A stretch of 64,000 nt of DNA, taken from contig JANRJA010000011.1 of NCBI GenBank assembly GCA_033764315.1, forward strand, positions 13,561-77,560, in the 5' to 3' direction. Both the position numbers and the translations under genes were made by a program. The first letter of the stretch is position 1, and each line of letters starts with the position of its first letter. This stretch comes from Oculatellaceae cyanobacterium bins.114 (GTDB taxonomy: Bacteria > Cyanobacteriota > Cyanobacteriia > Elainellales > Elainellaceae). Shown here piece after piece: positions 1 to 64,000 of the stretch. The notes beneath the pieces were generated by a model. The model made no database searches and had not been told where the DNA came from. It saw only the letters and a list, made by a program, of their open reading frames with translations.

Positions 1-787
1 GTTGACCGTAAGCCTCAATCACTTGCTGTTGGGTATCTCCTACTCGAATGCCGTCTGCTGTGGGCATATCAGGGCTGCGTGTGCTTAGGGAATAGACCGT
101 GCCGTCTGCCAGTCCAACTGAGAGGGTTGGATATTCTAACCGTCGTAGGACTAACCCGATCTGGTTTTCCTCATCTTTAGCTTCTAGAGGCTCACCCAGT
201 ATTTGGCGCACGTCTGCTTCTGTCGCCGTAGTGGAAATTCCACCAATGGATGCCTGAGCGGTCTCTAGAGCCAGGGTTGAGGCAGCAGATGAGGATTCAG
301 ACATTGCCTCAACAGGAGTTGCGATCGCCTCTGGCTCAGACGCAGGAACAGCAGCTTGAAATTGATCGAACAAACTCTGAGCAAGGCTGGCTGGCACCCC
401 ATAATCTTGTAATGCCTCTGGGCTGGTTGCTAGTGCTCCACCCCCTTGGGTCAATACTTGCCATGTTCCTGCGGTTCGTTGCAACAGAATCTGCCCTTCA
501 GCCTCGGTTGCGCTCCAGTTTGCCAAAGCGTAATCTTCGACAATCACTAGATTTGAAAGGGTGACAGCTCCACCTAACTTCTGTAACTCAGCGATCGCCA
601 CTTGCGTGACTTGCTCTGTCTCTGAAGCCGTGGTGGTAGTCTGGGAGGAAGTCGTTGATGCAGGCTGCATCTCTGAACTTGGTGATGCTGTGGGGGAAGA
701 GGGGCGATCGCCACAAGCAACTAAGGGCACCGTCGCAAGTAAAGTCAACGTTACATTCCCAATCAAACGGTAAACATTGGGTGTCAT
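1..787 (-). CDS. Putative lipoprotein, 3' end outside the window
   Basis: Read manually: open minus-strand frame from ATG at 787 (MTPNVYRLIGNVTLTLLATVPLVAC|GDRPSS...) with a lipobox (LVAC) and a Ser/Thr linker; no stop down to base 1. Confidence 0.75.
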   Translation of the reverse strand, partial: MTPNVYRLIGNVTLTLLATVPLVACGDRPSSPTASPSSEMQPASTTSSQTTTTASETEQVTQVAIAELQKLGGAVTLSNLVIVEDYALANWSATEAEGQILLQRTAGTWQVLTQGGGALATSPEALQDYGVPASLAQSLFDQFQAAVPASEPEAIATPVEAMSESSSAASTLALETAQASIGGISTTATEADVRQILGEPLEAKDEENQIGLVLRRLEYPTLSVGLADGTVYSLSTRSPDMPTADGIRVGDTQQQVIEAYGQ

Positions 788-998
788 CACAGAGAAATCT
801 CCAGAGCATTCGTGACTCCAGATTAACCTGTCGGCTCTAAATTGATGGATGGCGCATCACAGATATCCAATACTCAGGTGGTCGATCGCTACAAACGATT
901 CCCTCTCAGTCATTCAGGCGACAACTGTGAATGACATAGGTCTAATTTTGCACGCAGATTATCACAATCTAATATTCAAACCTAAATCTTCACTGGCA

Positions 999-1739
999 CT
1001 ACTGAGGCAACATCCCTGCAAACTGTTTTTCGACGGCTTTAAGGGGTGCTTGCAGATCAGCAAACACACTTTGGGAAACAGCATCGGGATAGACCTCTTC
1101 AAGACCTTGCGCGATCGCCTGTAGTGTTGCGTTAGCCACTTCAATCGGGGCAATTTTGTCGAGGGGCACCGCTTCTGACATAGCAGTATCAACTGGTCCC
1201 GGAAACACCCCAACCACTTGAGTGCCTTGCTGAGCCAACTCTGCTCGCGCCCCTTGGGTCAAAGAATACAGAGCTGCTTTAGAGGCACTATAGGAACTGA
1301 AAACAGGCACATTCACAACGGAAGCGATCGAGAGCAAATTGACAATTGCACCCCCTCCGTTCTGCCGTAAAATCGGCGCAAAAGCACGGATCATAGAGAG
1401 GGTACCAAAGTAATTGGTGGTCATTTCCCACTGAGCGGTTTCCACACTCTTATCTGTAAATAAACCACCGGCCCCCAAAACTCCCGCATTGTTGATTAAT
1501 AGGGTGACATCTTGAGCCGTTTGAGCAACCGCACTGACCTGATCAGCATCCGTTACATCCAGGGCAATTGGAACAACTCGATCAGGGGCGATCGCCACAA
1601 CATCACCGAGTGTGTCAATGCTTCGAGCAGCAGCATAAATGCGATGAGCACCTGCTTGCACTAGAGCTTCGATGTAGGCTTTACCAATGCCGCGATTAGC
1701 CCCTGTTACAAAAGCAACCGATCCTTGAATGTTCATCAC
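999..1739 (-). CDS. Short-chain dehydrogenase/reductase (SDR)
   Basis: TGANRGIG, NNAG and YSASK motifs. Confidence 0.93.
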   Translation of the reverse strand: MMNIQGSVAFVTGANRGIGKAYIEALVQAGAHRIYAAARSIDTLGDVVAIAPDRVVPIALDVTDADQVSAVAQTAQDVTLLINNAGVLGAGGLFTDKSVETAQWEMTTNYFGTLSMIRAFAPILRQNGGGAIVNLLSIASVVNVPVFSSYSASKAALYSLTQGARAELAQQGTQVVGVFPGPVDTAMSEAVPLDKIAPIEVANATLQAIAQGLEEVYPDAVSQSVFADLQAPLKAVEKQFAGMLPQ

Positions 1740-1871
1740 AATCTCCTTAATTAACTATCAAACCTTTGATAGGAAAGCTTTGTGCCGTTTTATGGGGCTG
1801 CTTTGCTCTCCACACTTTTTATCTTGATTGATTTCAATATGTTTGAGAAGACTGGGAAATAGAATATGATT

Positions 1872-1888
1872 TATTCGCATTTGGAATA
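1872..1888. promoter_or_regulatory. Probable LysR recognition box (T-N11-A dyad)
   Basis: TATTC-N7-GAATA palindrome between the divergent SDR and LysR genes. Confidence 0.5.
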
Positions 1889-1897
1889 ACTGAAGGT

Positions 1898-2818
1898 ATG
1901 GATCGCCTCGACTGCATTCACAGTTTTGTGCGGGTCGTCGAAACAGGAAGCTTTTCTGCTGTCGCTCGCGAACTCAACACAACCCAACCCACCATTAGCA
2001 AGCAAATTGCGGCACTCGAAGACTATCTGGATGTGCAATTGTTGACTCGCTCGACTCGAAAGCTTCAGTTGACCCAGGCAGGAGAGCAATTTTTTGAGCA
2101 TTGCCAGGTCATCTTGGATGCTGCTGCCACGGCTGAAGCCAGTGTTGGGCAACGCCAAAATCCAGTTGGAACACTGCGCGTTAGCTGTCCTGTGGCGTTT
2201 GGACAGCACCAACTGATGCCTTACATCAAGGGATTTCTCGATCGCTACCCCGATATCACCCTAGACCTGACCTTGAGCGATCGCTTTACTGATTTAGTAG
2301 AGGAAGGAATGGATCTTGCCATTCGGATTGGGCAGGTCAACGATCCCATGTTAATCACCCACCGCATCGGCATGACCCGCCGAGTCACCATCGCAGCCGT
2401 GTCCTATTTTCGCGATCGCCCAGAGCCTCAAACCCCAGCAGAATTAGTAGATCACAACTGCATCGTCTATACTCGTTTGGCAACCGTCAACGAGTGGCAC
2501 TTTCAAAATCCTAAGGGTGGCACCACTCAAGTCACCGTTAAAGGCAATTTGCAAACCGACAACTCAACTGCCATTCGAGAAGCGGTATTGGCAGGCATCG
2601 GCATTGCCGTTTGCCCGGTCTGGCTATTTGGTGAGCTGATCAACTCTAGCCAAGCTAGAGTCATTCTCAAAGATTATCAACCCATTCCGCTGCCCATTCA
2701 TGCTGTCTATCGGCGTGGACGATTTGTCTCCGCCAAGGTGCGCTGTTTTATTGAATATCTCACCCATGAGTTCAAGCTCAATCCGTGGGTATCAGATTGT
2801 GGAGTTAATCAGCAATAA
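1898..2818 (+). CDS. LysR-family transcriptional regulator (CrgA/DmlR-like)
   Basis: N-terminal HTH (SFSAVARELNTTQPTISKQIAALE..RSTR) plus substrate-binding domain; divergent from the SDR. Confidence 0.95.
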   Translation: MDRLDCIHSFVRVVETGSFSAVARELNTTQPTISKQIAALEDYLDVQLLTRSTRKLQLTQAGEQFFEHCQVILDAAATAEASVGQRQNPVGTLRVSCPVAFGQHQLMPYIKGFLDRYPDITLDLTLSDRFTDLVEEGMDLAIRIGQVNDPMLITHRIGMTRRVTIAAVSYFRDRPEPQTPAELVDHNCIVYTRLATVNEWHFQNPKGGTTQVTVKGNLQTDNSTAIREAVLAGIGIAVCPVWLFGELINSSQARVILKDYQPIPLPIHAVYRRGRFVSAKVRCFIEYLTHEFKLNPWVSDCGVNQQ

Positions 2819-2914
2819 CCACAACAGATGCACAGAGTAAAATTGCAACATGATTGATAGGTGGGCATTGCACAAAAGTAGGTATTATGTGCGTTTAATT
2901 TGACAATATTAGTC

Positions 2915-3043
2915 GCGATCGTGCAGGGGCAGCGGAATCTGCGGCTCACGAATCCAGCATTTCAGTTTGTTTGATCAGACGATTCACAGTTGCTCAGGGT
3001 CAACCCCCATATCTCGCAGCTTATTGGCCAAGGCTTGCGATCG
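2915..3043 (+). repeat. Copy 1 of a 129-bp HIP1-to-HIP1 direct repeat (copy 2 at 17821-17949)
   Basis: Ungapped manual alignment, about 12 mismatches in 129 bp; both ends are GCGATCG. Confidence 0.9.
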
Positions 3044-3229
3044 ATCCCATTATCTCCACTGAATCTGCATCTGAAGTCTCTGATGTCACCAAAACTTAAG
3101 AATGGGTACAGGATGCGGATGGGGATGTAGTGAAACTTTTTTAACAAATTGGCTGATTGCAATCCAAGAAATTACTGATAAAATCTACCGTATTATTCTT
3201 TTCAAACTTCTTAATCAGGAAGATGCATC

Positions 3230-6200
3230 ATGCCAGCATTGTCTCCCCTGCTGAGATGGCTCAGCACTGGCGCTACTGTTCTAGGCTCGTTTAGCCTGTT
3301 GACCCAATCCACTGCACTGGCGCAGATTGTCCCAGACAACACATTGGGTAACGAGCCATCCAGAGTACGATCGGGGGTCACGCTTCGCGGACAGGTGGCT
3401 GATCAGATTGAGGGAGGGGCTGTTCGTGGGGCAAACCTGTTTCACAGCTTTAGTGACTTTGATGTAAACCAGGGACAGCGGGTTTACTTTGCCAACCCCA
3501 CTGGTATTGACAACATTATCAGTCGTGTAACAGGGCGCAACGTCTCAAATATTGATGGTCTGCTGGGGGTCGATGGGCTTGCCAATCTATTTCTGCTCAA
3601 CCCCAATGGCATCATCTTCGGACCCAATGCCCAATTGGATGTGAGTGGCTCCTTTACCGCCAGTACGGGCGATCGCTTCACCTTCCCCGATGGCAGTGAG
3701 TTCAGTGCCACCAATCCCCAGGCTCCGCCTCTGCTGACGGTGAGTGTGCCAATTGGGTTACAGTACGGTGCCGCACCAGAGGCGATCGCCAGTGAAGCAA
3801 ACCTGAGTGCAGGTCAGGATCTGACCCTGTTTGGGGGGAATTTGAACTTACAGGGACAACTGACTGCTGGAGAAACCTTGAGTTTAAATGCTCAAGAGCG
3901 TATACAGGTGCAATCTGGTAGTACCCTCTTCTCTGGTAGAGATACTGTGGTTCAATCACCAATTCGGTTATTGGGTGACGCTAACTATACAGTGGGTGGC
4001 TACTTTATCATCCAGGAACTGGATGGTACTCCCGTAGAGAGTTTGGATCCACGTAACAATACCAGCATTATTCGGACCAATGGGGACGTGACGTTGACGG
4101 GTGAGTATAGTGGTCCACCTCTCTTTATCTTGGCTGGTGGAAAAGTCCAGTTAAGTGGAGTATCAATTACGAGTTTTGGCATTACACGCGATATTTCTGA
4201 TGGAACTGGTGGAAATCAAACGATTACCGTTAATCCCCAACAAGCTCTTAGCGTGAGTAGCGGAGTTGATTGGGCAGCAGAGGGTGGATTAACTAGTGCC
4301 AACGAACCCGCTTCTTTAGGTGGAGCAAGTGTGACGTATGGCACTGCGACGGGTGGCAACCTGGATCTACAGGGACAACTTGCAACCAATGGAGAAAACA
4401 TTGCGTTAACTGCGAGAGACAATATTGCATTAACTGTAGATGGAACTTTGAACTTGCAGGGACAACTTCGAGCTGAAGGAACCTTGACTTTAGAGGCTCA
4501 AGGGGCGATCGCCAGTCAAGCGAACCTGAGTGCAGGTCAGGATCTAACCCTGAATGGGAGAAATTTGAACTTACTACAGGGACAACTGAATGCCACGGGG
4601 AATTTGACACTACAAGCGCAAAATACGCTTCAGATTCAAGATAGTGAAACTCAGCCATTTCAAGCGACTGCGGGTAATCAGCTTCTCCTGCAAGGTGACC
4701 AGGCTGTTGATATCTCTCTCAACAATTATGGTAGTTCCTTGAACGCAGGTGGAGATCTAGTTTTACGGTCAACTAGTGGCAACATTAATATTAGTGGTGG
4801 TACGCTCAACTCCAGTTCGACTAACACTCCTGCTGGACAAATTTCAATCAATGGACAGAATGTAACCTTAAGTAATACTGAAATTAACTCTAGGTCATCT
4901 TCTAGCACTGGTGGGCAGATAACTATTGCAGCCTCTGGTAACGTTAGGATTAGTGATCGTTCCATTAACTCGACATCACAGGCTAGTTCGGGCGGACCCG
5001 TTTCAATTAGCGGTCAAAATGTAACTTTAGAGCGGGTTGGAATTGACACCGCATCTTTCGGAGGTAGTGGTGGCAGTGGCGGCGTTTCTATCACAGCTAA
5101 TGGTGGCACCGCTAGGCTTTTAGGAGGAGATTCTCGCCCTACTATTTATGCTGATAGCTTCAACAGTGATAGTGGTTCTTCTGGCGGAGACATTCGTATT
5201 GAAGCGGCGACTATTGATATAAGCGATTATGAACTAAATGCTGCGGTCAATTCTTCGGGTTCGGGTAGTGATATTATCCTGTCTGCCACTGGCAATATTC
5301 GTCTTGACAATAGTACCTTTACTACTGAAGTTCAGGCAGAAGCATCAGGTTCGGGCGGAGGTATTCAAATCAATGATGTAGGATCGCTCTCCCTGAACAA
5401 TTCTATTCTCAGTGCCAGTACTGCAGGTGCGGGTGCTGCCGGACAAATCCGCATTGCTGCTAGAAACGATGTTACTTTAACTAATGGGTCTCAGATTCGC
5501 AGTAACGTTGAGACAGGGGCTTCTGGTCGAGGAGGAGACATTCAAATCAATGCTCCCTCGCTCTCATTAACCTCTACACCATCGGAACCAAGTTCTCCAC
5601 CACAACCCTCACAAATTTCTGCCAGCACGGCGGGCAGCGGAAATGCCGGTACAATTACCCTCGGCAGTGCGAACGATCCAATTGAGCAAATTACGATTTC
5701 GGGTAATGGCTCTGGAATTTTTGTAACGACTAATGATTATTTGGACCCAACTGTTTCTACTTTTGGAGAACAAGATGATGTTGGTCAATTATTAAACAAT
5801 GCTCGATTAATCACCGATGTTAGCCAAATTATTGGATCATTAGAAAACCCAGATGATGTAGATCTCTACCGCATTGAGTTGAATGGTCAACCCTTTTCAG
5901 CAACCACTCAAGGCACAGTCGTTGATACACGATTGTTTCTTTTTGATCAACAAGGTTTGGGAGTTTATGCCAATGAAGACATCAGTGATAGTGATTTCAG
6001 TTCACGCCTGCCTGAGGACAACGCTCTGACCCCAACAGCTTCTGGGACATACTATCTGGCGGTAAGCAGTTATGGTAGATATCCGGTCAGTCCAAATGGG
6101 TCTATTTTTGGTCTTGAGTCTGCTGCGTTTACCGATGTAGTTGGTCGAACGGAACCTGGAGGTGGATCACGGTTAAATGACTGGCAGGGGAATGGTTTAG

Positions 6201-9200
6201 ATTCGGGCAATTACACCATTCAACTTACGGGAGTCAATAGTCAAACGCCTCGTCCCCTCCCAGGTGGTGTGGGTGGTGTTATAAATGTCCACGCCAATTC
6301 TGTTAATGTTTTGGGTGGTGGAAGTTTTAGCGCTGAAACTCGTGGCAGTGGACCTGCGGGAAATCTTTCGATGACTGCTAATACAGTCACGTTACAAGGA
6401 AGTCGCATTACAGCCGCAGCAACGGGAAACAGTCCCACGTCGCGTGCAGGTAACGTCACCATAAATGCTCAAACAATAGACCTTTCAGATAACTCAGGAA
6501 TCGTCACGATAAACAGTTCTTCAGCGGTTCCAGTAGCAGAGCGATCGCGCTTCGGTAACATCCAACTCGACAATGTCAACAATCTCACAGTTGCCAATAG
6601 CTTAATTGTCTCGAGAACTGAGAGTGGTGTGGCTGGTAGCGTTCAGATTAATGGTGGAACGGACAGCTCTGTCACCTTAAGTGGTGTTACAGGTGACTTG
6701 AACGGCGATGGGATCATCAACATTCTTGAAGGAGAAGGAGTTGGAGGTATCGTTACAACAGCAATTGCTGGTGGTCGTGCAGGTGATGTTCTTGTCAATA
6801 CAAATCGATTATCCATTAGTAGCGATGCTCAAATCACTGCCAGTAATCGGACAACGGCAGGAAACGGCTCTGGTTCAGCAGGGAATGTAACAGTTTCAGC
6901 CAATACGATCACCCTCAATAATGGTGATATCGATGTGGAAACGGAAGCGGGAGCGGGTGGTAATGTCATCATTACTGATCTCAATACCCTTAGCGCAACT
7001 AATGGTAGTAGTATTTCAACCAGCACCGGTACTGGCATTGCAGGGAGTATTCGCATTAATGAAGAACAACCTGCTGCATCCACCATTCAATTCACCGATA
7101 GTGCGCTGAGAGCTAATGCAGCCTCTGGTCAGGGTAATGCTGGGGATGTAACTGTAAATACGCAAGGTTTGACCGTGGAGCGATCGCGCATCTTAGCTCA
7201 AACCGTTTCTGGTACAGGTGGTGATATTACCCTGACAGGCTTAAGGGATTTAAGTGCCACGAATAGTCAAATTTCGGCCTCAACAGATAGTGGTATTGCG
7301 GGTAATGTGACAATCAATGCCACTGACTCAGTGGTGCTTACGGGAAATGGTCCTCTCACCAATAGTGGCGACCCAAGCGATCGCCCAGGTATTTCTGTTC
7401 AAGCAAGAAATGGGGGGAATGCTGGAGATATTGCCATTACTACCCCTACACTCACTGTTCAAAATGGTGCTCGTGTCTCAGCATCAACTGCTGGTAATAA
7501 CGGGGGTGATCTGGGAGGCAGCATTACCGTTACAGCAGATACGGTCAGCCTGTTTGGGCAACCCAATGAATCTGATAGCCAGCGTACAGGGCTGTTTTCA
7601 GAGACGAATGGAGCAGCTAATGCGGGCGACCTTACCCTGCAACCTCTACCTGGTACGGGCGATCTCCAGATCAACTTTTCTAATGGAGCACAATTATCAG
7701 CCTTAACTAGGGGCAGCGGCGAGGGGGGAAATGTGTCAATTATCGCTCCACAATCAGTAGCGATCGCGGGGAATGGCACCGTTTCGGTTGATACCCGCAA
7801 CACTGGTCAGGGAGGAAGAATTGACATCAACGCACCCACCCTCACCATTCGAGACGGAGCCAGAGTTTCCACCTCCACAAGTGGTACGGGTGCGGGTGGG
7901 AAGATTAGGGTCACTGCGGATACCGTTAATCTGTCAGGAGCAACCACCGCCTTATCATCCAATACATCCAATACTGGCGCTGCTGGAACGCTTAACCTGA
8001 TTCCTGCAACGGGGCGATCGCTCACGGTTAATTTTGAGGATGGGGCACAACTGTCAGCCCGAACCACCGGGCAAGGGGAGGGCGGCAATGTCTTTTTAGG
8101 AGATGATCCGAGGATTGCCCCAGCACCGTTAGAGGCTATTTCGCTCCGAGGGAGAGGCAGTTTACAGGTGTCTGCTGAAGGAGGCGGAAATGCAGGTTTA
8201 TTAGGAATCAATACCAATTTATTTAACCTTGGAACTGGAGTTCGTCTTGTAGCCAATTCAATTCGTAGTCGAGCTGGAGCGGTTGCGTTTCGCTCAGGAG
8301 ACGTGTTTGTGATTGACTCTCGGATTGAAGCCTCAACATCACTGAACTCTGCTGGGGGCATTATTGTTCAAGCCAATAGACGGGTTCAGCTCCGGGGCAC
8401 GTTCCAGAATGACAATGGTACCGTTCTTCCAGCGGGGCTGTTTGTTGAGGGCGGTGCGAGCGGAGAAGCTGGATTTTTAACCATCACTACGCCCCGATTA
8501 ATCATCGAAAATGGTGCTCAAGCCTCAGCTAGAGCCAGGGCAGGAAGGGGTGGCGGTGTTTCCGTAAATGCACATTCCATTGAGATCAACAGTCGTGGAG
8601 AGACCAGAACGCGCACAGGCATTCTTGCCAGTTCTACCTCTGGTACTGGCGGTAATATTCTTCTCTTTGGAGTGAATCAACTCAATCTCCAAGATGGAGT
8701 CATTTCTGCTGAAACACAAACGGGTGTTGCAGGCAATGTGCGAGTTAATGCAGCAGGTGGAACAGTGCAACTGAGGGGTAGCAGAACTCGGCTAACCGCA
8801 AGCGCGACAGGAGAGGGTGGACGAGCAGGTAATGTGGAGATCATTGCTCGTCGCGTTAATGTGGAGAATGGAGCAAGATTGACGGCACAGGCAACTGGAA
8901 GACAAGGACGAGCAGGTAATGTGACGGTGACTGCTAGAGGGGGGAGCCTGACGGTGAGCGGTGGAGCTGAGTTAACCGTAAGGAATCGAGATGGGGTTGC
9001 AGGTAATCTCAGGATCAACGCAGGGACAGTTATTTTGAACCGTGGCAACCTGATTGCGATCGCCGGACTGGGTGACAATGGCAATATTATAGTCACACAA
9101 TCCGGTTTGTTATTCCGGCCTCAGAACAACAGTCGCATCTCAGCACAGGCGATCAACAGTGCTTCTGGGGGAACTGTTAGGTTAAATGTGCCAAATGGTT

Positions 9201-9790
9201 TTGTTTTAACCAACTATCTGGAGAATAACGATATTATTGCCAGTGCCTTAGGGGAGGGGGATGGCGGGAGTGTCCGGATTACTGCCCTGGGTATTTTTGG
9301 TTTAGAACAGCGCTCCGAAGAGACATCCTATAGCGATATTGTTGTCACCTCTCGATTTGGCACCGATGGTACGGTTGTGCTGGACACCTTAGGCGTTGAC
9401 CCTACCCGAGGGCTGGCAGCCGTCCCCGAACTGGTTGACCCTAGCGATCAGGTGGATCAAGGTTGCGGAGCAGATGGTGCGATCGCCCAAACACAAAATC
9501 AACAGACGCAAAATCAATTTGTTGTCAGCGGACGGGGGGGATTACCTGCACAACCCACCGGCAGTTTAACCCCCGATGCAATTACCGGTGATTGGGTATC
9601 TCTGGAAGGAACTGCTACCGAGCAAGCGACCGTACCCTCATCCCGTGCAGAGCTTCAGGAGATGACAGAAATTGTGGAAGCACAGGGCTGGTCGGTTAGT
9701 GAAAAAGGGGATGTGATTCTGACTGCGCCTCCAACTGCAACAGCTCCTTCCGATCAATTTAGCACTACTACCTGTCAATCATCCCTATGA
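3230..9790 (+). CDS. Filamentous haemagglutinin-like TpsA exoprotein (2186 aa) with an inserted PPC/DVUA0089-like domain
   Basis: Signal peptide (ALA|QIVPD); TPS domain (NLFHSFSDF, ANLFLLNPNGIIFGPNA); G/S/T/N-rich beta-helix repeats; cyanobacterial-type C-terminus (GRGGLP..IVEAQGW..C). Confidence 0.92.
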   Translation: MPALSPLLRWLSTGATVLGSFSLLTQSTALAQIVPDNTLGNEPSRVRSGVTLRGQVADQIEGGAVRGANLFHSFSDFDVNQGQRVYFANPTGIDNIISRVTGRNVSNIDGLLGVDGLANLFLLNPNGIIFGPNAQLDVSGSFTASTGDRFTFPDGSEFSATNPQAPPLLTVSVPIGLQYGAAPEAIASEANLSAGQDLTLFGGNLNLQGQLTAGETLSLNAQERIQVQSGSTLFSGRDTVVQSPIRLLGDANYTVGGYFIIQELDGTPVESLDPRNNTSIIRTNGDVTLTGEYSGPPLFILAGGKVQLSGVSITSFGITRDISDGTGGNQTITVNPQQALSVSSGVDWAAEGGLTSANEPASLGGASVTYGTATGGNLDLQGQLATNGENIALTARDNIALTVDGTLNLQGQLRAEGTLTLEAQGAIASQANLSAGQDLTLNGRNLNLLQGQLNATGNLTLQAQNTLQIQDSETQPFQATAGNQLLLQGDQAVDISLNNYGSSLNAGGDLVLRSTSGNINISGGTLNSSSTNTPAGQISINGQNVTLSNTEINSRSSSSTGGQITIAASGNVRISDRSINSTSQASSGGPVSISGQNVTLERVGIDTASFGGSGGSGGVSITANGGTARLLGGDSRPTIYADSFNSDSGSSGGDIRIEAATIDISDYELNAAVNSSGSGSDIILSATGNIRLDNSTFTTEVQAEASGSGGGIQINDVGSLSLNNSILSASTAGAGAAGQIRIAARNDVTLTNGSQIRSNVETGASGRGGDIQINAPSLSLTSTPSEPSSPPQPSQISASTAGSGNAGTITLGSANDPIEQITISGNGSGIFVTTNDYLDPTVSTFGEQDDVGQLLNNARLITDVSQIIGSLENPDDVDLYRIELNGQPFSATTQGTVVDTRLFLFDQQGLGVYANEDISDSDFSSRLPEDNALTPTASGTYYLAVSSYGRYPVSPNGSIFGLESAAFTDVVGRTEPGGGSRLNDWQGNGLDSGNYTIQLTGVNSQTPRPLPGGVGGVINVHANSVNVLGGGSFSAETRGSGPAGNLSMTANTVTLQGSRITAAATGNSPTSRAGNVTINAQTIDLSDNSGIVTINSSSAVPVAERSRFGNIQLDNVNNLTVANSLIVSRTESGVAGSVQINGGTDSSVTLSGVTGDLNGDGIINILEGEGVGGIVTTAIAGGRAGDVLVNTNRLSISSDAQITASNRTTAGNGSGSAGNVTVSANTITLNNGDIDVETEAGAGGNVIITDLNTLSATNGSSISTSTGTGIAGSIRINEEQPAASTIQFTDSALRANAASGQGNAGDVTVNTQGLTVERSRILAQTVSGTGGDITLTGLRDLSATNSQISASTDSGIAGNVTINATDSVVLTGNGPLTNSGDPSDRPGISVQARNGGNAGDIAITTPTLTVQNGARVSASTAGNNGGDLGGSITVTADTVSLFGQPNESDSQRTGLFSETNGAANAGDLTLQPLPGTGDLQINFSNGAQLSALTRGSGEGGNVSIIAPQSVAIAGNGTVSVDTRNTGQGGRIDINAPTLTIRDGARVSTSTSGTGAGGKIRVTADTVNLSGATTALSSNTSNTGAAGTLNLIPATGRSLTVNFEDGAQLSARTTGQGEGGNVFLGDDPRIAPAPLEAISLRGRGSLQVSAEGGGNAGLLGINTNLFNLGTGVRLVANSIRSRAGAVAFRSGDVFVIDSRIEASTSLNSAGGIIVQANRRVQLRGTFQNDNGTVLPAGLFVEGGASGEAGFLTITTPRLIIENGAQASARARAGRGGGVSVNAHSIEINSRGETRTRTGILASSTSGTGGNILLFGVNQLNLQDGVISAETQTGVAGNVRVNAAGGTVQLRGSRTRLTASATGEGGRAGNVEIIARRVNVENGARLTAQATGRQGRAGNVTVTARGGSLTVSGGAELTVRNRDGVAGNLRINAGTVILNRGNLIAIAGLGDNGNIIVTQSGLLFRPQNNSRISAQAINSASGGTVRLNVPNGFVLTNYLENNDIIASALGEGDGGSVRITALGIFGLEQRSEETSYSDIVVTSRFGTDGTVVLDTLGVDPTRGLAAVPELVDPSDQVDQGCGADGAIAQTQNQQTQNQFVVSGRGGLPAQPTGSLTPDAITGDWVSLEGTATEQATVPSSRAELQEMTEIVEAQGWSVSEKGDVILTAPPTATAPSDQFSTTTCQSSL

Positions 9791-12501
9791 AGCTCCCAAC
9801 CTCCCTCAGACGTGCTTTCGTTTTTCTGCTACTCGTCGCATTGACTGCTGGGCTGTGCGGGATTGCCACTCCAGGATTGGCGCAACGCTCCGATCGCCAG
9901 GTTGCTGTTAATTTATCTGAGGTCAACCCACCCCTAGCGACCCAACCAGCGTCTCTGCTCGACCAGGGGAAAGCTCTGTACGACGCAGAACAGTTCAGTC
10001 GAGCCGTACCCATTCTGCAACAGGCTGTACAAGAGGCACAAGCGAGAGGGAATAGACTGCAACAAGCGATCGCTCTCAGTAATTTATCCCTGACCTATCA
10101 ACAACTGGGTGCCTGGGCGGAAGCGGAACAAGCACTGCAACAAAGTTTAGGTTTGTTAGAACCACAACAAGCCACGGTTACAACACAGCAACTCTCGGTG
10201 CTGGCACAAACGCTGAATGTGCAGGCACGGTTGCAGTTGGGGCAAGGACAGGCACAAGCTGCTCTAGAAACCTGGGAACGTACTGCAATGCTGTATCAGC
10301 AGTTGGAGAATACAACTGGGGTAGTTCAGAGCCGGATTAATCAATCGCAAGCATTGCGATCACTGGGGTTTTATAATCGAGCGATCGCCACACTCACAGA
10401 CATTCAGAGACTCCTCGAATCTAGTGCCGATTCCCTGGATAAAGCAGTGGCACTTCGTAGTTTAGGAGATGCGTTGCGGGTTTCGGGCACACTGGACAAA
10501 TCCTATGAACAACTAGAACAGAGTTTACAGATTGCTCAGGCGATTGGAGAGGCTAAGGCGATCGCGGCAGCACAAATTAGTTTGGCAAACACACGGCAAG
10601 CTCAGGCATCAGAGATTAACTTAGACGTAGCAGACCGCACTGATCAGGAGCGTGTTCGCCAATGGCGCGGTGAAGCCCTTCAGCGTTATCAGTCTGTGGT
10701 GGAAACCCGTCCATCCCTGCCACTGTTGATGGTGGTACAGGCACAATTGAATCAACTTAATCTGTTAATTTCAATGGAGCGTATTGCTGAGGCAGTACGG
10801 CTGATACCTGCGATTCAAACCCAGTTAAACCAACTACCCTCCAGTCGAGCGGCGATCGATGCTCAAGTAAATTTTGCTCACAGTTTGATCGATCTGAAGC
10901 CAGGTGCTACTGTTACGCCTGCTGAATTACCTTCAGTACTGGATATTGCTAACGGGTTATCTACTGCTTATCAACAGGCAATTCAATTGAACGATCAACG
11001 AGCCATTTCCTATGTTTTGGGAACGTTGGGGTATCTTTACGAACAATCAGAGCAATTCAGCGATGCCAAACCATTAACCCAACAAGCGATGATCCTATCG
11101 CAGTCCATTCAGGCCGATGATTTGAGCTATCGCTGGCAATGGCAACTGGGGCGGATGGTGAAGTTGGAGAATCAGCAGAGTGAGGCGATCGCCCTGTATA
11201 GCGAAGCGTACAACAGTCTACAACGGGTTCGCAATGACCTGATTGCAGCCAACCCGGATCTCCAGTTTTCCTTCCGCAACGACGTAGAACCGATTTACCG
11301 GGATCTGGTTGATTTGTTGCTGCAAAAAGCCCCCCAGGTTTTCAAGCCGAAAGAGAAGCAAGCGATTCTAGGACAGGCTCGATCGATTATCGACTCGTTG
11401 CGGGTGGCAGAATTGCAAAACTTCTTTCGGGCAGCCTGTCTAGATGCCACCTCGCAAATTGATGCGATCATTAACGAGCAAACCCCAACCGCGGCAGTGA
11501 TTTATCCGATCCTGTTGCGCGATCGCCTGGAAATCATCCTGAAGCTGGCTGGAACGGATCTGATGCAGTATACACTGCCCGCTTCATCTGAAGCTGAGAT
11601 CACCCAGGTTCTCAAAACATTTCGCCGTGAGTTGCAAGAACCCTATACCTTCCGTTCGACTAAAGAAATTGGACAGCAGGTTTACAATTGGTTAGTTCAA
11701 CCAATGCGTGATGAGTTGGATCGACGGGGTATTAAAACACTGATCTTTGTACTGGATGGCGCACTGCGAAATATCCCCATGAGTGCGCTTTATGATGGTA
11801 ACCATTATTTGATCGAGAACTTTGCAGTTTCGCTGGAACTGGGTCTGACCATTCGCAATCCGCTTCCCTTAAGGCGCAATGCGATGCGAATTCTGGCGGC
11901 AGGGCTGGTGAATCCTCCCCCCACTGCCAGCACCTACGCCCAGTTACCCAATGTTACAACAGAATTAGATTTCATTAGCTCGTTAGGCTTACCCGCTACG
12001 ATCCTGCGCGATACCGAATTCACGAAACCACTGTTTAAACAGTCCCTCCAGCAGGCAAACCCCCAGGTCATCCATCTGGCAACCCACGGGCAGTTTGGTG
12101 TGAATCCCGAAGATACCTTCATTCTGTATGCGGACGGGAAAGTACCCCTCAATCAATTAGCCGATCTGTTTAAGACGGAACAACGGGGGCGATCGCGTGC
12201 GGTTGAACTGCTGGTGTTGAGTGCCTGCCGTACCGCAACGGGGGATAGTCGTACCGTTCTGGGGATTGCCGGAACCGCTGTTGAAGCAGGGGCGCGGAGT
12301 GCGATCGCCTCACTCTGGAGCTTAAACGATGCGGCTACGGTTCCCGTCATTGAGGAACTCTATCGCCATCTGGGGCAGGAGGGTGTCACCCGTGCTGAGG
12401 CTCTGCGACAGGCGCAACTGAAATTGCTGCAAGAGCCAGAGGGCCTCTATACCCATCCCCGCTACTGGTCGCCCTATGTGCTGGTGGGTAGTTGGCTTTA
12501 G
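9787..12501 (+). CDS. Exported TPR + CHAT (caspase/HetF-like) protease
   Basis: Sec-type signal (GLA|Q), TPR helices, intact catalytic motifs IHLATHG and LVLSAC, terminal HPRYWSPYVLVGSWL; 4-bp ATGA overlap with the TpsA gene. Confidence 0.93.
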   Translation: MKLPTSLRRAFVFLLLVALTAGLCGIATPGLAQRSDRQVAVNLSEVNPPLATQPASLLDQGKALYDAEQFSRAVPILQQAVQEAQARGNRLQQAIALSNLSLTYQQLGAWAEAEQALQQSLGLLEPQQATVTTQQLSVLAQTLNVQARLQLGQGQAQAALETWERTAMLYQQLENTTGVVQSRINQSQALRSLGFYNRAIATLTDIQRLLESSADSLDKAVALRSLGDALRVSGTLDKSYEQLEQSLQIAQAIGEAKAIAAAQISLANTRQAQASEINLDVADRTDQERVRQWRGEALQRYQSVVETRPSLPLLMVVQAQLNQLNLLISMERIAEAVRLIPAIQTQLNQLPSSRAAIDAQVNFAHSLIDLKPGATVTPAELPSVLDIANGLSTAYQQAIQLNDQRAISYVLGTLGYLYEQSEQFSDAKPLTQQAMILSQSIQADDLSYRWQWQLGRMVKLENQQSEAIALYSEAYNSLQRVRNDLIAANPDLQFSFRNDVEPIYRDLVDLLLQKAPQVFKPKEKQAILGQARSIIDSLRVAELQNFFRAACLDATSQIDAIINEQTPTAAVIYPILLRDRLEIILKLAGTDLMQYTLPASSEAEITQVLKTFRRELQEPYTFRSTKEIGQQVYNWLVQPMRDELDRRGIKTLIFVLDGALRNIPMSALYDGNHYLIENFAVSLELGLTIRNPLPLRRNAMRILAAGLVNPPPTASTYAQLPNVTTELDFISSLGLPATILRDTEFTKPLFKQSLQQANPQVIHLATHGQFGVNPEDTFILYADGKVPLNQLADLFKTEQRGRSRAVELLVLSACRTATGDSRTVLGIAGTAVEAGARSAIASLWSLNDAATVPVIEELYRHLGQEGVTRAEALRQAQLKLLQEPEGLYTHPRYWSPYVLVGSWL

Positions 12502-12569
12502 AACAGGTCAGTATTGGCAACTAAAGTTGTCCCGCTTATATCACTCTCTTAGATAAGAACAGAACCAAA

Positions 12570-12683
12570 CATGGTCAGGTTATTCTCGTTGCTGAATCAA
12601 CGACGGAAGCGATCGCACCAGCAGCGTTACAGAATCCAGGGCGGTGTTCAGTTGCCGTAGCCCCCAACCCTCTGTCTCATTAA
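12570..12683 (+). pseudogene. Possible C-terminal remnant of a second TpsA-like gene
   Basis: Reads HGQVILVAESTTEAIAPAALQNPGRCSVAVAPNPLSH*, resembling the upstream TpsA tail KGDVILTAPP...C. Confidence 0.45.
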
Positions 12684-12728
12684 CCAGCCTCAACGTTAAC
12701 CACTCTCAATGCAATTCTGGCAATGAAC

Positions 12729-13487
12729 TCACCGGGAACTCACTGGCGTTAATTCGGGAATCGCTTGTTGCGAAATGCCTTCTAACTCATACGCTCCCAG
12801 GATGCGTGACCATAGGGGTTGCAGACTGCGATCGCTAGAATAATCAGCCAGACTTGCTAAAGCGTCATACCAGGCATTTTCGGCTTCGTAGGCGCGGTAG
12901 TGTGACGGCCCTGGCAACACCCGCAACTTTAACGCCAGGTTATCACTCGGTGCAGTCCGTTGAATCCAACCGCTAATGACTGGATTGCGCGAGGGTTCTT
13001 CTGCGTCACAGATGATTGAGAAATACCAGTTATATCGCTGATTTGTGGCTAAAGGGGGTGCTGTTTCAGGGAGCCTAAACTGCACTAGACCAATCGTCTC
13101 TGGCAACGTGACTCGAATGGGACGGTCGATCGCGTAGTTTTGTTGATCATCCAGCAGCATGAACTCGGCATAGGCCATCTGAGGCGATCGCGCAAAAGGT
13201 ACGTAAAACAAGAAGGTTGGATAATCTTGCGTGGTTGAACCCACCCCATCAGGCGGCACGAATGCAAACAAAGGCTGGTTACTTACTGGGGCACTACATC
13301 CATCATCGCGAATCGATGCTCCCTCACCAGTCCCTCGTCTTGGGGCTTCACGATTTCGACGACCAAATAAAAGGTCGAAAAGCCCTGCCTGCGCGGGGGG
13401 AGTGAGCGTTAGCACTAGCATTGAACTAATGCTAAAAACCACTATCCATCCTAAACAGCGTTGTATTAATCGAGTTTGCCAGATCAC
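12729..13487 (-). CDS. DUF928-family exported protein
   Basis: Signal peptide (AQA|G), G-A-S-x-R..C motif, TTQDYPTFLFYVP, YNWYFSIIC, WYDAL. Confidence 0.85.
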   Translation of the reverse strand: MIWQTRLIQRCLGWIVVFSISSMLVLTLTPPAQAGLFDLLFGRRNREAPRRGTGEGASIRDDGCSAPVSNQPLFAFVPPDGVGSTTQDYPTFLFYVPFARSPQMAYAEFMLLDDQQNYAIDRPIRVTLPETIGLVQFRLPETAPPLATNQRYNWYFSIICDAEEPSRNPVISGWIQRTAPSDNLALKLRVLPGPSHYRAYEAENAWYDALASLADYSSDRSLQPLWSRILGAYELEGISQQAIPELTPVSSR

Positions 13488-13631
13488 AAAACGACTCTAG
13501 AGAATATATACACAACAGCCTTATAAAATGGGTCGGGAGGAGTCTTAAAGATTGAATTGGAATAACCATACCATGCGTTACTAGAAATTGCTGTATACGC
13601 CTCACAACGTTTAGCATTCACACCTAATGCG

Positions 13632-16600
13632 TTACCAGGGATTGCGAATGCGATAGCTGAGATAGGCAACGCCCGCTCCAGATATCACAAAGGCGATCGC
13701 CCCTGGAACTAACGGCATCCATCCACTAGAAACAATAAAAATGCCATAGCAACTGCCCACCAATAGCACAAACGCTCCCGTTGTTGCTAAGCACAAATGA
13801 ATGGGTCTAACCAACCCCCAAAATACCAATCCACCCGTGATTGACCAGCCCAAGATCCACAACAGTTCGCCCTCCATCGACATCCACCAGATCAACGGTC
13901 GTTGATCCAAAACAGTGCTAATTAATTGACTGATCATTTGTCCCTGGAGAAACACACCTGCAATTCGCCCATGAGGAGAGAACCAAACATCGGCATTGCG
14001 ATCGCTGGTGTCAGTGTAACCAATCAAAACAATGCGATCGCGGATACATTCAGCCGCAACTTTGTTTTGCAACACGTCAGCCAATGTCACCGTATCGGCA
14101 AAGGTTTCAACTGGATTGTCAGAAAGTTTGGCAGAGGGTTGAGCAACACAAGAAGACAATTGAGTGCGATCGCCTACGCGATAATTCAACATGAGTTGAT
14201 ACCCACCCAGCAATGGATCAAGAGGAGAATACCCACTGCCATCTCCTCTAAGCAGGGGAATGGGTGTTTCCCCAAAGCGCATAACCCCATCAGATGACGG
14301 CTCGTCCGGATGAATAAAGGGTTTGTTGAGTGCATCTAGATACCGCCGCACCAAAACTAAGCTAAACGATTGGTCTGTATTGCAAAACTCTGGATCAGCA
14401 GAGCTAATCAGCAATTGCCGACGCACAAGGCGATTGGTTCCATCTGCAAGGGCGTTTGCAAATCCAATGGATTCAAGGTCAGTAATAGTGCGATTGGGGA
14501 TACCGTCTGTAGGATTGCCTTGATTATCCCATGCTCTAGATAAGCAATTGCCGATGATGTTGGGGGAATTGGCCAGGCGATCGCGCAAAATGGGTTCTGC
14601 AGGAAAATCACGATAAAAATCTAGCCCAATGAGCCGGGGTTGGTGAGATTCTAAAATCTTGAGCACATCATTAAGGGCAGCATCAGGAATGGTACCAATA
14701 CCGGGTTGATAGACTCTATTAATCATCTGTTCGCGTAACAGAGAGCCGCTAGAACTATCAACTTTGACAATGAGTAGATGTGGGTCGAGCGGTTCAACCG
14801 GGCGCAGTTGCACGAAGCTGTCATATGCCCTCAGCTCTAGTGGTTGCAGGAAACCTAGCACACGAGCGATCGCCACTAAAATCATGGCTGCCACACTAGT
14901 GAACAATGCAGACCGCAACTTGATTTTACGAAATGGTAACGCTTGACTGGCTTGGATATAATCTTGTTGCAAAGGGGTGAGTTTAGGCTCTTTTGTTTCA
15001 GCGATCGCCAGCCACTCCATAGCTGTTTTTAGTGGTTTCCCACGCAACAACAAATCATCATCTCGATTAGACTGTACCCATTCCTTCGCTTTGACAAGCA
15101 ATCGTGTATGCAACTGCACATATTCCGGATCACTTGCGAGTAAGCGAATGAGTTCACCAAAACTTTTCAGCAAATCATCTTGATGATCTCTAAAATCAAT
15201 CCATTGAATCGTGCTCAGCACAGGCGGTAACTCATGAGGAGGAACATCCTGATATAAAACTGTCACCAGTCGTTTGTTAAGCGACACAGCGTAGTTCAGT
15301 TGATCTAAGCAATCGGTTGACTGAATAGAATTTGGAGAGATCACAAACAAAAAATTATCCGAGTTCTCAATTCCCTGTTGAATCGCAAGTTGAGAATCCT
15401 GCCCACTCTCCAGGCTCTCTTGAGCAAACCAGGTTCCCATGCCCTGAAGTTGCAAGTTGTCATTAAATTTGCGAACAAATTCAATATCTAGGGGTGAATA
15501 GCCAATGAAGACATTAAAGGTTTGGTCGTGGGGTTGTTGTTGGCTTGCTTCAATAAATTCTTGGTGGATTGGCAGCGGAGCAAATTGAGGGTGATGAACG
15601 GCTTCCTTTAACCAGGCTTCTGCTTGCCGTAAGTAACTTCCTTGTAACAAAATGCTAGGGTTGTCGTACTGATATTCCCATTTCAAGGCTCGAACGAGCA
15701 GAAGTTTATGTTGTCTATGGTAGTTCTCATTTTGCCGTAACGTATTCAGCAGTTGAGCTTCACAAGTGTGGTAATTGTCTTCACTGATCACAGTGGTGAG
15801 GTCAATATATTGCAAGTCATGCAAGGCAAAAGGAACATGATTCATGTCAACTAAACGCAACAACAACGGCACAATCCGTTTGTTGAGTTGATGTGCATAC
15901 TCAATTTCCATCTGGCAATATTCTGATTGCAATGAATCGGATGACATTAAGTAAACTAAGTTGTCAGATTGCTCAATTCCCCGTCGCAATGCTCTGGTAA
16001 AGTCTTCCCCAATTTGAATATCAGTACTGGTAGACCATACTGTGATCCCCTGATATCGAAGTGAATGACGTACCTTCTCCATAATTTCCCGATCTTCATT
16101 CGCATAAGAGAGAAAAACTTGAGTCATCAAATTTTGCTCGTTTTTGATGCTCTCAGTAATGAATTCGGCGTGTAGTTCGGTGGGGTTGCATGGGGCTTGT
16201 TCTCCCTTAAATCGAGTCTTAAGCCATGCTTCTGCTAACTCCAACTCTTTCCCTGTAAGTAAATCATGAGTTTTACGGTGATGACGGCTCCAACTTAAGG
16301 CTTTTGATAACAATACGGTGTGGTGATACACATAGGATTGGTGACGCTCTAAAGCTGACTTCAAATTTGTCAAGGCAGCGTCAAAACCATCCACTTCATT
16401 CTGAAAATTGACCCAGTTGATACTTTGAATGGCTGGATGCATATTGGGATAACTGGAGTGCAAACCCCTAGCTCTGTAATCCTCCCATTGCTCATCTGTA
16501 CCATTGGGATTACGCTGTCGCCAGATTTCTTGATTGATTTGCTCAACGTGTAGCAGTGGAATGATACGTTTGTTGTATTTGAGTGCAAGCTCAATCTCTA

Positions 16601-16859
16601 ATTGACAGTAGACAGAGTTAACAGAGTGCGGTGAAATAACAAATAGAAAGTTTTTAGAGCGTTCAATCCCGTCCTTGATCTGTTCCTGAAAATCGACTGC
16701 AACTGGAATATCGTTAAGATCTAACCAAATGTTGTACCCTGCTATGGCTAGTTGACTATACAGCTTTAAGGCAAACGCTTTGCTGTCTAACCTGCCATAG
16801 GAAATAAAAACATCAAAAAGCGCGTGTGAGTTTGCCGAGATTAATATGTCGTCTTCCAT
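13632..16859 (-). CDS. Triple-TIR, transmembrane, CHASE2 receptor (1075 aa)
   Basis: Three TIR domains (DVFISY, QVFLSY, NVFIGY), one TM helix, CHASE2 (LELRAYD, PRLIGLDFYRD, IVLIG, GVFLQGQMISQLIS) and three terminal TM helices. Confidence 0.9.
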   Translation of the reverse strand: MEDDILISANSHALFDVFISYGRLDSKAFALKLYSQLAIAGYNIWLDLNDIPVAVDFQEQIKDGIERSKNFLFVISPHSVNSVYCQLEIELALKYNKRIIPLLHVEQINQEIWRQRNPNGTDEQWEDYRARGLHSSYPNMHPAIQSINWVNFQNEVDGFDAALTNLKSALERHQSYVYHHTVLLSKALSWSRHHRKTHDLLTGKELELAEAWLKTRFKGEQAPCNPTELHAEFITESIKNEQNLMTQVFLSYANEDREIMEKVRHSLRYQGITVWSTSTDIQIGEDFTRALRRGIEQSDNLVYLMSSDSLQSEYCQMEIEYAHQLNKRIVPLLLRLVDMNHVPFALHDLQYIDLTTVISEDNYHTCEAQLLNTLRQNENYHRQHKLLLVRALKWEYQYDNPSILLQGSYLRQAEAWLKEAVHHPQFAPLPIHQEFIEASQQQPHDQTFNVFIGYSPLDIEFVRKFNDNLQLQGMGTWFAQESLESGQDSQLAIQQGIENSDNFLFVISPNSIQSTDCLDQLNYAVSLNKRLVTVLYQDVPPHELPPVLSTIQWIDFRDHQDDLLKSFGELIRLLASDPEYVQLHTRLLVKAKEWVQSNRDDDLLLRGKPLKTAMEWLAIAETKEPKLTPLQQDYIQASQALPFRKIKLRSALFTSVAAMILVAIARVLGFLQPLELRAYDSFVQLRPVEPLDPHLLIVKVDSSSGSLLREQMINRVYQPGIGTIPDAALNDVLKILESHQPRLIGLDFYRDFPAEPILRDRLANSPNIIGNCLSRAWDNQGNPTDGIPNRTITDLESIGFANALADGTNRLVRRQLLISSADPEFCNTDQSFSLVLVRRYLDALNKPFIHPDEPSSDGVMRFGETPIPLLRGDGSGYSPLDPLLGGYQLMLNYRVGDRTQLSSCVAQPSAKLSDNPVETFADTVTLADVLQNKVAAECIRDRIVLIGYTDTSDRNADVWFSPHGRIAGVFLQGQMISQLISTVLDQRPLIWWMSMEGELLWILGWSITGGLVFWGLVRPIHLCLATTGAFVLLVGSCYGIFIVSSGWMPLVPGAIAFVISGAGVAYLSYRIRNPW

Positions 16860-17001
16860 AGTCGTGAGGGAGCTAGAGTTTTAAGAATATCACTATCTAT
16901 TTATGACGAGAGGAAAATTACTGGTGATATTCAGGAAACTCTGTTTATAGATGTAGCGATCACCCTTTGACCTCCATTAATGGAACTTTGACCTCCATCT
17001 G

Positions 17002-17265
17002 TCATTCCCATACAGATGGCAATCTAGAGGATAAGAATGCTAGTTGTCTGAATGTGCGTGCACTAGGACAGCCGCTGATGAGACTTTCTATCAGTGCATC
17101 TTCTATGGCTCCCAAGGCTTTGAGCGTTGCTTTTTGAGTTTCAGTAATACCCTTTACTCTAGTGATATTCATCCCTTCATAGGGGCGATCGCTCCTCAAT
17201 GTCTTTATGCACTCTCCCCGATTTAGATCCCAAAGCCAGATAGTTTCATCATCGCTACTCTTCAA
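17002..17265 (-). pseudogene. C-terminal fragment of an NB-ARC/NACHT-WD40 protein
   Basis: SSDDETIWLWD..GECIKTLRSDRPYEGMNIT..GITETQKATLKALGA matches the typical tail of cyanobacterial STAND-WD40 proteins; the rest of the gene is absent. Confidence 0.75.
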
Positions 17266-17319
17266 TTAGAACTATTTGAAATCAATCGAGCTGTACTTGG
17301 GGTATAAAAAACGGCTATT

Positions 17320-17880
17320 TTGACTATTTCGGATGATGACACGCCCAGTTCTCCGAGCACTTACAACATTCCTGGATCTCCAAATACACCTGAAACTCCT
17401 AGCAATCCCGTTACTCGAATGGGTAATGCTCGTAGCGATCGCCTGCTTGGTACATCAGTCAATGAGGTTTTGGTTGGGTTGCGTGGCAACGATACAGTCC
17501 AGGGGGACGTTGGTGCAGATACACTGATTGGGGTTGACCCCAATACTCGGAAACCCGGTGTGTGTGAACGCGATGTATTGATGGGCAACGAAGGAGCCAA
17601 TGTGTTTGTTTTGGGGAACGCTCAATCCGTTTTCTACAACGATGGCAACCGTGCAACAGTAGGATTGCAAGACTACGCCTTAATTAAGGACTTCAATGCC
17701 AGCAGCGATCGCATTCAATTACACGGACGCCGATCCAACTACCATCTTGGTGCTGCTCCACAGGGAACACCAAAAGGAATTGGCATCTTTTTGGAGAACG
17801 GCAGAACGGATGAGTTAATTGCGATCGCACAAGGACAGCGAAATCTGCGACTCACCAATTCTACATTTCAGTTTGTTTGA
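17320..17880 (+). pseudogene. N-terminally truncated RTX-type calcium-binding protein
   Basis: Starts mid-domain (LTISDDD, like the end of a Calx-beta domain; TTG only); GxxGND repeats; DYALIKDF..DRIQL tail. Confidence 0.6.
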
Positions 17881-17949
17881 TCAGACGATTCACAGTTGCT
17901 CAGGGTCAACCCCCATGTCTCGCAGCTTATTGGCTAAGGCTTGCGATCG
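17821..17949 (+). repeat. Copy 2 of the 129-bp HIP1-bounded repeat
   Basis: Spans the convergent stop codons of the RTX and Uma2 genes; full GCGATCGC at both ends. Confidence 0.9.
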
Positions 17950-18606
17950 CTGTCGTTCCTGCTCTAGCTGCTGTTCTGCCTGCTCAGCTCGTTGATGCTC
18001 CTGCTCAGCTCGTTGACGCTCTTGTTCAGCCTGTTGCGCGATCTCAACATAACTCAAAAATCGCTTTCCATCAGGTCGGTAGAGTTGCAGTTCACTCCCT
18101 GTTAAATCAAAGCGAATTTGCAATCGGGGGCTGACCCACTGATCGATCGGATCGATCACATCCAAGCCTTCACTCCCCCGCAACCAACCACTCAAATCTC
18201 GATGCTTAGGGTCATACAGGTAATATTCCTCAACGCCATGACGGTTGTAAAAAACCTGTTTCTTATTCATCTCGGTTAAACGATTGCTGGGTGAGAGAAT
18301 CTCAAACACCACTTGAGGAGCAATCCCATCCTCTACCCATTGTTTGTAAGATCCTCGATAGCCCTTCGATCTACCAAACACCACCAGCACGTCAGGAGCC
18401 ATGCAAATCGTGTTACTTCCCTCAACGGGATACCACAACAAATCTCCTGCCACAAAAACGGCTGGGTTGTCAGCAAACAGCCACTCCAAATTCTGCTGAA
18501 TCACCACGATCCAGCGAAACTGCTCCGTATTATCCGCCATTGGCTGACCGTCGCTATCAGGATAAATAACCTCTGATTGAGCAGAGGGCTGTAGCTGAGA
18601 AACCAT
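17890..18606 (-). CDS. Uma2-family (PD-(D/E)xK) endonuclease-like protein with a coiled-coil tail
   Basis: YPDSDGQPMADNTEQF, APDVLV, PQVVFEILSP, GVEEYYLYDP; AEQERQR heptads; start taken at ATG 18606. Confidence 0.9.
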   Translation of the reverse strand: MVSQLQPSAQSEVIYPDSDGQPMADNTEQFRWIVVIQQNLEWLFADNPAVFVAGDLLWYPVEGSNTICMAPDVLVVFGRSKGYRGSYKQWVEDGIAPQVVFEILSPSNRLTEMNKKQVFYNRHGVEEYYLYDPKHRDLSGWLRGSEGLDVIDPIDQWVSPRLQIRFDLTGSELQLYRPDGKRFLSYVEIAQQAEQERQRAEQEHQRAEQAEQQLEQERQRSQALANKLRDMGVDPEQL

Positions 18607-18771
18607 ACTCTCAACCTCACTAGAAATAGTGTTGCCGGGTAATCCTTGAAAGTGGAGTATGTCACACAAAGTACGACACATCTTCACTGCAAGAATTACC
18701 CATTATGTTTAACCTAGCACAGGGTTTAACTTAGCACAGAGACATGAACGAAGCCTGTTGTGCGATCGCCC

Positions 18772-19065
18772 TTACCGTTTACGTTTCAATATTGACCCTG
18801 CCCCAAAAGCTCCGACTCCTAGCAGGGCTAAAACCGTTCCCGGTTCAGAGGCTGGCGCAATATCAATCTCTAGATTTTGGCAAGAGTAGCGGGTGACTCC
18901 CCGGCTATCTGTGCCAAAAAATCCTTCAGATCCAGTAGGCTTTAAGAAATTGACTTGATTGACTTGGTAGGTGGGATTTGTTTGGTAACTTTGTCCATAC
19001 GCTTGATTAGAGCGGCTATTAAACAGGGCGATCGCGGTGTCCGTAAAGCCTCTTGGAATTGGAAT
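18772..19065 (-). pseudogene. PEP-CTERM sorting-domain remnant
   Basis: Start-less frame ending ...PASEPGTVLALLGVGAFGAGSILKRKR* (EP motif, TM helix, basic tail). Confidence 0.7.
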
Positions 19066-19070
19066 TTAAG

Positions 19071-22000
19071 CTAGGGCAGCGATCGCTGCCCTTGTCCTGA
19101 CTGATAAACCTGCCACATCAGTTGATAGGCGTGCTCAATGGAGCGCACCGATCGCTCGGTGTCATATAGCGGTGTGGTCAACCGTTGCGTTGCCAGTTTA
19201 GTTTTCAAGGCTTGCAGGGTTTGGGAGTGTTGCCCCAGGTGAATGGCCCGTTGCTCATACTCACTCAGGGAATGGGTGATTAGTTCTGGTAGCCCGACCG
19301 AAGTTAACAGGCTCGCAGCGACTCGTGAGGCAAAGGTGTCTCCAAGGATTGTGAGAACAGGAACTCCTGCCCACAGGGCATCACTGGCGGTGGTGTGGGC
19401 GTTATAAAAGCGGGTGTCAAGAAACAAATCTGCCCGTTGCAGGCGGGTCAAGTGCTCTGCTTTAGGAAGTCGTTGAGCAAAGACCAGGCGATCGCCATCA
19501 ATGCCATGAGTCTCTGCGGCGTGTCTAAGGTTTTGCTCTGCCGTTGGATAGCTGTGAAACAGCCACATCACACTGTTAGGAACCTGCCGTAATACCCGCA
19601 TCCACACAGCAAACAGGTGAGGGTCAATTTTGCGGGTGTTATTGAAACAGCAATAGACAAAGCCGGTCTCTGGCAGACCCACAGCAGTTCGAGGAGGAGC
19701 CAGAGCGATCGTCTGTTGGTTGTCATTGATTTGATAGCAGTGTGGCAAATAAACGCAATGTTCGGTCATGGTGGGGGCTAACTCCGGTGGAGTGATGATC
19801 GCATCTGTAAGCACGTAATCCATGAAGTCAGCCCCCATTGTGCCGGGGTAGCCCAAATAGTTGACTTGAATGGGGGCAGGTCGCAGGGCAAATAACCGAG
19901 GCGAACTGAATTCGGTATAGCCCGCTAAATCGACCAAAATATCAATACCGTCTTGAAACACCTGTTGAGCACTGGCAGCAGGTGTCCACTGGTTGATATC
20001 TAAAAAGCGATCGCACTCTCGTTCAAACGTCTTGCGGTAGTCACTGCCATCGTCAGGCCCCAGGGAATAGGCAAACACCTCAAACTGGTTACGGTTGTGC
20101 AACCCAAACAATCGCACCATCAGATGAGCGACCGCATGATCTCGAAAATCACCAGAGACGTAGCCAATTCGCAAACGAGGGTTGGGCGTACTTTTACGCT
20201 CCTCGCTGAACTGAAATCCAAATTGCTGACGACGTTCTGCAACTGACTGAGCGATCGCCTGTGCCGATTGTTGAGCGATCGCTTGCTGTTGTGCCGCCGA
20301 AAAGGGCAAGAGTAGTGTATTGAGAGGTGTCACTGGACAAGGCTTTCCCTGGTCTAACTGAGTTTGAGCCACACGGATCAGGGACTCGCTCAATACCTCC
20401 ACCTCCGCCCATTGACAGGTTTGCCGCCATAGTCGCACCAGTCCATCCAGGGCTTTTAGATGGTCAGGTTCGCGTTGCAACACTTGCCGATAGGCGGTTT
20501 CTGCTTCATCAAATCGCTCTAGCTTCAATAAGGTGTTCCCCAAATTTAATCGGGCATGGGTGAAATCGGGTTGGAGTGCCACAGCTTGCTCAAAGTGGGC
20601 GATCGCCTCTCGTGCCCGCCCCAGTTCATACATCACAATTCCCAGGTTGTTGTGCGTTTCGACGGAATCAGCATTGAGGGTTAACGCTTTTTGAAAACAG
20701 CGAATGGCGTCTTCCCAGTGTTCCTGCATCTGGTGGGCAGTTCCTAAACGCAACCACGTCTCTGCTTGGTTGGGTCGAAGTGCTAGGGCTTGCTGATAGC
20801 GAGCGATCGCCCGGTGGAATTGCTGCCGTTGTTGCAATGCGTTTCCCAAATTTAGAAGGGCTTGAGCGTTTTGGGGTTGACGAGCAACAACCTGTTGATA
20901 ATGGGCGATCGCTTCTGAAATCTCCCCTTGTCGGTGCATCGCCAGTGCCAGGTTATAGCGCACGTCGATTAACTGAGGCTGCAATTGCAACGCTTGTTGA
21001 TAGGCAGCAATGCCCTTCTCTAGTTGTCCACTGCTGCAATAGGCGACTCCCAAATGCCCATGATATTCAGCGACATCGGGTTCCAAAGCGATCGCCTGTT
21101 GCAGATAACCCAGAGCACGCTCAGTTTCACGAAATTGCAGTTGGGTTAGGGCTAACAAATGCAGTGCTCGTGCTGACTGAGGGTGCTGTTGCAGAACTTG
21201 TTGACAGATCTGCTGCACCTTTTCAAACTGCCCAGATTGCCCCAATTGTGCTGCCTGATCTAGCAACAGCATGGCTGCGGAAAGCGACAACTCCTCCACA
21301 GGTGACACGCTTGCTACAGGATGCACCTGTTCTAAAGAATAGGACTCAGGCGTTTGAAGTTTGGCTTGATCTCCCACGGTCTCTTTTAAGGGAGGATTGA
21401 TCTGCCCAAGATCTGCCAATTTTAAGGAGTTAAGCCAATTCTCCCATTCGTGAACCCGCACCGCCCAGACGCAGGTCTGATTAACAAAGTTCACCTGGTT
21501 TCGCAAGGCTGTCTCGATCGCCAATGGGTCTGCCACCTGGTTCTGTAACGCTTGTACTGTCGCCGCTATAAACTGTTGAGCGTATTCTTGCTGGGTTTCC
21601 CAAGTCCATGAGACAAAGCGTTGAGGAGTAGATGTTTCAGCATTCGGAATGGCAATTAATTGAGCCAACCCTGATGTCGTTTCAGGCAAGGCTCCGATCG
21701 CACTGGTAATCACCTGACACCCACTGGCGATCGCTTCCATCACCGCGATACAAGAGGTTTCAAAGAAAATATTGGGATACGTCCATGCTGTCACCGTTCG
21801 CAAGGCTTGTGCCAACTCGGTTTGAGGCAGTGAACCCACATACTCTACTCCCTCTAAACGGTAGCACCGCTCATACAAGTCCCTGAACTCGTCCTGAGTC
21901 ACACTCTGTTGGTACACCTGCATGCTAGAAAACACCTTTAACGTAGTCCCAGGAACCGTAGCTCGAATGGTGGGAAACAGATCTAGCAATAGCTCTAATC

Positions 22001-22574
22001 CTCGAAAGGGAGTGCTGGTGTATGCCAGAACAGGGGGTTGGGGTTTAGCCGCAAGAATTGGTGTAGTAGGGGCAAACAGATGTTGAAATACAGGGGCGAT
22101 CGCATTCCGCAAGACTCCCATTTTGGTAAGCTCTAGCCCAAGGTGATGGTGAAATTGATCACGCTGCCACTCACTCACCATTGCAAACCCGTCGTAAATC
22201 TGTTGTAGCTCAGGTTGATGGAGCGATCGCATGTTGTCTTGATCAGCAGCACTCTGAATCCAACACACTAAACGGGTTGAGCGCGGCAACAACGGCCGAA
22301 AATGCTGCCCTATGTCGGGTTGATTGACCACAACCAGCGCATCTAACACCAGGGACTTGAGCAACTCTGGTGAACCCGCTGCTAACGGCAAACAAACGAC
22401 TCCACTGGAGAGGTCAGTCCGGGAGGTGCCATTCAATAAAAATACAGTGTGTCCCGCTTGTGCCAGTGCTTCCGCCAAATAGCACACCGCTGACTGAGAT
22501 CCTCCCAACGGTTGCTGATAAGGGGTTTCAGGTCGATAATCCCAGGGGATGGGGTCAAGAAAAGCAATCCGCAT
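19071..22574 (-). CDS. GT4 glycosyltransferase + TPR + GT41 (OGT/SPINDLY-like) fusion
   Basis: YTSTPFRGL and ETSCIAVMEA (GT4-like); long TPR array; RIGYVSGDFRDHAV, APIQVNYLGYPGT, DLFLDT..NAHTTASDALWAGVP (GT41). Confidence 0.9.
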   Translation of the reverse strand: MRIAFLDPIPWDYRPETPYQQPLGGSQSAVCYLAEALAQAGHTVFLLNGTSRTDLSSGVVCLPLAAGSPELLKSLVLDALVVVNQPDIGQHFRPLLPRSTRLVCWIQSAADQDNMRSLHQPELQQIYDGFAMVSEWQRDQFHHHLGLELTKMGVLRNAIAPVFQHLFAPTTPILAAKPQPPVLAYTSTPFRGLELLLDLFPTIRATVPGTTLKVFSSMQVYQQSVTQDEFRDLYERCYRLEGVEYVGSLPQTELAQALRTVTAWTYPNIFFETSCIAVMEAIASGCQVITSAIGALPETTSGLAQLIAIPNAETSTPQRFVSWTWETQQEYAQQFIAATVQALQNQVADPLAIETALRNQVNFVNQTCVWAVRVHEWENWLNSLKLADLGQINPPLKETVGDQAKLQTPESYSLEQVHPVASVSPVEELSLSAAMLLLDQAAQLGQSGQFEKVQQICQQVLQQHPQSARALHLLALTQLQFRETERALGYLQQAIALEPDVAEYHGHLGVAYCSSGQLEKGIAAYQQALQLQPQLIDVRYNLALAMHRQGEISEAIAHYQQVVARQPQNAQALLNLGNALQQRQQFHRAIARYQQALALRPNQAETWLRLGTAHQMQEHWEDAIRCFQKALTLNADSVETHNNLGIVMYELGRAREAIAHFEQAVALQPDFTHARLNLGNTLLKLERFDEAETAYRQVLQREPDHLKALDGLVRLWRQTCQWAEVEVLSESLIRVAQTQLDQGKPCPVTPLNTLLLPFSAAQQQAIAQQSAQAIAQSVAERRQQFGFQFSEERKSTPNPRLRIGYVSGDFRDHAVAHLMVRLFGLHNRNQFEVFAYSLGPDDGSDYRKTFERECDRFLDINQWTPAASAQQVFQDGIDILVDLAGYTEFSSPRLFALRPAPIQVNYLGYPGTMGADFMDYVLTDAIITPPELAPTMTEHCVYLPHCYQINDNQQTIALAPPRTAVGLPETGFVYCCFNNTRKIDPHLFAVWMRVLRQVPNSVMWLFHSYPTAEQNLRHAAETHGIDGDRLVFAQRLPKAEHLTRLQRADLFLDTRFYNAHTTASDALWAGVPVLTILGDTFASRVAASLLTSVGLPELITHSLSEYEQRAIHLGQHSQTLQALKTKLATQRLTTPLYDTERSVRSIEHAYQLMWQVYQSGQGQRSLP

Positions 22575-22874
22575 GAGAAGAGGAAGGAGGAAGAAGGACG
22601 AAAGAAAAGGATTAAGGATAAGGGATAAAGGATAAAAAGTGAGAAGAGAAGAAAGAATAGGACAAACGCCCATACAGCAGTGGTAAGGTTTTGAGAATTA
22701 TCTCTGCATTCAGCAACGCTAATTGTAAGTTTCGCATCCTCACAACATCCTCGTTTTTATCCTTTATCTTTTACCGTTGTATTCCCTATTTTCCTCCTTC
22801 CCTTAGCTTTCCTCCATCTTTCCTCTCTTGTCCTTGATCGTTTATCCTTCTTTCTTCTTTTTTCCTTCTTCCCT
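22575..22874. repeat. Degenerate short tandem repeat tracts (purine-rich, then pyrimidine-rich) in a divergent intergenic region
   Basis: GGATAAA/GAAGAAA-like units at 22575-22660; TTTATCC/TTCCTTC-like units at 22750-22874. Confidence 0.55.
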
Positions 22875-23321
22875 ATGCGGGTTATCATCCAACGAGTCAC
22901 TGCTTCTCACGTTACGATCGATGGGGCGATCGTTGGCAGCATTGGGCGAGGACTCAACTTGCTAGTGGGCATTGCTGACTCAGATACCGAGGCAGAGCTA
23001 GCGTGGATGGCGCGGAAATGTTTAGAGTTGCGGTTGTTTCCATCTGAGACGAGCGGGTTTGATCAATCGGTGCAAGAGATCAATGGAGAACTGCTCGTCA
23101 TTAGTCAATTTACGCTTTATGGAGATGCTCGCAAGGGGCGTCGTCCTTCGTTTGATAAAGCGGCTACACCTGTTCAAGCAGAACAACTTTATGATCAGTT
23201 TGTTGATACGTTACGAAGCAGTGGGCTACGGGTCGAGACGGGTCGCTTTGGTGCCAATATGCAAGTGGCGATCGCTAACGACGGACCTGTCACCCTGGTG
23301 TTAGAAAAGGAGGCACTTTAG
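22875..23321 (+). CDS. dtd: D-aminoacyl-tRNA deacylase
   Basis: [25 protein letters not shown]. Confidence 0.97.
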
Positions 23322-23511
23322 GGAACTCTTTAGTTGGAGAATAAACTGATTTTGTCAATCCATCTCTAATAAAGTTACAGTCGAGGTTACGGTCAATATA
23401 AGTTATTCAAATAGTCAAACACCTGTTTTTTATTGACAGCTTATGACGTAGCTGATATTGTAAAGAAATATTTCTTTGTTATTGATAGTTGTAACTCTAT
23501 TGTTTCCATTT

Positions 23512-24306
23512 ATGACAGGAGTCGCCGATTTGAATCAGAGTCAAGCCTATCCCCACCACACTTGCTTTACTCTGCGCTCTACTCCCCACTTAACTGTATT
23601 TTGCGATTTTGACGGGCCTATCATTGACGTTAGCGATCGCTACTACAACACCTATCAATTAGCACTGGCCGACGTTCAGACTATCTGTGAGACCCAAGGC
23701 ACAGCTTCCCCATTTTGCTGCTTGAGCAAAACTCACTTTTGGCAAATGAAGCAAGATCGAGTGCCCGACCTCGAAATTGCCTTGCGTTCTGGGCTGCGAC
23801 AAGAGCAGATGGATTATTTTTTGCAGCGCGTCTCTTCTATCGTGAATCAGCCTGCCCTGTTACACCAAGATCAGTTGCAACCCGGAGTGCGTTGGGCATT
23901 AGAGCTACTGCACTCTCAGGGAGCACGCCTAGTTCTAGTTACTCTACGCAACCAGGAACAAGCCACGCAAATTTTGCAAAACTATGGGCTAGCCAATCTG
24001 TTCACGCTGATTCGTGGCACCCACGATGACACGGTCGCCTATGGCAACGCTGCCGAAGCTAAAATTCAACTGCTGGCAGAGGTGTTACGCGAATTTCCTT
24101 ACTGGGCAACCGAGCCAGCATGGATGATTGGCGACACTGAAGCGGATATTTTGGCAGGGCAAGCCTCCAATATTCCGACGATCGCCCTGACCTGTGGCAT
24201 TCGTAGTCAAACCTATCTGGAAAAGTTTTTGCCCACCCGCATTCACTGTGACTTGCTCTCGGCGGCTCATTACCTGATCAGTCAACCCCTGTTTGCCAGC
24301 GTCTAG
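23512..24306 (+). CDS. HAD-superfamily hydrolase
   Basis: DFDGP motif I and MIGDTEAD motif IV; start uncertain. Confidence 0.85.
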   Translation: MTGVADLNQSQAYPHHTCFTLRSTPHLTVFCDFDGPIIDVSDRYYNTYQLALADVQTICETQGTASPFCCLSKTHFWQMKQDRVPDLEIALRSGLRQEQMDYFLQRVSSIVNQPALLHQDQLQPGVRWALELLHSQGARLVLVTLRNQEQATQILQNYGLANLFTLIRGTHDDTVAYGNAAEAKIQLLAEVLREFPYWATEPAWMIGDTEADILAGQASNIPTIALTCGIRSQTYLEKFLPTRIHCDLLSAAHYLISQPLFASV

Positions 24307-24332
24307 TCGTGGGAAAAGGATCAGAAATGACT

Positions 24333-24911
24333 TTATTCTCCAGCTTTCAAGACTTGCTCAGGCGTCAGCATTAATTCTGGAAATACAGTTGAGCGGATGG
24401 GTTCAGCACCTTTGAACACCGCATCTTCATACAACCCATTGACCAGCGTCAAGACCGTCACAATGGCTCTTTCAGGATCGACAATCCAATATTCTGCGAT
24501 CCCTCTAGCCGCGTACTCAGAGCGTTTGTAACGGTAGTCTCGCTCCTGATTTTGCGTTCCTGGCGACACCACTTCAACTACCAAGTTTGGAGGCGGCATG
24601 TCGACTGTAATCGTTGCTCTAGCAGTGCCTTGTAGTAACTCTACCAGTTCATCAGAAATGACCATTAAATCTGGCATGCGAGTCGTCGCACGGGTTCCTA
24701 AAACGACAATTTCAGTCTTATTACTCAAACGGTTAACCGGAACAAACCGCAGGAATTGTACCAGCAAAAATAGGGCAATTTGAGAGTTATTCCAACTTTC
24801 AGGTGGCATAGCAACCAGTTCCCCTGCCACCAATTCATATCGCGTATCGGTGCCATCATCATAATTCAGGTATTCCTGAAGAGTCAGCCGTTTAATGGTG
24901 GTTGCCATCAC
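24333..24911 (-). CDS. Uma2-family endonuclease-like protein
   Basis: RYELVAGELVAMPPES, PDLMV, VEVVSPG, KRSEYAARGIAEYWIVDP. Confidence 0.92.
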   Translation of the reverse strand: MMATTIKRLTLQEYLNYDDGTDTRYELVAGELVAMPPESWNNSQIALFLLVQFLRFVPVNRLSNKTEIVVLGTRATTRMPDLMVISDELVELLQGTARATITVDMPPPNLVVEVVSPGTQNQERDYRYKRSEYAARGIAEYWIVDPERAIVTVLTLVNGLYEDAVFKGAEPIRSTVFPELMLTPEQVLKAGE

Positions 24912-24934
24912 TGCTCCGGGGTAACGCCATGCGT

Positions 24935-26878
24935 TTATTCTACAGCGGGTTCGGGAGAACGCTCGGACGACTCCACGGGAACAGATGGTGGGTCTTCGAT
25001 CGCCATCGATGGGTGAAAGTAATCGTAGATTTGCTGCGCCATCTTAGGCCCAATCCCCGATACCTCCGCAATCTGTTGAGGAGATGCCTCCCGCAGATAG
25101 TCAATCGAGCGGAAATGTGCCAACAGTTGTTTTTGGCGGGTATAGCCCAACCCTGGAATCTCTTCGAGGCGCGATCGCCGCATCCGATCGCTACGTTGTT
25201 GTCGGTGAAAACTAACCGCAAATCGGTGTGCCTCATCTCGCAGTCGTCGTAACAATTGCACGCCCGGTTGGTCTGCTTCGGTAGTCAGGGGCAACGATTC
25301 TCCCGGCAAAAAGATTTCTTCTCGCTGCTTTGCCAAACTAACAACCTTGACATCCTCCATCAAATTCATCTCGCGTAAGACTTCGACCACTGCTGAGAGT
25401 TGTCCTTTCCCCCCATCAATCATCACCACATCGGGAAAATCAGCATTGCCCACCCGCTGCAAATTTGGGTCTTGAGCATAGCGGCGAAAGCGACGTTGAA
25501 TCACCTCTGCCATGCTGGCAAAGTCATCGGAGTGCCCCGATCGCACCGTAGGATTTTTGATTTTGTAATGGCGATAGTGTTGCTTGGCAGGCAGTCCATC
25601 CACAAACACCACCTGAGAGGCAACGGCATCAGACCCTTGAATGTGGGAGATGTCATAGCCTTCCAGTCGATGGGGCAGATCGGGCAAATCAAGGATTTCT
25701 GCCAGGTTGAGCATGGCTTGCTGGTTGCGATCGGCAAACCGTTGAGTTCGTGCCAGTTCATAGCCCGCATTGCGCTCTACCATGTCGATCAAGTCAGCTT
25801 TGGTTTGACGTTGCGGCACCACCACAGACACCTTGCGTCCCCGTCGTTCGGTCAAAAACTCTGAGAGAATGTCACCATCCGGTAGCTCATGTTGCACCAA
25901 AATCTCAGCGGGAATCTCAATCGAATCCACGGTTTGATAGTGCTCCTCAAGTGCCCGTTGCAAGATCGCTCCGGGCGTGCCAGATTGCGCGTCAGCCACA
26001 AATCCTAACCGCCCCACCAATCGCCCTGCCCGAATCTGAAAGAGTTGAATGCAGGCGTGTTGATCGTCGGCGGCAAGGGCGATCGCATCTCGTGAGAGGG
26101 TGTCATCTGGCAGCGATACCTTTTGGTCAGCACCGAGAGACTGAATTCCCCGAATCTGATCGCGCACCCGAGCCGCATATTCAAAATTGAGATCTTCGGA
26201 GGCTTTTTCCATTTGTGCCACCAAAATTTCCTCAAGCTCTTGGGTACGCCCCTGAAAGATCATCGCCACTTTTTGCAAAATCTTGCGATAGTCTTCAGAG
26301 CTGATCAGTTTTTGGCAGACCCCCGGACAGCGACCCATGTCGTAGTTGAGACAAGGACGGTCCTTAAACAGAGGTTGAGGGCGTTGTCGCAGCGGAAAGA
26401 CCCGCTTCACCAAATTCAACGTCCGGCGCAGCAACCCTACATCTACATAGGGGCCGTAATAGCGGTCTTTTTCTTTGCCTGCCCGTCGTTTGCGCGTGAT
26501 AAAAATGCGGGGATAGTCTTCAGACCAGGTGATACAAAGATAGGGATATTTTTTGTCATCTTTGAGCAGCACATTAAAGTGAGGCTGATGCTGCTTCACT
26601 AGATTGGCTTCAAGGGCTAGTGCTTCCGCTTCTGTATCGGTGACGATAAACTCAATTTCAGCGATCTGCATCACCATCAAAGCAATGCGGGGGTTGTGAT
26701 CATGGTTATCGCGAAAATAGGAACGAACGCGCGATCGCAAACTCTTGGACTTGCCAATGTAGAGAATGTTGTCGCTCACGTCGCGCATGAAATAAACTCC
26801 TGGCTCCTGGGGAATTTCTTTGAGGCGAGCTTCCAGGCGTTCAGGATCTTTAACTAGAGTTGAGGCGTTTGCAGTCAC
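24935..26878 (-). CDS. uvrC: Excinuclease ABC subunit C
   Basis: GIY-YIG (PGVY..LYIGKSK), UVR domain, RNase H-like domain (GYDISH, DGGKGQ), HhH. Confidence 0.98.
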
Positions 26879-26984
26879 AGGCTAATCAGTCGCACCATTG
26901 CAGAGGTTCAGATGCATTTCACCCTTTTAGGATACTGTGTCTCGCACAAGTTGGGGGGAGCAATTGCCGAATCATTGGAGGGGT

Positions 26985-27326
26985 TTACTCATCCTCACAG
27001 AGCCGTTTCCAGTAAGATTGGGGGCGGTTTGCCCGCATTGACCCCAGGTGCACCCGATAGCGTGGTTCGGCTGCATCTTTCACAGTGCGAATAAACCCCC
27101 GTTCTAACAGCCCATCAAAGGCAGTACGGATGGCGGATTCATCCCCTGCACCCGTTTGGCTCAAGGAGGCGATCGCCGCTGCAAGGGTACTGTCAGGCTG
27201 CCGCTGCAACCAGTTGATTAACTGTCGCTCTAGGTCTGGCAACGCCAACACGTCCGCCATCGTGAAACCAACCTTGGGCGGGTTCACCAAATCTAATTGC
27301 TGACCATCTGGATTAGGTTCCAGCAT
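26985..27326 (-). CDS. Small winged-helix-like protein abutting the MinD/ParA gene
   Basis: ATG directly follows the ATPase stop codon; LERQLINWL..LLERGFI wHTH-like pattern. Confidence 0.65.
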   Translation of the reverse strand: MLEPNPDGQQLDLVNPPKVGFTMADVLALPDLERQLINWLQRQPDSTLAAAIASLSQTGAGDESAIRTAFDGLLERGFIRTVKDAAEPRYRVHLGSMRANRPQSYWKRLCEDE

Positions 27327-28100
27327 TTAAGCTGTAATCTTAGCGACAACACCATCTAACAGTTTAGTAATGGGATGATCGGGATAGCAAAGACAGAAAA
27401 TTTGACGACTTGCCAGTCGCATCATTTCGTCAGACTGCGGCAAAACAGCGGCAACAGGAACGTCGTAGGTTTTCTCCATCTCTTGGCGAATTTCGTTGAA
27501 GTCATAGTCGCTCAACACTTTATTCACCAATAAAACAATGCCAGGTACGTCTAACTCTTTGGCCACCTTAACGGTTAAAGCCGTACCCTGATAGTCTTGA
27601 TAGTCAGGTCGGAGAATCACAATCAACAGTTGAGAGATGCCAATCGAGAGCAAGGTTTCTTCGTTGATGCCGGGATGGGTGTCAATCAACAAATAATCCA
27701 GGTTCAATTTCTGACAGAGTTGACTATATCCACTAGTCAACAACCCCACATCATAGCCCTCACTCAACACAGTGGTAATTTCATTGACCTTCATACTAGA
27801 GGGAATCAGGTAGATTTTGCCCCCACTGGCGGCAACTCGATCTGCACCATCGATCAGAGTGGGACTCACATCAAACGCAGCTTCCTCAACCGAGCAACGC
27901 CCTAAGAGGTAATCATTCAACGTATATTTCACTTTCTTGACATCTAAGCCAAATAGAACGTGAATTCCAGGAGATTGGATGTCAGTATCGATCACCCCAA
28001 CTCGATAACCTTGAACTGCCAGCCTGCCTGACAAGTTAGCTACTAAGTTTGATTTCCCTGTACCACCCCTAAATGAGTGAACAGACACAATTTTCCCCAT
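27327..28100 (-). CDS. MinD/ParA-family ATPase (not the cell-division MinD)
   Basis: Deviant Walker A SFRGGTGKS, DTDIQSPG, IDTHPG; no minC/minE nearby. Confidence 0.9.
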   Translation of the reverse strand: MGKIVSVHSFRGGTGKSNLVANLSGRLAVQGYRVGVIDTDIQSPGIHVLFGLDVKKVKYTLNDYLLGRCSVEEAAFDVSPTLIDGADRVAASGGKIYLIPSSMKVNEITTVLSEGYDVGLLTSGYSQLCQKLNLDYLLIDTHPGINEETLLSIGISQLLIVILRPDYQDYQGTALTVKVAKELDVPGIVLLVNKVLSDYDFNEIRQEMEKTYDVPVAAVLPQSDEMMRLASRQIFCLCYPDHPITKLLDGVVAKITA

Positions 28101-28585
28101 AGTTTAATCGCGATGATGGTAATCAGTTCACGCTTGCACTAATGCACCCATACGAGCGAACTCATGCGTGAACACTAACAAGAACCCTCAGGTATAATAT
28201 CGCAGTAGTTGATTAGAATGTGGTTTTAGAGCGACTCACATTATTTTCGCTTCAAGAGGATTAATAGAATTACAGGTGATGGTGGCTGCCTCGTAAGAGT
28301 GATGATATTGGTAGAAGAAAAGCGTGCGGAATGTCAAATTAAACGCCGTGACACGTCTCCTAGATACATGCTTGTGTTGCTCACACAACAGCACTGGGTT
28401 TAAGTGCATGAAGTAGCCAGGTGAAATTAAAGGAATACCAATTTGAGTTAGGGTTGTTGCAGGTGTGTGAAAACCAGGCATTAACCCCCATTGGGGGACG
28501 CCACTGCCTCCCCAATGGATTGAGCTTGGCAGAGCCAAAGCCCCCTAGCAGAAGGTGTTTGGGTTCACCCAAAGACGAGTTGCTT

Positions 28586-30826
28586 TTAAGAGAGTAAATT
28601 TTTAATTTCTTTTTGAGATTGAGCCAACCGATGAGCTAATAAGGCAATGATAAAGTCTTGGAACGTGGAAGCTGTTTTGGGATCATTTTGTTGCATCTGC
28701 TGAAACCGATCGGCAGAGAGACGATAGAGAATCGTGGACTGATCGGCGATCGCCGAGCTTTCGTGTGGGGTGCGTGTGTAAAAAGCAATCTCACCCACAA
28801 TGGTGCCTGCCCCTAGCGTTTGCAAACGAACAGTTTGGTTATTTCTCAGTTCGATCAGAGTGCTTACCTGACCCGACTCGACAAAATAGAGGGAATCAGC
28901 ATCGGTGTGTTGCCGAAACAACCAGTCTCCAGTTGCCAGTTGCGATCGCTCTAAATATTTGGTGAAGGGTGCCACTTGATCAGGATCTGAGAACACCCGT
29001 TGCAGTTGCAGCGTCAACGGCATAAACCGTCCCCGTTTCCACGTCACCGTTTCTAAAATCTGCCCCTCACACCACTCCATACCTCGATCTAAATCAGCAA
29101 ACACTAGACAGATTGGGTCATCGTCCTCCAGACATCCTCCCTGCCGCAACATTTTTTCGGCACGACGGTGCAGGTGAGTAAAGACCAGTCGCAACGATTG
29201 CTTGCGTGCCAGTTGTTTGAGTTTGACAAAGCTCAACACCGCTGAGGAATCCAGACCACTCACAAGGCGAAAGTCGAGCACGACAAAATGCAAAGGTTCC
29301 AGGTCAGGCTCCATGAGTCGCTGACGAATCTGGTCTAGTACGCGATTGGCCGTGCCAAAAAAAATAAATCCCTGCAACTCCAAAATATAAACCTGATCCC
29401 CTTTTTCACGAATCAAGTTTTCCTGGTGTTGCGGACGCAAAACGTGGCTGGTGTAGCTAGAACCAGACAACACATGTTTGGCAATTCTAGTTTGGCTGTA
29501 GTTGAGCACAAACAGAACGATCGTGGCAATCAGCCCTACCCCGACCCCTTCTAAAAAGCCCACACCTCCAATAAAAACTAAAATTAGCACGACCACGCCA
29601 TAGTCAGCTCTGGGCAATGTAAACCAGGCATCATAGAGCCATTCTTGCAAGAGGCACAGACCCAAAAATAGCAGCAATCCCCCAATGACAGGCTTGGGTA
29701 GATATGCTACAAAAAATGGCCCCAAAATTAGTGCCACCACAAATACAAGGGCAGCCACAATTCCTGTGAGGCGGTTTTTACCACCCATTTTGTAGACCAG
29801 CACTGAGCTGCTGAGGGAATGGGTGCCAGGCAGACCCCCGCTCAACCCCGACACTAAATTAGCGATTCCCGCAGATTTCAACTCACGGTTGAGGTCAATG
29901 TCGCGGTCAGTCGCCAACTCGATGGCACTAGAATTTAACAGCAGCGAAAAACTGGTGAGCACCACAACCACCCCCATGCTGCCCAGTTGATCGGCGATCG
30001 CCCCCCCATTCATCTGCGGCAGAGCCGTGAGGGTAATGGGACTCCACATGCCCCCTCCAGTCGTCACATTGGTGAGGAACCACCCCTTGGCAGCGGCAGT
30101 AGCGATCGACGTTTGAGTCATAGCCAACATGCCAAAAAATAAGGCGATCGCCCCCAAACAAAGCCCTGGCAGCACCCAAAAATGAGTATAGCGACGCGAG
30201 ATTAGCAGCAGGGCGATCGCAAACCCCAAACCCGACAACCAATGCAGCAGCACATCCCCAGAAAATAACGCGGATAATGGTGCCCCGTCTGCCAGCATGT
30301 GAAATGCGCCCTTAAACAGCAGCCAACCTGAGCCTGCCAAAAAACCACCCACCACGGGATAAGGAATGAAGCGAATCAGTTCGCCGACCTTGAGCCAACC
30401 CAAAACCAACAAAAACGCACCCGTCAAAATCGAGGTCAAAGCGATCGCCCCTACAACTGTGACCAAAATTTCTTCAGAGGTGGCCGTGCCCACCATCCGG
30501 TTCTCAATCGAAGCCGCAATCAGTGCCAAAATTGCAATTTGCTCTGGCTGAGGATTGGAAATCACCCCCGGATAGGAACTAGTAAAAGCAACGATCAGGC
30601 GGATGAGGACATTGCTGATGAGCACTATACCCACGCCAAGAGCAATTTGGTTGGATAATCCCCCTGAAAAAATTAATGCTGCTAACGAGATGGCTTTAAG
30701 CAGTGAAATTAACCCTGACATCAGCCCTGCACTCAGTTCTGGCAACCACTGGTTAAGCCACGTTGCTTTGACGGGTTGTTGCTCTGGTGATGAGGGGGTT
30801 GACTCAGCTGGCGATCGCGATTGCAT
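28586..30826 (-). CDS. SulP/SLC26 anion transporter with STAS and cNMP-binding domains
   Basis: FIPYPVVGGFLAG, LNRELKSAGIANL, LQGFIFFGTA, LDSSA, GEIAF. Confidence 0.92.
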   Translation of the reverse strand: MQSRSPAESTPSSPEQQPVKATWLNQWLPELSAGLMSGLISLLKAISLAALIFSGGLSNQIALGVGIVLISNVLIRLIVAFTSSYPGVISNPQPEQIAILALIAASIENRMVGTATSEEILVTVVGAIALTSILTGAFLLVLGWLKVGELIRFIPYPVVGGFLAGSGWLLFKGAFHMLADGAPLSALFSGDVLLHWLSGLGFAIALLLISRRYTHFWVLPGLCLGAIALFFGMLAMTQTSIATAAAKGWFLTNVTTGGGMWSPITLTALPQMNGGAIADQLGSMGVVVVLTSFSLLLNSSAIELATDRDIDLNRELKSAGIANLVSGLSGGLPGTHSLSSSVLVYKMGGKNRLTGIVAALVFVVALILGPFFVAYLPKPVIGGLLLFLGLCLLQEWLYDAWFTLPRADYGVVVLILVFIGGVGFLEGVGVGLIATIVLFVLNYSQTRIAKHVLSGSSYTSHVLRPQHQENLIREKGDQVYILELQGFIFFGTANRVLDQIRQRLMEPDLEPLHFVVLDFRLVSGLDSSAVLSFVKLKQLARKQSLRLVFTHLHRRAEKMLRQGGCLEDDDPICLVFADLDRGMEWCEGQILETVTWKRGRFMPLTLQLQRVFSDPDQVAPFTKYLERSQLATGDWLFRQHTDADSLYFVESGQVSTLIELRNNQTVRLQTLGAGTIVGEIAFYTRTPHESSAIADQSTILYRLSADRFQQMQQNDPKTASTFQDFIIALLAHRLAQSQKEIKNLLS

Positions 30827-30894
30827 GACTAGCAGCGTAAAATACGTTTCGACTTCTTAATATATAGAACTCTATGTTTAAGTTTAGGTTTTCC

Positions 30895-33114
30895 TTATGA
30901 CAAGAGGTTCTCAATCTCTTGATAAGCCTGATCTAGACGGGTAGCTAATAGCGCAATCATAAACTCTTGAAAAGCAGTTGCAATCTGGGGATCAGTCTGT
31001 CGCATTTGTTGTAGCCGTTCTATAGAGAGACTATAGACAATCGTGGACTGATCGGCGATCGCGGAGGTGCGATAGGGGCTTTGAGTATGAAAGGCAATCT
31101 CACCCACGGTCGTACCGACTCCCAATGTTTGCAGTCTGACGGTTTGTTGATCATGCCGTTCTAATAAAGTGCTGATCTGCCCTGATTCCACAAAATATAG
31201 GGCTTCAGGTTTTGCCCCCTGGCGAAATAACCAGTCTCCGCTCGCCAGTTGCGATCGCTCCAAATATTTCGTAAAAGGTGCCACCTGATCAGGGTCTGAA
31301 AACACCCGCTGCAATTGCAACGTCAACGGCATAAATCGTCCTCGTCGCCAGGTGACAGACTCTAAAATCTGTCCCTCACACCACTCCATACCCCGATCGA
31401 GATCGGTAAATATCAGACAAAGGGTGTCGTTTTCCTCCAGGCAGCCACCCTGTCGCAATAACGTCTCCGTCAGCGGTTGCAGATGCGTAAACACCAGGCG
31501 CAACGCTTGCTTGCGTGCCAATTGTTTGAGTTTGACAAAGCTCAACACCGCTGAAGAATCTAAGCCACTGACCAAACGAAAGTCGAGCACCACCAAACGC
31601 AAGGGTTCTAGTGACAGATCAGAGAGCCGTTGACGAATCTGATTGAGCAGACGATTGGCCGTGCCAAAAAAAATAAATCCCTGTAACTCCAGAATGAGAA
31701 TCTGGTTGCCGCGTTGACTGAGGAGTTGTTCTTGATGGCGGGGGCGATCGACATGGCTGCGATAAGTGACGCCTGACAGCACGTGTCGGGTGACGCTCGT
31801 GCGGCTGTAGTTGACGATAAACAGGGCGATCGCGGCTATTAGCCCTACCCCAACGCCTTGAAACAATCCTAAAAATCCAATCACCGCTAAAATCAGCAGC
31901 ATCACAATATAGTCTGAGCGAAGCATCTTAGCAGCAGAGTCATACACCCATTCCACCAACAACGATAGCCCCAGAAATAGGAGCAGTCCCCCCAATACCA
32001 CCTTGGGAAAGTAGGACAGCAAGGATGCTCCCATCAACAGCACGATCGCACATATCACCGCTGAGATGATGCTGATCGAGCGGTCTCTGCCCCCCATGCG
32101 ATAGACCAACATGGAGTCTACCAAGGTGTGATAGCCAACCAACCCAGCACCGATACCAGACACCAAATTAGCCAATCCAGCCGCTTGCAATTCCTGGTTC
32201 AAATTGATCTCACTTTCAGTCACCAGTTCTAAACTCGTAGCCGTCAACAAAATCAAGATTGGGCTGATCAACATCACCGTCAGCATGTTGCCTATCTGTG
32301 AGGTCAAAACAGTCCAATTGACTTGACCCAATTGAGTAAGACGCAGAGGTTGCCACAAATTGTTTTCAGAAAAACTGCCCAAGAGCCAACCCGCCGCTCT
32401 GGCTTCAGCCATCGATGTCTGGGTCACAAACAGAGCCAGATAAAATATCCCGATCGCTGAGAAGATACTAATCGGCAACACCCAGGGGCGATCGCTGCGT
32501 CGTGAAATAATCAATAGGGCGATCGCAAATCCAACTCCTGGCAACCAATACAACAGGCGATCGGGTTGCAATAACGTTCCCAGATTGGCCACACTCAGCG
32601 GTATATCGGTCATCACTTGAATGGCTCCGTGAGCAATCAGCCAGCCAGTGCCAGCAATAAACCCACCAATCACGGGATAGGGGATAAACCGCACCAGTTC
32701 ACCGACTTTTAATGACCCTAAAACGAATAAAAACCCTCCTGTCAGGAGAGTTGTGAGGGCAATCATCAGCAAAATTGTAATTAAGACAACTTCTGGTGCT
32801 GCCCCCTCCAAACTTTGCTGAATCGACATTGCACTTAGGGCGATCACCGCTGATGGCAAGGGATCGATATCGGCAATCACCACGGGCAATGAACTGGTTA
32901 GTGCCACGACAATCCGCAAGGCGATCGCACTAAACAAAGCCATGCCAACTCCGATCGAAACATACTGCGATAACTCTCCAGCAAAAATGAGTGCGACCAG
33001 AGAGATCGAAAACATAATCCCGATTACGCTGCTAACAAGACTCACCACGACGTTGAGCAGTAACCGTCGCCCATCTATTTTCGTTAGCAATTGCAGTCCC
33101 CTCTGCTTCGCCAT
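30895..33114 (-). CDS. SulP-STAS-cNMP transporter, tandem paralogue
   Basis: Same architecture and motifs as the neighbour; start at 33114 or 33138. Confidence 0.92.
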   Translation of the reverse strand: MAKQRGLQLLTKIDGRRLLLNVVVSLVSSVIGIMFSISLVALIFAGELSQYVSIGVGMALFSAIALRIVVALTSSLPVVIADIDPLPSAVIALSAMSIQQSLEGAAPEVVLITILLMIALTTLLTGGFLFVLGSLKVGELVRFIPYPVIGGFIAGTGWLIAHGAIQVMTDIPLSVANLGTLLQPDRLLYWLPGVGFAIALLIISRRSDRPWVLPISIFSAIGIFYLALFVTQTSMAEARAAGWLLGSFSENNLWQPLRLTQLGQVNWTVLTSQIGNMLTVMLISPILILLTATSLELVTESEINLNQELQAAGLANLVSGIGAGLVGYHTLVDSMLVYRMGGRDRSISIISAVICAIVLLMGASLLSYFPKVVLGGLLLFLGLSLLVEWVYDSAAKMLRSDYIVMLLILAVIGFLGLFQGVGVGLIAAIALFIVNYSRTSVTRHVLSGVTYRSHVDRPRHQEQLLSQRGNQILILELQGFIFFGTANRLLNQIRQRLSDLSLEPLRLVVLDFRLVSGLDSSAVLSFVKLKQLARKQALRLVFTHLQPLTETLLRQGGCLEENDTLCLIFTDLDRGMEWCEGQILESVTWRRGRFMPLTLQLQRVFSDPDQVAPFTKYLERSQLASGDWLFRQGAKPEALYFVESGQISTLLERHDQQTVRLQTLGVGTTVGEIAFHTQSPYRTSAIADQSTIVYSLSIERLQQMRQTDPQIATAFQEFMIALLATRLDQAYQEIENLLS

Positions 33115-33356
33115 GCGATCGCCCCCCTTGCATCTCATTTAGATATACGAGCGATAACGAGCATCTAAGCACGAAGCACTTGAAAAGAAAAGCAGTGTTA
33201 ATGGTTAATCGCGCGATGAGTCAGCAATCCTCATGTTAAAAACAAGCTCGTTCGATTTTCGCGCGATCGCCACTGCACAAGTGCAAGCAAATTCTCATCA
33301 TCAAAACGGCTACTTTTAGCTACTTTTAATTGTTTACTCTTTATTATTTCCCTCTC

Positions 33357-33415
33357 GGTAGTCCTCTAAAAGTAATGATTTTTGAGCAAGGATATGCTGC
33401 GTGTTTAGGACTACC
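33357..33415. mobile_element. MITE family A, internally shortened copy
   Basis: Ends GGTAGTCC/GGACTACC; near-duplicated 8-bp flanks TCCCTCTC/TTCCTCTC; homologous to 41020-41099. Confidence 0.65.
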
Positions 33416-33423
33416 TTCCTCTC

Positions 33424-33516
33424 TATAGCAGTCCTAAATCATTTGTGAAATTAGGAGGTTGTGAGAGTCGGACCCCTGAGGGGTGCGCCTCTCACAAACC
33501 ATTTAGGATTGCTATA
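33424..33516. mobile_element. MITE family B (93 bp)
   Basis: Terminal inverted repeats TATAGCAGTCCTAAATCATTTGTGA / TCACAAACCATTTAGGATTGCTATA; inverted homologue at 63831-63923. Confidence 0.75.
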
Positions 33517-33691
33517 TCTCCGTCTATTTGTTTTCTATCCTTTTCCCTGATCAATCAATTTATTTTTCTCTCTATTTTTTGCTGTTCCTCTCCCCAATCG
33601 GGTGAAGCCACTATTTAGGTGCAGGGGTTAAACCAGAACAACAATCCCGCGTGAACTGCAAACAGTACAGTAAACAGCACAGCAAACAGCA

Positions 33692-34984
33692 ATGACAACC
33701 TTTCCCCTCACAACCTTTTCTGGTTCGCCATTGGATGACATCTACACAGGTGGCAGTGAAAATAATCAGATTTTTGGTCAAGCCGGAAACGATGTATTGA
33801 ATGGGGGAGGGGGCAATGACACCATCTTTGGCGATGAGGGCAATGATTGGCTCAGTGGAGGATCTGGCAATGACACGCTGGTGGGGGGTGCGGGCAGCGA
33901 TGTCTTGGCCGGGGGCGACGGCGACGACGTCTATGGGGTTGACAATAGCGACACCATTGACGAGACAGGTACAGGTCGAGACACGGTCTTATCTTCGACC
34001 TATAGTTGGCAGTTGGGCAGTCACTTAGAAGACCTGGTGCTAGTTGAAAACAGTTCAGCCGATGTTGGCATTGGCAACAGCCTCAACAATCGCATCTTGG
34101 GTAATCGGGGTAGCAATGCTCTGTATGGCATAAATGGCAATGACGTGTTGGTGGGGGCAGGGGGCAATGATGTCTTAGAAGGAGGAACAGGAAGCGATCG
34201 CTTTGATTTTCTTGATCCGGCGATCGACGGAGTTGACCAGATCATCGATTTCACCGTCATTGATGACACCATCGGCATTGTCCTTGATTTCACAGGCACA
34301 GGCTCAGCGTTTGCCAATGCCGGGTTGACTCCCAATGCCACTCTCACCGTTGAGCAATTTCATCAGGGAGGAACGGCTCTCAACAGAGGCACTCGCTTTA
34401 TCTATAACCCCATCACAGGCTCACTCTGGTTTGATATCGATGGCACAGGAGCCACACCCCAAGTGCAACTTGCCACCCTTTCAACCGGGTTACAACTGAC
34501 TCATCGTGATTTCTTTGCTTTTACAGGCACTCCCGCTAGCGGCAACCCGCTTCCACCCCCCGATGACAGCCGACCCAAACTTCGCATTGGCACCCGTGGC
34601 AACGATCGCCTCGAAGGGGGCAGTGGCAATGACAAACTCTTGGGGTTAGAGGGACACGATATTTTGGTGGGCAAAGACGGCAGCGATCGCATAGAGGGGG
34701 GTGATGGAGCCGACCGGATCTATGGTGGCACTGGCAACAACAAACTCATTGGCGGCAGAGGACGCGATATCTTTGCGCTAGAACCGGGAGCAGGCAGAAG
34801 CCTAATTTTAGACTTTGGCGATCGCAGCGATCGGTTAGGTATCTCGCGCACTGTGGATTGGCGCAACCTCACGATTTCTCAACAGGGTCAACATACCCGT
34901 ATCAGTCTTGGGAGTGATCTCTTAGCGATTCTCTATAGGGTTCACCCTTACCAGATCGCGATCGCCGACTTTGTCCAGATTTGA
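33692..34984 (+). CDS. RTX-type calcium-binding repeat protein
   Basis: Many GGxGND nonapeptide repeats; RFIYNPITGSLWFDIDG motif. Confidence 0.9.
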   Translation: MTTFPLTTFSGSPLDDIYTGGSENNQIFGQAGNDVLNGGGGNDTIFGDEGNDWLSGGSGNDTLVGGAGSDVLAGGDGDDVYGVDNSDTIDETGTGRDTVLSSTYSWQLGSHLEDLVLVENSSADVGIGNSLNNRILGNRGSNALYGINGNDVLVGAGGNDVLEGGTGSDRFDFLDPAIDGVDQIIDFTVIDDTIGIVLDFTGTGSAFANAGLTPNATLTVEQFHQGGTALNRGTRFIYNPITGSLWFDIDGTGATPQVQLATLSTGLQLTHRDFFAFTGTPASGNPLPPPDDSRPKLRIGTRGNDRLEGGSGNDKLLGLEGHDILVGKDGSDRIEGGDGADRIYGGTGNNKLIGGRGRDIFALEPGAGRSLILDFGDRSDRLGISRTVDWRNLTISQQGQHTRISLGSDLLAILYRVHPYQIAIADFVQI

Positions 34985-35048
34985 TCTCATCTGTCGTTAA
35001 TGCAGCTCTGGACAATCTTGTGTCATCTCTATCCTCAAACCCGATCGA

Positions 35049-35354
35049 CTAATAGGGACTATCCCATTCCTCAATGAGTTGTGCCATATCTCCCTGATAG
35101 TTCTGATTGATTTGAGTTGCTTTTTCATGCAACCGAGCCGGAACATATCGCAAATGCACAGGCAACCCATGCAATAAGAGAAATTCTGCTAATTGATCAG
35201 CATGAACATAAATGCCGTCTTTATGGAGTCGTTGCAACATCTGTTCAAACGATACCCACCCCTCATTCTGCGTTGGCAGTTTATGAGCAACAGAGGACAT
35301 TTCATCCAGCACCTGGAATGGTCTCAAATTAGACTGAAAAGTATTCACATTCAT
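35049..35354 (-). CDS. Hypothetical protein
   Basis: 101-aa ORF with plausible composition; no family recognised. Confidence 0.6.
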   Translation of the reverse strand: MNVNTFQSNLRPFQVLDEMSSVAHKLPTQNEGWVSFEQMLQRLHKDGIYVHADQLAEFLLLHGLPVHLRYVPARLHEKATQINQNYQGDMAQLIEEWDSPY

Positions 35355-35595
35355 GAGTCTAGAATTGTGATCTTTAGAATAGCAGGTGCAAGAAGTATTA
35401 AAAATGGTTTAAGAATATAAATCTGACCCAGCTCCTCCATACAGCACAATTCCGGGGCAGGGGCTTCGTTGGGGCTCCCAAAACCCCCTGGTTTTATTTC
35501 CGAACCCTATCTGTGAAGAACAGTACTTAGAATAGTAAAGATAGGTAAACGAGTCGTTTGCTACAGTCCCGTCTCCTTGTGGTGCCCTGGAACCT

Positions 35596-38500
35596 ATGGC
35601 TTTTTCTTCTGTTACCCGTGCTCTGGGGCGATCGCCCCTGACTCATGAACTGCTGACCAAACTCCATCAGCAGCAGTTTCTCAAGCTCAATGGCATCGCT
35701 CGCATCCCCAAGGGGTTAGTCGCCTCAACCCTGGCGCAGACCGAACAGCGCAACTTGTTGGTGATTACGGCCACGCTAGAAGAGGCAGGGCGGTGGGCCG
35801 CCCAACTAGAGGCAATGGGTTGGCATACAGTTCACTTTTACCCAACTTCAGAGTCGTCACCCTATGAACCGTTTGACCCAGAATCTGAGATGACCTGGGG
35901 ACAATTGCAAGTGCTGGCAGACTTGCAGATGGCAGAATCCGGAAAACCGATCGCTAGTGCCTCTGCTGGCTTGGCGATCGTCGCCACAGAACGCGCCCTC
36001 CAGACCCATTTGCCACCACCAGAGGTGTTTCGCCCCTATTGCCTGACGCTGCAACGAGGCATGGAGTTAAACCTGGAAGACTTTAGTCGCCAGTTAGCCA
36101 ATCTGGGTTACGAGCGGGTGTCGCTCGTGGAAACAGAGGGACAGTGGAGCCGTCGGGGAGACATTATTGATGTGTTTCCAGTGGCATCCGAGTTGCCTGT
36201 GCGCCTGGAGCTATTTGGCGATGATCTGGAGCACCTGCGTGAGTTTGATCCGGCGACTCAGCGATCGCTCGATAGCATTCAACGGTTGGTGTTGACAACG
36301 ACTAACTTTGCCCCAATGGTGTTGCAGGGACTGGGTGATACTGCTGCGGCTCGTCTAGATGCTTTGCGTCCTTATCTCTCTCCAGAAGAGTTAGAGCGGC
36401 TTGAAGCAGGGCAGATGCCAGAGGGAATGCGACGCTTTCTAGGACTCGCCTTTGAGCAACCTGCCTCGTTGTTAGATTACTTGCCCGGTAATACAGTGGT
36501 GGCGATCGACGAAGAAGAACAATGTCGCGCCCATAGCGATCGCTGGTTTGAACACGCTGAAGACCACTGGCAAGATGTCTCCACAGGATTAGCGACTGCT
36601 TTTGCTAAAACCCATCGCCGCTTTGATGAATCTCTGATTGCAGCCGAGAGGTTTGAGCGCATTTATCTATCGGAACTGGCAGAAGAACGTGAAGGGTTGA
36701 ATCTGTCTAGTCGTCCCGTACCTGCGACTCCCCATCAATTTGGCAAGTTGGCAGAGACCATTCGAGGAGAGCGCGATCGCGGTTTTTCAATTTGGTTAGT
36801 GTCAGCCCAACCTTCTCGCTCAGTGTCGCTGTTGCAGGAACACGACTGCTCAGCTCAATTTGTACCCAATCCTCGTGACTATCCAGCAATTGAGAAATTG
36901 CAATCTCAGCGGGTTCCCGTTGCGGTCAAATATTCGGGTCTGGCAGAGTTAGAAGGGTTCATTCTGCCGACGTTTCGGTTGGTCATCGTCACCGATCGTG
37001 AGTTTTTTGGGCAACACTCCCTCGCCACCCCCAACTACGTCCGTAAGCGGCGGCGTGCGGCTTCTAAGCAAGTTGACCCCAACAAGCTGCAACCGGGAGA
37101 CTATGTCGTTCACAAAAATCATGGGGTTGGGCGATTTCTCAAACTCGAAAGTCTGACCATCAACTACGAGACTCGCGAATATCTGGTGCTGCAATATGCC
37201 GATGGTTTGTTGCGTGTCGCAGCCGATCAACTCAGTTCGCTATCGCGGTTTCGGGGGGCAGGCGATGTCGCCCCTGAACTCAACAAAATGTCGAGCAAAG
37301 CCTGGGAGAAAACCAAGAGCAAAGTTCGCAAAGCGGTTAAAAAAGTTGCCTTTGACTTGTTGCAACTCTATGCCCAACGGGCACAGCAGCAGGGCTATGC
37401 CTATCCCATAGACATGCCCTGGCAAGAAGAAATGGAGGATTCTTTTCCCTATCAACCCACAACAGATCAACTCAAGGCCGTGCAGGATGTGAAGCGAGAC
37501 ATGGAGAGCGATCGCCCGATGGATCGGCTCGTCTGTGGGGATGTGGGTTTTGGCAAAACCGAAGTCGCAATTCGCGCTATTTTTAAAGCCGTCACCGCTG
37601 GTAAACAGGTGGCTTTGCTCGCCCCAACCACCATCTTGACGCAACAACACTATCACACCTTAAAAGAAAGGTTCGCTCCCTATCCCATTCAGGTGGGTCT
37701 GTTGAACCGATTTCGCAGTGCCGAAGAACGCAAAGAGATTCAACAACGCCTGTCCACTGGCGAACTGGATGTAGTGGTGGGAACGCATCAGCTTTTAGGC
37801 AAAGGCGTTGTTTTTAAAGAACTGGGCTTGCTTGTCGTCGATGAGGAACAGCGGTTTGGGGTGAACCAGAAAGAAAAAATTAAAACTCTGAAAACTCAAG
37901 TGGATGTCTTGACCCTGAGTGCCACCCCAATTCCTCGAACCCTTTATATGGCGTTGTCTGGAGTGCGGGAGATGAGCCTGATCACGACACCCCCACCCTC
38001 ACGTCGCCCCATCAAAACCCATTTGGCACCTTTTGACCCCGAAATGATTCGGACGGCAATTCGCCAAGAACTCGATCGGGGTGGACAGGTGTTCTATGTC
38101 GTCCCCAGAGTCGAGGGCATTGAGGAAACAGCAGGTCTGCTGCGTGAGATGATTCCCAGTGCGCGGTTGGCGATCGCCCACGGTCAAATGCCTGAAGGCG
38201 AACTCGAAGCCACCATGCTCACCTTTAGCAACGGTGAGGCAGAGATCCTTCTATGCACCACCATCATTGAGTCGGGGTTAGATATTCCCCGTGTTAACAC
38301 GATCTTGATCGAAGACGCCCAAAAGTTTGGGTTGTCTCAGCTCTATCAGTTACGCGGTCGAGTCGGTCGTGCCGGAATTCAAGCCCACGCCTGGTTGTTT
38401 TATCCCCGTCAAAGCCAACTGTCAGAAGCAGCGCGGCAACGGTTACGCGCTATTCAAGAATTTACCCAACTGGGGTCAGGCTACCAATTAGCGGTGCGTG

Positions 38501-39102
38501 ATATGGAAATTCGGGGCGTCGGCAATTTGCTTGGAGCCGAACAATCTGGACAGATGGATGCGATCGGCTTTGACCTGTACATGGAAATGCTGGAGGATGC
38601 CATCAAAGAGATTCGTGGTCAAGAAATTCCTCAAGTGGATGACACCCAAATTGACCTCAACCTCACAGCATTCATTCCAGCCGATTACATCCCCGACCTC
38701 GACCAAAAGATGAGTGCTTATCGCGCCGTTGCCTTAGCCCAAACCAAGCAAGAGTTAACTCAAATTGCTGCCGACTGGAGCGATCGCTATGGCACAATTC
38801 CTGTGGCTGCACAACAACTGCTGCGCGTAGTGGAACTGAAACAAGTAGCCAAACCCCTCGGCTTTAGCCGCATTAAACCCGAAAACAAACAACACATTGT
38901 GCTCGAAACCCCAATGGAGGAACCCGCCTGGAACCTGCTCAAAGAAAACCTACCTGAATATCTGCGATCGCGCTTTGTTTATACAACTGGCAAAGTAACC
39001 GTGAGGGGATTGGGCATACTCAAAGCCGAGCAGCAGTTAGATAGCTTGATCGATTACCTCAGCCGGATGAAAGGAGTCATTCCTGAACCAGCATTGGTTT
39101 AA
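35596..39102 (+). CDS. mfd: Transcription-repair coupling factor
   Basis: UvrB-like N-terminus, CarD/RID domain, [20 protein letters not shown]-terminus. Confidence 0.98.
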
Positions 39103-39269
39103 AAACAGCTCAATGGTTGAGGTAAGAGTCAGTCATCTTGCAACTGACACTTACGCTAGATCATTCCATCCAACGTTATAAACCGAATAGTCCTTGATTT
39201 AACTTTGCCTAAAAAACTAATACCAATTTAAACGGATTTTGGGGTACTCCCTTCAAACTTTGGGTTCTT

Positions 39270-39373
39270 ATAGCCGTAGCTACATTCAATGGGGCGGAGG
39301 CGAGTCAGAAAGCTTTCCCAACATCAGGATTTGAGCCATTGCCTTTGCCTTAAGCTTTCTGACCAAAGCTATA
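39270..39373. repeat. Degenerate TATAGC...GCTATA-bounded element
   Basis: Same terminal hexamers as MITE family B, with a different interior; abuts the broken ORF at 39374-39543. Confidence 0.4.
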
Positions 39374-39543
39374 ATTTGCCGAACCAGACTAGCTCCTACT
39401 AATGCTTGATGGAATGCTGCTTGCTTTGCAGACGTTTCGTTGTCTTTCAAATAGCTTTGGATTACCTGGCTAAGCTGCTATAGCTCAGATAGCTCCAGTG
39501 CCTGCAACGGGTTAAGAATTTGGTTGAGAAGTGCTTGTGGCAT
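39374..39543 (-). pseudogene. Broken small cassette gene, possibly antitoxin-like
   Basis: MPQALLNQILNPLQALELSEL*QLSQVIQSYL...AAFHQALVGASLVRQI with an internal TAG; truncated at the repeat; family call from memory only. Confidence 0.45.
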
Positions 39544-39644
39544 TATCTGTGACCGTGAGCTAGCTTTGCTATCTGTTCTGCAAACCCTAAACCAAATACC
39601 TTACAAATAGCCTACCAGAACTGTCCTCACCGACCGTCTCAGCA

Positions 39645-39735
39645 GCCCAACGATGCCCATCACTCGTCGCAGACAACCTCGAACATCTAACCGATAATCT
39701 CTCAACGGTCGGCGTGCATGGGCATATTGTTAGGC
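39645..39735 (-). other. Integron attC site 1
   Basis: R'' GCCTAAC (contains the gene's stop) ... R' GTTGGGC; GCCCATGCAC pairs with GTGATGGGC, leaving one extrahelical G; 91 bp. Confidence 0.8.
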
Positions 39736-40326
39736 TTCTGTATGAGCTAATTGTTGCAGCAATCTCTCGACTTCCCTGGGATTACGAACATTCAGGAATC
39801 CTATTTCCTCAGTCCATGAATTACCTTCGCTACTCCTGTGCAGGCGAGTCGTAATCACAACATCACCCGTGTCATTTCCTCTTTCCTTGCGATACAAGTC
39901 TTTGAGTTGAGCAGGTGCATAGTTTCTAATGGTTGTAAACCAACCACTTTCAATTGAGATTGCTCGTTTATCAGTAATTAAGTATACTGTCCGAAATGCC
40001 TTGAGCCATTCTCGGAGTGGGCTGATAAGCATCCAAAAGCCAATAAGAACGAAAGGTACTCCAAAAAGAGCAAATAAGTGCTCAAATTTTATACCTTCAT
40101 GCAAAGCTGAGATCTTAAATCCCACTGCTCCATACATCCAAAAAATAGCAAAGGCAGTCCAGGGAATACCAAAAAAGAAATAGGTTAATGATTGAAGCGT
40201 GAAAAAGCGAGGGAGGGGTTGCTCAATCCATTTTATGAATTCGCCATCTTCAAGCTCCCTACTGATTCGTCTACGGAGCTTAGCTGGGATTTGTTGCCCA
40301 TTCAGCATAGTCGATTCCTCCGGCAA
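39730..40326 (-). CDS. Cassette-borne two-TM membrane protein with a PH-like C-terminus
   Basis: FFGIPWTAFAIFW, LFGVPFVLIG, TVYLITDKRAI; stop codon inside attC R''. Confidence 0.8.
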   Translation of the reverse strand: MPEESTMLNGQQIPAKLRRRISRELEDGEFIKWIEQPLPRFFTLQSLTYFFFGIPWTAFAIFWMYGAVGFKISALHEGIKFEHLFALFGVPFVLIGFWMLISPLREWLKAFRTVYLITDKRAISIESGWFTTIRNYAPAQLKDLYRKERGNDTGDVVITTRLHRSSEGNSWTEEIGFLNVRNPREVERLLQQLAHTEA

Positions 40327-40399
40327 TTAAGAAATCAAATGAAGCGATGACTAGAGAACTCAGTAACTCAACTTGCAAATTAAATTCTCAGAAAAAAGA

Positions 40400-40710
40400 T
40401 CCCAAACCATTAATCGTTTACAATGTCCGCAGTTCTAGGGCTACCGGATTATTCTTCATTAATACAGCAGCTTGCGTTAAGTTCTCTGCTGCTAGTTCGT
40501 CACCTTGTGCCTTGGTAATTGTGGCTCGTTTTTCCCGTTCAGCCGAAGCTTAACGCGACATCATCCGTTTCAGATCTTCAGGCAATTCAATGCCCTGCAA
40601 ACGAACCGAATCAAGGTGCCATCCCCAAACCTGAATTTGCTCTTCAACCGCCTCAAGAATCTGCTCCTGAATTCGCTCACGCTGAGAAAGTAGCTCATCT
40701 ACTGAGATCG
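40400..40710 (-). pseudogene. Stomatin/SPFH (band 7) pseudogene fragment
   Basis: SVDELLSQRERIQ...IELPEDLKRMMSR*ASAEREKRATITKAQG...NPVALELRTL*TI; in-frame TAA at 40550-40552 and 40418-40420. Confidence 0.8.
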
Positions 40711-41019
40711 GATCTACAACAAGAACACCTCATAACCCCTACCTAATGAAATATGCCTTTCGGTAGGGGTATTGTATAGCTTTGAAATAACCTGCATGAT
40801 CTACCTCCCGTAAGCTTCTCAGCTAATCAGTAAATTGGAGGTTAAAGCTTACAATTTCATCATTTCACAGCGCACAATGCTATCACTTCTTTTGTAACTA
40901 TTCTTTGACAAGTAATCAATTAATGTCTCTGTTTTTTAGCGAAACCTAGAATAATCTCTCTCCTGAAGGCAATCTGACGGCAATTTGGTATTGAATACCC
41001 ACAGATAGCTTTACATTTG

Positions 41020-41099
41020 TTAGTCCTAAACAAGTAAGGGTATGTCGCGCGGAGCGTGACATACCCTTACTCAAAAATCATTATTTTTAGAGGACTACC
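41020..41099. mobile_element. MITE family A (80 bp) with 8-bp target duplication
   Basis: TACATTTG at 41012-41019 and 41100-41107; TAGTCCT/AGGACTA ends; internal hairpin GTAAGGGTATGTC..GACATACCCTTAC. Confidence 0.8.
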
Positions 41100-41130
41100 T
41101 ACATTTGCACTCCTAATCAAGGAATCAATA

Positions 41131-41216
41131 GGCTAACGTCGTAGTTGAGCGGCGATAAGCAACCTCAGCATCATAACCGATCGCCTATATTCCGCCGTTC
41201 CAACGCAGTGTTCGAC
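41131..41216 (-). other. Integron attC site 2
   Basis: R'' GTCGAAC ... R' GTTAGCC; GTTGGAACGGCG/CGCCGCTCAAC stem with an extra G; loop shares ATCGGTTA..GATG..GAGGTTG with attC1. Confidence 0.72.
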
Positions 41217-41257
41217 TGCTCGCTGAAAGTTCCACCTTCATCCATTGTATCTACGCT

Positions 41258-41716
41258 TCAAGCTGCTGGGAAATAATGCCAACATTGTAGCTCTGGTTCA
41301 TATTTTGCAATTGGGTATTCACTAAGATCTTCAGGCGTTAATAGGATTAGATGTTGAAGGGCATCAGCCAGCTGTTCCATAAACTGCCTGAGCGCATTAA
41401 AACTCTCTTCGCTCGTTATTTGCTGAGGATCTAGATCTAGCTCAATCTCTTTTTCAGCAAAGAAATGACAATTTAATTGCACTCCTCCTACCCAAATTGA
41501 TAAAAGTTTTGTCTGCTCTTGTATTGAGAAGATATTAACTGCCATTGATGGAAGTAGCGTGGGTTGACCATCAACAAAATATTGGTACTGTGCCGTTTCT
41601 CTGATAACACTTAAAAACTGATTCCAATCATCTAATGTCGTCCCCTTAACATAGATATCTCGCAAAGAGCCATCCCAAATTAAGTCATTACGAACTTGAT
41701 CCCATAAATTGAGCAT
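41258..41716 (-). CDS. Cassette-borne hypothetical protein
   Basis: DGSLRDIYV...NCHFF..EIELDLDP; AT-rich; followed by attC2. Confidence 0.75.
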   Translation of the reverse strand: MLNLWDQVRNDLIWDGSLRDIYVKGTTLDDWNQFLSVIRETAQYQYFVDGQPTLLPSMAVNIFSIQEQTKLLSIWVGGVQLNCHFFAEKEIELDLDPQQITSEESFNALRQFMEQLADALQHLILLTPEDLSEYPIAKYEPELQCWHYFPAA

Positions 41717-41846
41717 TTACTAGTTAATCGCAAATCTAAACTGACATTTAAACAGCAACAATACCTTGAAAACAGCTTCAAACTACTTCCTCCTAAGACT
41801 CCAACAGGCAAACTCTCAATGCATTGCCCCTACAGACAATCTAGCG

Positions 41847-41853
41847 GTCGAAC
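41847..41853 (-). other. Cassette 5' core site (GTTCGAC), possibly attI-like
   Basis: Exact complement of attC2 R'' (GTCGAAC); the match extends to 10 of 11 bp. Confidence 0.55.
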
Positions 41854-42232
41854 AATATTATTAGATAGATTTTTGCAGCCTAACATCCCTGTGGAACCCA
41901 ATTAGAATGATTTTTTCACCCCATTTGGAAAATTGAGATATTAGGCAGATTTAGATTCTTGAATATTAACCTCTACTCAGAGAATGTACTGATTTTATTC
42001 AGCATTTTTTCGGTTCTATGAGCTTTGTCTGCATACTAATGTATTCAGTCAAGAGTTGATGCTATTTAACACGATAATGCTTTCAACTTCTTCTCCATTC
42101 TCGCCATAAAGTTCATCCAAACTAAGCATAAGAAGAACGCTGTTACCCAGCTCATTGTGTAGCTCTTCAAGCAACCAAGAAGTGTTGAATCTTGCCTGGT
42201 TTCTCTCTTGATTCTTCTTTTTTCTATCTTGC

Positions 42233-43717
42233 CTAAAACTGTCTTGTCCAATCGCTAAACCAGCGTTCTACAACGACTTTAGTTTGAGTAAAGAACTCGA
42301 TCGCATGTGCGCCTTGTCCATGCAGATCGCCAAAGAAGCTGTCTTTCCAACCACTAAAGGGAAAGAATGCCATTGGGGCGGCAACGCCAATGTTGATGCC
42401 GATGTTACCTGCCTCAGCTTCATAGCGAAACTTGCGGGCTGCGGCTCCACTACTAGTAAACAGACACGCCATATTACCCCACACGCCTCGATTGACCAGA
42501 GCGATCGCCTCATCAATCGTGTTGACATGCATCAACCCCAACACCGGACCAAAAATCTCGGTACGAGCAATCTCACTATCGGGGGGCACATCTTGCAACA
42601 GCGTGGGACGCACGAAACTGCCCTGTTCGTAGCCAGAAATTTTAGGTTGGCGACCGTCAACTAAGGGTTTAGCTCCCTGATCGATGCCCCGTTGAATCAA
42701 TCCTTCAATGCGATCGCGACTAGGATGATTGATCACGGGTCCCATTTGCACACCGTCCTCCAACCCAAACCCCACAACTCTCGCTTTGGCTGCTTCGGCG
42801 ATCGCTTCTGTAAAGGGTTCCTTGGCTTGTCCCACCGTCACCATTAACGACGCCGCCAAACATCGCTGTCCAGCGCAACCAAAGGCACTATCCATCGTGA
42901 TGCGAGTAGTGGTTTCCAGATCAGCATCCGGTAGCACGATAATCGGATTTTTGGCTCCTCCCTGACACTGCACCCGCTTGCCATTGGCGGCTGCACGACT
43001 GTAAACGTAGCGAGCAACGGGGCTAGAGCCGACAAAGCTGATCGCGCGAATCACCGGATGATCGAGAATGGCGTCTACGGCTTCTTTAGATCCGTTCACC
43101 AAGTTCACCACTCCGGCAGGCAATCCCGTTTGCTCTAGCAGTTGAAACACTTTGTACATGGTCAGGGGCACTTTTTCAGAAGGCTTGACAATATAGGTGT
43201 TGCCACATGCGATCGCGTAGGGCAAAAACCAGAAGGGAATCATACCCGGAAAGTTGAAAGGGGCGATCGCGGCAGCGACCCCTAACGGTTGCCGAATCAT
43301 AATTTCGTCGATGCCCCTGGCAATATCTTCGGAATTATAGCCCTGCATCAAAATCGGAATGCCACACGCCACTTCCACATTTTCGATGCCTCGTTGCATC
43401 TCCGCTTTCGCCTCAGCAAAAGTTTTGCCACACTCCAATGTGATTGTTCGTGCCAGATCATCCAGGTTGGTTTCGAGCAACCCCTTCAACTTAAACAGAT
43501 ATTGCACTCGGTCTGTAGGAGGGACTCGCCGCCAAGCTTTAAAGGCGATCGCCGCTGCCTGTGCAGCCTGATCAATTTCACTGGTAGGAGAAATAGGAAC
43601 TTGGCTCAACACCTCATTAGTCGCTGGATTGATCACATCTAGATAGTCAGTTGCGATCGAGGTTTGCCATTGTCCGTTGATGTAATTCTGTAGCCGTTCT
43701 GGTTGTAAACCGCCCAT
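42233..43717 (-). CDS. mmsA: CoA-acylating methylmalonate-semialdehyde dehydrogenase
   Basis: [45 protein letters not shown]. Confidence 0.93.
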
Positions 43718-44465
43718 GATCACCCTTTGAAATAAAGCCCATCCGTTTATTGTGAGGCAGTTGGGCTTAAAAATCGCCATAAGTTAATCGTCAATCTATC
43801 AAGGCTGAGCGCGGGCTATATCAGAAATGCTGAGTGCCGAGGGGGTTTAGTTCTCCCTTGACGCCTTTACCCCGACCCGAAAAACGTCATGAAATGGTCA
43901 AAAGTGTGCAATCACTTTTTTGCAACAAAATATTACAGAGGAGGGATATTAAGATAAATCCCCTAGATCAACATCAGAGCTAGACAGAAAAGGGATCTCG
44001 GGATTTGAGTTTGCAAAGACAGCACCTAAGGAATCGGCAAAAATCCATGGGTTCGATAAGCATAAATGCTTATTCAAACATTTCCCTATTGTAGATTATC
44101 GAAAATTTTCATTAAAACTTTGTCATAAACTGGGTGAAAAGGTTAAACAAACTTAACAAATTGGGGTATCTTAGGTTAGTAAGTACAAATCCTTACTAAA
44201 AACTTCTTTTCTTGGCTCGGTCTGTCAAGCAATTTTAGGAGAGCGAAGGTTAAAGACTTCTGAATCACTGGACTACATCTTTTTTATTTGTATTCCCCCA
44301 ACTACGTGTCGCCCACTTCACTAGTGCTTCTTACCTTCTAGCCTCCCAACTTCCGATGCGGTGCGCTTCTTACTTTTTCACAGACTGAGTGCAGGTTACT
44401 CTCCCGATATTGATTTAGTAACCTTTAATCCCTTCATCCACAAACGTTTGGGTAGGCTCTCAATC

Positions 44466-46073
44466 ATGAGTACTCATTTTCCGTGGCTAACAGCCCTGAT
44501 TCTCTTTCCTCTAGTGGCAGCTTTACCCATTCCTCTGCTGCCTGACAAAGAAGGTAAAACTGTTCGTTGGTATGCGTTGAGTGTGGCGATCGCTGAGTTT
44601 GCTTTCATCCTCTACACCTTTTGGAAGCACTACGATTTGCAAAACCCCACCTATCAATTAGTCGAGTCTTATGACTGGATGCCTCAGATCGGTTTGCACT
44701 GGTCTCTTGCAGTGGATGGGTTGTCCATGCCCCTGGTGATTTTGACCGGGTTGATAACCACCCTAGCTATCTTTGCATCTTGGCGAGTGACCGATAAGCC
44801 TCGCCTTTTTTACGTCTTGATGCTGGTGATGTATAGTGCTCAGATTGGGGTCTTCCTGGCTCAAGACATCCTGCTCTTTTTCTTGATGTGGGAGTTAGAG
44901 TTGGTTCCCGTTTATCTATTAATTGCCAACTGGGGTGGACAAAAACGCCTCTATGCAGCCACTAAGTTCATTCTCTACACGGCTGCCGCCTCGATCTTCA
45001 TCCTGGTTGCAGCGTTGGCGATGGCCTTTTACGGCGACCATGTCACGCTCGATATTACAGAGTTGGGGCTAAAGCATTACTCGCTTGGGTTTGAGTTGCT
45101 GATGTATGCAGCTTTTTTGGTGGCGTTTGGGGTAAAGTTGCCCATCTTCCCACTCCACACCTGGTTGCCTGATGCCCACAGTGAAGCACCTGCACCCGTC
45201 TCAATGATTTTGGCAGGGGTGCTGCTTAAGATGGCAGGGTATGCCCTGATCCGCTTCAACATTGAGATGCTACCTAACGCCCACATTTACTTTGCTCCTG
45301 TGCTGGCAGTACTCGGTGTCGTCAACATCATTTACGCCTCTCTGACTGCCTTTGCCCAAGACAACTTAAAGCGACGCTTAGCTTACTCGTCGATCGCCCA
45401 CATGGGGTTTGTGCTTCTAGGTATTGCCTCTTACACGACGCTGGGCATGAGTGGTGCAGTCTTACAGATGGTGTCTCACGGCATGATTGCAGCGACCCTG
45501 TTCTTCCTCACAGGTGTGGCATACGATCGCACTCATACCCTCTCAATGAACCAGTTGGGTGGCATGGCAAAGCAGATGCCAACTGTGTTTGCACTCTTTA
45601 CAGCAGGCTCAATGGCATCTCTAGCCTTGCCAGGGATGAGCGGTTTTGTCAGTGAATTAACGGTGTTTCTGGGCTTTAGCACCAGCGATGCCTATAGCGA
45701 TTCCTTTAAGGTCGTGATCATCGTATTAGCGGCAGTTGGGGTTCTGCTCTCACCCATCTACCTGCTGTCGATGTTGCGTCGTGTGTTTTATGGTGCAGCC
45801 AACAGCCAATGGACAACGGAGTTTAGAATCACGGATGCTAAACCTCGTGAAGCCTTTATCGCTATGTGTTTGCTGATTCCCATCATTGGTATCGGCATCT
45901 ATCCCAAATTGGCGACTCAAACCTATGACGTGAAAACCGTTGAAGTTGCCTCTCATTTGCAGACTGTATTGCCGACCTTGGCTCAACAGCCCTTAAACCT
46001 CAACACCCCGGTTTTTAAGGCTCCTGTAGTGTTAGGCACTGACGTTAAAGAACTAGTCAGCCTTGCAGAATAA
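44466..46073 (+). CDS. ndhD: NAD(P)H-quinone oxidoreductase subunit 4 (NdhD1/D2 type)
   Basis: FPWLT start, [30 protein letters not shown]. Confidence 0.95.
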
Positions 46074-46283
46074 AAGGCTGTACTGACAATTGTGGTTGAT
46101 AATGCCGGGGGTGCAGGGATGCATCCTCGGTTTTCTTATGATTGGAAATGAATTTTATGCCAACTTGATTCGTGTTTGTGGTAGATGCTTGGGTAGGGCA
46201 TTTCGTGAAACGCTCTGACAGGGGTTGAAAATTCCCTGAAATCTATGGCAATCGGTGTTCGTTCTAACTGAAAGAGGTATCTC

Positions 46284-47339
46284 ATGAAAGCGCAGGTGTT
46301 TCGAGGTGTTAATCAACTTAGCTACGAAGAGGTGCCCATGCCAGCCCTCGCCTCAGATGAGGTGTTGGTGCAAGTGCGAGTAGTCGGATTGTGTCAGTCA
46401 GATATCAAAAAAATTCGCTATCCCTTGTATGAACCGCCCCGCATTTTTGGGCACGAAACGGCTGGAGTGATTTCAGCAGTCGGCGATGAAGTGCAAAATT
46501 GGCAAGTTGGGCAGCGGGTCGTTGTGCTTCACCACATTCCCTGTATGCGCTGTGCCTATTGTCTAAATGAAAACTTTTCAATGTGCGATGTCTATAAAAA
46601 CATCACCACAACAGCGGGTTTTGCGCCCAGCGGAGGTGGTTTTGCAGACTATGTCAAGGTGCCGGGGCACATCGTTCAGAATGGCGGATTAATCCCTATT
46701 CCTGATGATGTGACGTTTGAGCAAGCCAGTTTTGTAGAGCCGACTAATTGCTGCTTAAAAGCGGTTCGCAAGGCTCAGGTCGCTCCCGGAGAAACGGTGC
46801 TAATCACCGGGGCAGGCCCTATTGGGCTGATGTTCATTATGCTAGTGAAATATTTTGGGGCAAAGGCGATCGCCACCGACCTCCTTCCCTCTCGCCTTGA
46901 AAAAGCCCGTCGTGTGGGTGCCGAAGCCGCATTTGATGCGCGTGACCCCGATTTAGCGGCCAAGATTCAGGCGATGACACAAGGGATTGGGGCAGACACA
47001 ACGTTGCTGGCTGTTCCCAGTGACAAAGCCTTCTTTCAAGCCTTGGATTGCACTCGCAAAGGGGGCAAAATTCTCTTCTTTGCTGAGTTTCCTGATGAGT
47101 TAGAGATTCCTATCAATCCCAATATTCTCTATCGCAGGGAAATTGACTTGATGGGTAGTTACAGTTCTTCTTACCGAGTACAGGCTTTAGCCGCTGATAT
47201 TGTGTTTAACAAACGCATTGATGTTGATGCCCTGGTGAGCGATCGCTATGCTCTCAAAGATCTATCAGCGGCTGTTGATCGTGCCACTGCGCCCACTCCA
47301 GAGACATTAAAGATCTTGATTTATCCAGAGGGCGAGTGA
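46284..47339 (+). CDS. Zinc-dependent MDR alcohol/polyol dehydrogenase
   Basis: GLCQSD, GHETAG, CxxCxxC..C, GAGPIG. Confidence 0.92.
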   Translation: MKAQVFRGVNQLSYEEVPMPALASDEVLVQVRVVGLCQSDIKKIRYPLYEPPRIFGHETAGVISAVGDEVQNWQVGQRVVVLHHIPCMRCAYCLNENFSMCDVYKNITTTAGFAPSGGGFADYVKVPGHIVQNGGLIPIPDDVTFEQASFVEPTNCCLKAVRKAQVAPGETVLITGAGPIGLMFIMLVKYFGAKAIATDLLPSRLEKARRVGAEAAFDARDPDLAAKIQAMTQGIGADTTLLAVPSDKAFFQALDCTRKGGKILFFAEFPDELEIPINPNILYRREIDLMGSYSSSYRVQALAADIVFNKRIDVDALVSDRYALKDLSAAVDRATAPTPETLKILIYPEGE

Positions 47340-47377
47340 TGGGGATTGTACTCCCCAACCTCTTCTAACAATATGAC

Positions 47378-48076
47378 CTAACAATAGGGCGTGACATCTT
47401 CTCCACATTCGTCTGCTAAGTAAGACAATGCCCGAAAGCGCAAACTCACTAGTTGCTCATACATTGGGTTGAGCTTGCACATGGGAGGAATGTGGAGGAG
47501 TTTGCGCCCAAATAGGTTGACATCTCGCTCAAAAGGACACTGAGACGGAATCATCTTGCACAGGAAGCGGGCTACTTTAGGATCATGCACTTCTAAGTGA
47601 TCAAGCCATTCCTTGAGCGGGTGGAGAATTTCTGCATGTTGTTCGTGGTTATGCTCGGCGTTTGCCAGAGTTGAGGGGTGAGTCACCTCTGTCTGGCTAG
47701 ATTGAGGGGTAGGACATAGCACTTGACGCAGCGACTCTAACACTTTGGGTTGTTGCCCTAACGCCACACAAAATTGTTGAAGGATATCATCTTCAGATTG
47801 AGAGAAAGTTCCATCTGCGATCGCCACCATCACTGCCGTTCTAAGAAAATTTTCTGCTGTTTGGGCATCGTGACTAAAGGTGGCTCCCAGTTCTGCTGGA
47901 GTAATCGGTTCTAAAGACTCCAATCTAGATTGGGTAGTCAGTTCACTCGTCAAATTGGCAATTAGCTCTTTCTCTTCATCGTCGAAATGTCCATCTGCCC
48001 AAGCAATGGTCAATAGCCCCCGCAACCAGACTGAAATTTCTTCAGAAGTATATCTAGATTGAACTGTACTTGTCAT
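47378..48076 (-). CDS. TerB-like plus 'Mo-dependent nitrogenase C-terminal' domain protein
   Basis: IAWADG and VAIADG; IPSQCPFERD..HIPPMCKLNP..LRFRAL. Confidence 0.85.
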   Translation of the reverse strand: MTSTVQSRYTSEEISVWLRGLLTIAWADGHFDDEEKELIANLTSELTTQSRLESLEPITPAELGATFSHDAQTAENFLRTAVMVAIADGTFSQSEDDILQQFCVALGQQPKVLESLRQVLCPTPQSSQTEVTHPSTLANAEHNHEQHAEILHPLKEWLDHLEVHDPKVARFLCKMIPSQCPFERDVNLFGRKLLHIPPMCKLNPMYEQLVSLRFRALSYLADECGEDVTPYC

Positions 48077-48210
48077 AGAACTTTACACGAGAAATCTTAT
48101 ACTAGAAGTCTTGAATTTAATTCCGTGTTGATTGTAGCTCTGGTAATAGCCAAACTGGCTGTAAACTAAGAGACTGATCCCAAGGATTGCAATGCTGCGA
48201 GGGCTTTTTT

Positions 48211-48579
48211 GTGACGCCACAAGAATTTTTCTTATTCTTAATGTCCATCATGGCAAGTGTTTCAGGACAGTTCTTTCTCAAAGCGGGTGCATTAAGATTA
48301 GGCAGAGCAACACCCAGCAATGCCGTGAGTCACATTCTCAGCATTGCGACAACTCCTGAACTGATAGCGGGTCTAGCTTGCTATGGGTTGGGTGCAATGG
48401 CATACATCCTATTGCTCACGCGAGTGAAGTTGAGCATTGCAGGGCCTTCGATTGCCCTGGTCTACATCTTTACTGTCTTGATGGGCTATTTCTTTTTTAA
48501 GGAAGCCATCCCACCAACTCGAATTGTTGGTCTAGGGTTTATCATTGGCGGCGTTTTGCTGGTGATGTGGCAACGATAA
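48211..48579 (+). CDS. Small DMT/EamA-like (ArnE/F-type) membrane protein
   Basis: Four TM helices, GQFFLK, FFKEAI..RIVG; GTG start assumed. Confidence 0.75.
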   Translation: MTPQEFFLFLMSIMASVSGQFFLKAGALRLGRATPSNAVSHILSIATTPELIAGLACYGLGAMAYILLLTRVKLSIAGPSIALVYIFTVLMGYFFFKEAIPPTRIVGLGFIIGGVLLVMWQR

Positions 48580-48614
48580 CTGGACTAAAACTGGGCTAAG
48601 TAGTTGATTGGTCG

Positions 48615-49712
48615 CTAGAAGTAGGCTTGCAACACTTGAGCGGTTTGGGTGGCTGTTTTGGTCCAGCTAAATTGACTGGCGCGTGCCAACCCTGCCTGAC
48701 GCAAATGCGATCGCATCTGCCCATCGGTTGCGATCGCCTGCATAGCGTTAGCAATCTCGGCTTCGTTATACGGATCGACCAGGATAGCCGCTTCCCCGGC
48801 CACCTCTGGCATAGATGCCAGATTAGACGTGATGACTGGTGTTCCACACGCCATTGCCTCTAACACCGGCAATCCAAAGCCTTCCCATAGGCTGGGAAAT
48901 ACAAGGGCGATCGCTTGGTTGATCAATGTTGGCAAGTCTGCATAAGGAACGTAATCTAAAAATCTGACCTGCGATGTGATGCCTAGCTCATCGACTAATA
49001 TCTTCAAACCAGGTGTATATCGAGGATCAAGAGAACCAACAATCAAAAATTCGTACTGTTGTTGAGGTAATCGGGCAAAGGCTTGCAAGGAACGCTGTAA
49101 ATTCTTATAAGGATCGCTCCGCCCAATGTAGATGAAGTAATTTTGGGTCGGTAAATCTAGAAACTGAAAATGATTGGCATCATGAGCCAATAAAATCGAT
49201 GTTATTTTTTTAGCTGGAATATTGTAAAAATCAACCATGTCTTGGGCAGTCGCCTGAGAATTACAAATAATGTGAGTTGCCTGTTTTAAAACAAGCGGTA
49301 CATAGTATTGAAAATAGTATTTTAAGGGTGATTTCCACGCTGAAAAGTGGAGTGGAATCAGGTCATGCACCATCACCACAAAACGGCAATTGGAGAAGAG
49401 AGGAGCCTCAGGAATAGGGGAGAATAGGAGAGGCGATCGCAATTTTTGATAGAGGCGTGGCAGCTGAAACTGTGTCCACAGTAGGCGTCTTAGGTGCCCT
49501 TTACTACCGTATTCTGAGGTGAGATTCTCTGGAATAGTGTAATAAGAAAACTCTCTTTGACTGTCTGCAAAGTGGTGATGACAAGAGGCAAGTAAGGTTG
49601 CTTGAGAAACAGCAAGTGAAGGAATTAAATTAGCAGCATAGGTCGTTAATCCTGTGGGTTTAAGACCCATAAAGGACAAATTAATGAGTAATTGTCCATT
49701 TGCAGGGTTCAC
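48615..49712 (-). CDS. GT4 glycosyltransferase
   Basis: HDLIP, FPSLWEGFGLPVLEAMACG. Confidence 0.93.
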   Translation of the reverse strand: MNPANGQLLINLSFMGLKPTGLTTYAANLIPSLAVSQATLLASCHHHFADSQREFSYYTIPENLTSEYGSKGHLRRLLWTQFQLPRLYQKLRSPLLFSPIPEAPLFSNCRFVVMVHDLIPLHFSAWKSPLKYYFQYYVPLVLKQATHIICNSQATAQDMVDFYNIPAKKITSILLAHDANHFQFLDLPTQNYFIYIGRSDPYKNLQRSLQAFARLPQQQYEFLIVGSLDPRYTPGLKILVDELGITSQVRFLDYVPYADLPTLINQAIALVFPSLWEGFGLPVLEAMACGTPVITSNLASMPEVAGEAAILVDPYNEAEIANAMQAIATDGQMRSHLRQAGLARASQFSWTKTATQTAQVLQAYF

Positions 49713-49715
49713 ACT

Positions 49716-51488
49716 TTAACTCTCAATTTCTACCTGTGTTGAAGAGCGAACAAAAAAGCTTTTAATTTGTTTTAACTGACGAATGAGATAGAGCTTGATG
49801 GGCACTTTAATTCTATCTTCATATAGTGCTCTGACATGCAAAGCCAAAAATGATAGTTTTGGCAGCTTTTTCTGTCTAACAAAAACCACAAAATTGCCAT
49901 CTGCAAAAACTGGAGAGAATCTGTGTAGAAGTAAGTTAAACAGAATTGAATTGAGGTTTTCAATGGTTCCCTTATAAAGAATAAGCCATTGAAAATCAAC
50001 CTTCTTTGAAAAAGCGGTTTGATAATCTAAAACTTCTCCAGGTAATTTCAATTGAAAAACAAGTGGAGCTGCAATCTTGTCCCCTGGCTCAAGATGCTTT
50101 TCTACAAAGTTTGCGACATCGCTCCACGATTTCAGATCAAAGACAGAAAGAGCTGCACTTTCAAGTTTTGCAGCATGAACAGGAAAGATTTTTAGAGTGT
50201 TAATAGCTAAACCAACCTCTCTTGGATCAGGATTCAGAGGATTGACTTCTGTAAAGGGAACAACTCGATTAACTTGAAACGTAAATTGAGAAAAGACGCG
50301 ACCATTATCAAGGGCAATTTTTGGAATGACACCTCGAAACCACCGCACACTAGAGCCGCGATCGCTATATAAAATCTCCAATGGAATTGGATAACCATTG
50401 ACATCAAGCGTCAAACTATCTGCAACATCTTGAGTAATCGCATAATTACAAATGGTCTTGATCTCTACAACAACATCCTCATCAGATGAGATTGGAAAAT
50501 CCAGAGTTGACATAGGTTCAGGGCCAATCCAGCGATAGCCAGAATGTTCGTTTAAAGTCTCCCGTCGATGCCAACCTGTTCCTCTTAACGGGTCAATAAA
50601 GTCATAACCTAAGGAACTAGAAATGGCAGGATTCAGCTTAAGAAACCGTTGCTCGGCATGTCTTTCAAGTAACTCTTTCGTGATCTGAATCGGCATTGGA
50701 TCTACAGAGAGTTGAGCCTCAACCAGAGAGCCATATTTTGATAGCAGATCTTGCTGCATCTGTGTAAAACGGATCTCAAACAATTCCTTAGCATATTGAT
50801 ATAACTCAACATCTAAAAGACAGTTTTGTTTGATAGCTTCAAGGGTGCTAGCAGGAATCTCTTCCTTAGGTTTTTTATCTTTCGCAACGTTTTCACGGCG
50901 ACTATTGATAATTGGATTCCAACCAAAAATATAAGACAACAGAAATAGAGAGTCTTGAAATCGCTCTAGAATACCGATAAAAGCCAAACTATCAAGTTGC
51001 TTTTTAGCCAGAGCCAGTGCCTCATCAGGTGACAAATGATTTAAGTCAAACTGAGCTAGTTTTGCAATGTAATAGGTTTGAGCGTTTTTGCCTAATCGTC
51101 CAACCGGCATCCCTTGAGCAAACTCTTCAAGGGTCATGTCTTTTACCAAACCATAGTGTGGGTCACCCGGCATCCTCCGGATGTATTCGTAATGGGAAAT
51201 AACCCGAGCAATGGGTTCTCGTAAGACAGTGACTAGTAAAAGATGTTTATGAGATAGAATTTGAGGGATATCGACGTAGTTTATGTGTCCTCTAAATAAT
51301 CGATATTTCTCATAGTCGGCTTGAGTATAGCCCTTGAGTTGAGCATTGAGTGTAGCAGGGCAAATATCACTACTGCAAAATTGATCTTCAAGGATAGTTC
51401 TAAAGGTCATCCCTGCCGTCTTAGGGATATGAGGAAAATATAAAACGTCTTCAGCCTGCAAATCGTACTGTGCTGGAAAGTCCTTCAT
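49716..51488 (-). CDS. Sulfotransferase (Sulfotransfer_2-like) with C-terminal extension
   Basis: HIPKTAG (5'-PSB loop) and LREPIARVISHY (3'-PB motif). Confidence 0.85.
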   Translation of the reverse strand: MKDFPAQYDLQAEDVLYFPHIPKTAGMTFRTILEDQFCSSDICPATLNAQLKGYTQADYEKYRLFRGHINYVDIPQILSHKHLLLVTVLREPIARVISHYEYIRRMPGDPHYGLVKDMTLEEFAQGMPVGRLGKNAQTYYIAKLAQFDLNHLSPDEALALAKKQLDSLAFIGILERFQDSLFLLSYIFGWNPIINSRRENVAKDKKPKEEIPASTLEAIKQNCLLDVELYQYAKELFEIRFTQMQQDLLSKYGSLVEAQLSVDPMPIQITKELLERHAEQRFLKLNPAISSSLGYDFIDPLRGTGWHRRETLNEHSGYRWIGPEPMSTLDFPISSDEDVVVEIKTICNYAITQDVADSLTLDVNGYPIPLEILYSDRGSSVRWFRGVIPKIALDNGRVFSQFTFQVNRVVPFTEVNPLNPDPREVGLAINTLKIFPVHAAKLESAALSVFDLKSWSDVANFVEKHLEPGDKIAAPLVFQLKLPGEVLDYQTAFSKKVDFQWLILYKGTIENLNSILFNLLLHRFSPVFADGNFVVFVRQKKLPKLSFLALHVRALYEDRIKVPIKLYLIRQLKQIKSFFVRSSTQVEIES

Positions 51489-51527
51489 AACCTACAAATC
51501 TGTCTCTCACATCCACAAAAATTATGG

Positions 51528-52322
51528 CTACAGCGATGAATTAGACACTGTAACATTGGCATTGCTACCCAGATCAATCTCAACACCTGATGCTTTGCAA
51601 TACTTCTCTGCAATCTCCATTGGATTGCCAATCATTTTAACCGTATGGTTCTCAATCCACATCACGCGATCGCAGATTTTAGCCACACTAGCGATGGAAT
51701 GAGAAACAATAATCATCGTTACATGACTATCCTGGAAAGTCATCATTTTTTCAACACATTTCTTTTGAAAGCGAATGTCTCCTACTCCTAACACCTCATC
51801 AATCAACAGAATTTCGGGGTCAAGATGAGCAACGATAGAAAACCCTAGTCGGGCTAACATACCACTAGAGTAAACGCGAATAGGGCGATCGATGAACTCT
51901 CCCAATTCAGAGAACTCAATAATCTCATCCATCTTTTTCAAAATTTCACGTCGTGTTAGCCCCATCAAAACTCCGTTGAGAATGATGTTTTCTCTGCCTT
52001 CTAAATCTTGATGAAAGCCTGCACCTAACGAGAGCAATGGAGAAATTCTGCCATTGACAGTCACTCGCCCCTGGTTAGGTGCCAATACGCCTGCAATCAA
52101 ACCGAGAGTGGTGCTCTTACCAGCCCCGTTATTGCCAATAATGCCAAAATTTTCTCCGCGATAGACCTCAAACGAAATGTCTCTCAGTGCCTCAAATCGC
52201 TCATTTTTTAATACACTCACGTTTTCAGAGAAGTTAAAGAGAAAATTTTTGACTCCTCGAATTTGGCGATAGAGCGGGTAGTATTTACTAACGTTATCAA
52301 ATGCAACAATGGGATCTCTCAT
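51528..52322 (-). CDS. wzt: Polysaccharide ABC exporter, ATPase subunit
   Basis: GNNGAGKST, YSSGM, DEVLGVGD; no C-terminal carbohydrate-binding domain. Confidence 0.92.
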   Translation of the reverse strand: MRDPIVAFDNVSKYYPLYRQIRGVKNFLFNFSENVSVLKNERFEALRDISFEVYRGENFGIIGNNGAGKSTTLGLIAGVLAPNQGRVTVNGRISPLLSLGAGFHQDLEGRENIILNGVLMGLTRREILKKMDEIIEFSELGEFIDRPIRVYSSGMLARLGFSIVAHLDPEILLIDEVLGVGDIRFQKKCVEKMMTFQDSHVTMIIVSHSIASVAKICDRVMWIENHTVKMIGNPMEIAEKYCKASGVEIDLGSNANVTVSNSSL

Positions 52323-53134
52323 ACAACTTCTGCAAACTTCCACTCAAGTTTCTTATAAATCAATTGACCAATGACTAAAAAAACAATGGCATAAGCAGCA
52401 GCAATGAGTAAAAGGTTTGGATTAATTTCATATTTTATATCTGCACCATGTAGAAATAAATCTCGCCAACTGACAATCAATGCAGCAAAGGGATTTAATC
52501 CATACATATAAATTTGATATTCCGGTGGAATCATCTCTTTGGTATAAATGATTGGCGTGAAGTAGAATGCCAAATTCATAGCCACAGTGACTAATCGTTC
52601 AATATCTCTTAGGAAAAGATTAAGCGATGCCAGGATAAGAGTAATTCCATAAGCCATGACAAACTGGATCACTAGCAAGACAGGTAAATAAAGCCATTCC
52701 CATGTAAAAGGAACATGGTAGAAAAACATGAATATAAGGATGACTGGAAGCGACAGAACGTAGTGAATCAGATGGTTGATAATAGCGGCAAGGGGAATAA
52801 TATTTCGAGGAAAGTTAACCTTTTTAATCAGTCCTGCTGAGCCGACAAATAATCGGGGAGAACTGTTAACGGAGTTGGAGATCCACTGCCAGGGAAACAG
52901 ACCTGCAATCAAGACGAGGGGATAGTTGGGTACTTGAACTCGCATCATCACACCAAAGGCGATGACGAAAACAAGGGCAAAAGTTAATGGGCTGGCCACA
53001 GACCACAAATAGCCTAAAGCCTTGTTTTTGTAGCGTGCTTTTAATTCCTTTTCCACCAGAACCCGGAGCAAATCCCGATAGTTCTCAAAGTTTCGGTGGT
53101 CCCCAAAAATGCTAGATCGCTTTATCCCTTGCAT
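52319..53134 (-). CDS. wzm: Polysaccharide ABC exporter, permease subunit
   Basis: ELKARYK..LGYLW, LIKKVNFP, FYFTPIIY, LNPF. Confidence 0.92.
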   Translation of the reverse strand: MQGIKRSSIFGDHRNFENYRDLLRVLVEKELKARYKNKALGYLWSVASPLTFALVFVIAFGVMMRVQVPNYPLVLIAGLFPWQWISNSVNSSPRLFVGSAGLIKKVNFPRNIIPLAAIINHLIHYVLSLPVILIFMFFYHVPFTWEWLYLPVLLVIQFVMAYGITLILASLNLFLRDIERLVTVAMNLAFYFTPIIYTKEMIPPEYQIYMYGLNPFAALIVSWRDLFLHGADIKYEINPNLLLIAAAYAIVFLVIGQLIYKKLEWKFAEVV

Positions 53135-53272
53135 TCTCTGTGCCTGTCAGATGTACGTTTGATTCGTTAGTGAGGTTCTAGTCTGAGCTACCGTTTCAAA
53201 GCTTGATAATACTCTACTCTGTCAATATGTAAAATACTTGACACAATTCGAGGAAGTTAGAGCACTACTCCG

Positions 53273-54397
53273 ATGAAAACAGCTGTTGTTCATGAGTGGT
53301 TAGTTACCTATGCAGGGTCAGAGCGTGTTTGTGAACAGATGCTCTTACTATTCCCAGAAGCTGACTTATATAGCCTGGTCGATTTTCTCTCAGAGCAGTT
53401 GAGGGGCTTTATCCAACATAAATCGGTGACAACCTCTTTTATCCAGAGACTTCCCTTTGCTAATCCTAAGTTCCGGCAATATCTGCCTTTGATGCCTCTG
53501 GCGGTGGAGCAATTCGACCTCTCGGAGTATGACTTAATTCTCTCTAGTCACCATGCAGTGGCAAAAGGAGTGATTACACGGGCTGATCAGCTTCATATTA
53601 GTTATGTTCATACCCCGATTCGATATGCCTGGGACCTGCAACGCGATTACTTGCAAGGGGCAGGGCTACAGCGAGGCTTAAAAGCCGTCCTGACACAGCT
53701 AATTTTGCATTACATCCGCTTATGGGATGTAGCCAGTGCCAATCGAGTAGATTGCTTTGTGGCAAATTCTCACTATGTTGCTCGACGAATTTGGAAAACT
53801 TATCGTCGTCCGGCTCAAGTGATTTATCCTCCTGTTGCGGTAGAACAGTTTTATCCAAAGTCACAACGAGACGATTTTTATTTTACGCTGTCTCGCTTTG
53901 TGCCCTATAAGCGAATTGATTTGATTGTCACAGCATTTACCCAGTTAGGCTTGCCGCTGGTTGTTATGGGAGACGGACCCGACTGGCGGAGGGTGACAGC
54001 AATGGCAGGAGCCAATGTTCAATTCCTTAAACCCCAATCCGATTCAGTTGTGGCAGATTACATGCAACGGTGTAAAGCTTTTGTTTATGCTGCTGCCGAG
54101 GATTTTGGAATCACGTTAGTAGAGGCACAAGCGGCAGGGGCACCGGTCATTACCTATGGCAAAGGGGGTGCAACCGAGACGGTGATTCCTGAAAAAACGG
54201 GGCTGTTTTTTGGAGAACAAACCGTAGAAAGTTTGATAGAGGTGGTACGTCGGCTAGAGTCAAAGAGCGTGTCATTTGATACGGAACGACTGCGATCGCA
54301 TGCAGAGCAATTTTCGATCAATCGCTTTCAACGCGAATTTGCTGAATTGGTTGATCAAAAATGGACAATATTTCAGCGAGGGGATGACTTACAGTAA
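53273..54397 (+). CDS. GT4 glycosyltransferase (WbaZ-like)
   Basis: VHEWL..AGSE, YVHTPIRYAWD, EDFGI..VEAQAAG. Confidence 0.92.
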   Translation: MKTAVVHEWLVTYAGSERVCEQMLLLFPEADLYSLVDFLSEQLRGFIQHKSVTTSFIQRLPFANPKFRQYLPLMPLAVEQFDLSEYDLILSSHHAVAKGVITRADQLHISYVHTPIRYAWDLQRDYLQGAGLQRGLKAVLTQLILHYIRLWDVASANRVDCFVANSHYVARRIWKTYRRPAQVIYPPVAVEQFYPKSQRDDFYFTLSRFVPYKRIDLIVTAFTQLGLPLVVMGDGPDWRRVTAMAGANVQFLKPQSDSVVADYMQRCKAFVYAAAEDFGITLVEAQAAGAPVITYGKGGATETVIPEKTGLFFGEQTVESLIEVVRRLESKSVSFDTERLRSHAEQFSINRFQREFAELVDQKWTIFQRGDDLQ

Positions 54398-54424
54398 TAG
54401 CGTGAGGAGTAGTAATCAATCGCA

Positions 54425-55867
54425 ATGCAGCTTAACCGCACGTTACGACCTGCAATCTGGGCACTAACCATTTCCACTCGGTCATTACCAACCCTTGCCA
54501 TCATGATCTGTGGAGATTTGATGGCTTTGGCGATCGCTGGGTTAGTGAGCATCTACAGTCGCCTGGTGTTAGAAGGTCAATTTCACCCATTACTGTATCT
54601 ACAACTGTGTCCTCTCCTGGTCTTATTTGTTCTAACCTACGCCGCGGTTGGGCTTTATCCGGGGGTGTTGGTCAGTCCGGTAGACGAGTTTCGCCGCATC
54701 AGTTTGTCCACTACCTTGATTTATCTCGTCTTGGGGTCAGCTATTTTTCTTCGACGAGAGGGAGAGGTTTATTCAAGAAGCGTTTTTTTGACGGCTTGGG
54801 TGCTGTCGATCGTGCTGGTATTACTGGGGCGTGCTCTAGTTCGACACTTTTTTGGGCACAAAAAATGGTGGGGCTACCCAGTCGTTGTATTGGGGGCGGG
54901 CAAAACCGGAGAGATGGTAATTCGTACCCTCAAACGACATCCTAGCTTGGGTTTAAAACCTGTTTTAGTACTAGATGACGACCCTCAAAAGCACGGTTCT
55001 TTGTTGGATGTGCCTGTTTTGGGGGGAGTTGAGTTAGCCCCAATTGTGGCCCGCGAACGACAGATTCCTTATGCGATCGTTGCTATGCCTGGGGTGCCCC
55101 GTAGTCGTCTGCTCAAACTCCTAGAGCGTTATGGACATACCTTTGCTCACTTGTTGATCATTCCTGACCTATTTGGCTTTTCAAGTTTGTGGGTTGTTGC
55201 CAGAGACATGGGTGGCATGTTGGGGCTAGAAATTCGCCAGCAGTTGTTGTTGCCGGGGCCACGCCTCGCCAAGTTTTTGATTGACTTGATTACAACTCTG
55301 ATCGGCGGGATATTGATGCTGCCGCTAATTACGGTCATTGCCGTTTTAATTCGCCTCGATTCTCCGGGGCCAATTTTTTATGGACAAATTCGCATTGGGC
55401 AAGACGGCAAGCCTTTCAAAGCCTGGAAGTTTCGCTCAATGGTGCAATATGCTGACAAGGTTTTACAAGATTATTTGGAGGAGCATCCAGACCTCAGGGA
55501 ATCGTGGGAACAAGACCAAAAATTGCGAGATGATCCTCGTGTTACCCGTATTGGGCGATTTTTGCGACGGACTAGCCTCGATGAGTTGCCGCAGTTGTGG
55601 AATATTTTGCGGGGAGAGATGAGCCTGGTGGGGCCTCGCCCCATCGTGGATGAAGAGATTTGGCGGTATGGAGAGCAATTTAATCTCTACACCAAGGTGA
55701 CTCCTGGCTTAACTGGACTATGGCAAGTCTCAGGACGCAACAATTTGCCCTATGAAGAACGGGTTGGCTTAGATGCGTATTACGTTCAGAATTGGTCGGT
55801 GTGGCTGGATGTTTACATTCTGGTACGTACTCTTTGGGTTGTCATGTCGGGTGAAGGAGCTTACTAA
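54425..55867 (+). CDS. wbaP: Undecaprenyl-phosphate sugar phosphotransferase
   Basis: Four TM helices, CoA-binding-like domain, KFRSM, RRTSLDELPQ, SLVGPRP, PGLTGLWQVSGR. Confidence 0.9.
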   Translation: MQLNRTLRPAIWALTISTRSLPTLAIMICGDLMALAIAGLVSIYSRLVLEGQFHPLLYLQLCPLLVLFVLTYAAVGLYPGVLVSPVDEFRRISLSTTLIYLVLGSAIFLRREGEVYSRSVFLTAWVLSIVLVLLGRALVRHFFGHKKWWGYPVVVLGAGKTGEMVIRTLKRHPSLGLKPVLVLDDDPQKHGSLLDVPVLGGVELAPIVARERQIPYAIVAMPGVPRSRLLKLLERYGHTFAHLLIIPDLFGFSSLWVVARDMGGMLGLEIRQQLLLPGPRLAKFLIDLITTLIGGILMLPLITVIAVLIRLDSPGPIFYGQIRIGQDGKPFKAWKFRSMVQYADKVLQDYLEEHPDLRESWEQDQKLRDDPRVTRIGRFLRRTSLDELPQLWNILRGEMSLVGPRPIVDEEIWRYGEQFNLYTKVTPGLTGLWQVSGRNNLPYEERVGLDAYYVQNWSVWLDVYILVRTLWVVMSGEGAY

Positions 55868-55873
55868 AACCAG

Positions 55874-57175
55874 ATGGAGACTACGCAGAGAACTGAGAGG
55901 TTTTATGATGCAGTATTACGGTTTAGCCTGTGGACTTTGCCGTATTTTTATTACATCAGTTTTTGTGGTGTCTTCGCAGTCGTTATTCATGTTTTGAGAA
56001 CCTCTAAAGAGGCACTTTTAGACTTATTTACTCGCAACATTTTGTTGATGATTAGTGGATTGCTAATCCTCAGTTCGATAGTTGCATTTAATAAGAGTGA
56101 AGCCTTTTTGCAACTGGTCAATTTTCTGCCATTTTTTCTGATCTTTACAGCATTGCCAACGCTTTTAAAGAAGTGTGGAACTTTAGAAAAATTGGCTTTG
56201 GGGTGGGTTATTAGTGCGATTCCGATTAACATCGTTGCCCTAGTAGAATATGTTTTGAAATCACCTTTTTTGCCACAGCCGCTGCAAACTGTTGGGGCGA
56301 TCGCTCACCTGCGATCGAGTCCCCATGTTGGGCGAGCTATGGTGACATTTAATCACCCCAATGTGTTAGCCAGTTATTTAGTGATGATTTTAGGATTGGG
56401 GTTGGGGCTTATTCTAAAACACCTCTCTCAACCCCCTCAAAAACCATCTGAAAACACCCTGCATACTGATCCCAAAAACCAATTAGAGTGGTCTATCTGG
56501 CAACCTCGATTGCTTTATATTGGCACTGGTTTGAACTTAGTTGGAATTTTTTGCTCTGGGTCTCGCAATGGCTTGATCATTGCGGTCTCTCAACTCATTG
56601 TCTTTGCGCTATTGGCACGCACTCGACGAGTCGTATTGATTGGGGGAATGGTTGGTCTACTGGCGATCGCTCTTGGAGCCGCAGTGTTAGGGATTGGGGG
56701 GCGATCGGTCACTGGAGAGGCCGTGGCCTATGACCCTAGAATTGGGGTTTGGCAAATCGCCCTAGATTTAATGCGTGAGCGTCCTCTCTTGGGGTGGGGT
56801 TTGGGCAACTATAAGTTGCTCTATCCAGAGCGGTTGATCGATCCAGCCCATCCGTATATTGCCCATCCTCACAATGTCTGGTTATTGTTGGGCAGCGAAG
56901 CTGGAATCCCGGTGATGGTAACCATGACAGTATTTGTAGGATGCATTTGCTATCAAGCTGTGCATGGGTTAATCCAGCAAAAACATGCCCCTGCTAACCG
57001 TGGCATGGTGTTGGCCTATCTCTTTGCTTTTTGGGGATGCATTGGGTTTGCCCTGTTTGATGTCACGCTCTACGACGCCAGCATCAACATTATGAATTGG
57101 GTCATGTTAGCGGGCATTTACTCCGCTTCACGGGCTGAGCCTGCGCCGTCTGAGCCTACATTGCCCAAACCTTGA
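55874..57175 (+). CDS. O-antigen ligase-like (Wzy_C) membrane protein
   Basis: FNHPNVLASY, SGSRNG, GWGLGN, HPHN. Confidence 0.85.
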   Translation: METTQRTERFYDAVLRFSLWTLPYFYYISFCGVFAVVIHVLRTSKEALLDLFTRNILLMISGLLILSSIVAFNKSEAFLQLVNFLPFFLIFTALPTLLKKCGTLEKLALGWVISAIPINIVALVEYVLKSPFLPQPLQTVGAIAHLRSSPHVGRAMVTFNHPNVLASYLVMILGLGLGLILKHLSQPPQKPSENTLHTDPKNQLEWSIWQPRLLYIGTGLNLVGIFCSGSRNGLIIAVSQLIVFALLARTRRVVLIGGMVGLLAIALGAAVLGIGGRSVTGEAVAYDPRIGVWQIALDLMRERPLLGWGLGNYKLLYPERLIDPAHPYIAHPHNVWLLLGSEAGIPVMVTMTVFVGCICYQAVHGLIQQKHAPANRGMVLAYLFAFWGCIGFALFDVTLYDASINIMNWVMLAGIYSASRAEPAPSEPTLPKP

Positions 57176-57741
57176 TGGTCAGCCATAATTTCTTCCATTG
57201 CTCGTTGAATCACCTGTCGCTGCTCTGCATCATAACCCCACCGTTTGAGAAACCCTTGATAGTTTCCTTCACCTGTGAGGGTGCTTTCATGTAACTGTTG
57301 GGCTTGTTTGGTGATTTCAGACAAGTGAAGGTTTTGAATCAGGCCAAGTGTACGCGATCGCACTCGGTCTGACCCCTGTGCCAGTTTTTCATCATTGTTG
57401 CGACGGTGGGTGACTGCCATTGCCGATGACATCGCCAAATTTTTGACCAATAACTCTGCGGCAATCTCTGGCGCAGCTTGCAATCCTTGAAGAACAGGTG
57501 ATGTGGATTGACCTGCAATGGGACGTGGGTCACTCAAATAGGTAACAAAAAATCCCCGTGCCCCATTTTCAGTTTCTACCAAAGACGCGATCGCCTCCTC
57601 TAACTCAGAATCTGACATCAACCCCTGCTCTAACCGATTGAGGATTGTTTGAGTCAGGGCGATCGCCTCCTCAAAAGTTATTTCTGAAATCTTTGTATCT
57701 GGAGTAGTTGAATCACCTGCCACCATAACCAAACCTTTCAA
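57118..57741 (-). CDS. Hypothetical protein (likely conserved in cyanobacteria)
   Basis: GARGFFVTYL, VKNLAMSSAM, FLKRWGYD. Confidence 0.75.
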   Translation of the reverse strand: MKGLVMVAGDSTTPDTKISEITFEEAIALTQTILNRLEQGLMSDSELEEAIASLVETENGARGFFVTYLSDPRPIAGQSTSPVLQGLQAAPEIAAELLVKNLAMSSAMAVTHRRNNDEKLAQGSDRVRSRTLGLIQNLHLSEITKQAQQLHESTLTGEGNYQGFLKRWGYDAEQRQVIQRAMEEIMADHQGLGNVGSDGAGSAREAE

Positions 57742-57932
57742 CGTTTTAAAGTGTTTATCTCAGTCACAATCAATCAGTCACAATTAATCAATCGTTGTTA
57801 ATAGCGTTGAGACGCCAACTTCTATTGTGACGTTCCCACTCAAAGGATAAACAGGAATAAGGGGATGGCTACCGTGATCCTCAGTTGTTATTGAGCAGTC
57901 AGGCGTCTATAAATTCAGTACGATGGTTAATC

Positions 57933-59054
57933 ATGGCAATTATTTCCTCCAAACAATCTGCTCCAGAACCTGACCAGCACGGCGATGAGGCTTTGACATT
58001 TCCTCAGGTGAGTGCCAAGTCTCGCGTGGCTAAAGAACCGGGGTTGTTGAAGCCTGAAGCCACGGTTGAAGATAGCACCAAACAGGATGAGAGCCTTCGC
58101 CCTAAGCGACTAGCCGACTACATTGGGCAAAAGGATCTCAAGGAAGTTCTTGGAATTGCCATTCAAGCGGCAAAGGCACGCAACGAAACTCTAGATCATC
58201 TCTTGTTGTATGGGCCACCAGGGTTAGGTAAAACGACAATGTCGTTGATTTTGGCAGAAGAGATGGGGGTTGATTGCAAAATTACAACGGCTCCTGCTTT
58301 AGAGCGTCCACGTGACATTGCAGGATTGTTAGTGAATTTAAAGCCCGGTGATGTGTTGTTCATTGACGAAATTCATCGCTTGCCACGGGTGACAGAGGAG
58401 ATTTTGTATGCGGCTATGGAAGATTTTCGGCTCGATATCACCGTCGGTAAAGGGCAAAGTGCTCGAACTCGTAGTCTGCCCTTACAACGGTTTACCTTGG
58501 TTGGGGCAACAACCCGTGTGGGTGCGCTGACTTCTCCTTTGCGCGATCGCTTTGGGTTGGTGCAGCGATTGCGATTTTATGAGCTAGATGAATTAACCCA
58601 AATTATTCTTCGTACCGCAGAAATCCTCAAGACTCCGGTTCATCCTGAAGGAGCAATGGAAATTGCTCGTCGCTCTAGGGGCACTCCTCGAATTGGCAAT
58701 CGTTTATTGAGACGGGTGCGCGACTATGTTGAGGTTAAAGCCTCAGGCAGCGTGACAGAGGCGATCGCCGCTGAGGCACTAGAGCTATTTAACGTTGATC
58801 CCTGTGGGCTAGATTGGACTGATCGGCGCATGCTGACGGTAATTATTGAAAATTTTGGGGGAGGACCAGTAGGGCTAGACACGATCGCTGCGGCAACGGG
58901 CGAAGATGCTCAAACTATTGAGGAAGTGTATGAACCCTATCTGCTGCAAATTGGCTACTTACAGCGATCGCCCAGAGGCAGAATTGTGACTCCTGCGGCC
59001 TGGAAACACTTGGGCTATCAGCCCCCAGACGGGCAACTATCCTTTTTGTCGTAG
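57933..59054 (+). CDS. ruvB: Holliday junction branch migration helicase
   Basis: [32 protein letters not shown]. Confidence 0.98.
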
Positions 59055-59091
59055 GGTTGGCAAGGTGAGGGTTATCCCCATCAACTGAGTC

Positions 59092-60219
59092 ATGACAGCC
59101 ATTCAATCTCTGGTAGTCCTCAATCAGGATATGTCTCACGCCACAGGGCACCTTCTTATCCCAAAATCATTGCTTTTAGAGCACACCCCAACCCCTGACA
59201 AAGCTAAGGTATCTGTAGGGCAGAGTATTGTTTTATCTGTATCTAGAACAATTCACCTACCATTTATGCGCCACAGTAGATTTGAAACGAGTCAAATGGG
59301 TCATTGTCAAACAAGAACAGGTTACAGTCACATGGGTAAATTAATGGACGCTATGATGACGTGTTTGCTATCAGTTGTGCTGGCAATCGCCGTTTGGCTG
59401 GGTGTTACGGTTCCTGCTTATGCTGAACCCATCGCCGATGGGCCGTCTTCAACACCAACCGCCCCAACGACTGTTGTTGACCCACCGATTGAGCAACCCC
59501 AACTCACCTCCTGGGTTGAAGAGTTAAATGATCTGCGCACCAAGGCGTTTACGGCAACTAACGAAGGGGAGTTTGCCGTTGCAGAAGGCTATTGGACTGA
59601 GATTCTAGAGTTTTTGCCTGATAATCCTGCCATTTGGAGCAATCGGGGCAATGCTAGAGTGAGTCAAAATAAACTCGAAGAGGCGATCGCCGATTACAAC
59701 AAAGCCATTGAGCTTGCCCCTACGGCTCCTGATCCTTATCTCAATCGGGGGACGGCCTTAGAAGGATTGAAACGCTGGGAGGAGGCGATCGCCGATTACA
59801 ACCGAGTGCTAGAGCTTGATCCCAACGATGCAGCCGCTTACAACAACCGGGGCAACGCTAAAGCTGGACTGGGGCAATGGGAAGACGCGATCGCGGATTA
59901 TCAAAAAGCCGCCGATATGGCTCCTGATTTTGCGTTTGCTCGAGCCAATTATGCGATCGCGCTCTACCAAGTTGATCAAACTCAAGACGCAATTCGGACG
60001 ATGCGCAATCTAGTCCGCAAATATCCTCGATTTGCCGATATGCGAGCCGCTCTAACGGCTGCTCTTTGGGTTGAGGGACGACGGGGCGAAGCCGAAAGTA
60101 ACTGGGTTGCTGCGGTTGGCTTAGATAAGCGATATAAAGATGTTCAGTGGGTCGCGGATACTCGCCGCTGGTCTCCTAAACTGGTGAACGCGCTCCACAA
60201 GTTTCTCACCCTCAACTAA
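59092..60219 (+). CDS. TPR protein with an N-terminal signal or anchor (true start probably about 59332-59356)
   Basis: NRG..ADY TPR repeats; KYPRFADMRAAL..W tail. Confidence 0.85.
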   Translation: MTAIQSLVVLNQDMSHATGHLLIPKSLLLEHTPTPDKAKVSVGQSIVLSVSRTIHLPFMRHSRFETSQMGHCQTRTGYSHMGKLMDAMMTCLLSVVLAIAVWLGVTVPAYAEPIADGPSSTPTAPTTVVDPPIEQPQLTSWVEELNDLRTKAFTATNEGEFAVAEGYWTEILEFLPDNPAIWSNRGNARVSQNKLEEAIADYNKAIELAPTAPDPYLNRGTALEGLKRWEEAIADYNRVLELDPNDAAAYNNRGNAKAGLGQWEDAIADYQKAADMAPDFAFARANYAIALYQVDQTQDAIRTMRNLVRKYPRFADMRAALTAALWVEGRRGEAESNWVAAVGLDKRYKDVQWVADTRRWSPKLVNALHKFLTLN

Positions 60220-60266
60220 CCCACTCTCCAACCCATTGTCTAACCCATTGCCTCGCTCGTTTTTCC

Positions 60267-61154
60267 CTATCGGTAATAAAACTTAAAATCTCTACTGATA
60301 AAGGTGCTGAGCTTTAATCGCAGCGAGTGATAGTAGTAGGAATTGAGCTGAGTCAGCTTAGCGATCGCTTTTTTCCAGATCGGTCGTTTCTGATTCTCAA
60401 TTTTCTTTTGGGCTTCAAAGTAGTGCTGTTTTGCAGTTGGGTCAGATTCTCCTTTAGAGATTCTTACTTTCTCAATGCGATCGTCAAAGAAATCAATTCC
60501 TGACATAACATCATGACGAATTGGAAAACCCACTTTAGCCGCCGCCAAGCCAATGGCATAAGCAGGCCCCTTATGCTGACCCTGCAACTCTGCAAAAAGA
60601 GCCAACTTTCCCCATAAGTCCAAAAATTCTAGTTCGCGACCCCCATCTCTCGTCACGACAAACAAAAATTCGTTGATCCAGGTCAAATCATCCTTTTCTA
60701 AATCTAGATCAACCTTCTGCGCCATTTTTTGAATGACTCCATACGTCTTTATAATTGCAGCCTTTGGAGATTTAGCTCGCTGCACGAGTTGATTGAGATG
60801 AGTAGCCATCTTGGCACAGCTTCGAGCCGTAATACCGGGCTGCCATTGCAAGTCTTGAGGAATCGCAGAACATAACCTGACATCTGCATCTAAATACATG
60901 CAGGAGTTGAACATAGACAACGCTTTGGCGATCGCAAATCGACGCTCGTGATAACACAAAACACCTCTTCGTTTGTGTTGAAAAATAAGGACATTATTGT
61001 ATTTTTTGAAGTCGTTGGGTTTATCTGTAAAGATAACGAAAGGAATTTCAGGAGAATACTTTTCAATATCGTCTGCTAAACCTTTTGCAAGGGCACGATA
61101 TGTAGAGCCAAAGGCGAGTGTGCAAATGCAAAAATTTTGACCTGGAAGAGACAT
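60267..61154 (-). CDS. Hypothetical protein, glycosyltransferase-like (DxD)
   Basis: CTLAFG, IFTD, YLDADV. Confidence 0.65.
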   Translation of the reverse strand: MSLPGQNFCICTLAFGSTYRALAKGLADDIEKYSPEIPFVIFTDKPNDFKKYNNVLIFQHKRRGVLCYHERRFAIAKALSMFNSCMYLDADVRLCSAIPQDLQWQPGITARSCAKMATHLNQLVQRAKSPKAAIIKTYGVIQKMAQKVDLDLEKDDLTWINEFLFVVTRDGGRELEFLDLWGKLALFAELQGQHKGPAYAIGLAAAKVGFPIRHDVMSGIDFFDDRIEKVRISKGESDPTAKQHYFEAQKKIENQKRPIWKKAIAKLTQLNSYYYHSLRLKLSTFISRDFKFYYR

Positions 61155-61353
61155 ACAATTACCTTCCTAATTACGGTAAGCCACAAAAATCTTCACTTCG
61201 ATTAGCCAAACAGAGTAACGACCACACCCGGCAGAATGAGGTTCACGACCAGCTATCAATCTTGTACAAATTCTTTCCCAGAGATTTACCCTTTCATACA
61301 CAAAAGGGAATGAAGTCAGTAGGAGAACCTAATGAAACTCAATTCAGAATTCG

Positions 61354-61440
61354 GGTTTCGACTGCGCTCACCTGCTGCCAGAGAGATTTAGAGGGTTGAG
61401 ACTTCGGCGTGAGTTCAGTCGAACGCGCAGTCAAAACGCA
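61354..61440. repeat. REP-like palindromic element, apparently nested
   Basis: TTTCGACTGCGCTCA ... GTTGAG[ACTTCGGCGTGAGTTCAGTCGAACG]CGCAGTCAAAA. Confidence 0.45.
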
Positions 61441-61652
61441 CCTTATAGTTAATGAAAGCCACCTACTGAGACTCGTTGAAAATCCTAAACTTCTAACGTT
61501 TTATCCTTTTATCAAGAAGATTGAAATAGCTCTAAAGTGAGAAATAAAACTTTAGTTTTACCCAACAAAGTAAGACCTATGGCAGTGGTTTGAGGAGTTC
61601 CATGCCCTAGATCAAAATCAATTCAATATTCGTCAAAATCCCTTTAAGGAAA

Positions 61653-62498
61653 TTATTTTTGTAGCAACTCTAACACTAAAGTTGGTGTGAGTTGTTCGAC
61701 ATTAGTTAGTACGATGGTTGCCCCTGATTGTTCAAGAGTTTTGGTATAAGTAGCTGCATATTCAGGTGGATTTTGAGCATGGGGCGGCAAAATACCAACT
61801 CCGATCCACTGGCGTAATGAATACACCTGTTGGGCATTTTTAACGGTTTGCATATCGGCCACCGTATCCCCCACATAAATAACAGGAATGGGGGCGGTGT
61901 CCTGAGGTTCTAATTGCTGAATCGTGTCAAACAAGCCAGTGGGGTCAGGTTTTCCGGGAGCATCCTCCATCGCCACTAAAGTGGGCGATCGCAGGCCCAA
62001 CCGTTTTTCTAACACATAGGAAGCCGATCCTCGAGTGGCACCACTAAAAAAGCCCCATCGCATATCAGCCTGGGTCAAACTTTCCAGATAGCTGGGTCGC
62101 AGCAATAACGGTTCGTCGCAGATATAGCCTGTCCAATGGTCAGGGTCAGGCCCCCGATAGCGACTTTGAAAAAAAGCAACAATGTCTTGATAGCTCAAAA
62201 CAGTTTCCCCACTGGGGTCATCGCGCCCTTGTTGTTTACGGTAGCGATCAATCATTTCGCGAGAGGCTTCCCAGTCGTTGTTCCACACGCCTTCGCTTTT
62301 GAGAGCATCAATATCCTGCATAGAGGGGCGGTAAGCTTGGTCAGTATAGTGCTCAACCGTATCTGCTAAAGCTCGGCGATAAGACCCACCCACATCTCGA
62401 ATGACGCCATCGATATCAAACACAACGATCGCTTTAACGGCTTGTTGCTCCCCCTGCTGCACCACTTCCTCACACTCCCAGATTAGGATTTTCAGCAT
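61653..62498 (-). CDS. HAD-superfamily hydrolase (TIGR01548-like)
   Basis: FDIDGVIRDV, WNNDW, GKPDP, YVGDTVAD; start uncertain (62462-62507). Confidence 0.88.
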   Translation of the reverse strand: MLKILIWECEEVVQQGEQQAVKAIVVFDIDGVIRDVGGSYRRALADTVEHYTDQAYRPSMQDIDALKSEGVWNNDWEASREMIDRYRKQQGRDDPSGETVLSYQDIVAFFQSRYRGPDPDHWTGYICDEPLLLRPSYLESLTQADMRWGFFSGATRGSASYVLEKRLGLRSPTLVAMEDAPGKPDPTGLFDTIQQLEPQDTAPIPVIYVGDTVADMQTVKNAQQVYSLRQWIGVGILPPHAQNPPEYAATYTKTLEQSGATIVLTNVEQLTPTLVLELLQK

Positions 62499-62581
62499 TC
62501 CTATCATCTCAGGTCTGTGTGGATTAATATAGAGAATTGTAGTTTTGAAGAAACAGCCGGAGGCTGTCGCTGGAGGTCGCA

Positions 62582-62881
62582 TTGGCGAAGTTCATTTTGA
62601 AAGTGCTTTGGCTGGAAAAAGACGTTGCACTGGCAGTCGATCAAGTTGTAGGTAAGGGGACTAGTCCTCTGACGTCATATTTCTTTTGGCCCCGTAATGA
62701 CGCATGGGAACAATTGAAGGCGGAATTAGAATCCAAACATTGGATTGTTGAAGTCGATCGCGTCGATTTGTTGAATAAAGCTACTGAGGTTATTAATTAC
62801 TGGCAAGAAGAAGGCAAACGCCGCACTATGGCTGAAGCTCAGTCAAAATTCCCAGAAGTTACCTTTACAGGTAGCGCCTGA
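62582..62881 (+). CDS. psrp3: 30S ribosomal protein PSRP-3/Ycf65
   Basis: [32 protein letters not shown] start. Confidence 0.93.
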
Positions 62882-63046
62882 TTGCGTCTTTTGAATGCAA
62901 TCTCCGGCATGCATAGTGGAATGGCTATGCACCTGAGCCGTTAATATTCATTCCTCATTGAGTCAGGGAGTAATGGAGTCATTGGCTTACTCCTCTGCTC
63001 CTTTACTCCTTGAATGCTTTTAAATGTTTTCTCTGTTTGATAGGAG

Positions 63047-63736
63047 TCACTCAGGTTCGGCAACGCCAAAACGGTAGCCTTTGCCGTAAACCGTATGAAT
63101 CAACGGACTCTCTTGATCAGCTTCAATTTTGCGGCGCAAAAGACGAATTTGTGCGGCTAAGACGTTGCTGCTGGGTTTTTCTCCGTCTTTCCACAACTGT
63201 TGATAAATCTGAGTATGGGTCAAGAGTTGATTGGGATGTCGCATGAGGTAAGCGAGTAGTTGCGTCTCTTTTTCTGAAAGTTCAATCGAGCGTCCGTAGC
63301 GATAAGCGAGTTGATTATCGTAGTCGAGTTCTAAATCTTCAACCTGAAGGCGTTGAGGGGTTGTTACCTCTAGTGTGGGGGGACGGCGCAATAAAGCCCG
63401 AACTCTAGCTAATAGCTCTCTTAGCTCAAACGGTTTAATTAAATAATCATCGGCTCCGGCATCGAGTCCTGAGACGCGATCGTCGATCGTGTCCTTTGCG
63501 GTGAGAAACAAAACGGGCGTAGTATCACCCTGCGATCGCAACTGTTGGCAAATCTCTAAGCCCGTTTTGTGGGGCAGCATCCAATCTAAAATCAGCAAAT
63601 CATAACTTCCGTTGATCGCCAAGACACTGCCCTCAGCCCCATCATGAGCAATGTCAACCTGATATCCCTCGCGAGTCAGGACTCGACTGAGGGGGTCTGT
63701 CAGTTCAGCTTCGTCATCGACCAACAAAATCTGCAT
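63047..63736 (-). CDS. manR: OmpR-family response regulator, ManR-like; no kinase adjacent
   Basis: REC domain (LLVDDE, LDWMLP, KPF) plus winged helix (TVYGKGY); orthologue assignment from memory of the N-terminus. Confidence 0.6.
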   Translation of the reverse strand: MQILLVDDEAELTDPLSRVLTREGYQVDIAHDGAEGSVLAINGSYDLLILDWMLPHKTGLEICQQLRSQGDTTPVLFLTAKDTIDDRVSGLDAGADDYLIKPFELRELLARVRALLRRPPTLEVTTPQRLQVEDLELDYDNQLAYRYGRSIELSEKETQLLAYLMRHPNQLLTHTQIYQQLWKDGEKPSSNVLAAQIRLLRRKIEADQESPLIHTVYGKGYRFGVAEPE

Positions 63737-63830
63737 GGCACCCATTTTAATGTAGGTCGTCAAGCGTGGGTCACACGCACAGCCACCAATCTCCCAAAAT
63801 CACTTTTCATCCAACTGCCAAGACAATTGC

Positions 63831-63923
63831 TATAGCAATCCCAAATGGGTTGTGAGAGGCGCACCCCAGAGGGGTGCGCCGCTCACCACCCGCCCATTTC
63901 ACAACGGATTTAGGACTGCGATG
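63831..63923. mobile_element. MITE family B, second copy (inverted)
   Basis: Aligns with the reverse complement of 33424-33516; internal GGCGCACCCC/GGGGTGCGCC hairpin. Confidence 0.75.
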
Positions 63924-64000
63924 TACGGAGTTGTTACAAGGAGATGTGGAGGCGTTAACCACAGTTCGCTTTTGACCTGAGTGCGCACGCCCAACCCGCT

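Follow-up and report, generated by a model that had tools for sequence, protein, structure and literature searches.

Do four neighbouring genes of a cyanobacterial genome, one pair of them facing the other, make up a single system that signals from the cell envelope to the cytoplasm? They lie in a 64,000-nucleotide window, the whole stretch of contig JANRJA010000011.1 that was analysed, and encode a TpsA exoprotein, a TPR-CHAT protease, a DUF928 protein and a TIR-CHASE2 receptor (Table 1). Open reading frames and Pfam domains agree with a first-pass annotation of this DNA on the four genes and the places of their features, and the translational coupling that it proposed between TpsA and TPR-CHAT is located at an ATGA (9787-9790) in which the TpsA stop overlaps the CHAT start. 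Such an arrangement goes far beyond what chance would give, since the four families are found together again in other genomes, and the cassette is a real, largely undescribed system. Our leading but tentative reading takes these genes as a single copy of a modular cassette by which cyanobacteria signal from envelope to cytoplasm.

Table 1. Features of the four-gene locus, with positions given in the window.
Feature	Nucleotides	Residues	Strand	Basis or remark
TpsA exoprotein	3230-9790	2186 aa	+	PF05860 E 1.1e-47
TpsA signal peptide		1-32	+	N-terminus read from sequence
TpsA TPS domain	3320-3919	31-230	+	PF05860
TpsA C-terminal tail	9530-9547		+	Cys, then GRGGLP at residue 2101
TPR-CHAT protease	9787-12501	904 aa	+	PF12770 E 2.2e-55, TPR_12 E 1.3e-15
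TPR-CHAT signal peptide or signal anchor	9787-9885		+	hydrophobic N-terminus
CHAT domain		627-902	+	PF12770; TPR region precedes
CHAT catalytic His	12085-12087	His767	+	alignment
CHAT catalytic Cys	12226-12228	Cys814	+	alignment
DUF928 protein	12729-13487	252 aa	-	PF06051 E 1.3e-42
DUF928 signal peptide	13386-13487		-
DUF928 Gly/Arg-rich arm	13296-13385		-	ends at conserved Arg60 and Cys64; low-confidence in model
DUF928 FN3-like β-sandwich		82-177	-	AF2 model, Foldseek
DUF928 helical bundle		182-232	-	AF2 model
TIR-CHASE2 receptor	13632-16859	1075 aa	-	three TIR_2 stretches E 8.1e-79; CHASE2 (PF05226) E 2.1e-48
TIR1	16536-16811		-	cytoplasmic; Glu88 at 16596-16598
TIR2	15783-16118		-	cytoplasmic; Glu318 at 15906-15908
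TIR3	15156-15512		-	cytoplasmic; Gln520 at 15300-15302
Receptor TM1	14850-14906	652-670	-	hydropathy
CHASE2	13827-14888		-	periplasmic; invariant Cys772, Cys826
Receptor C-terminal TM helices (three)	13656-13865	~999-1068	-	hydrophobic stretch, read as three helices

Signal peptides and receptor topology were read from sequence and hydropathy. TpsA begins with a hydrophobic stretch ending ALA/Q, which would fit a Sec signal peptide, and the TPS domain that follows places the protein among the TpsA exoproteins; TIGR01901 also matches it (E 2.8e-25), and NPxG motifs are present at residues 89 and 124. By its composition the long Gly/Ser/Thr/Asn-rich repeat region is putatively the usual β-helix. 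The tail motif is common to five of the seven unfused TpsA proteins compared. A cognate TpsB (ShlB, PF03865) is not encoded alongside, with zero matches on this contig and six elsewhere in the genome; related loci have one, adjoining CHAT. Since such adjacency is usual but not defining, TpsB is assumed to act here in trans.

The TPR-CHAT protein has a hydrophobic N-terminus ending LAQ that again fits a Sec signal peptide, and an N-terminal hydrophobic segment is found in 14 of 15 TPR-CHAT relatives. Both catalytic residues are invariant in all 15 aligned proteins; the CHAT fold with its His/Cys dyad belongs to clan CD, and peptidase activity is predicted. In the own-genome paralogue of the locus and in other loci, TpsA exoproteins carry CHAT as a C-terminal fusion. 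These fusions, the hydrophobic N-termini and the adjacency of TpsB all point to a probable extracytoplasmic location for CHAT, as first proposed.

There is almost no literature on DUF928, a single paper being found in the library that we searched. Our protein matches PF06051 over profile positions 3-183 of 184 and has a hydrophobic, signal-type N-terminus ending AQA/G that would suit Sec export, and it is thus a member of this family. The AF2 model (pLDDT 85.4; residues 1-70 at 53-74) is most similar, according to Foldseek, to the C-terminal domain of MtxA (4z29; E 5.2e-5) and to FN3 domains. Arg60, Cys64 and Cys160 are nearly invariant among 115 sequences. On the receptor, Pfam and hydropathy bear out the predicted order of three TIR domains, a TM helix, an extracytoplasmic CHASE2 domain and three further TM helices, which is the topology of CHASE2 sensors. 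A K/R cluster stands directly before TM1, and four long helices are seen in an AF2 model (pLDDT 88.2). Ectodomain residues Cys772 and Cys826 are invariant in 62 of 62 sequences; together with C64 and C160 of DUF928 and the signal-type N-termini, these conserved paired cysteines support an extracytoplasmic compartment.

Our survey covered 74 loci with the TIR module, 18 of them TIR-CHASE2 and 56 with no CHASE2 detected. Eight are of the 3xTIR-CHASE2 type, and in all seven with downstream DNA the next gene, on the same strand, encodes DUF928; with two lineages of a phylum sample, G002 and G020, this becomes nine of nine other loci. The families that supplied the surveyed loci are few and related, and kin are not independent. 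A convergent TPR-CHAT gene is next in six of the seven, the exception being L088, which has receptor and DUF928 but where CHAT was not found within 8 kb. Overall, an exported CHAT is nearby in eight of the nine, TpsA and/or TpsB accompanying most. Beyond TPR-CHAT lie TpsA (L098, L102 and L119), a cut 917-aa ORF (L092), or ShlB and a 1417-aa ORF without a Pfam match (L064), and the DNA of L079 stops inside CHAT. G002 and G020 have TIR3-CHASE2, DUF928, TPR-CHAT and TpsA, to which G020 adds TpsB. The own-genome paralogue (contig C213) is a co-directional operon of TIR3-CHASE2, DUF928 and a TpsA-CHAT fusion, and of six 5xTIR-CHASE2 loci with enough DNA, five have downstream either such a fusion or a TPS gene that is truncated where the contig stops. 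DUF928 occurs in none of the 56 control TIR-repeat loci without detected CHASE2. Absence of the four families together elsewhere had been set beforehand as the outcome that would count against the proposal; they do occur together, both in the paralogous operon and at most of the other 3xTIR-CHASE2 loci. The flanking genes vary between loci, so that it is the cassette as a whole that is conserved.

The linkage of DUF928 to CHASE2 extends beyond TIR receptors. DUF928 adjoins seven of the 14 CHASE2 genes of this genome, whose outputs are TIR, His-kinase, cyclase, caspase-like or none. In 21 other genomes, a sample selected for possession of DUF928, 91 of the 139 DUF928 matches listed have a CHASE2 match no more than 5 kb away, and 89 of 206 CHASE2 matches have a DUF928. 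A strong CHAT gene is within 6 kb of at least 27 of the 139 DUF928 matches listed, across 14 of the 21 genomes. Copy number of DUF928 follows that of CHASE2 (Spearman 0.91) and strong CHAT (0.83), versus 0.30 for genome size. The DUF928-CHASE2 partnership first suggested from this one locus is probably real, given so strong a linkage, but the protease is not an obligatory neighbour, as three of the seven own-genome DUF928-CHASE2 pairs are without a nearby CHAT gene. CHAT may not be needed for the function of such pairs.

One could see here two independent modules that travel together, TPR-CHAT being a protease for maturation or release of the TpsA adhesin and DUF928-CHASE2-TIR a separate sensor of small molecules or envelope state. 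The two pairs, CHAT-TPS and DUF928-CHASE2, do often occur apart; CHAT is linked mainly to TPS/ShlB (11 of 13 strong CHAT genes of this genome are fused to TPS or within 8 kb of TPS/ShlB genes), as DUF928 is to CHASE2, and the sections of PMC8195603 drawn on here describe CHASE2 as a small-molecule sensor domain. We nevertheless consider independence unlikely: the modules are joined in eight of the nine other 3xTIR loci whose downstream DNA is available, in five of six 5xTIR loci and in the paralogous operon, in three different gene orders with differing flanks, and CHAT, TPS or ShlB is found in only four of the 56 control loci.

Equally improbable, in our judgement, is a guard or decoy role in inter-cellular conflict. 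TpsA, with CHAT fused or alongside, would be a contact-dependent weapon that reaches neighbouring cells, DUF928 a periplasmic bait or immunity protein and CHASE2-TIR its monitor; an incoming non-self CHAT would cut or bind DUF928 and set off altruistic NAD+ loss or lysis, the direction being from foreign protease to receptor. The delivered toxins of CDI systems occupy the C-terminus of the exoprotein, and CHAT has this position at the extreme C-terminus of the TpsA fusions, but VENN and (E/Q)LYN, the CDI pre-toxin motifs, are missing from all 11 TpsA or fusion proteins checked. The families are multi-copy and diversified, as such a role would have it, with 7230 representative clusters of DUF928 and, in each genome, 1-20 copies of DUF928 and 2-33 of strong CHAT, and there are lytic SLATT-type neighbours in relatives; yet DUF928 lies upstream of the fusion or is encoded on the other strand, unlike immunity genes, which come directly after the toxin end, and TPR-CHAT, where it is free, carries a signal peptide of its own and lacks a TPS domain. 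In other respects the locus resembles two-partner secretion and CDI systems (TpsA/TpsB, CdiA/CdiB) in its TPS domain with NPxG motifs and signal peptide, in the TpsB beside related loci and in the C-terminal enzymatic domain of the fusions. It differs in having no TpsB on its own contig, in that TPR-CHAT follows TpsA where CdiBAI would have its immunity gene directly downstream, a small gene of that kind being absent past the 3′-end, and in that the enzyme is a clan-CD protease, here a separate Sec-exported protein.

The three TIR domains of the receptor are separated by repeated helical linkers, and their PDB sequence matches are the NADase TIRs Cat1, AbTIR, SARM1 and TIR-1. All 62 relatives keep the Glu of the "YCxxE" motif in TIR1, and 60 of the 62 keep it in TIR2; it aligns with that of Cat1 and AbTIR, so that both domains have the fold of NAD+-cleaving TIRs and their catalytic Glu on the helix after strand C. 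TIR3 has Gln instead in our receptor, and 14 of the 62 relatives have likewise lost its Glu. NADase or cyclase activity of the receptor is predicted. A TIR-only CHASE2 output was new to the first-pass annotation but is not rare: TIR-CHASE2 is a large family of more than 100 protein clusters. Close homologues occur in strains of Anabaena, Trichormus and Nostoc that can be cultured, which puts the system within direct reach of experiment. TIR domains have scaffold roles besides enzymatic ones, and the chain might on ligand-driven clustering recruit other TIR proteins of the genome (e.g., TIR-STAND or TIR-WD40) in the manner of animal Toll adaptors, for which the 43 TIR_2 matches in the genome, the same TIR-linker repeat module on WD40 sensors (~50% identity) and the degenerate TIR3 could be cited, but the retained Glu of TIR1 and TIR2, the NADase TIRs as nearest solved relatives by sequence and the nucleotide signal that the SLOG/SLATT neighbours of relatives imply make a non-enzymatic scaffold very improbable.

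Those neighbours are SLATT/DUF4231 genes adjoining four of the 13 Pfam-scanned TIR-CHASE2 loci (L058, L079, L088 and L123), with SLOG genes alongside in L058 and L123. Some of the SLOG/SLATT proteins of relatives are fused to lysozyme or GH19, and M15 peptidases also adjoin, which suggests that the outcome is a breached membrane or lysis. In our genome, no SLOG, SLATT, SIR2 or Macro gene stands beside the four-gene cluster or its paralogue; DUF4231 has only two matches in 6.6 Mb, and the sole DUF4231/SLOG operon is on another contig (C246), so that here either NAD+ would be lost directly or a signal would work in trans. The effector arm is thus extrapolated from relatives.

To judge from gene context, the cassette looks like an outside-in version of Toll/Thoeris immune signalling. 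With Thoeris it shares TIRs with a catalytic-type Glu, which match ThsB-type TIR models of PADLOC and NCBIfam at the domain level, and, in the four relatives just named, an effector gene directly adjoining the TIR gene. Type I Thoeris has a SIR2-SLOG effector; TIR with SLATT constitutes type VII, a validated type with cADPR signalling according to the main text of a preprint (10.64898/2025.12.03.692087), in which the term "CHASE" is absent. The present system is unlike Thoeris in its four-helix membrane receptor with a periplasmic CHASE2 and three tandem TIRs, in its co-encoded secreted partner and exported protease, and, for this copy, in the lack of an adjoining effector gene.

From the domain content, topology signals, catalytic residues and conserved linkage that we observe, we infer each biochemical step, and the order of the steps, as follows. 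One module would be an exported clan-CD protease, a Sec-exported TPR-CHAT beside TpsA/TpsB or fused to the TpsA C-terminus, that works in the periplasm or on the surface of the cell; the other would be the CHASE2 receptor with DUF928 as its dedicated secreted partner, a conserved flexible Gly/Arg-rich arm followed by the FN3-like sandwich and helical bundle. Some event at the surface or in the periplasm, for which contact, damage to the envelope and attack by an invader are candidates, would lead CHAT to act on the DUF928 arm or the TpsA tail. The changed DUF928 would alter the state of the CHASE2 ectodomain, and the four-helix membrane part would relay this to the N-terminal cytoplasmic chain of TIRs, which would assemble and cleave NAD+, giving depletion or a cADPR-type signal whose likely receivers in several relatives are the neighbouring SLOG and SLATT proteins. 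In its most specific form, a proteolysis-gated transmembrane TIR receptor for which the TPS-linked caspase-like protease makes DUF928 a CHASE2 ligand, the NAD+-derived signal of the tandem TIRs leads to SLOG/SLATT lysis and DUF928, CHAT and CHASE2 form thousands of matched specificity sets, we regard the scheme as possible but on the unlikely side.

In insects, Toll has an LRR ectodomain and its ligand Spaetzle, a cystine-knot protein, is processed by a serine protease cascade. Like Toll, our receptor combines an outer sensor and an inner TIR in a single gene, with a secreted candidate ligand and an extracytoplasmic protease encoded alongside; unlike it, the ectodomain is CHASE2, the candidate ligand is modelled as an FN3-like sandwich with helices, there is one clan-CD protease, and the TIRs look catalytic. 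The likeness, known here from gene linkage, is one of logic and not of homology, the TIR domain excepted.

Two described CHASE2 systems share parts of this architecture. The Burkholderia "BiofilmReg" operon, in the portion of PMC5192318 relied on here, consists of a response regulator, a LysM-FecR protein and a CHASE2 His-kinase; it has the same TM, CHASE2 and three TM helices and a signal-peptide protein adjoining the receptor, a precedent for pairing a CHASE2 kinase with a secreted protein, but there the partner is LysM-FecR and the output a C-terminal kinase, while here they are DUF928 and N-terminal TIRs, with a CHAT/TPS module attached. FecR followed by CHASE2-HK is also found in our genome. 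The caspase-CHASE2 proteins (EACC2-type) of Kaur, Iyer, Burroughs and Aravind likewise place a cytoplasmic death-type effector N-terminal to TM-CHASE2, the effector being three TIRs in our case; the sections of their paper (PMC8195603) drawn on here mention neither DUF928, TPS nor a TIR-CHASE2 fusion. Our genome has three caspase-CHASE2 genes, two of them followed by DUF928.

Known bacterial TIR systems, e.g., Thoeris, sense inside the cell. If the proposal is true, bacteria would also signal through TIR from outside the cell, and bacteria would have in this protein their closest counterpart to a Toll-type receptor. DUF928, the ligand side of CHASE2 receptors and many exported CHAT proteases of filamentous cyanobacteria would each gain a first function, and multicellular cyanobacteria would possess a complete outside-in pathway of cell death or immunity with Spaetzle-Toll logic.

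The two convergent gene pairs of the cassette, TpsA with TPR-CHAT and the receptor with DUF928 downstream of it, had been proposed at 3230..16859 in the first-pass annotation, and their arrangement and features were fully confirmed by ORF, Pfam, hydropathy and catalytic-residue analysis. The TpsA stop and the TPR-CHAT start overlap in ATGA, 144 bases separate the receptor from DUF928, and no terminator-like site was found between the convergent TPR-CHAT and DUF928 genes. The flanks are unrelated (LysR, short-chain dehydrogenase, RTX-like ORF, Uma2, and a TPR-GT41 protein), and a profile search of the contigs of this genome revealed no gene for TpsB, the ShlB-type two-partner secretion transporter, on the window contig. 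Elsewhere in the window, on the minus strand, are a 1200-aa protein (19071-22673) in which numerous TPR repeats are combined with a glycosyltransferase group 1 region and a GT41 (O-GlcNAc-transferase-like) domain, and two tandem paralogous SulP-family permeases of 746 and 747 aa with STAS and cyclic-nucleotide-binding domains (28586-33138).

Genes of the cassette and of related loci (plain positions are those of the window; C, contigs of the same genome; L, fetched and annotated loci; G, sampled genomes)
Feature	Location	Strand	Remarks
TpsA exoprotein	3230-9790	+	2186 aa; TPS domain E 1.1e-47
TPR-CHAT	9787-12501	+	904 aa
DUF928 protein	12729-13487	-	252 aa
TIR-CHASE2 receptor	13632-16859	-	1075 aa; three TIR, TM helix, CHASE2
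TIR3-CHASE2 + DUF928	window and C213		own genome, two loci
CHASE2-His-kinase-receiver + DUF928	C113		own genome; DUF928 broken by stops
CHASE2, no recognized output, + DUF928	C215		own genome
Caspase-like-CHASE2 + DUF928	C199, C85		own genome; DUF1822 precedes each
CHASE2-cyclase + two DUF928 genes	C97		own genome
TpsB then TPR-CHAT	L043:7916-12552, L044:7010-11565, L030:11821-15509		no TpsA between
SLOG (LSDAT_prok) then SLATT	L123:6771-8097 (G020)		directly after DUF928, same strand
SLOG, SLATT-GH19, M15 peptidase	L058:5001-9772		just upstream of receptor
DUF4231 + M15	L079:6434-9479		
DUF4231-lysozyme (phage lysozyme) + M15	L088:8604-10978		
SLOG-SLATT_1-SLATT_3 operon	C246 (L126) 5933-9449	-	own genome's only one
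TIR-STAND-TPR; TIR-WD40	C246 (L126:1579-18100) 1579-4644; 14963-18100		neighbors of the SLOG-SLATT operon
NAD(P)H-hydrate repair gene	C246 (L126) 9691-11355		adjoins the SLOG-SLATT operon

Hydropathy places the receptor TM helix at residues 652-670, and the C-terminal hydrophobic stretch at approximately 999-1068 is read as three further putative helices. A Lys/Arg cluster ahead of the first helix and the lack of a signal peptide indicate that the TIR chain lies inside and CHASE2 outside. The N-termini of TpsA, TPR-CHAT and DUF928 each run from basic residues through a hydrophobic core to an Ala-x-Ala-like end, and from these sequences are read as predicted Sec signal peptides. Among 15 related TPR-CHAT proteins His767 and Cys814 are invariant, and 14 begin with a hydrophobic segment, the remaining one probably having a mis-called start. 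Conserved cysteine pairs in the CHASE2 ectodomain (Cys772 and Cys826, invariant in 62/62 relatives) and in DUF928 (Cys64 and Cys160, nearly invariant in 115 sequences) fit an oxidizing compartment.

TIR and CHASE2 are combined in more than 100 protein clusters; the TIR-only output, for which no precedent had been known in the first-pass annotation, is therefore that of a large family instead. The receptors measure about 1040-1075 aa with three TIR domains and about 1480-1530 aa with five, and all named carriers are cyanobacteria, including Nostoc, Anabaena, Trichormus, Calothrix, Coleofasciculus, Symploca, Lyngbya, Leptolyngbya, Halomicronema and Prochlorothrix. A scan for the TIR repeat module, with one genome per species, yielded 74 loci, which were annotated with HMMs made from the paralogues of our own genome; 18 of these encode TIR-CHASE2, eight with three TIR domains and ten with five. 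Seven of the eight three-TIR loci possess downstream DNA, and in all seven the receptor is followed by a same-strand DUF928 gene. A convergent TPR-CHAT gene comes next in six, L088 being the exception. Beyond CHAT lie TpsA (L098, L102, L119), a cut 917-aa ORF (L092), or ShlB and a 1417-aa ORF with no Pfam match (L064), while the L079 sequence stops within CHAT. Six five-TIR loci extend far enough downstream; apart from L056, where neither is present, each of these carries, on the same strand, either a TPS-CHAT fusion or a TPS gene truncated at the end of the contig. In six five-TIR loci (L053-L059, e.g., L058:14512-15585) the place of DUF928 is taken by a protein of 353-386 aa that has a signal peptide and a stretch rich in Gly/Arg; by eye one region looks FN3-like, and Pfam recognizes TPR repeats. 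This is the layout of DUF928, of which the protein is at most a possible relative (hhalign probability 41% over 44 columns).

The 56 TIR-repeat loci without detected CHASE2 served as a control; the scanned ones encode TIR-WD40 proteins, and at a few the sequence breaks off at a contig end. None contains DUF928, and four contain CHAT, TPS or ShlB, which is about chance for multi-copy genes, and a link of the TIR repeat module itself to CHAT/TPS was accordingly rejected. Two genomes of the phylum sample bear out the recurrence of the cassette: TpsA, TpsB and TPR-CHAT divergent from TIR3-CHASE2 and DUF928 (G020), and TpsA and TPR-CHAT converging on the latter pair with three sensor kinase genes between (G002). 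Genes outside the cassette vary among loci. The possibility raised earlier, that the four genes keep company nowhere else, thus falls away, since with differing flanks the cassette recurs in most three-TIR loci, on C213, and in G002 and G020. Uma2-family (putative endonuclease) genes were observed near the cassette in the window (17890-18687 and 24333-24911, both minus strand) and at related loci (L092:13971-14555, L080:4577-5392, L098:5918-6772); in L092 one such gene stands between DUF928 and CHAT.

Our own genome (6.6 Mb in 251 contigs, 90.7% complete) yielded 14 CHASE2 genes, together with 12 matches to DUF928, 21 to CHAT (13 of them strong), 16 to TPS, 6 to ShlB and 43 to TIR_2. Pfam scans of 20 regions revealed that DUF928 adjoins seven of the 14 CHASE2 genes; the seven without it comprise two Ser/Thr kinases, one GGDEF protein, one cyclase, a short protein, a His-kinase after a FecR protein, and a divergent caspase-like form. 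The key paralogue is C213, where TIR3-CHASE2, DUF928 and a 1781-aa fusion of N-terminal TPS to C-terminal CHAT follow one another on a single strand. This fusion has the CHAT domain alone in common with the window TPR-CHAT (32% identity, residues 579-903), not the TPR part, and three more TPS-CHAT fusions are found on C205, C27 and C41. Of the strong CHAT genes, 11 of 13 either form a fusion with TPS or have a TPS or ShlB gene at most 8 kb away, and in three cases (C166, C250, C215) TpsB is directly followed by TPR-CHAT with no TpsA; a TPR-CHAT beside TpsB carries no TPS domain. The operon on C113 (L029) reads TpsB-TpsA-TPR-CHAT-DUF928-CHASE2-kinase; its DUF928 is truncated (L029:10783-11319), the genome-search match contains one TGA and two TAA codons, and the copy may be decaying. 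DUF1822 genes precede caspase-like-CHASE2 genes at L031:6240-9745 (C199), L032:1949-5583 (C85) and L039:4772-8687 (C62), with DUF928 after two of these pairs. Caspase-like-CHASE2 gives the same sensor chassis a second output of the death type. On C177 a FecR-domain gene stands directly 5′ of a CHASE2-His-kinase-receiver gene (L038:4490-8678), and by analogy with the Burkholderia BiofilmReg operon its product is a putative alternative secreted partner.

The phylum sample comprised 80 other genomes, and DUF928 was present in 21 of the 27 from the same class versus none of the 53 from other classes. In these 21 genomes, which are kin and were picked for carrying DUF928, 91 of the 139 DUF928 matches listed have a CHASE2 match no more than 5 kb away (19 further matches are outside the count, and 11 listed from our own genome were excluded), and 89 of 206 CHASE2 matches have DUF928 within 5 kb. 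By our arithmetic, chance would give less than 2% at about ten CHASE2 genes per 6 Mb. A strong CHAT is located within 6 kb of at least 27 of the 139, in 14 genomes, a lower bound because 150 of the 282 strong CHAT matches were listed. The Spearman correlation of DUF928 copy number is 0.91 with CHASE2, 0.83 with strong CHAT and 0.30 with genome size. In our reading, DUF928 is a dedicated partner of CHASE2 and CHAT an associate of two-partner secretion, with a sizeable minority of loci joining the two modules, as nearly all the TIR-CHASE2 receptor loci seen here do. That CHAT/TPS and DUF928-CHASE2-TIR are two independent modules, each with its own partners and simply travelling together, we consider unlikely.

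A profile search at E <= 0.001 collected 7230 representative clusters of DUF928, which is thus a very large family of great diversity; the search replaced one by word index that gave only 8 proteins. In the model of the window protein (pLDDT 85.4), residues 82-177 form a beta-sandwich and residues 182-232 a bundle of four helices; structurally it best matches FN3 domains and the C-terminal domain of MtxA (the latter with E 5.2e-5, TM 0.36/0.47). The first 35 or so residues of the mature protein have low model confidence, yet this arm (window 13296-13385) contains a conserved motif, rich in Gly and Arg, whose end is formed by Arg60 and Cys64, both nearly invariant; such a pattern is the signature of a candidate linear motif, bound or cut. 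A Cys followed by GRGGLP occurs in the tail of five of the seven unfused TpsA proteins examined (window 9530-9547) and in none of the six TPS-CHAT fusions. These Gly/Arg motifs may serve as common sites of docking or cleavage; they resemble each other over a short span, and chance may account for it. The motifs of contact-dependent inhibition (CDI), VENN and (E/Q)LYN, are absent from 11 TpsA or fusion proteins, which speaks against a guard model, in which the receptor would sense foreign proteases delivered by TpsA; we think that explanation improbable.

The CHASE2 region was modeled with pLDDT 88.2 and pTM 0.88, and its ectodomain has no Foldseek match in the PDB at E <= 0.001. Its best wide VIA-align match is Dispatched (Z 9.7); the highest-ranked rows are RND-type transporters and helical viral coat proteins, whose alignments span only about 80-110 of the 431 residues, and we take the matched portion of the model to be the helical membrane part. 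Complex prediction for the ectodomain (672-995, 62 rows) with mature DUF928 (35-252, 115 rows) gave scores of 0.00 and 0.01, which weigh neither for nor against binding.

The glutamate of the "YCxxE" motif is kept in TIR1 of 62/62 relatives, TIR2 of 60/62 and TIR3 of 48/62; TIR3 of the window receptor has Gln in its place. By sequence, the closest TIRs of solved structure are Cat1, AbTIR, SARM1 and TIR-1, all of which cleave NAD+ and align at the Glu. That the TIR domains are a scaffold strikes us as very improbable. PADLOC and NCBIfam matched the window at the TIR-domain level only, and PADLOC has no system model for DUF928, CHAT or TpsA. Thirteen TIR-CHASE2 loci were scanned with Pfam (the window, L028, L058, L064, L079, L080, L088, L092, L098, L102, L119, L122 and L123), and in four of them DUF4231/SLATT genes lie within a few kb of the receptor. 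The M15 genes at these loci are Peptidase_M15_3, and in five sister loci ORFs correspond to the L058 set by size. These SLOG/SLATT neighbors, some fused to GH19 or phage lysozyme, together with M15, suggest a lysis arm driven by the TIR signal. Our own genome has two DUF4231 matches only, both in the operon on C246. According to a 2025 preprint (10.64898/2025.12.03.692087), TIR+SLATT operons form a defense system, type VII Thoeris, with a canonical cADPR signal, and in type I Thoeris SLOG domains receive TIR-made signals; "CHASE" is absent from its main text. Given these neighbors and the preprint, the family's TIR output is most economically read as a nucleotide signal that ends in breach of the membrane or in lysis. 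The window copy must either rely on an effector in trans or have NAD+ loss itself as its output.

The sequence of events that we tentatively favor, at somewhat less than even confidence, begins with the exported CHAT protease, which would act on DUF928 or the TpsA tail. DUF928 would then alter the state of CHASE2, the TIR chain would assemble and NAD+ chemistry ensue, and in relatives the SLOG/SLATT effectors would fire. Linkage, compartments and catalytic residues are observed; each of these steps, and their order, we infer. The cassette has TIR chemistry in common with Thoeris, as well as effector types through its relatives, and receptor logic with Toll; it has an accessory-protein habit in common with the CHASE2 kinases (PMC5192318) and an effector-CHASE2 fusion theme with caspase-CHASE2 (PMC8195603). 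Unlike all four, it unites a TPS-linked caspase-like protease, DUF928 and an N-terminal tandem TIR chain. The literature searched, most subscription journals being outside its scope, holds no description of the cassette, no work joining CHASE2, "CHAT domain" and cyanobacteria or "CHAT domain" and "two-partner secretion," and, in the parts of the sources available, no TIR-CHASE2 fusion. Within that scope, DUF928 itself appears in a passing mention of a CHASE2-DUF928 neighborhood in Nostoc punctiforme (PMC5587647). The cassette is real and widespread, and its mechanism is open to test.
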